35,796 bases of DNA from positions 1 through 35,796 of the forward strand of contig NKIB01000025.1 of the NCBI GenBank assembly GCA_002256025.1, in the 5' to 3' direction. The stretch is from Asterionella formosa (taxonomy: Eukaryota). Position 1 is the first letter of the stretch, and every line of letters begins with the position of its first letter. Positions 1 to 35,796 of the stretch are shown here, piece by piece. The translations under genes and the position numbers were made by a program. Under the pieces are notes generated by a model that searched no databases, had not been told where the DNA came from, and saw only the letters and a program-made list of their open reading frames with translations.

Positions 1-889
1 ATATTTGCCATGCTGCCAGCTCGTCTGACACATATATGTTGATTGTATGATAGGGTATATAAACATTGAGCGATGGAGAACGTTTATGTATATATTTATT
101 GAATTCGAAAAGGAATCTATGTATGTATGCGCAAATTTCCAGTGATTCAAATATTTCAATTGGAATCACATTATTCAAAATTAACTCATAAAAATTCTTA
201 GTTCCAGGGAATTTCGGCAACCCTAAGCAATATTTTAATTTTTGCCTAGGGGTTCAAATGCAGGAACCTTAAGTATTTTATTAAGTTGTACGTACTGTGT
301 GGATTGAAGTACCGGTACATCATAAAATATTTTGGATAAAAACAGACCTCGCGATGTATAACTGTGCGACAAAGAACAGAATGATAAGAACGGCCTTAAG
401 TGTGGGAGAGTGAGCGATCCTGCGCACCGAGACAGATCTATATAGGGTTAGGGTTATTTCAAATATATCAGAACTCAATAATGAGAGAACTAGACGAACA
501 CCTATGTATTGTATACCTACTTTGGTGTCAACTTACGAAACGAGTTGTAGATAAGGATTAATTAACAAGCTCATATATTCAACAAATACTACTTCTAGTT
601 AGATACCGGTACTTCACCTGGTATCTGGTACTCCTACCTGGTACACTCCGTCCGTGCAGCAGCCTTCCCTGTATTTGGCCTGCCTGGCTGAATAAGGAAA
701 CAAACAAGTTACTGTATCCATATGCGACTACAGTATTGTACAAGTCTTGCCTATTATATATAAAAGTGTACTGTGTAGCAAAATAAAATATTGTTATTCC
801 CTCGCCCACTTTCTTCAACAAATTCATATCAAAATGCCAGTAGGTATCTGATTTCATTCACGAACACCTCTCATGTTCAAGCCATTACC

Positions 890-1936
890 ATGATCGTCCA
901 CCAGAAACAATACCCTCGCCGCATTGGCTCATCGGTATATGTTGCTATTGTCTCTGTCTTACTAGTAGTAGTAGTACTTTACAGCAGCACGGACAACGTC
1001 AATGAGCTGTCGCCATCGTTTAGCAGCAGCTTGCTGAAGGATTGTCGGCTGCCCACAACAACAACCACAAGAAGTAGTGGTAGTAGTAACCACAAAAGCA
1101 ATTCACAAGTATCGCCTTCCTCCATTGGGGATAAATGGTCTCAAGTTATTGATGGATTGCGTCCTGCTATGGAGCCGTACCGTAAAGCAGCAAGGAACAA
1201 GTTGGTTGCTGCCATTGACAGGGATTTGGTGTGCCAAAGTGAAGGTACTAACAAGAGCATTGACATGGGCGAGTGTGGTGATGATGACCCCTTTTCAGAT
1301 ATCGAACCCTTTGTTCCGTTGGCTCCACCACTTATCAGGAAGGGAAATGGTGAAAATGAAAAAACAATTATGGACCCAGCTCTGATGAAGAGCAAGGAGG
1401 ATTGTCTTTTGTATGCTGTTGGTATTAGTACGGATTCAGAATTTGAGCAGCTCATGGCCCCATTTTGTACCATTCATGCCTTTGATTGCACTATTACAAA
1501 AGAGGAGCCGTCAGTCAAGGATCAGGATTTCGCATTTCATCAAATATGTATTGGAGACTCCCAAGGTGCTTTGACTGGCACAACATGGGTGAAAGATAAT
1601 CGAACCCTAGTGTTTAATTCCTTGCAAGAAGTTATGAAAGATCTTGGTCATGACCAAATTGATTATTTAAAGTTTGATGTTGAGGGCTCAGAATGGACCA
1701 TGTTTGAGAGCATCCTGGAACTTCCACACCATTTACTTCCTCGCCAAATCAACTTTGAAATGCATACTGAGGGTGCTAATGAGGGCGCTGTCTCCCCTGT
1801 GCTAGTTGAAGGAAAACGAAGGAAGGCTGTCAACGAAGTTATCTTGCGGTTTCTGAATGTTGGCTATTGTATTTTGGACATGGAAAGAAATCCAAACGAT
1901 GGCAAATGTGCTGAGTTCACACTTCTTTTAATGTAG
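890..1936 (+). CDS. Membrane-anchored SAM-dependent methyltransferase, Methyltransf_22/METTL24 (FkbM-like) family, 348 aa
   Basis: First in-frame ATG is at 890 (the ORF track starts at an upstream TTG). It has a short basic N-terminus, a hydrophobic anchor SVYVAIVSVLLVVVVLYSS and an S/T-rich stem. Family motifs follow: LYAVGISTDSEFE, IHAFDCT, MKDLGHDQIDYLKFDVEGSEW and QINFEMH. Confidence 0.85.
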   Translation: MIVHQKQYPRRIGSSVYVAIVSVLLVVVVLYSSTDNVNELSPSFSSSLLKDCRLPTTTTTRSSGSSNHKSNSQVSPSSIGDKWSQVIDGLRPAMEPYRKAARNKLVAAIDRDLVCQSEGTNKSIDMGECGDDDPFSDIEPFVPLAPPLIRKGNGENEKTIMDPALMKSKEDCLLYAVGISTDSEFEQLMAPFCTIHAFDCTITKEEPSVKDQDFAFHQICIGDSQGALTGTTWVKDNRTLVFNSLQEVMKDLGHDQIDYLKFDVEGSEWTMFESILELPHHLLPRQINFEMHTEGANEGAVSPVLVEGKRRKAVNEVILRFLNVGYCILDMERNPNDGKCAEFTLLLM

Positions 1937-2104
1937 ACCAAGTAAAGATAGTAGCTGCCATGCATAATTAATAATCCTTCAAACTTGCAGTATGGCAAAG
2001 ATCATTAAAACAGTTTACCCGACCTAAATTAACTCATCAAAAAGCAAAGGTGACACTAGAAGTGCTTGAATATATAAACTTGCTGTGCCTACAAAATATT
2101 CGTC

Positions 2105-5100
2105 CTATAATCCTCGACATCCGGGACTGTGAAGCCAAAAGCTTGATGCTTTGCTAGTCAAAGTGGTCAAGGATGTTCCATCTTTTCCACATAGGCTACG
2201 CCATCTTTCATGGGTTTCAGAAATGATCTGGGTCGTTTGAGCGACTGTCTTTGGAGTATCAGATGCAAGTGCGTTTTCATCCTTGCCATCTGACGTTTTA
2301 TATCGTTTGAGCCAGTCCACCAGTTTGGCCAACGTCCCAGGCTTGATCTTTTCCAAATCTTCCATGGAATGAATTTTTGAAGCGTCCTTGTCGGTAAGGG
2401 CAATGCACAAGACTTTGTGGTCTGTTTCCCCTTCGTCAATGAGTTCGAGGGAACCCAATACACGGCAAGGAGTCACTTCTCCCATTTTTAGGGGTTCTGA
2501 TCCAAACTCCATGACATCAATTGGATCATTGTCTCCACCATTTCCAGCAGCTGACTTTACGCTGGGGTCTTCCCATGTTTGAGGAATGAGACCATAATTG
2601 AAAAAGGGGGTTCCGTACGTGTAATATCTGGGAGTGCCATCACTATTGACATCTTGGGCGATTGGATTGTTCGAGTACTCCTTGGACAGTTCCATCTTTG
2701 CCGTCATGAACATAGGTATCTCTGTGATGAAATTGATAATAGTCTCATCTGTGGACGGCCGAAGAGGAACGTCATGCCAGAAGCTGTCATAAGAAGAAGT
2801 CTTGAGACGAAACGATGTGCTTCCAAAGGCCCCTTCTGGTGTTGTGACAGTAGAAATCGACGGAACTACCCTTGGACGTGACCATGGCGTCCAACGATCT
2901 TCATTGACATGTCGATAGTAGTCTACGACACCTTCCCACCCCTTGGGTACCATGAATCCACTAGGGACACAATTGGCCTCCACTAAGTCCGTCGGAATGT
3001 TGGTAGGGCTACATGGTGTGGCCCCATTCCGCGCCAACTCACGCATCTTTGACCCGGAAATACTGATAAAGTCGCTCATACGAGATTCATCGGGAAGCTT
3101 CATGACATTATCAGTAATATCATACATAATTTTGACAAAGGATAACATTTTCATGTCCCCAATTCCAGGTGAGTTCTGCAACACATATCGACCATGGTCG
3201 CCATCATACAAATCATCGTCCGGATGAGCATCTGCTTCCATCGACCCTTTAATTCCAGCTGGATCACGTCCAACCACAAAGTAGGATGCACCGGCGCATC
3301 GACGAGACTTTGCATGGAATTCAACTTCAGTAGGTCCTGCATATACCATGGGTGCTGGCCAAATGGCCATGACAGTCGTTGCCGGGTCCAAACCCCCTGG
3401 ATGACTAAGACCCGCTTCGAGTACTTGCTCATGTTGTCTGACCCGTACATCCAAGGGCACATCATCGTCCTTGGTCCAACCTCCCAATGGTGACAACCAC
3501 AAGACAGGCTTGCTGTATCCCTTCTTTATAAGGTCTTCTCCCGCAGATCGCATCAAATAAGCGTGACCAGCATGAGTTGGGTTTCTTGTTTGAAAGGCAT
3601 AGACTGTATCTGCCCCCTTGGCTTGGAATTCTGCAAGTAGTTCTGTCGCCGTCTTGCGCCATTGATCCAAACCGTCATTATATCTAATTCTCTCCAAGAG
3701 CTCCACTTCACCTCCAATGAGAAAGTCGCCTCCACTATAAATGTGCTTGATATATGGATGTCCCGGATCAATGGCACCAAACATGCGGGTGACAATTTCT
3801 TCTTTTCGATTGGCATAAACTTCCGGATTCCGAAGGATTGCTACTGTTTGTCCCATCTGTGTGACTAGCGCTACTGCTGGAGCACCCTCAATAGCTGCCT
3901 TGGTAAACGAGGTGCATGAGAGAGTAATTGGGATGGACATACTGACACGAGTGGGTGGAGGGTGCTTTGGAAAGGTAACAAAGTTCGTTTTCGATTGTTG
4001 CCGATCGACGTTTCCCGTCAAGTTGAATGGATCGACCAAGATGCTATTGAAATGAAGTGTTTCCAACAGTGTCCCTTCTCTCATAAATCCCTTGAGAGGG
4101 GATGCCCAACCCTCACCAATAGTTTGCAACCAATTCAAGTCAATGTCGGTAATGAGTACTTTTGGTAGTGTTGCTGCTTCTGCCTTGCGTTCTTCCTTAT
4201 GCTTGTCATGTACGTGTAAATCCACCACTTCATCACCATCCGGATTTGGAAGGCCAGGTGGTGTGACCTTTGGGGCCCCCACAAGGATACCATCTCGTTC
4301 CAAAATCCTAAAGAGAATATTCGCTGATTCTTCAATTTCTAATTCATGAGTCCTGAGTGTAACTTCTGGATGAAGCGGTTCTTCGTATGGATCGTCGATA
4401 CAGGTAAAGTGTTTCAACTCTCCACTGTCTACCTTGGCGTATTGTCCCTTCGGGTCTCTCTTTTTCAGTTCGTCTACAGGTACATCCAAGAAAACTTCGT
4501 AAAATGGAATGCCCTGATCTTCGTGTCTCTTTCTAACAGCATCTCTATCGGCTCTGTAGGGACTAATCAATCCTACCAACGTGATGACCCCAGCATCTGC
4601 AAAGAGTGTCGCCAATTCTCCCGTTCGCCTGACAGATTCCGCTCGATCTCCTTCTGTAAATCCCAAATCTCTATTAAGTCCAGTCCTTAAGTTGTCTCCA
4701 TCTAGCCGATAAACATGCTTGCCATAGTGCTTGACTAGCGTGTCTTCCAGCGCAGTCGCAATGGTGGTCTTTCCTGCACCAGAACAGCCCGTCATCCACA
4801 GCGTGGCTCCCTTTTGTTGCAGCGCCGCAAAGCGTGTCTTTGGTGGCAAATGGCATGCTGCCTGAGAGCCTCCTTCGTCTGCCGCCGCGCACTCGATAAT
4901 CCGGGGTTGGGTCTGTGCCAGAGCCTTTTCTCGGAGCTTGGTCATGAGATCTGGGTCCGTGGTGGCGCACGCGTCGCAGTCAGTGGAAGCAGTCGACTTG
5001 GTCGGAACAGCAGCTTCCGGTACTTGAATTGCCTCCATGGTCGAAGTCATGTTGCTTGCCTCGGCTGGTACTGGTGATACTACTACTGCTGGCACTGCTT

Positions 5101-5455
5101 GTGGACTGGAAGATGACCGAACGTTGTGATGAGAATCCATCATGGCATCCCCATGTCCGGTTCGAGACAAGACGTAGACAATTGCCAATAGCACGCAGAC
5201 TCCCACGCACATGGGCATGCGTTCATGGACCAAACGATCCTCATCAGGCTCGGCCTTTCGACGATGTTCGTCCTAGACGAGACAACAACAACAGGACGAC
5301 TATGATGGTTAGCATTGGTTCTTTGTCAGGTGTAGCGTTTGTACCAGAAACTACGTATCAGACGTGGAAGCTGGTTTTCAGAATGTATTATAGTTGTTCA
5401 GGATTGTGTTATTGGCACTTACAATGGATAACGGTGCGTATGAGTATTTTGCCAT
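2105..5455 (-). CDS. PAPSS: Trifunctional PAPS synthase (APS kinase + ATP sulfurylase + inorganic pyrophosphatase) with N-terminal membrane anchor; exons 5455-5423 and 5272-2105, about 1066 aa
   Basis: APS kinase motifs: WMTGCSGAGKTT, LDGDNLR, LISPY, RDPKG. ATP sulfurylase motifs: EGWASPL.GFM, FQTRNPTHAGH, VGRDPAG, ISGSKMR. Pyrophosphatase motifs: YGLIPQTWEDP, DNDPIDV, IDEGETDHK. Exon 1 (MAKYSYAPLSI) ends at a GTAAGT donor at 5422. A CTAAC branch point and TAG acceptor (ending 5273) give an in-frame phase-0 join. Confidence 0.95.
5273..5422 (-). other. Spliceosomal intron of PAPSS (150 nt)
   Basis: GTAAGT donor, CTAAC branch point, T-rich tract and TAG acceptor; removal joins an ATG-initiated exon in frame to the main ORF. 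Confidence 0.85.
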
Positions 5456-5583
5456 TCCTTGGTTTGGTTACTTCCTTGCCTCGTTATGCTCTCGTATCCC
5501 TCCGTTGATCCAAAGTGTTTGGTAGAATAGTAATGCCGGGAGACTATCGGCACCGGCACTATGTATTCGTACTTTTTTACCTC

Positions 5584-5744
5584 TGACCTCGCAACAATAA
5601 TTTGTTAAGATCTGATGACCGATAATTATGTGCCGTACATATACCTGTATATAAATGGACACTGATTATAAACCCTTATGACATATATATACAGCATTAT
5701 TGCTTGACCTCGCAACAACAAATTTTTAAAGATCTGACGACCGA
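5584..5744. repeat. Imperfect ~40-bp direct repeat (5584-5622, 5705-5744) upstream of PAPSS
   Basis: tgacctcgcaacaataatttgttaagatctgatgaccga versus tgacctcgcaacaacaaatttttaaagatctgacgaccga. Confidence 0.85.
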
Positions 5745-6340
5745 GCATATTTATCACGTATTCATATGTGTACCTACCGGTATAGTCTCGGGTACCTGGT
5801 ATATAATGTAATATGTATTACGAGCTGCAGCGACTATATTGTAAGTCTCTATATACATAGTGAAGGGTGAGAACAAGTATATACCGGTACCGGCAGCATG
5901 TACAGAATATTTAAGTTTAAAGTTACATGGGTCTAGTATATGCAGTATGGTGCATACTGTACCCCAGGTCAGCATGTTATAAATATACCGGTAGGTTGTT
6001 TGAGCGTTTTGTCTAGGAATTATGTGTTTTAATGCTGTGACTGAACCCTTAGAATAATCGAACCTTTAATTTTATAGATGCTTTATTAATTAGTTTGGCC
6101 ATGTTTATTAGCCATTCATATAGGGGGGTGTACTGGCCATTCATTGCAGCCCCTTTGTTTAACTTGCTTGTAGCAATGCCATCCACAGAACTTGTGTAAT
6201 GTGTTTCAACATGAATATTTACATGGTGTGTGTGTATCTGAAGCTGTACTGTATATAACACTATATTCATCCTTTTTTGCATTTTCACTTCATCAATGTT
6301 GTTGTTGTCTTGTCTTCACCATTTTGTCCATTTTTATTCT

Positions 6341-7522
6341 TCATTTTGGTCCAAACCACTTTTCATTGTAAATTCCTCGTTTTTTTAGCATTGGAATTAT
6401 AACGTCTGCTCGGTTCACCACCAACGATCGCACCCCCGTTTGAAGGATAATGTCATACATGGCTTCATCTTCATTCCCAGCATCATGGAACAAGTACTGC
6501 CAGTCATAATTCATACCAATGGCTCCCCGGAACCACACCACACTTTCCATCCCCGCATCATGGATTCGACGGACTCGTTCTGTGGTACAACTAGAATACC
6601 GCAACACCACCTCTGTCACACCCGCATCCATGGCTTCCTCTACAAATGTGTCCAATTTTAATTTGAACAGTGCCGATGTTTTGTACAAGTGTGTTCCATC
6701 ATCTCTGAGCTGAGGACGCATCTGGCGAACTTGCTTGACTCTTGATATATCAAAGGAACAAAAGTACACTTGATCCAACATATCGCACTGTTCCACCATG
6801 GCAACAGTAGGTTCGACAGTCCCTTCGCCCTTCATTTCCACCTTGATGAGCGCCCCCGTTCCCTTAAACTCCATCAAGACTTGTTCCAGGGTTGGGATGG
6901 ATGCTTCCAATGTTCGTGATGGCGGACATGGGAATTCTTCATAGTTTGGATTGAATACCAATTGTCCTGCTTCTTCATAGGTGTAGTCTAAAATGCGCTT
7001 GTCTGGCAGCAAGCAATAGTCATCCAACTTTCCATCATCCTCAAATCCATGAAACACAATCAGAGTTCCACATTTAAGTATGTACACATCTAGTTCAAAG
7101 CCATGGGCACCATTGGCTCTACAGGCATGAAAGCCAGGCATGGTGTTTTCAAAGTACTCGAATGGCGCTCCACGATGGCCAAGAATGGTGAGGTTGGGAT
7201 GAATGGGATCAGCGCAAGGGACGTGCTGTTGCATGTGGATGTAAATGTTTATATGTGTGTGGCAGTGCATGGTAGCGCTGTGTGAGAACATGGCCAACGA
7301 GAGCTACAGTCTCTCGCATACAAAAACACACATTCCTTTGGAAGAACTCGCAAAAACCCTTACCAAGGTCTGTCGAAGGGATGAATTGATGATTGGAGGA
7401 CTGGGCATTGGCGGCTTCGGAATGTCCACGATGATTGGAGCAAGCGCAGCTTCCTCCTCGACTCCTTCTACAGCTTCTGCTGAGAGGAAAGCATCGTCTA
7501 AAGGAGATTCCAGCATGTGCAT
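6341..7522 (-). CDS. Glycerophosphodiester phosphodiesterase (GDPD family); probable exons 7522-7364 and 7225-6341
   Basis: GDPD motifs ILGHRGAP..FENTMPGF, GFELDV, LIVFHG, IPTLEQVL, IKVEMK and CSFD. A GTAAGG donor at 7363 and CAACAG acceptor ending 7226 join ORF 7304-7552 to ORF 6341-7297 in phase 0. The start could be 7522 or 7516. Confidence 0.88.
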
Positions 7523-8361
7523 AATGGCGAATGATTGGATGTTGTAGACCAACCGCTTAATCTGACTTGTTCAATCCTCGTCGCTCAGTCGATATTTTTA
7601 TGATTTTCATACCGCTACAATGTTGAGCCCAAAAAAGAAAGAAGAAACCAAGACAAGGGATGCTGGTATGTAGGAGTCATGTATATATTCATGCATGAAT
7701 AACATATAAATTTATCAATTGTACAAAGAATGTAAATGGGACAGCAATCCTCATGATTCTTGTGTCGTCGATTATTCTACGACAAAAAAACAGACAGTCG
7801 GACAAACCTGACCACCGGTACAAACACGCAACAACCCCTTCACAGTAGCCAGCCTACGTACCGTATAAACCCCGTTGCTATGTATTGTTATTATTATTTT
7901 ACACTATGTGTATGAGCAAAGTACTGTACTGCGTCATTTTCCGCTGTATCATGATATGATGTACATACCGATAATGGCTTTGTTGTTCTGTGGTGCTTCG
8001 TTGTTCGTATGCATACGTGGCCACTTCACCAGGGGCACTCCTGTATGCAACCTGACACGCAACTTACAATAAGCACTCCTCAGCAGAATCAAAATCATGG
8101 ATATTGTCAGGGCTAGGGTTAGTCATTGACTTGACTACGGTATTGGTATGCACATCAGTACATGTAATCAAATTTGGCTAATGATGAGACCCTGACAAAA
8201 TAAAGCAAAAAGTGCCTACCAGTATGAGAGTTCAATGAAACCACAAGCCCTCTTTTAAGGAACCATCCATTTGGCATTCTAATCATTTGAAGTGCATGAA
8301 TGAAACATGGGTATCATTTTGCAACATGTTTGTACTCTCTTTGCTTCACACATAGCAACGA

Positions 8362-9144
8362 CTAACTAGACGCTGCTAACTTGAGTCTAGCATCACGTTC
8401 CTTGACAGACTGTTCAAATCTTCGTCCTTGCATTCTAGAGGCTGATCGACGAATGTCGTCGACGCTTGGGATATCTCCTCCTCCATCAGGACCCAATAAA
8501 TTTCCAACGGTTCGGTATGTTTGCAAGGCAGTGGCCATCCCCTCCAATGCAACAGAACTCGCCAAAGGATCCTTTTTGGATGCGGCCTGTACCAGTTGCT
8601 TCTGAAATCGTTCAAAGTCGTTGGCACATTGAGACATTGTTTTGGTATAGGATACCTTGACATTGGTACCTCCACCGGTCAAGGACGACGTGTACAGCTT
8701 CATGGGCAATATCGTGTCATCCGCCACCTTGACAGCAAATTCACTCACAGCTGTCCAATTTTCATCTCCAATCATGAGAGCGGCTTCTGGAATGGCATCG
8801 GAACATTTCTTAATGCGTGGTAAATATCGCTTCTTATTGGTGGGATAGTAGTAGTTGCTTCGCAAGTTGGGCTCAATCGACGACTCGCTCTTTTTGGGCC
8901 CAGCAGGAATCACAACATCAGGAGGCGCCTCCTTCTGAGAGATTTTATTTGGGTCTGCCCCAAAGTCGTCTAACAGACCGGCGTTGGCAATCGAAGGAAT
9001 GCCTAATAAAAGTGCTGCTGCGCCAGTCGAAATGGAGGCGGAAACAAAGGCTCGTCGAGAGTTGCTGCCAGGAGGCGCAAGTGCCAAGGCGGCTCCTGTT
9101 CTCATCGTCAACAACGCGATGAGAGTAAGCATAAAGCGCTTCAT
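8362..9144 (-). CDS. Nucleus-encoded plastid thylakoid-lumen protein (Tat substrate) of unknown function, helical mature domain, 260 aa
   Basis: Signal peptide MKRFMLTLIALLTMRTGAALA|LAP, short transit region, twin-arginine SRRAF, hydrophobic stretch and A-N-A lumenal cleavage site. Single uninterrupted ORF. Confidence 0.75.
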   Translation of the reverse strand: MKRFMLTLIALLTMRTGAALALAPPGSNSRRAFVSASISTGAAALLLGIPSIANAGLLDDFGADPNKISQKEAPPDVVIPAGPKKSESSIEPNLRSNYYYPTNKKRYLPRIKKCSDAIPEAALMIGDENWTAVSEFAVKVADDTILPMKLYTSSLTGGGTNVKVSYTKTMSQCANDFERFQKQLVQAASKKDPLASSVALEGMATALQTYRTVGNLLGPDGGGDIPSVDDIRRSASRMQGRRFEQSVKERDARLKLAASS

Positions 9145-9850
9145 GGCGGCTGCTCAGCAGAGAGTTGCTGCGGACTGGACGAATTGAGTGCTGTGGAAAG
9201 TGACTGCGTCGAGAACGGAACTACCAGGTACTACGAAGGAAGCTGCAATTCAGAACCTGCAAAAAATGAGAGGAACTGCCAAGGCAGGGGACAGCACAAA
9301 GTTTGCACGTCAGCCTTACTACCTGGTACCAGGTACTACCGGTACCGTGCGTTCTATCGGTACCTGCTACCTGGAGTACATTGGTATACTGAACATTTTG
9401 CTAATGATCATGTCATACATAAAAATAGAATTAGCATCGTATGCTGTATGTAAATACATGATTTCTGGCACATACCGGGTATTTTGGCATACAGGTATTC
9501 CGGTACCTGGTACCTAGTACTCCCTAACAGGTACCACATACATATTATGTGTATTACAACTCCTACTGCTGATCAACTTAGAGGTACTACCTGGTACCGT
9601 AGTAAGTGCCGCGACCCCGCACCAGCCAAGGGGAACTGTATATACTGATGGAACTGTACTACCGGTAGGTACATTTCGAATGACGAGGACGTCAAAGAAT
9701 GACGTGTTCCAAACGAGTTACCGGTAATGGCACCGGTGCCAGACAACGGTACATACAAGACTACCGGTACCTGGTACCAGAAATATGTACAGCTACCGGT
9801 TCTCAATGTTGGAATTAGAAATGAGGACAGACCGGCAGTCGCATTGATAA

Positions 9851-11493
9851 GAGCATTGCCACCGCATCGACCAAATACCAAGCCAATTGAAGTTGCGAGT
9901 CATTACACGTCATGATGCGTTGTGTTGGTCGAAAAAGAAAAAATATTTTAGCCACCGCATCAACCAAGACCAAATATGCTTTGGTCTTGATCGAGGATAA
10001 CCCCCTTATCGACCAAATATCAGGAATTTGGTCGATTAGACTCCAACCGTAGCCAAATAAAAGGAGCATTTCTATTGGTTTAGATTGTGGATCACGCCGG
10101 CAACATAACATCAACTGTTTAATTGATCCACAAACGCTTACAATACACATTTACTTTACTCTCTTGATGAAGACAAATAATAAACTTAAGTACAAAAACC
10201 TTTGAATAATACCGGCAGCTATCTATAAAATGTTGTCCTTTGAGTCTTTGATGATCCCAATAAGATATCGTCATCCATTGTTGTCAAAGCAGGATGCTAC
10301 ATGAGAAGGAGCAGCAGGAGCAGTAGGAGCAGTAGGAGCAGCAGGAGCAGGAGCAGCAGCCAACGAGGATGATTCATCGTCAGTTTCAGACAAAACCAAA
10401 GTTGGATTATTTTGGCGCTGTCAAGAGCAACAATCGATAGCGATGTGCGAGTTTCGTCAAGGCAGCGTTGTTCCTCGTGTACTGTGATGTGTCATTGTTG
10501 GCAGACTGCTGCATATCCCTGGCTAGTATCGATATCTTCTTCCCTTGCATGCCATGGGTATATTGCTGTGTAACAGTTTACTGTGTCAATGGTTGATTAA
10601 TCAGCCGAAGAATTTAAAAAATGTATCCAAGAGAGTTGTGCCATTTAACGAAGGGTTTCACGCCAATAAAGGCAATGTCGTTTAATAGAACAAAATGAAG
10701 GAGGGATTAGGTGTGATCCAAGTGCATCTCAATAATTCAAGTGCTTCCAGTACTCCACTGTCCCACCTGTCATCCACCACTGATGATTTTGATGTAGTAG
10801 ATGATTCCAAATGAAGGAAAAATAATATAGATTAAATGTCAATGCTAGTATGATTCATTAGAAAGCTAGGCTATCACTCTAGCAAATTGGAAAAACGGAA
10901 GGTTTTTCTATTCTAGAATACCAATATACAAATGCATAGTCATATTAGTTTTTGAAGGGCAGTTTAGATAGGCGTAGTACTCGCTGCGTAAGAATAAGGA
11001 ATTTACAGGAAACATGGTGCTACAATTATTCAAAAAACTACAGGTACAGACTACCGGTAGCTAAGCGACTTCCTTTGATCCTCCGTCTCCTCCTTCGGTT
11101 GCCTTTTCTCGTTTTCTTCCTGTATATGTTTAACTGGTATGTACGGAACTGTAGGAGCGGTCGTCATCTGATGAGTCGCTATCGTTGATCATTTCATCAG
11201 GCAGATATGGATGAGTACCCTGGTATGCAACAACCACAAACCACGCAGTGCATCCCATCATTTTCTTAATCGGGCTTATTAATATTACGATACACATGTA
11301 ATAACATTCTAGTGCTATTTCTATTTGCTAAAAGTTTCGGCGCGAGATTTGACTATTCTAGGATTTGGTCGATGCGGCGGGAAAAAATATGAAAAATTCG
11401 ACTATTGATAAAAAATTTCTCAACCAAGTGACGTGTATTGATATTTTCAACTGCAATTGGCTTTGGTATTTGGTCGATGCTGTGGCGAAGCTC
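9851..11493. mobile_element. Non-autonomous DNA transposon with long terminal inverted repeats (PIF/Harbinger-like)
   Basis: Left end gagcattgccaccgcatcgaccaaatacca-agccaattgaagttg matches the reverse complement of the right end, gagcttcgccacagcatcgaccaaataccaaagccaattgcagttg. Subterminal (c)gaccaaat repeats occur at both ends. Flanks are TAA (9848-9850) and CAA (11494-11496), a near 3-bp target-site duplication. No intact ORF inside. Confidence 0.8.
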
Positions 11494-11641
11494 CAACACC
11501 CAACCCACACGAAATTGATGCAATTCTTTTCCTATTAGCGGTACCGTTGCCTATTTCTTAGCGTAACACAAATATAGACACATACGTGCTTTTTGTGTCT
11601 GTGTATCATATTTCATTGTGTGCGTCACATCTAAAAAATTA

Positions 11642-14286
11642 GCCTCGAAATAAGCCCTTTTTCGAAATTTGTTTCTACGTCGGAGTGTTAATTATGTGGT
11701 TACTTCACATGAAATAATGTGATTTCACAAAAAAACTTTGCACTATAGACTGAATTAGTTGATGTTTCAAATAATTCATTCAAAGTTCAACTAGCTAAGT
11801 CCTGCTCTTGAGGCTATTTTCATAATTCATTTACGACATGCATCTTCCTTTGTGAAATAGTAAGGATATTTGTGGTGTCTTAATTCATGCTACAGTAGGC
11901 GGTGTCTTAATTCAGCTAAGGTTTATGGTTGTGCACTTCACATAAATAATATTTACTATTATACTGAACAAGATTACTTGTTGTGGTTTCATGTGGTGCT
12001 GATGGTTCACAATCATATGGTTATTTCCAAGGCAGGAATAGTTGATGTTACAACTAAACATTTTAAAAGTTCAAGATAAATTTTTTAGAGGATAAATCAT
12101 TGCAAAAGACAACTTCACTACTACGTAATTGTTTGATTGCAATCTGCCCTTATTTGATTGAGAAAAATGGAGCGAAATGGATCTCGAGAAAAATTGTGAC
12201 ATGATTCGTGCTGTAAGCAATAACCAACCCTAATGAGCACAAAACAGGTACAGAACGAATCATTTAGTATTGAATTTGAAATGCTAAACTAAATATCTAT
12301 TCGAATTAGTGTGTGTTATCGACTGCAAATTTTCGGAGTGTCATCGGGCATGAATTGATGGAGAAAATCGAAGCGATGTGGTTGTCGGCAACTGGGTGCA
12401 TGAAGCATACTATCAACAATCATCCTTACCATCGATATTGTCAGCATCCAATATGAATTCTCTTATTCTTTTACATAAACTATATTTCGTATGAATTCTA
12501 AAGATACAAAATATATGAATAACATACCTGTACTGTGAATATGTCTGGAATGGCATTGTGATGCTGAGTGTGTTGACCTCAGCTAATGAATAGGTATGGA
12601 ACCAGGTTCCTGGGACCAGGTATTGGTATAGAAGGCCTACACAGCACTATGATACATACCACATACTACTACCAGTACCAGGTACCAGACATACATACTA
12701 ACAAATAGCTATACTGTATGGTACCACCATGTACTCCTGGCTGGTAGGAACCAGGTCGTTGTTACAAGTGTGAGACTGCAGGTTTGCCCTACCAAGTATT
12801 TCCGTCTTCTTCCCCTTCTTGTTGCAATAGGAATTATGCCGTTCGTACTACGTGCATACTGTGGAACTGTAGGTTGCTTTGCCCTACCAGCATTCCCGTC
12901 TTCCCCTTGTTACAATAGAATATGGCGTTCGTACTGTGAATATCTTAAGAGAAAACATTGGCTGTGGCCTCTCCTTCTTGTCATATTTGTTGTAGATCAC
13001 ATTTGTAGCATCAGAATTTTTCCTGACGAAGTAAGACTGCGCCAGGTTTTTTCGTGTAGATTGTAGGTTCTGTTGGTACAACGATGAAGTCATGGCTGCG
13101 CCAGGATTTTTGACCCCCTCTGAATTCATGAAGACAACATTTAACCACCACTGTGCACAAAATGTTGTTTTCAACATGGGGACGACCCTTAAAACCAGCA
13201 TCCCCCTTCTAGCTTTTCAGTTCCAAACCATTAACAAATCCTTCATCAGCCAAGAACTCAGATATTGTTTGTTGCAACAACAGAAGTTGGAATAATGCAA
13301 CATTGAGATTGTAAGCAATCGATGCTTTTAAGGTAAGATTTATTTGCTTACTATTTTTGCTATCATATCACCAAGCGAAGGATAATTCATACTGATATGC
13401 TGTTGTTTTCAAAATTCATTTGACATTTGAACAGGCCTTTTCAGAAAAGGAGTGTTCTTTGGAAAGCATGAGTGATAGAGGGTGAAATGATACAAAATGG
13501 AGACCCGCAATTGAGGCCTTTAAGGTAAGCAAGCTCAATCTTCAGTTTTTGTAATTGTATCAGCAAAGCGAGCGATAAATCACATGGTTCTGTTATTGTT
13601 GTCTACATTTATTTTACATTTTAGCTGTCCATTTCACAACAGGAGCATTCTTATGAACGCCGCGAGTTGTGGTGCTGCCTGGTTGTTGCCGGTTTGTTGT
13701 TTGAATTCGACTGCCCTGAGGAACAGTTGAATACTACTACATGTGTGTGTTGCTCTCTGCTGTTGCTGGTTCTATCAAATGAATTACTGACACACTGTTG
13801 TTATGTAAATCTTTGCAGGTCAATGAATAAGTCATTTCAACGACAAGAAGGAAGCCAGTGTGTGATGCATTCATGTTGCAACTTGGCACAATGATGCCTG
13901 TTCAAGAGTGAATAATTTTTCCCTTCTGGATGAATGGATTCTCTTCGTCTTGCAATGTCCTTATAGATGTCTCATAATGCATGCCTTCTCAAGACTGAAG
14001 ATTCCATTCTGATAGAACAGCTTTGTTTGATTGCATATCGAGATTTGTTTCCCATGTAATGTGGAATACCGGTGGTTGAATTAGCAATCAAGGTGATCAT
14101 GTAAGATAATGATGATCAGGAATGCATGCATGATACTCTGATCAAATAATTAATGTGATGATGTATTCATATAATATATAGATATATTTAAGTAAGCATT
14201 TTGATGTGTTCAACTAATTCATGTGATCCATTCAAAATCAACTAGGCTTATTTACGCCATGATGGTCACTTCATGTAATATGCGGC
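11642..14286. mobile_element. Probable decayed DNA transposon flanked by TTA/TTA; its left end recurs at 35585
   Basis: TTA|GCCTCGAAATAAGCC at the left and TAATATGCGGC|TTA at the right give a short, imperfect TIR. The gaattagttga motif (~11752) recurs inverted as tcaactaattc (~14210). The left ~140 bp is homologous to 35585-35785. The right boundary is tentative. Confidence 0.5.
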
Positions 14287-14351
14287 TTAGATGCACCTTA
14301 TCCAATACAGTACACAGCACAAACAACCGAATTTCTTGTGTGGCCACTTCA

Positions 14352-14404
14352 AAAACATTGGAGGACACACAGAAACCCTGTTTCTGCGTGTCCTCCAATG
14401 TTTT
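14352..14404. repeat. Hairpin: 25-bp arms (1 mismatch), 3-nt loop
   Basis: aaaacattggaggacacacagaaac-cct-gtttctgcgtgtcctccaatgtttt. Confidence 0.92.
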
Positions 14405-14720
14405 CGGTCACAAGAATCCAATTGAATATTCGATTTTAGTTTTACACTGACACGACTACCTGGTAGTAGAAATGTTGTGTTGCTGCATGATACACTTACC
14501 AGTACATTATTACAAAATTTGTTGTTGCAACTGCTGCTGTTGCCATTGTTGCATTCATGATTGTTGCTTCATTTCACTGTGTTGCTTCTTCTCCAAACGT
14601 CTTATGTCCTTGCCCACCATTCCATCATCTGTTCCTCTCTTGGCAGGAGGCAGCAGCGCAAGCAATAAACTTGCTGAATCAATTGGCGTCAATCTCTATA
14701 ATGCACCAGCCATTTCCATC

Positions 14721-15700
14721 ATTCATGAAAGTGACGAGGATGAAGGAGACAAGGACAAAAGTGATGATGACAGCATAATCCTGTCGTTACTCTCTTCTGG
14801 AGAGGAAAACACATTCGAAAAGCGCAAGTTTTAGAGAACACAGTACAAGAGGAAGTCCAAAGAATCAAGCAAATGGTGGACACGTTTTCTTGACCCTTCC
14901 ATTAAAGCCATTTATTGGACCGAACCAAATGGAAGAGAAGCGATAGATTCAGGAGAATGTTCAGAATCCCATATTCCGTTTTCAGAGATCAGCTTCTTGA
15001 TTTAGCTGTTGAAAAATGGTGGCTTTTATGGAAGGCCGACAAAGTTGACTGTTGTGGCCTTCCAGTGGGCGACTTTGAGTTTAAATTACTTGGAGCTCTA
15101 TTTATACTTGGGATAGCTGCTACTCATTTTGTTGTTAGTATGAACACAAATTTGAGTGAAGAAACACATCGCTCATTCATCTACATGCCAAGAAGTTATG
15201 ATGAACAATACAGTTTTGTGGTCAATGAATACCGTGACATTGGACTCCCTGGATGTGTTCTTGGTTCAGTTGATTGTGTAGTTCTTACACATTGGCTGGG
15301 ACCATTGCTCTAGTCAATATTTTCACATGTAAACAGGCAAAGAGGGTGTTCCATCCATTGCATATGAGGTCATCTGCACAAGCCGAAAATTCATTCAGGC
15401 AGTTTCACCTAGCCATCCTGGAGCTAAAAATGATGAATACATAGTCAGAACCGATGTTGCAGTGCTGAAACTTTTACAAGGCGATGAATGGCTACACTCA
15501 AAAGGATGAAGTGCAGTAGTGAGCATAGCAGGGACTATCAATCATTTCATGGGCTATACCTTATTTGCAATGGCGGATATCTTTGCTGGCCATGTCTTCT
15601 ATATCCTTTAAAAACAGGACTTGCTGGAAGTCAGACAATGAGGTGGTCAGCTATGCTTAAGTCTGTTCGCAAAGACATTGAAGGAGTCTTTGGTATTTGG
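14721..15700 (+). pseudogene. Degraded PIF/Harbinger DDE transposase (Plant_tran/DDE_Tnp_4-like)
   Basis: Fragments across frameshifts and stops: FRRMFRIPYSVF, GLPGCVLGSVDCV..HW, YLICNGGY and SVRKDIEGVFGI. These match the Harbinger consensus FRRRFRM / GFPGMLGSIDCMHW / YLADGIY / RKDVERAFGVL. Confidence 0.88.
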
Positions 15701-16422
15701 TATGACTTGTCCCCTTTCAGTGATTCAATAGCTCCTTTTCGATTTGGTGGCCGGCCAACCATCAATGTGGAAAAAAGAAATCGGTAAGTGCTATCAGCCA
15801 TCTTTGGATCAATCCACAAATGTTAGAAAAACTGACACATGTGTGTTGCTTCTTTCAGGATAATGGTAGACAAACAGTTTTTGTAAGTTACAAGCAGCAG
15901 TGTTGTAGCCCATTTATCGATCGATACTTTCTCATTCAATCTTCAATTGATACATTCTTTTACAGAAATATGCATCAGTGACTTCCTCAATTTGTGGTAA
16001 GTGAAGATAGAAGCGAAATGCATGTTGTTGTGTAAGCTAAACATGAACAGCTAACAATCATGAATTGCTTCTCTTTGTTAGTATGGCTGATTGGAACAAC
16101 AAAACGGATTCAATTGTAATGGGAAAATGCGTGAATGCAAACTCAGATCGATCAGGAGGAGTAAATGGAACAAAGCAGAGGAACAACAGCAAGGCAACCA
16201 GTACAACAACCTTCAGAATAGGATTGGGGGGGGGGAAGGTGGAAGAGAATGCTGAAGCACCAATCATTGTGATGAGAGCATTGTAGAACATTCTGTAGCC
16301 ACTCAAGATATAGAAACATAAAACCATTCTTAAATATAGTTCTAAATTTCGATCAATTTCATCCTCCTATATTCATCATAGTTGTTATTTGCAGACTTAG
16401 TTTATTAACTTAATCTTTATCA

Positions 16423-17262
16423 TCAGCAGCCTTCTTGGGATCCCAGACTTCTATAGCTAGTCTGTGACCTTTTCTCTTGGTCCCCATCATTAACGATTAT
16501 CACTTGAACATCTGCCTTGTATGTTTGTGGGTTTCTTGGCATTGCTTTAAAAAAAATTCGCACTTGAGAAGCATATTCTGAATCAGTTATTGTTGGCTTC
16601 ATCCTGTCCAACAGGTTCAAGGTTTTTTCTAGGTCATCCAGCGGGCCCTGTCGATGCAACACATTAGCAGTCTCTTCCAAAGCTTTTGCTGTATGTAGCT
16701 TTGCCCACATGCTTTGAGTAATCAAGGTATTTTTGTGCTTGATTTTCCTAGATTTGCGATCCATACAGTGATCTTCATGCTTTCGAGCTGCTCGAGGCAG
16801 TGGAATGCTGATTGCATCGCCAAGCACCACTGCAACATGGGGTGTCAACTTTGGGTCCCTGCGAAAAATTTTAGCTGTCAATGTTCTTGTTGTATTACCA
16901 GAATTGGGGAGGAAGCTTGTTTTCGATTCAGGGGTGATGCTCAACTTGACCTTTCTGTTCAAGGCCAAATCCTTTCTGAACTCTTTGATCATCATGTCAT
17001 TACATGTGTTGTGGAAGACTTTGCCACTCTTCATAGAATCAAAATTTACTGGCAACAAAGGGATAACGGCACACCTCATCTTGCTCCTTGAATAAAAATA
17101 GTATCGGTAAAGAGCTTCAGAGGTCATTGGTTCATCCTTTTTCTTAAAGGAGCAAGCAAAATATTTCCGGGATTCAACCGAAAAATGCGTAGAGTCTAAT
17201 GCTGCAATGATTGCCTGCTTATATGCCAATAGATAAGCCATCTCGTTTGCTGTTTTGTTCAT
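16423..17262 (-). mobile_element. Probable second (DNA-binding/accessory) ORF of the Harbinger element, likely decayed
   Basis: A 279-aa basic ORF convergent with the Harbinger transposase relic, matching the two-gene layout of PIF/Harbinger elements. No domain was positively recognised. Confidence 0.45.
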
Positions 17263-17356
17263 AGATGCAAGCCAGTCATAACATGCATACCTGGATATGG
17301 GCTAGCAGAGAAATATTGGAGCATGCCTCTGGTGAGTAGGAAGAGTACCTCAGGTA

Positions 17357-17389
17357 ATCTCCATACTACCAAGCTGGTAGTATGGAGAT
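17357..17389. repeat. Perfect 15-bp-arm hairpin, 3-nt loop
   Basis: atctccatactacca-agc-tggtagtatggagat. Confidence 0.92.
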
Positions 17390-17440
17390 GACAAATATGA
17401 CCAATACATACTATGTATGTGGCCACCAGACTTGAGTGAA

Positions 17441-17647
17441 TGGATTTATGGGAGGCTGCCTACTGATGCTACAGACAGTATTTATTTCAAACAGGGCAGG
17501 TAATAAATTTATGAGCAATCACACATTAGTAGAAGTAAACAATTGGATTTATGGGACGAGGCTGCCTAGTACTGCTGCTACAGACAGTATTCATTTGAAA
17601 CAGGGCAGGTAATAAATTTATAGAGCACACATAGAAGTAAACAATTG
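17441..17647. repeat. Imperfect tandem duplication, ~103-bp unit x2
   Basis: tggatttatggga..gctgccta..gctacagacagtatt.attt.aaacagggcaggtaataaatttat..agaagtaaacaattgg occurs twice back to back. Confidence 0.9.
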
Positions 17648-18019
17648 GTAACTGTATTTCTCTGTGTCTGCATCATACTATGCTTTTGTTGTGATATGTT
17701 CAGTGTTTGTTTATATTTTGCTTACTTAATATGAAAAGCAGGAAGGTCTGGTAATCATCCCACATTAAACTATTTCCAGGTTCTCACTAGGATGTTGAGG
17801 AGAATCTTTTCGTGAATAAAGGGGAGTATAATAATATGAATATTATTCTGTGGCTCACCAGTACCAGCAAGTTATGGTAATTTTGTTGTACTAAGGAATA
17901 AGCTGTCGTTATCCCATATTAAAATATTTATTTAAGCAAAATGACCGCATCTGGTTGCTTTACCTGCAAGTTGCGGTCATTTTCCTGAAATGGACAAAGT
18001 GTTACCGGACAGCACAGGT

Positions 18020-18820
18020 CAGTGATATTATGCTGCAGTAAAACTGCGGGCTTTTTATAGAGAATGACAGGCAGTATACTGGTATACTGTATTCACGTGG
18101 CGAACAGTTAAGTATTTCAATATTGAAATGACAGTACCAGGGGTATACCAGCACTTATACTGATACTGCTTCCAAAGCATTATTCTTATTGTCACTCAGT
18201 CATTTGCGACCGCTCGCGCGCAATTTTTTCGGCCAATAACAAAGGATGCAGCAGGCAATAATGGCAGCTACTTAAGTGCTTTGGTTCAATCATATTAATC
18301 TACGACTTGATCATCATCCATCCCTAATGTGATAGTCATACCCATTGCTTTACTGACCACAACCTCATTCCAGTTATGTCTATTCATTTTTAGAAATAGC
18401 ATCGCTTCAAACACAGTAGGTGATGTTAACTTTCTCAAACAAGTAAGAATGTGCTTGGCAATGGAAAAGAGCCTTTCACAACTAACAGAAGTACCAAGGA
18501 GGAGGTCAAGACAAATATAATTTATTTAGTATGCCGATTTTTTCTATTTTGGTGTTGCTTAATAGGCAGCCCAAGCATTCAACAGAATTTCGCTCTCCAA
18601 TGCTAGAAGACATGCCGGATTTTCTGAAGATTCCTACATAGGAGTATACTGGCAGGCTAGCAGACCAGTATACTGTACTGGCAAAAATTTGGAGCAGTAT
18701 GGAATTTGGAATATAGAATGACAGTATACTGGTAAACTGATACTGTGTCTGGAGCAGTATCAGTATCCAATACCGCAGTATACTTTCACCAACCTCTGCC
18801 AGACAGCGACATATTTTATC
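18020..18820. mobile_element. MITE-like relic with degenerate inverted ends rich in CAGTATACTG motifs
   Basis: cagtaaaactgcgg (~18035) versus ccgcagtatact (~18773), and atactgatactgcttcca (~18157) versus tggagcagtatcagtat (~18750), both in inverted orientation. Boundaries approximate. Confidence 0.45.
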
Positions 18821-18922
18821 ATAAATAGTACTAAAGGACATCTTCTATTCATAGCACGAGCGATTCAGCGAAATAAATAGCGGAATTCCACTATTTTCAA
18901 AAACGAGAATACAAAGCAGCAG

Positions 18923-19005
18923 ATGACTATGACTTTCAGGAAAACATTATGGCTTTCAGGAAATTCCTATGACATTTCCTTGGGATTCCTGAAAGTCATA
19001 GTCAT
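18923..19005. repeat. Perfect 20-bp inverted repeat with extra partial copies
   Basis: atgactatgactttcaggaa (18923-18942) and ttcctgaaagtcatagtcat (18986-19005); further ctttcaggaa and ttcctgaaa copies lie inside and adjacent. Confidence 0.92.
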
Positions 19006-19157
19006 TTCCTGAAATCGCATAAGTGCAAAAAATTGAAGATCAATGCAAAAAGGGATATAAGTGTTTATAATGGCAATGATAGCAAAAATTGACGACTCCA
19101 ATGTCATTACAATTTATGGTGGCCTCGTTCTATCTCGTAACAACTGCTGGTTCCAAG

Positions 19158-20251
19158 TCCTGATAAAAGGTGCTGAAAACGCGTCATCATGGAAAAGAGG
19201 AATCTATCTGAAAGGAATCTTAGCCTATCTCTCCCCCACCTTGATCGTTTTTCGATATTTCTTGTGATGTATTATTTACAATATATACATTTTATAAGAA
19301 TTCATATATTTCCTAGCCGGCGTTTTATTTTTAAGCAAACTCATATATTACCTTGCTGGCATTCCATTCCACGATTTACAGCATAATACGGTTGTTGTCT
19401 CAAAGGCATAAAAAGTTAATGCTCAACGCTGGGGGACCACTGCCGCATTGCTTTGTTCAGGTTCCAATCGATCAATGTTTTACTCATCATCGTGTTCATT
19501 TTTTGTTTGAATTTCCCACCTTTGGCCGGTCTGTGTTTGTTTAGGTGACTCGGATACTTTCTGATCCGTTGCGGTGCCTTCCGTTGCATCGCCAGTCTCT
19601 TATTCAAATCATTGCAGAAAAAATAAAGCAACTTGTTTGATTTTACAGATATCTGGTGCTTACTAGCTATGTGTCAGGCTACATAGTACAGTATGAGGAG
19701 TCAGATTTGATATTGCAGAGACAAAACCGATACATACACCAGGCATTTCCACTTATACTGGTATTCTAGACTCTACACTATATACTGGTACTGGTATATC
19801 TTTCATTACATCAAATCTGATGAAATCCAAATCAGCTGAATCAACAGTAATACTGGTACCCTGGTAAAGTAGGTAAAATCTGCTGGATCGAAATGACTTG
19901 ATGGATGTTAGATATGTATCTGATGCTAACGGTACTAGTCTAGTACAGTACAATATCCAGTACCAGGGGACCACAGTTTGAACCAGTTTACAAAGTGTCA
20001 GGCATATGTATTGAGGCAGGTAGTAGGCACAGGTACAAAGCTACACTGTACCAGGACCACTGTTTGAACCAGTATATACAGAATTGTGCATGTGTATTAG
20101 ACATGCAGGCGCAGGTCTGAACACTAGTCTTTGCATTGTTTGATCAAGATTCCGTTTCCTCATGTGCTTCCACCTCCTGGAATCTTTTTTCTACATGGAA
20201 AATATATTAGTGACATAGATGATGATGTGTTTTCAGCACCTTTTATCAGGA
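19158..20251. mobile_element. Segment bounded by 33-bp inverted repeats (outer 23 bp perfect); candidate MITE
   Basis: tcctgataaaaggtgctgaaaacgcgtcatcat (19158-19190) versus the reverse complement of 20219-20251, 31/33 identical. No clear target-site duplication. Confidence 0.6.
19962..20125. repeat. Degenerate tandem duplication, ~88-bp unit
   Basis: accag..gaccac.gtttgaaccagt...gcat.tgtatt...ggc.caggt occurs twice. Confidence 0.7.
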
Positions 20252-20379
20252 TCCTTACCAAGTCAATGCGCTTAAACAAACAAAAATAATTGGAAGGAAC
20301 TCTTTGCCAACTTTCCATTCCAGTGGTAAAACAGAATTTGAGAGGATAGCAGGGAATGAGAACAGATATGCAAGACATG

Positions 20380-21020
20380 CTATGGAAAGAGCAGCTGATG
20401 AAACTCCAATGAAATCAAAGAAAAATGCAAGACAGAGACATGCAATTACCAACAAGCTAGGAGAAGGAAGCAATTGCCAGACAAGACAAGGAAGCAATTG
20501 CCAGACCAGACAAGAAAGAGTGGATCAAGTTAATTAAAAAAGAAAATGAAAACTTCCAGTCGACGAGAGAATTTTGGAAAGTTGTCAGAGTCACACTGTT
20601 AAGAAAGAACACCAAAAACGAGATGGGTGTTCCGAATTTAAAAATGTCATGTTGACCGGTGAGACCATTTCCAAAGCAAATTGGTCGATACGGTATAGAA
20701 AAGGTGTCGATTTACAGAGATATTTGCTCATGTCACAAGTGATGCAAAAATCAAACCGGTACTGGCAGTAATGATGGTCAATGCTTTGCGAGGGGAGGCC
20801 ACCGGTATTTACGTGGAAGAAGCATTATTAAATGCTGACGTTGACAAGGACATTTATCTTAAGCCCCCTCAATGTTTAGTCCAAGTTGATTCCGATACAC
20901 ATGTTTGCAACTTTGTGAAAGCTGTCAACGAGATAGTACAAGCTCCACGATACTGGTCCAAGACGTTTGCAAAATGTGTCATCAAAAAACCAGGGTGAGC
21001 CAAATTGCCCTTTGTTAATT
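20380..21020 (+). pseudogene. Ty1/copia LTR-retrotransposon reverse transcriptase (RVT_2) remnant
   Basis: Fragments EWIKLIKKENENF..FWKVV, KTRWVFRI, GVD/FTEIFAHV and VEEALLNADVDKDIYLKPP..VCNFVKAVNEIVQAPRYW match the copia RT consensus DV.TAFLN.L.E.IY..P / KALYGLKQAPR.W. Contains frameshifts and stops; truncated before YVDD. Confidence 0.88.
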
Positions 21021-21874
21021 AATTAACACGACGGAACAAGAATGAACGAATTGATCGATTACGGTCCTTGCTAATTACCGGTGGTACCAGGTACCCCGGT
21101 AGGAGCGAAAACTTTATATCGTTCCGCAAACCCTAACCCCTATCGTCATGATGTTACCTTGAATGTGTCTAGGGTTAGGGATACAGTTACCGGTAGGGAC
21201 GAATGATTGCAATACTGGTACCAGGTACTGGTACTTGGGGTAACGAAAAATCATTTTCCTACTTACTATTGGACAAACAAATTTTGCAATTTCACGACCA
21301 TTTAGCCATTTTTGAATTCTCGACAATACTGTACACCTTTGATACGGACAAATGAAAATAAGTAAGGGACATTTGCTAAATGACGATGTTTTTGTATTTT
21401 GGTTTCATGTACCGGTAGACTTAGCGGATGACCCACGATCAAACGACATTTTCAAACACGTATAATGAAAGACGAAAATGAAAAGTGGTGTACATAGGAC
21501 ATAGCATGGATGACTGTTTAGCACTGAAAAGGCATTTGACCCAACAAGAAAGCAACAACCCTCAAGCAGGCATCAAACAAAAACAATTCGATTTGATTCG
21601 TCCACTGTCGGAAGCGAACGAACAAGGGGACATTGCTCTGTTCAGTGATTAACAGGCCGGTATTTTGGCTTCTGGACGGATACCAAATGTCGCGTCAGTA
21701 CCTTTCGGTTTCGACAGGAAATCCCTCGATTATTCTAGATTTACATGCTTGCCTTTTCCTTGATCATCATATTTCAAAGTTGATAAAATAATAATTTATG
21801 AAAAGAAGATAAGAGCAAAAGAATCACAAATTCCGTATATATTCGATTCATTTGCTTCAGGAAATAAATCAAAG

Positions 21875-24137
21875 ATGAAACACTTAGTTTCGTCATCTCT
21901 TTTGCTCTGCTTCAGCCTCCTTTGTGGAGCTGTTGCAGGCCAGCGTGCTGCCTGGATGAGCGGAAAGTGGGGAGTCGGATACCGCATTCCTGCTGGAGGA
22001 GTGACCAGCAACGGCATTACAAACTTTTACATCTCGGCCTATAACATTAGTGGAGCCGTAAACCAAATCGTGGATATTGGAGGAGTGAGTTGGGTCATCA
22101 TCAATCTTACTGGTGGAGCGTATGGTGATGTTTACATGGCGTGGCATTCGGTCTTGACCAACCTAACCCCCTCATCGACGCCTCCTTATCCTGCAAACGG
22201 TGGGAGAGATCTGTTCATGGAGCTCGCGGATGCGTTCCAGGCCAAGGGTATCAAGGTCATTGCTTGTGAGTAGTTCGAATGGCACTACCACCAATGGTTG
22301 TTACAGCGAGGTCGCAAAATCTGGACACTGAACACTTGAACTAATGACTGCTCGCTCTGCTCTGCTTCACACTGCACCCTTTTTCACAGACATTGCAACT
22401 CAAGGTCCAGCCATGTTGAAACATGGTGTTACGGCTGCCAATGACTATAATGCAACTTGTGGATGCTCACAAGGCATGATCAATTGGTCGAACTACGTGA
22501 CAACCTTGTACGGTAATGCAAGTGACGCAAACTTCAAGAAAGCGTTTGCCACTGTCGTTATTGATGAGTATGCTGCACGATATACCACAAAGATAGACGG
22601 ATGGTGGTTTGACCACGCAAGTTACGGCAACATTCCTCTTCTCAAAGACACTGTCCGCGCATACAACAATGCTACGGTGCTTGCATTCAACGACGGCCAA
22701 AACGTCCCCTTGATCAACAACTACCCAGGGATCGAAGATTATACGTTCGGGCATCCTAATCCAATTGTTAGGAACCCTTCCAGTTCCATTCTCAACTTGC
22801 CGATGGTAACTTCAATTGAGGCCAGGAACACAAGCGCTAATCCCGGCTATTTTGTAGGAAGCAATGGCGAACTCTCGCTTGGTCACATATTCATGCCAAT
22901 GTGCGCCGACTGGAACACGGTGGGATCACCATTAGTTTGGAATGTGACCCAGGCCGTGGATTGGATGAGTCGGGTACTCAAGGCAAAGGGAAGCTGGACA
23001 TGGAACATCCCTCGAGAAAATAATGGATACACTACGCTCTCATTTATGAACTACACCGATGTTGCATTTCTGAAGCAAGTGCTTGCTGCTCTCCCGACTA
23101 CCACTACCAGTCCAACTCAAACTCCTACTTCTATCCCAACTACAGTGTCACCTACCTTCGCTCCAACGTTACAACCAACAACTTCAGCTCCTACTCAATC
23201 TCCGACGTCCGTTCCAACGACCGCATCTCCAACGTATTCCCCTACGTCACAACAACCAACAACTTCAGAACCTACTCAAACTCCTACTTCTGTCCCGACA
23301 ACTGCCTCACCTACGTCCGGCCCGACGTTACAACCAACAACCTCAGCTCCCTCTCAAAATCCAACATCTGTTCCAACTACTACATCTCCAACATATTCCC
23401 CTACTTTACAGCCTACCAAAAATCCTGGTTCCCCTGTGCCAACAACTCGAACCCCTACCCAAGCACCAACTTTAGCTCCGACCAAAACACCAACGTCAGC
23501 TCCCACTAGAGCACCTACCAAAGAACCAACGTCACCTCCCACTAGAATCCCTACCAAAGAACCAACTTCACCTCCCACTAGAACACCAACGTCAGCTCCC
23601 ACTAGTAGACCGACCAAAGAACCAACGTCTGCTCCCACTAGAACACCTACCAAAGAACCAACGTCGCCTCCCACTAGAACCCCTACCAAAGCACCAACTT
23701 CAGCTCCCACAAGAACACCAACGTCAGCTCCCACTAGTAGACCAACCAAAGAACCAACTTCAGCTCCCACTAGTAGACCAACCAAAGAACCAACTTCAGC
23801 TCCGACCAGAACCCCTACCAAAGAACCAACTTCAGCTCCCACTAGAACCCCCACCAAAGAACCAACTTCAGCACCGATCATAGCCCCTACCGAAGAACCA
23901 ACATCAGCTCCGATCATAACCCCTACCCAAGAACCGCTACCTACATTGATTCCGACACAGATACCTACAAGTACTACCGCTGCGCCAACACAGATTCCCA
24001 CCACTTCCCCTTCCAGTATCGTTCGTTTGCTTGATACTACATCTTCTGAAAGCAATGTGAAAGAAGATCAAAGAACTCAGGGAAGGCATGAGGTGTTTTT
24101 AAATTTCATTCGGCGTATGTATGTAAGGTACTTTTAA
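21875..24137 (+). CDS. Secreted glycoside hydrolase, GH107-like (sulfated fucan endo-fucanase) catalytic domain plus Pro/Thr-rich C-terminal stalk; exons 21875-22265 and 22390-24137, about 712 aa
   Basis: Signal peptide MKHLVSSSLLLCFSLLCGAVAG. Removing the phase-1 intron (GTGAGT at 22266, CAG ending 22389) creates KGIKVIAYIATQGPAMLKHG. Other motifs: RAAWMSGKWGVGYRIP, DLFMELA, IDGWWFDH, EDYTFGHPNPI, NLPM, LGHIFMP and SWTW. I recall these from gammaproteobacterial GH107 fucanases. Confidence 0.82.
22266..22389 (+). other. Spliceosomal intron of the GH107-like gene (124 nt)
   Basis: GTGAGT donor, CTAAT branch-like motif at ~22341, pyrimidine tract and CAG acceptor; splicing restores the Tyr codon (T|AC). 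Confidence 0.9.
23095..24020 (+). repeat. Coding tandem repeats (PT repeat / mucin-like): PTxxPT, then PTKEPTSAPT[RS]x units
   Basis: Translation shows about 300 aa of 4-residue-periodic Pro-Thr repeats, with recurring ccaacttcagctcccactag units at the DNA level. Confidence 0.95.
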
Positions 24138-24448
24138 TTGGTTGATTTCTCAGATAGGATATCATATTACGTTGCAAGTGTCCTGGCTTCCATATATTTT
24201 CATTTCCTGCAAATCATATATATATTTTTTAAATTAGCATGAAGCACTTCTTAAATTATGATACAGTGTCCCTCTTCTGTAACTTGGAAATTTTTGAGTT
24301 GCAATGAAAATACAAATTATTTGCTTTGGTACTGAGGTGGTTCCATGTAGTAGAGGTCACTATTCCATGACAGTGCATAGAGTCTATCTTACAGATTTCC
24401 TTTGTGTTTGCTGTACTTATAAATACAAATAGAGATACAGTACATAAA

Positions 24449-26560
24449 CATGCAAGTTGCTGTCATTTTTCTGAAATGGACAACATGATGTGGGCAGATG
24501 CTTATGTTCATCATACATACATCAATTCACTGTTTGAAGTCATCTGTACAATGATTTCAAACATGTGAAAAAATTGGCAAACGGCTAAAAAAGTAAATGA
24601 CAATTTTTGGTAAGCAAAAGTGGGACAAAATTACCAGTAGTCAACAAAAGTAAGCAAAATAACAAAAGTAAGCAAAATAAGTTGTGCTTGGCATCGAGTC
24701 GTCATTATGCACTTTCAACTGTTGAAATGATTCATGAACAAACCCATCACTGATTACCCTCAAAGCCTTTGCAAGACATGATGACATGATCAAAGTTCTC
24801 ATTTTTAATCCAGAACAAAACTCAGGTTTCACTATGAAATAGTTGCCAACTTATTTCCGCTTCTTACCACATGGCTGGAACATAAACACAACATCAGGAT
24901 TACCATCTTTATTGCTATCAACTATTGTGCCTTATCATATTCCAATGATTCATCGTCATTCTCTCATTCTGATCACCTCAACCCATCCATGCAAAAGAAT
25001 TTTATAACCAGCAGGCCATAGCTCCATCCCCAATCATATCATCATGGATAATGCCATGATGGACAAGGACCTAACTGGTGGTAAAACATTTTGTTTATGG
25101 GTTGTTAACAAATCCCCACCATGTACACCAGTGGTGGGATTGATCTAAGAGTTATACCATGGGCCAACTTTTCCAACAAAAATTTGATGGAATGGTTAAA
25201 AGGAAACTCTCTCCATTCTCCGTCCAGCTTTCAAATGCCAATTGTTTATGACAATATGCGGATATGCCACCACTAACAAGTTCGCCCAGGCAGAGTATGC
25301 AAGGGATCAGGAAGCATAATGCATTACCAAATTCCAAGAACTCCAACTCAAATCTGCACAAATAAAAACCAATCATTCTGGCGAAATCATAATGTCAGCA
25401 TGACGTGAAACCCCAATCATGCATCGAATGTTGGATAGGCATTATCTATGATAGGGTCCTTGTTCGGGCTGACTGCATGGCGACCTATAGCCACCATCGT
25501 CGATGGAACCAAAATGTTTCAGGTTCTCCAATGGTTTGTTTGGAGTCCACTAAGGGTATGCTGAAAAAGTACATGAATGAACGACTGGTCAACAACTTGC
25601 TTGTGGACCCTGGAACTTAACAACATTTTAGGTGCCATTGGGACCCACATTGATTTCCTTGGCACATGTAACATCATCCAAGATCATGGCATCTGACTCA
25701 TGGCTTACAAATCTTCTAATAGTAATATACAAGCACACCTCATATATACCAATGATTAGCTCACCAACCTGCCTACCCTCACTAATGATGACACCGCCGT
25801 GTGCACCATCCTTAACACCATTGCCTGCTGAGGCCATAAGTACCTGGATGACATTAGATACTTTTAACAAGACGATTTGGTATAAATTCATCTTCCCATC
25901 ATTATTTGCCATGATTCCTTCATGCTCTCGAATAACTTTTTCTTCTGATAAAGCTGCTCCACTTTAATTAATGCGGTGAGAGTTTAACATTGTTAAGGTG
26001 TAACCCTTCTTTTGGATGTGGACCCATCACAAATATCAATAACATGTGAACAGAAAGAAATCTATTTTATTTCAATAGAATGTATTTTTGAGAATGAACC
26101 AAATTTTGCTCCAATACAGGGTTTGAGAGTTTCCCTGAATTAGGGTTGAAACAAGGTGTACCCTTTATTGGCTCATTTGAGCCCACTGTATCCACCTTGT
26201 ATTGGCATTCCAACAAGATAAGATTTTCCAAATTTATTTATTCCCTGTTTTGTTCATGTTCACACAAGGTGTAGCTCAATATCCCGCCTTGTATTTTGAA
26301 CTGACCATCAGGAATGGTCCAGAATCCCATAGAGGGAGCACCTTGTGGGTAAACTATCATTGCCTCATAAGGTGGATTGATTTGGAACACACACTCATCA
26401 TCAGTAAAATTAAATCAGATTGAAAGTAATAGCGCTGCATCATGATCCAAATGAATCCCTCGGATGTTTTGCAGTGTTACCAGCAGTACCATTCACGTGT
26501 TGTTGCCATGTGCCCATGCTAATAATTATGTTACTAAATAGAAAATACAACCTGCTGTGG
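24449..26560 (-). pseudogene. Decayed coding-like sequence of unknown origin following a repeated TIR-like motif
   Basis: Broken minus-strand frames (25628-25912, 25152-25376, ~26240-26410) read like protein but are interrupted by stops. The region begins at the motif gcaagttgctgtcatttttctgaaatggacaa, shared with 17967 and 32721. Confidence 0.3.
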
Positions 26561-26763
26561 GCCATTTAAGTAGTCATTGTTTTAGCAACTTATCCAATGG
26601 GCGAATTTATCGTCTGCATTCCTCAAAACGTACATGGCTTTTTTCTTGAATCCCCACCCCCTCAAACGTAGACTACCTGCCCAAAAGCCCTTCCCTAAAA
26701 TCACCAAATAGTATAAGGCACAGTTTCAATATTTCCCCCCTGCTAGCCTCATTGTTTACCTCC

Positions 26764-27114
26764 TTACCGCTTCCCTCCTCCACGTCCACGCCCACGTCCT
26801 CTTCCTCTGGATTGTTGACTTTGACCCGCATTCGTTGGCACCACAGCTCGCTCCTTGTTGGAGGGCTCATCAACCAGCAATGCATCCAAGTTGAGTGATT
26901 CTGGCAATAGCCAGGCACGCATCGTACTTCCTCTTACGCTGAGAACTTGAATGGTCTTTGGCGCCTTGCCTCTCACAGTCATCTTGACTTTGCGCAAGTG
27001 ACAATTCATGGTGGCATCCACCCCCACGACCGTCCCTTGCAAGACAGTCCCGTTCTTCAATTCAATCGTCACTTGTTCGCGATTCAGTTTCTGAAGGAAT
27101 TTTACCAGCTTCAT
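26764..27114 (-). CDS. SmD1: Small nuclear ribonucleoprotein Sm D1
   Basis: MKLVKFLQKL..EQVTIELKNGT..GT..GVD..MNCHL (Sm1), LSVRGS.MR..LLPESLNLD.LLVD (Sm2) and a C-terminal RGRGRGRG tail. Confidence 0.96.
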   Translation of the reverse strand: MKLVKFLQKLNREQVTIELKNGTVLQGTVVGVDATMNCHLRKVKMTVRGKAPKTIQVLSVRGSTMRAWLLPESLNLDALLVDEPSNKERAVVPTNAGQSQQSRGRGRGRGRGGGKR

Positions 27115-28282
27115 TTTATTGTAGAAATAGAATAGAATGGAGTTTGTATAGAACTAGTAGAACTAAGTAGAACTAGATGGGAATATGTCGAAGTAGAGCG
27201 ACAGGGGGAAGGGGGGGGGGGGAGAAGCGACAATAGCCTGCTCCAATGAAACAGTCACGTCTTGATCGGCGTTGCTGATACAGTTGGTGGTAGGATGATT
27301 TTCATGAACAGATTGTTACTCATCCATCAATTATATATATGAATATAAATAATATTCATGTATATAAAATGCACATAAAAGAGTATTCTTATATCCATGC
27401 AAGTACCGCCGGTATTCGCTTAGATTTTATCATATCATACCTGTACCCGTATTTCATATATTTTTATGCAAAAAAAATATACAGGTCAAAGGCCGTTTGA
27501 TGATAAAGGGTTATGGGCTTACGGTCTTGTTCTCTCGTTTGCTTCGCCGGCCTGCCTGGTAGTATTTTCACGTTCAAATACGCCCTGAATAAAATAATAG
27601 TCAACAGTACAGTGAACCAGGTACCACCAGCTAGAACCGTTTGAAGAGTAGCTTCGACATAAAATCTATGGTATGTTCCGGTAACTCCTGGAAGGAGTTC
27701 CAGTTACAGCTAAGGTACTGGTACCAGGTACCTTGTCTGGCGTATAACGCCGGGAGTATTTTAGCTCGTGGTATGTACCGGCAATACGCTCGATGGGGTA
27801 AACATACCGGTATTTCGGTAGACTACCGGCAGTTGCGGTAATAGACGGTTTTTATGATGACGAGAACAAAGCTAACTTTCTTGTTGACAACAACATGTAG
27901 ATGTTCAAAATGGTGTAGGAAAACAGGAATAATACCGTACCACCACGTACAGGACAACTAATATATGTGATCATGCTCACAGAAACATGGCAACGAAATG
28001 GGGAAAGCCCCTTGATGGACAAGATCAGGGTGCAACTCTGGACCTTCCAAATTGCCGACCAGTATTGGAGCTAAACATACTAGGTAGCCTAGAGAATTGA
28101 ATTTCGCAAAAAATGAACCAACTCTCTCTTTAACACATTCGAAGGAATTTGACAGTAAAACAAAAGTAAAAATGTGTATAGGAATCAACAGGAACAGATT
28201 TTCCAAGATGAGGGTCTATCCTGAAGATGGCTCTTTTGGAGTGAAATAAATGATGTAATTGCATCAAAAACGAGAGCTTGGC

Positions 28283-31200
28283 TTACCCGAAAAAGGATTT
28301 AAATCTTGAAATCATGCTTGAATCCGTTTCTGCTGGTTCGACTATACCATTTGGGGAGCCTATGGTGCTAGTAAAGATTGACCTTTGTGGACTGGCGTGA
28401 ATTCCCGTTGGTCCACTCATGTATTCATTTTCGCATTCGTCACTCATCACCAAAATGTCTTCAACGAGCCGACTGTCTCGGCATTTCTCTTGAATTACAT
28501 CAACAATCTTTGCCAGGGTTTTTTGATACTGCAAACGAGAATGGACTTCAGCAATATACGTGGCTTGCTTCATTTTTAGCTCTTCCTTGATCTCGGCTTG
28601 CGCCAGGTTGAGGTTTTGCACTTGCTGCTTGTATTTTACGACTTCAGCTGAAATTTTCGCGTTTTGTTTATTGAGTTGTTTTGCGTGTTGGTTGAGCGCC
28701 GCAAAGGAAGCGCCAGCCGATGCATTTGCATCCATCAGCCTCTGATTGTTTTCCTTTAGCAAGTCGAAGTCAGTTCTGAGTTGGGAATTAAGGCTGCGGA
28801 GCTTGAAAACTTCTTTCCGAAGGTATTCTAACATCTTGCCTGACTCGTCCATCAAAGTTTGTTGTTGCGCAGTGAGCTGGCCGACAGCTGCAGGGGCTGG
28901 TGGCATAAATGTGTTGGTGGCCGCGACAGTGTTGACAATCGGGACAGCAGACACCTCCTCCTTCGTGGCCGCTTTCGCTGCCAAAATTTCTTTCGTCTTC
29001 TCCTCAGATCTCTCTTCGGCTCGGACTCGAGCGGCTTCGGCATCTTCAAGCTTCTTCTGAAGTACCTTGAGTTGATTTTCCAATTTGGCTTCTTCTTGCC
29101 TTTCCTTCATGGCCTTTCGGAATTTAGGTCGCTGCAACGCGCCTCGAACTGTGGATTGGAGTATGACTGATGCGTTAACATTCTTTTTCAAAATCGATCG
29201 AGCGACTACCATTCTCCACACTCTCTGTATGACCGTTGCTTTGTAGTTGCGTCTCAACTTGACCAAGGCATCACTAGCCTCATTTCGTCGACCCCAACAC
29301 TGGACGACAATGCAAGCGTTACGAAGCCGTGTGTACTTTTGGCGTTCCATGAACCGGCGCATCATGGCGACTGCTCGAATCGCTGCGTTTCTCTTTGTTC
29401 TAAATCTCCGCTTTTCAACATAGCCACGACCAACTCTCTGGATCTCAATGGCCGACATGGAAAGTCCACTTAATCGCTGCGCCTCCAAATGCTCCAGGGC
29501 ACCGGCACGAAAGTACGCTCGCGTCTTCCCAATTACAAATGCGCGGATGACCTTACCCTCCTTTTCAGTTTCCATTGACTTCAGAACCATGGTCAACAAG
29601 CGTTCTACGTTTACACGAACCTTTTCAGATTCCTCGCTGCTTTCATGTGCAGCTGCATGTTGCTCGCCTTTAACCCAAAGCGACTTGAAACGATCCAAAA
29701 CGATTTCATGTTCCAAACGATTGGGAAATGCGGATCGCGAAATTGTTACTGCGGCTACGACACCAGCACAACGTAGTTGCTCCACGGTCGAAAGGTGCTG
29801 CATAATTCTTGGTTCCTTCAACGTGTTCGGCTTGATGCATCGAATGTAGCGGGTTCTTGTCTCACCAAGGGAACCCATCAAGGATGATAGTTGAGTCCTG
29901 AACTTGGTCCAAACGGTCTGTTGGACCAATCGTGACGAGGCCATTTTCCTGGGCGCAGCCCTTGGATTTTTCGGTTGCTTCTTTATCGCACCCTTAACTT
30001 CATTCATCATTGCCTCATTCTCAAGTTCGTTGGCGACAATCGCGTTCGATGACTTCTTGGCACATTCTAGTAAATCACTTGGCAATGCATCGTTGTTCTT
30101 AGAGACGAAGTTGGTCGCATCATAAACCACTGGACCAGCGTAATGCTTGACACCAAACTCATAGTCGTGAAAATGCTTTTCTGACATCAAGCAGTCAGAG
30201 TCTCGATTCATTGCTTGCACCTTGCTCACAAAGGCGACGTCATTTCCCTTTGGTCGGACACATTCTTCATTCAAGACGGCAATCAATCCCATGCGGCCTT
30301 CCACCAAATTTAAGACATCAGCATTGTCCTCATACATGATTTCACCCAATTCGATTCCTTCAAACTCGTACTCGGCTTGGACAGACCGGAAAATATCTTG
30401 CGTAAACTTTTGCTGCAGTTTTTCATTTGCATAATTAATGCAGAGCTGTTCGAATCGATTCGTTTCAAACGACTCAAATCCAAAGATATCCAGTAGTCCA
30501 ATAACACCAAACGACGAGGACATGTTACTGCCCGCGACATAATTTTGTTCTGCTGATGTAGCATCATTAATGGTCCTGACCAACCACAAAAAGGTTTTGG
30601 CATAAATTTCTTTTGCCAGGGCATCACACGATTCCTTGGCTTTGTCAGCCTTGAGTGGAACCTTGAAATCTTCATTCCTTGCTCTGACGGTCCGTTGTGT
30701 CACTGCTTTGAGTATGGATTCATTGTCCACGCCCATGAGTCCTGAGAGTGTTGTCAATTCATCAGTACTAGATATGACACTTTGTTCTTCATCTCCTGGA
30801 TGGGGAGCAAAGGTAAGGTTACCCAATTGTAACACAATACATATGGCTCGGAGGAGAGTTCTCAATGACTCCTCCGTGACCCCAACGAGTCCCAATGCCT
30901 TTTGAGTCAATCCAAAGCGTTCTCCGTCCGAAAGACCTTCAATGGTGTTTGTTTCTGTCCAACCAACATAGGTGAAGGATTCCATGTCTGTTCCCACAAG
31001 TCCATCCCAGATGGCTTCCTTCACATCATCTTCCGCTGCCAATAATTGATAAAAAATGTGAAAGCTTCGTTCTTCTTCTTCATGGGAAACGACTCGAGAT
31101 TTTTCTAACAAATAAACTTCACATTTTGACCCAGCAAGAATACAAGATGGAATTTTATTTCCTGTATAGGCATTCTGTGGTTCGGCATCAAATTGCAGTT

Positions 31201-32186
31201 GCAGGTATTTTCCAAACCTTGAGGAATTGTCATTGCGGGATGTTTTGGCATTTCCAAACGCCTCCAAAAGTGGATTCGAATCCAAGACACGTTGAACAAT
31301 GATGGATACCTGGGGGTTGTTGTCATTGTGTGATGTTCTTTCTCGTGCTTGGACGGAGGCAATGTGATTCATGAGAATTTTGACAGTTTCAGTCTTTCCT
31401 GCTCCCGATTCCCCTGATACTAATATGGATTGGTCTATCCCATCCAACGCCAGGCCTCGATAACTCAGGGAGGACGTTTCATAGACATGTGGTTCCACCA
31501 AGGTCCGGGGATCCCCTTCCGTTATCATTTCCCAAACCAGCTTTTCTGCGTAGAGCGTTCTTCTCTCCTCGTTGTACAAGTCTGTCATCCACTGGTAGGG
31601 ATTAACGGCAATGACAATGTCTCCAGTTCGGGTGTACGGTTTGCCTCTAATGTGTCGGGCTTTGAGGTTGTAAAGGATGGCAGCCTGTTGTGGACGTGCG
31701 TGAGAACTCCTGTCGTGTATTTGACAAGTTGAGGATAAATGAATGCTCGCTCTCACTGCAGCGCTGACTGCAGCGCTTACTGCAGCGCTTACTGCAGCGC
31801 TTACTGCAACGTAACGTAAGGTAACGTACCTCATGAAGAAACGGAAGGTCCACCATGTCTTCCACTTCGTTGAGCATTCCGTTCTCATCTACGTTTTGCA
31901 AGGGCAGCGCCTTGTTGGCGTAGTCGGTCAGTTTGACGGCTATTCGATCAAACTTAATAGCTTTCTTTCCTCCGTCACTTTGAATGAGTTGCTCATCCTT
32001 GTAGAGAGGCAGCGACACATTGGCAATGTCGTGGTCGACAATGTCCACCACTCGTGCGGGAATCCAAGCGTACTCTTCTGAGCGGATGTACACGTTGTTG
32101 GATGTTCCTACTTCGGCCACGGCGGCTGCTGCGTTGGGAGCACGAGGCTCCGTTGTCGTTGGTTCCGTCGTTGCTGGCTCTGACAT
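28283..32186 (-). CDS. Myosin heavy chain (motor domain, IQ-like motifs, coiled-coil tail); exons 32186-31830 and 31684-28283, about 1252 aa
   Basis: P-loop GESGAGKT, switch I NDNSSRFGK, switch II LLDIFGFE, NYANEKLQQ, YIRCIKPN and QLRCAGV, followed by IQ-like repeats and a heptad tail. The intron (GTACGT at 31829, CAG ending 31685) joins DMVDLPFLHE to AAILYNLKARH. Confidence 0.96.
31755..31810. repeat. 12-bp minisatellite (actgcagcgctt x ~4.5) inside the myosin intron
   Basis: Directly visible tandem copies, followed by a short aacgt repeat next to the splice donor. Confidence 0.95.
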
Positions 32187-32713
32187 TCTGTTTGGCTTCT
32201 ATCATCATTGTTTCGCTGGGGAAACAATGCTCTGATTTGATCTACCGGTACCCGTACGACTGGTTTGTACCATGACGATGAATTTTGCCAGTATACCCGG
32301 TACTCTACTGGTAATTTGGTTTTTGAAAAATACCACTGCCAGGTACTTCTGTGCTCGATATACTCTGTACATACGAAGGGTGCGTGCTGATACTAACTAC
32401 CGGTATGATAGTACCGGTATACGCGTTTGGAGAACTTTCAAACAAGGAGCAATCTCCGTGTGGCACAGCGGGGTAAGCACCCCCCTCCCCAGGCTAGCCG
32501 ACACATTAGTATCAATATATAAACAACATGAATATATATATTAATGATTATTTATTTTGGAAAACCCGTAGCCTAGACTACCGGTATGTTTCATGTGGAG
32601 AATTTGAAACAAAGGAACAAAAAACACCCACCACACCCCCTTTTCATTGTGCTTGTTTGTTCGACTGATGGGCCTATGTACACTGGTACGTACATTTAAT
32701 TAAATTACGGTAA

Positions 32714-34200
32714 CCAGCAAGCAAGTTGTGGTAATTTTGCTGAAATGGAAAATGTATCACAGGACAGGCGCTCTACCAGTAAATGAATGAACAGTCACTC
32801 TTAGTAAATGAATGCAATATTTCTTGAAGGCCAAGAAATGGAGCCATATTTTCATGTCAGAGACCGTAATTCACAGCAGAAATTGCTTCCAATACACCAC
32901 AAAATGATGTAAATCGCAGTCATCTCATTAACAACAACGAAACCTACTACAGAACGAAAACAGTCTCAAACATCTAAAAAGTACAAGTTGATACCTAATT
33001 CTTTGGATAAGACTGTAGTGTCACTTATTTAATAATCTAAAGTTATGGAATTAGAAACATGAAAGGCAAATAACAATGGCAAACTACCATATGGTGCAAT
33101 ATCAAATATTGTTTCATCAAAGGCTTGGCTAACAAAACCTATTATGGTCCAGTACCATTTGCAGTAGCTAAATCAGGCGAGAAAGGCAACTAATTCACTA
33201 GTACAATTACCTGCTACTATGAAACTAAATGATTCACAGCACCAGTTGTTGGCAGGATTTATATGACCTCATCAATTCCTACCCTGACAGCGAATTCAAG
33301 TTTAAATATCCAAGTCACAAAACGCAAAAAAGACTTACTCACCCGAAAGGAAAGGCCCCTTGCTGCATTGCTTTGCTGTTGAAAAGGAAGATATTGCTGA
33401 CCTGGTGTCGAAAGCATGGGATGAATCCTTTGCCCATATCGCAACAAACCAAAAAGCTGTTGCTGAGCAAGGTTGGATTCATTGAACTACAACTTATTGC
33501 TCCATCCGGAAATTCAACTGACAAGGAGTATCGAATCTGCAAACAGAAGCAAGCTAACAATAATCAGCCAACCAGTCTCTTTCATTCCCCAATCCGGAAT
33601 AAACTTGAGCAAAGGCATCATTGGAACCTTCGTTGATCAGGTCATTAAAATATCGCAATCATGAGGATGCTAGAAACAGAGTAAATCTGGACAAACTTGC
33701 CCGCCAACAAAAAAAAACAGCACCAAGGGCGATTACAAGCAATAAATGATACACAGCCAGTGGTCTTCATATCGCTGCAGGCAGGTACTTGTTCCGCCCT
33801 GAAGTGATCGATAACCAGCTGACAAGGAAAAAGCATGCGGAAGAAGTGCAGAGTGAGCGAGAGGATAAGAAAATAGATGCACACCTGGCGCTTGCAAACA
33901 AGGTTTATGCAATCAGAAATCTAAACAAATAGCCTGCGCACGACAGAGTGGACAGTGATGCAAACAAAAACAATGGCAACATCATGGTACAAGCAAGCAG
34001 GCGATTTTCCATCACCCACAACAAAAGAACATCGACTTACCATATACCATGACACCATGACGTGCAGTAACACTGCAATACAAGTTGCAACTGCAATGGC
34101 ACCACTTCCTCACCCTTTGGTCAGTCATATTAGATTACAAGATATGATGAGAGGACTGCCAGTCTAAGAACGAGTGATGCAATGACTACTGCGAATGAAA
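32714..34200 (+). mobile_element. Decayed pogo/Tc1-mariner-like (DDE_1-type) transposon remnant
   Basis: Cross-frame peptide KAWDESFAHIATNQKAVAEQGW / LNYNLLLHPEI (33411-33520), plus TSCWQ and WYKQAGD.PSPTTK, resemble C-terminal motifs I recall from stramenopile pogo-like transposases. Starts near the repeated gcaagttgtggtaattttgctgaaatgg motif. Confidence 0.55.
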
Positions 34201-35584
34201 TTTGCGAGGAGTCTTTGATGGACCCAACAAGATAAAATGAGAATACCACCAGTATGCAAACGATGCAACTACTACTGCACAAAAAATGCAAACGATATAA
34301 TATTTTCTAACCGTAGCCTATAAAAATAAGTACATGTATGACAAATTTTGCTTAATCAAATAGCTATGTATGGTCAGTGTTAATCAATGGCTTTGATCCA
34401 CTTCGACTGGTTTTGTCACTTTTAAAATGGATGGATCTCAGTTACTATACTATGTTCAAGGTAAAGATGATCCAATTCTCATGTAGCTTAATGAGCTAAC
34501 TACAATCGTGGCAAAGGGTGAAAGAGGGGATCGACTTTAGCATAATTCTAGAATTAGTCGAAAAACGATTTAATAACGTGGCTCAAAGCCATTTATAACT
34601 GGTACCTGGCTGGTACCCGAGGTAGCTAGCATTCATAAGCATAGGTTATTAGATTCTTTTCTATATATACTATATACCGGTATAGTAGCAGTATGAAGTA
34701 ATGGTATAGTCGTCATGAATGGCTGAAGAATGCATGGTGCATCATGTTGTCTCAGCCTTGGCAATGACGAAAATAACAAATATCTCAATGAAAAATAAGA
34801 ACGACGCTTTGCTATTGGGTAAATATCTAAAGCACAATATAGAAAATACAATCGAAAAAGATTAGTTGTAATAACACTAGAATTGACAACGAAAATTGAA
34901 ATAGCCGATGGCGCATTTTTAAAATGAAATTTATAGATTCACAATTCAAAGCAACAAGGATTGTTATCAGCAGATTACACACGTTCACTGTAGCTGAAAA
35001 AGGCTACAAAGAAGACTACAACAATAAAATGATTAATTAAAGCAAAAGATGTCAAACAAGTTGTTTATTAGCTTAGCTATGTTTGCTTGTATCAACGCTG
35101 CAAAAGGATGCATATTTACATGGGCATGATGGGAGCGTGATGGTGATGCGATTTCAAAATTGTTTGCTTACCAGTATAAGTACTGGTATGCATAGAACTG
35201 TACTATGTATTATCTTCATTAGCTGACAGTCAATATTCCCAGTAGCCCGGTAGTATAGTAGTTATGGATTAACTCAGTAATCAACAGATACGTTGAAGTG
35301 GAAAACAGCGAACTACATAATTTATTCAAAGACAGTAACAAATTTAGCTAACATTGCCGATATTATGACTTTCTGGGATGCATATGGAAGCCTACTGATG
35401 AGATCCTTAGAGAACCCGGAGGAATTTTTCAGGGGTTTCAACAATCATAGTATACCTAACATGAGCATTTACTATACATACATAGTTTATAATTGTTTTA
35501 TTGGGACATTGGTATCATGATGAGCGATGCTGGCTGGTACAATTTTCCAATCCCAATGACATTGAAACCATTAACTACATCTAA

Positions 35585-35796
35585 GCCGCGAAATACGCCA
35601 CTTTTCGAAATTTCGTCTACGTATGAGTGTTAATTATGTGGTACTTCACATGCATTAATGCCACTCTTCACGTAAAAAAGATTACTTTTAACGGTTTCAT
35701 GTGAAGTTTTAACTGCTTCATGTGAAGTTTTCACAATGAATTTTGAACGCGAGACTGAATTAGTTGATGTTTCAAATAATTCATTTGACTTTTCGA
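35585..35796. repeat. Second copy of the element end seen at 11642; runs off the window edge
   Basis: TAA|gccgcgaaatacgcc..ttcgaaattt..tctacgt..gagtgttaattatgtgg..tacttcacatg. The 34-mer agactgaattagttgatgtttcaaataattcatt is identical at 11747-11780 and 35752-35785. Confidence 0.88.

What the first reader, a model, noticed from the sequence alone, without database searches (positions are those of the whole stretch)
21875..24137. Intron-containing eukaryotic GH107-like endo-fucanase
Seen: the ORF track splits this gene in two. Removing a canonical 124-nt intron yields one secreted protein containing YIATQGPAMLKHG, DGWWFDH and EDYTFGHP. Established: GH107 enzymes are retaining endo-fucanases of sulfated fucans, characterised from marine bacteria, with an Asp nucleophile and an unusual His acid/base. 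Both residues appear present here (Asp codon 22611-22613, His codon 22752-22754). Diatoms secrete fucose-containing sulfated polysaccharides. Inference: a bacterially derived, domesticated fucanase that lets the alga remodel or shed its own fucan matrix, or attack brown-algal fucoidan. The family call rests on remembered motifs.
Basis: partly seen in the sequence, partly recalled or inferred. Interest (0 to 1): 0.9.

Follow-up and report, generated by a model that had tools for sequence, protein, structure and literature searches.

The report
Freshwater diatom's own GH107 fucanase gene
A freshwater diatom carries and expresses a spliced, two-exon gene for a secreted enzyme of the family that bacteria use to cut sulfated fucans, so the alga may be able to cut such polymers in its own coat.

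Summary
ATG 21875, exon 1 to 22265, a 124-nt GT..AG intron (22266-22389), exon 2 to the stop at 24137. RNA contigs of three runs from two studies join 22265 to 22390 exactly.

The 712-aa product has a signal peptide, a GH107 catalytic domain and a 346-aa tail, about 305 aa of it Pro/Thr/Ser-rich.

GH107 membership is well supported. A family profile hits only GH107 structures at E 5e-24 to 3e-21, and GH29 next at 4e-4. The fold of the window's exon-2 product matches the five GH107 entries first. The Asp, the His and the -1 subsite Tyr/Asn/Trp/Pro are all present. The motifs are closest to Fda1/Fda2 (alpha-1,3 endo-fucoidanases) and to SVI_0379.

The host is a diatom: the neighbouring gene is 78% identical to Fragilaria crotonensis. 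The RNA runs are lake or freshwater samples, so attack on brown-algal fucoidan is unlikely.

The gene is not a lone recent import. Homologues occur in four Thalassiosira species, a choanoflagellate, an ichthyosporean and many eukaryote-like metagenome sequences. These are interleaved with bacterial clades, so there was more than one transfer and the direction is unresolved.

Enzyme activity and substrate remain untested.

The parts
21875..22265 (+). Exon 1 (130 codons plus the first base of a split Tyr codon). It encodes the signal peptide and the N-terminal part of the catalytic barrel.
   Evidence: RNA contig X1 covers 21876-22265 with no differences. It aligns to the N-terminal part of bacterial GH107 homologues.
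21875..21937 (+). Approximate signal peptide (MKHLVSSSLLLCFSLLCGAVA). The cleavage site was not predicted by any tool.
   Evidence: This is the only hydrophobic 19-residue stretch with Kyte-Doolittle mean above 1.4, apart from one borderline window starting at residue 58. The conserved AxWMSGxWG of bacterial homologues follows directly after their own signal peptides. The call is an inference.
22266..22389 (+). Intron, 124 nt, phase 1, GTGAGT...CACAG.
   Evidence: The joint 22265->22390 (GT..AG) appears in RNA contigs of X1, X2 and X5. Homologues are collinear across the junction.
22390..24137 (+). Exon 2, including the stop TAA at 24135-24137.
   Evidence: RNA contigs cover 22390-23150. The stretch 23151-24137 is not covered by laid RNA.
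22390..23096 (+). C-terminal two thirds of the GH107 catalytic domain.
   Evidence: The AF2 model of this piece has pLDDT 95.9. Its top five Foldseek PDB hits are the five GH107 entries.
22611..22613 (+). Asp codon (WWFDH), the predicted catalytic nucleophile.
   Evidence: It aligns with Asp226 of the MfFcnA chain. It is invariant in 72 of 72 aligned sequences. The motif matches Table 2 of PMC10619423.
22752..22754 (+). His codon (EDYTFGHP), the predicted acid/base.
   Evidence: It aligns with the DDYTFGHP motif of MfFcnA. It is at least 90% conserved. The motif matches Table 2 of PMC10619423.
22689..22691 (+). Asn (LAFN), -1 subsite.
   Evidence: The motif matches Table 3 of PMC10619423.
22896..22913 (+). 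Pro...Trp (FMPMCADW): the conserved Pro and the -1 subsite Trp.
   Evidence: The motif matches Table 3 of PMC10619423. The Trp is at least 90% conserved.
23097..24011 (+). Pro/Thr/Ser-rich, mucin-like repetitive region (about 305 aa: T 94, P 77, S 37).
   Evidence: Pfam PT repeat, E 9e-15. Tandem repeats with periods of 36-159 nt. Composition.
24012..24134 (+). C-terminal 41 aa, not repetitive, with no hydrophobic anchor.
   Evidence: A relative (P0200) ends in a similar way. There is no RNA support.

Best explanation
This is a real, expressed, spliced nuclear gene of a freshwater diatom. It encodes a 712-aa secreted glycoside hydrolase of family GH107, in the Fda1/Fda2/SVI_0379 branch. A signal peptide sends it into the secretory pathway. 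The (beta/alpha)8 catalytic domain should cleave alpha-L-fucosidic bonds inside sulfated fucan chains by the retaining mechanism of the family. In that mechanism Asp (22611-13) is the nucleophile, His (22752-54) is the acid/base, and Tyr, Asn and Trp hold the -1 fucose. The motifs are closest to the alpha-1,3-specific Fda1 and Fda2, so alpha-1,3 linkages are the best guess. The 346-aa tail, about 305 aa of it Pro/Thr/Ser-rich and probably O-glycosylated, would hold the enzyme in or on the cell's extracellular matrix. The most likely substrate is the diatom's own fucose-containing sulfated polysaccharide, with a role in remodelling, cell or colony separation, or release of the polymer.

Shown here: the gene structure, transcription and splicing, family membership, intact catalytic and -1 subsite residues, and the diatom host.

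Inferred: secretion, endo-fucanase activity, linkage preference, tethering, and the substrate being the cell's own matrix.

My odds: GH107 membership about 0.95; endo-fucanase activity about 0.7; own matrix as substrate about 0.45.
For: Gene and RNA.

Family:
- A profile of 27 sequences against PDB gives six hits. Five are GH107 (6dns 4.7e-24, 6dlh 4e-23, 8bpd 1.4e-22, 6m8n 2.2e-22, 6dms 2.9e-21) and the sixth is a GH29-like fucosidase at 4.4e-4.
- The window's exon-2 piece alone already ranks 6dns, 8bpd and 6m8n first.
- The AF2 model of that piece (pLDDT 95.9) has the five GH107 entries as its top five Foldseek hits (E 1e-9 to 2e-8, TMq 0.68-0.72). GH29 follows from 3e-4.
- P0064, the closest full-length clade-mate, gives the same ranking (E 5e-20 to 2.5e-17, TMt 0.72 to 6m8n).
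- All 49 of 49 first-search homologues carry precomputed PF26376, which the Atlas names 'Mef1'.
- P0014, 51% identical to the exon-2 part, is BAJ00350.1 = SVI_0379. It is treated as a GH107 member in PMC7698502 and PMC10619423 (passages).

Residues: D74 is invariant in 72 of 72 sequences and H121 is at least 90% conserved. The Tyr, Asn, Pro and Trp motifs match published Tables 2 and 3, and most closely Fda1 and Fda2.

Bacterial context: in 2 of 3 loci examined the homologue lies among GH29 fucosidases and/or sulfatases.

Host: the neighbouring PAPS synthase-pyrophosphatase ORF is 78% identical to Fragilaria crotonensis, and all other named hits are diatoms.

Substrate plausibility: diatoms make and display sulfated fucans (PMC7896085 and PMC11240576, passages). 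Diatom EPS is often sulfated and contains fucose, and 3-linked Fuc is reported in a freshwater Thalassiosira (PMC4584364, passages).
Against: - No enzymatic test exists for this protein. None exists for SVI_0379 either: its specificity is given as 'n.d.' in PMC7698502.
- The whole spliced protein could not be handed to the family, fold or search tools. The fold evidence therefore rests on the exon-2 product and on a 49-52% identical relative.
- The local Pfam copy lacks PF26376. It gave no domain hit for either exon piece at E up to 10.
- No sulfated fucan is documented here for this diatom or for its freshwater habitat.
- In the closest bacterial locus examined (Rubritalea, L005) the context is housekeeping genes, not a fucoidan locus.
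- The 3' third of the gene model has no RNA support. A missed 3' intron or membrane anchor cannot be excluded.
- The window holds no fucan-specific synthesis or sulfatase gene next to it.
Confidence: 0.6

Rival explanations
1. The enzyme works on foreign polymers: fucose-rich sulfated exopolymers of other algae, cyanobacteria or bacteria in the phycosphere or biofilm. The purpose would be feeding, clearing of epibionts, or defence, not remodelling of the diatom's own matrix.
For: Bacterial homologues sit in catabolic loci with fucosidases, sulfatases and a TonB receptor. Heterotrophic eukaryotes that eat bacteria or algae also carry homologues (Diaphanoeca, Abeoforma).
Against: The window holds no companion sulfatase or exo-fucosidase. 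The mucin-like stalk suggests residence in the cell's own matrix. The spliced form is assembled at word depths of 985 and 385.6 in two RNA runs. That speaks only for presence, because the tool warns that depth cannot rank expression.
Confidence: 0.15
2. It is a GH107-fold enzyme with a different reaction. It could be a transglycosylase that grafts fucan chains, an exo-acting fucosidase, or a hydrolase of another sulfated or fucosylated glycan such as a fucosylated glycoprotein.
For: Retaining glycosidases can transglycosylate (general knowledge). No member of the SVI_0379 sub-branch has been assayed. GH107 is related to GH29 exo-fucosidases. SVI_0379 itself marginally passes the Pfam GH29 cut-off, at 26.2 bits against 25.2.
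Against: The catalytic His, which is a GH107 hallmark, and all the -1 subsite residues are those of characterised endo-fucoidanases. The motifs are nearly identical to those of Fda1 and Fda2, which are endo-alpha-1,3 enzymes.
Confidence: 0.2
3. It is a recent, lineage-specific import from a marine bacterium into this diatom. This is the strong form of the reader's 'domesticated' reading.
For: The family is rich in marine Verrucomicrobiota, Planctomycetota, Kiritimatiellota and Gammaproteobacteria. The best full-length hits of the first search were bacterial, at 57-58% identity.
Against: - Closer relatives exist at 72-75% identity, and they carry Pro/Ser/Thr tails.
- The window groups with eukaryote-like sequences (WINDOW+P0061+P0196 at 100, then P0064/P0062 at 88-89).
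- The gene has a spliceosomal intron, 10 N-glycosylation sequons and a mucin-like tail.
- Its G+C content is like that of other coding parts of the window.
Confidence: 0.05
4. It is bacterial contamination or a mis-assembly, not a diatom gene.
For: None beyond the bacterial relatives.
Against: It has a spliced intron, and the spliced form is found in polyA RNA libraries. It lies on one 35.8-kb stretch with a diatom PAPS synthase, a myosin, an LSM gene and others.
Confidence: 0.01

Closest known systems
Fda1 and Fda2 (GH107 endo-alpha-1,3-fucoidanases; GenBank AAO00508.1 and AAO00509.1, organism given as unknown in PMC10619423, as Alteromonas sp. in PMC7698502)
   Same: The motifs around the nucleophile (IDGWWFDH), the acid/base ([DE]D[YF]T.GHP.P), the -1 Tyr (GI[RK]V[VI]AYIATQGP..MLKHG), the Asn and the Pro..Trp are nearly identical. 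An Ala, not Asn, sits at the fourth -1 position (PMC10619423 Tables 2-4; window residues).
   Different: - Fda1 and Fda2 are bacterial, and their C-terminal regions are dispensable in vitro. The window protein has a Pro/Thr-rich stalk, an intron and N-glycosylation sequons.
- The LamG-bearing bacterial clade is only 37-40% identical to the exon-2 part. That this clade contains Fda1-like proteins is my own reading, from the matching residue numbering.
- Activity of the window protein is untested.
SVI_0379 of Shewanella violacea DSS12 (BAJ00350.1), a GH107 member of unknown specificity
   Same: 51% identity over 93% of the exon-2 part, and collinear over the whole catalytic domain.
   Different: It is bacterial and has PPC C-terminal domains. 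It is not the nearest clade in the trees.
MfFcnA, Mef1 and P5AFcnA (GH107 crystal structures 6dlh/6dns/6dms, 8bpd, 6m8n)
   Same: The (beta/alpha)8 D1 fold, Asp nucleophile, His acid/base and -1 subsite residues (PMC10619423).
   Different: Only 16-20% identity in the structural alignments. MfFcnA and Mef1 are alpha-1,4-specific. The loops and calcium sites differ.
GH29 alpha-L-fucosidases
   Same: A related barrel and Asp nucleophile. They are the second tier of hits (4.4e-4; from 3e-4).
   Different: The matches are far weaker than to GH107. The window has the GH107 His in the GHP motif. That GH29 enzymes use a carboxylate acid/base is recalled knowledge.

Membership tests
GH107 | Sequence similarity to the catalytic D1 domain of characterised members | tested here: met
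   The family profile hits all five GH107 PDB sequences at E 4.7e-24 to 2.9e-21 over profile positions 10-335. The window's exon-2 piece alone gives 6dns at 1.3e-3, 8bpd at 0.024 and 6m8n at 1.2 as its top three. It is 51% identical to SVI_0379.
GH107 | Match to the Pfam model of the family (PF26376, 'Mef1') | not testable with these tools
   The local Pfam copy gave no hit for this model on any protein. Precomputed PF26376 is carried by 49 of 49 homologues and by 95 of 102. The name comes from the Atlas.
GH107 | (beta/alpha)8 barrel like D1 of MfFcnA, P5AFcnA and Mef1 | tested here: met
   The window's exon-2 product (235 aa, pLDDT 95.9) has the five GH107 entries as its top five hits, with TMq 0.68-0.72. 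The full-length clade-mate P0064 gives TMt 0.72 to 6m8n. The whole spliced window protein was not folded.
GH107 | Catalytic Asp nucleophile | tested here: met
   The D of WWFDH (22611-13) aligns with Asp226 in the alignment to chain 6dns_A and with the Asp column of published Table 2. It is invariant in 72 of 72 sequences.
GH107 | Catalytic His acid/base | tested here: met
   The H of TFGHP (22752-54) aligns with DDYTFGHP of MfFcnA. It is at least 90% conserved.
GH107 | -1 subsite Tyr, Asn and Trp, and the conserved Pro | tested here: met
   The Tyr is the split codon 22265|22390-91. Asn is at 22689-91, Pro at 22896-98 and Trp at 22911-13. These were matched by eye to Table 3 of PMC10619423.
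GH107 | Endo-hydrolysis of sulfated fucans with retention of configuration | not testable with these tools
   This needs an enzyme assay.
GH29 | Match to Pfam Alpha_L_fucos above its threshold | tested here: not met
   Neither exon piece gives a hit at E up to 10. Among homologues, P0004 scores 18.3 bits (below the 25.2 cut-off) and P0014 scores 26.2 bits as a partial match.
GH168 | Similarity to GH168 fucanases | tested here: inconclusive
   No chain titled as a GH168 enzyme appears among the six PDB sequence hits or among the listed Foldseek hits. No GH168 model was run directly.

The most novel reading that the evidence does not exclude
Diatoms, the producers of the 'recalcitrant' sulfated fucans, carry their own matrix-tethered GH107 endo-fucanases. 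A freshwater araphid-like diatom transcribes one. This would be the first producer-encoded fucanase. It would control the size, release or stickiness of the fucan coat, and so colony form and aggregation. It would also imply that fucoidan-like polymers and their turnover exist in lakes.
Probability: 0.35. Interest if true: 0.8.

Novelty: new member of a known kind. Interest (0 to 1): 0.6.

Why it matters
Sulfated fucans of brown algae and diatoms are treated as slow-to-degrade carbon. GH107 endo-fucanases are treated as tools of specialised marine bacteria (PMC7896085 and PMC13668718, passages).

An expressed GH107 gene inside a diatom, with relatives in several Thalassiosira species, raises a concrete question: do the producers cut their own fucan? 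The gene can be cloned and assayed to answer it. The freshwater setting widens the question to lakes.

Six full-text searches turned up no paper that reports a eukaryote-encoded GH107. I judged this from the listings, and from passages in six of the listed papers. I could not consult CAZy's own taxonomic listing, and supplementary tables of diatom genome papers were not examined.

Tried and rejected
- Whole-genome search of the window's own assembly: none is held.
- Earlier findings of this scan: three look-ups, all empty.
- Local Pfam and NCBIfam on the exon pieces: no informative hit. There was only the PT repeat and a chance metallo-beta-lactamase match at 14 bits.
- First tree (50 rows, tail columns included): the window was unresolved on a basal polytomy. 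It was replaced by trees of the catalytic domain only.
- AU test on all 159 rows: not finished after two 300-s runs. It was replaced by a 68-row subset that I picked.
- Metagenome scan for close relatives, to look for a shared intron: the best locus is only 49% identical. tblastn seemed to show a shared intron site in seven loci at about 43% identity. Reading the DNA of two of them showed that their intron lies six codons further on, in a Gly codon at phase 2, so it is not shared.
- Pfam scan of 24 further window ORFs for sulfatases, fucosyltransferases or a second GH107: only an LSM domain turned up.
- The C-terminal F5/8 type C domain of P0064 folded poorly (pLDDT below 50), so nothing is drawn from that part of the model.

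Full report
**Observation.**
- The + strand has an ATG at 21875, the first Met after an in-frame stop. That frame ends at a TAG at 22271-22273. A second frame is open from 22332 to 24137.
- Cutting out 22266-22389 (124 nt, GTGAGT...CACAG, phase 1) joins T|AC into a Tyr codon. The result is one 712-aa protein reading ...GIKVIA-Y-IATQGPAMLKHG....
- Bacterial homologues read GIKVIAY[C/A/M]ATQGPAMLKHG with no gap at this point.
- RNA settles it. Of four runs laid, three (X1 at depth 985, X2 at 27.4, X5 at 385.6; two studies, two of the libraries polyA) hold a contig that joins 22265 to 22390 with GT..AG ends.
- X6 holds a variant that differs at a few percent of positions and keeps the intron. A small X2 contig (depth 3) keeps it too, which fits pre-mRNA or DNA.
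- Laid RNA stops at 23150, so the 3' third of the model rests on the open frame alone.

**What it encodes.**
- The N-terminus is the only clearly hydrophobic stretch. It sits where the bacterial homologues have their signal peptides.
- There are ten N-x-S/T sequons.
- The catalytic part ends at about 23096. A 346-aa tail follows. Its first 305 residues are 68% Thr, Pro and Ser. No C-terminal anchor is visible.

**Family.**
- The exon-2 piece alone already ranks three GH107 chains first in PDB, though weakly.
- A profile of 27 relatives hits the five GH107 sequences at 4.7e-24 to 2.9e-21 across the whole D1 domain. The only other hit is a GH29-like fucosidase at 4.4e-4.
- The AF2 model of the window's own exon-2 product is confident (pLDDT 95.9). 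Its five best Foldseek matches are the five GH107 entries (E 1e-9 to 2e-8, TMq 0.68-0.72). GH29 starts at 3e-4.
- P0064, the closest full-length clade-mate, gives the same order.
- All 49 homologues of the first search carry precomputed PF26376. The Atlas names this model 'Mef1'. The local Pfam copy lacks it, which explains the empty scans.
- P0014, 51% identical, is SVI_0379. It is a listed GH107 member of undetermined specificity (PMC7698502 and PMC10619423, passages).

**Active site.**
- The Asp of WWFDH (22611-13) and the His of TFGHP (22752-54) align with the catalytic pair of MfFcnA.
- The Asp is invariant in 72 of 72 sequences and the His is at least 90% conserved.
- Against the published motif tables (PMC10619423), the -1 subsite Tyr, Asn and Trp and the conserved Pro are all present. 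The Tyr happens to be the split codon.
- The strings are nearest to Fda1 and Fda2, the alpha-1,3 endo-fucoidanases.
- In bacteria, 2 of 3 loci examined place the homologue among GH29 fucosidases, sulfatases and a TonB receptor.

**Host and habitat.**
- The window also holds an APS kinase / ATP sulfurylase / pyrophosphatase fusion, a myosin, a GDPD gene, a methyltransferase and an LSM gene.
- The fusion protein is 78% identical to that of Fragilaria crotonensis, and every other named hit is a diatom.
- Three of the four laid runs are labelled lake water or freshwater.
- A role against brown-algal fucoidan is therefore unlikely.

**Relatives and history.**
- An exhaustive HMMER scan of 1.84 billion representatives finds only 163 relatives at E up to 1e-3.
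- The nearest are P0061 (72%, 279 aa) and P0067 (75%, 163 aa). P0061 starts at the first Met of the region that matches exon 2, and it has a Pro/Ser/Thr tail.
- Named eukaryotic members are Thalassiosira exigua, T. profunda, T. oceanica (partial) and T. minuscula, two MMETSP transcripts, Abeoforma whisleri and Diaphanoeca grandis.
- A scan of bacterial and archaeal genomes gave 17 loci. They come mostly from Verrucomicrobiota, Kiritimatiellota, Planctomycetia and Gammaproteobacteria.
- I built a catalytic-domain tree of 159 rows. Rows were domain envelopes of at least 190 profile positions. 26 near-duplicate cluster members and shorter fragments were left out. The model was LG+G4 with a quick search.
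- In that tree the window groups with P0061 and P0196 (support 100), then with P0064 and P0062 (88), among mostly eukaryote-like rows. The Thalassiosira, Abeoforma and Diaphanoeca sequences lie in three other places, next to bacterial clades (the same picture appears).
- On a 68-row subset that I chose, holding the window clade and the named Thalassiosira rows together is rejected (p-AU 3e-6). A clean split of 14 named bacteria from 8 named eukaryotes is also rejected (p-AU 7.8e-5).
- Both groups were defined after I had seen the tree, and the deep branches are weak.
- So there was more than one transfer between domains, with direction and dates open. The window's copy is not a recent import.
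- Other eukaryotic copies have introns at other sites.

**Mechanism proposed.** The product is a secreted, retaining endo-alpha-L-fucanase held in the extracellular matrix by a glycosylated stalk. It would trim the diatom's own sulfated fucan. Diatoms do make and display such polymers. None of the secretion, the activity, the linkage or the substrate has been tested.

**Novelty.** This is a new member of GH107 in an unexpected host. Its relatives sit in public databases as 'hypothetical protein'. Six full-text searches found no report of a eukaryote-encoded GH107. CAZy's taxon lists and the supplements of diatom genome papers were not seen.

Noticed in passing
window 2108-5272 (-): A single 1055-aa ORF fuses APS kinase, ATP sulfurylase (with a PUA-like domain) and inorganic pyrophosphatase. 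This is a PAPS synthase with a built-in pyrophosphatase. An identical protein is in the database. The best named hit is Fragilaria crotonensis at 78%. It makes the sulfate donor, but nothing links it to the fucanase gene 17 kb away.
   Followed up: partly
P0072 and its cluster: A GH107-like domain, a Pro/Ser linker and an Ice-binding-like domain (PF11999, E 1e-25) sit in one protein. The cluster has nine members from metagenomes.
   Followed up: partly
P0064, P0043, P0237: Relatives carry carbohydrate-binding modules after the catalytic domain. P0064 and P0043 have F5/8 type C domains and P0237 has a ricin-B lectin. P0064 is the window clade's closest full-length relative.
   Followed up: partly
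P0063: One 1060-aa eukaryote-like protein holds two GH107-like catalytic domains in tandem, joined by a Ser/Pro/Thr linker. The two domains are each other's nearest relatives in the tree.
   Followed up: partly
L033:690-830, L037:2860-3005 (also L030, L035, L036, L042, L045): Low-GC metagenome contigs (37-39% G+C) carry homologues at about 43% identity. In the two loci whose DNA I read (L033 and L037), a GTGAGT...TAG intron lies six codons downstream of the window's intron site. In L033, L035, L036, L037 and L042, tblastn also suggests a second break just before the GHP motif, which I did not read in the DNA. The intron positions differ between eukaryotic clades.
   Followed up: partly
tree: A clade of 21 rows holds one bacterial row with an exact genome match (P0016, a Planctomycetia MAG). 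Eleven of its other rows are 70-77% identical to an Opitutia MAG locus, and the rest were not checked. The clade sits inside a grade of Thalassiosira and eukaryote-like sequences (38 rows, support 94). The direction of transfer there could be either way.
   Followed up: no
window 21523-21847: The X6 RNA-library contig differs at a few percent of positions and keeps the intron. It replaces 194 nt upstream of the start codon with 118 other letters. This is a strain-level indel in the promoter or 5' region.
   Followed up: no
window about 10000-21000: An AT-rich stretch (37-41% G+C) has only short ORFs. Ten of its ORFs of at least 100 aa were scanned and none has a Pfam hit. The fucanase gene sits at the edge of it.
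   Followed up: partly
P0014: SVI_0379 marginally passes the Pfam gathering score of the GH29 model Alpha_L_fucos (26.2 bits against 25.2, a partial match). Annotation pipelines may therefore label such GH107 proteins as fucosidases.
   Followed up: no
window 28286-31888 (-), 26767-27153 (-), 6344-7303 (-), 779-1933 (+): The other genes of the window are a myosin (motor head plus IQ motif), an LSM-domain protein, a glycerophosphodiester phosphodiesterase and a Methyltransf_22 protein.
   Followed up: partly
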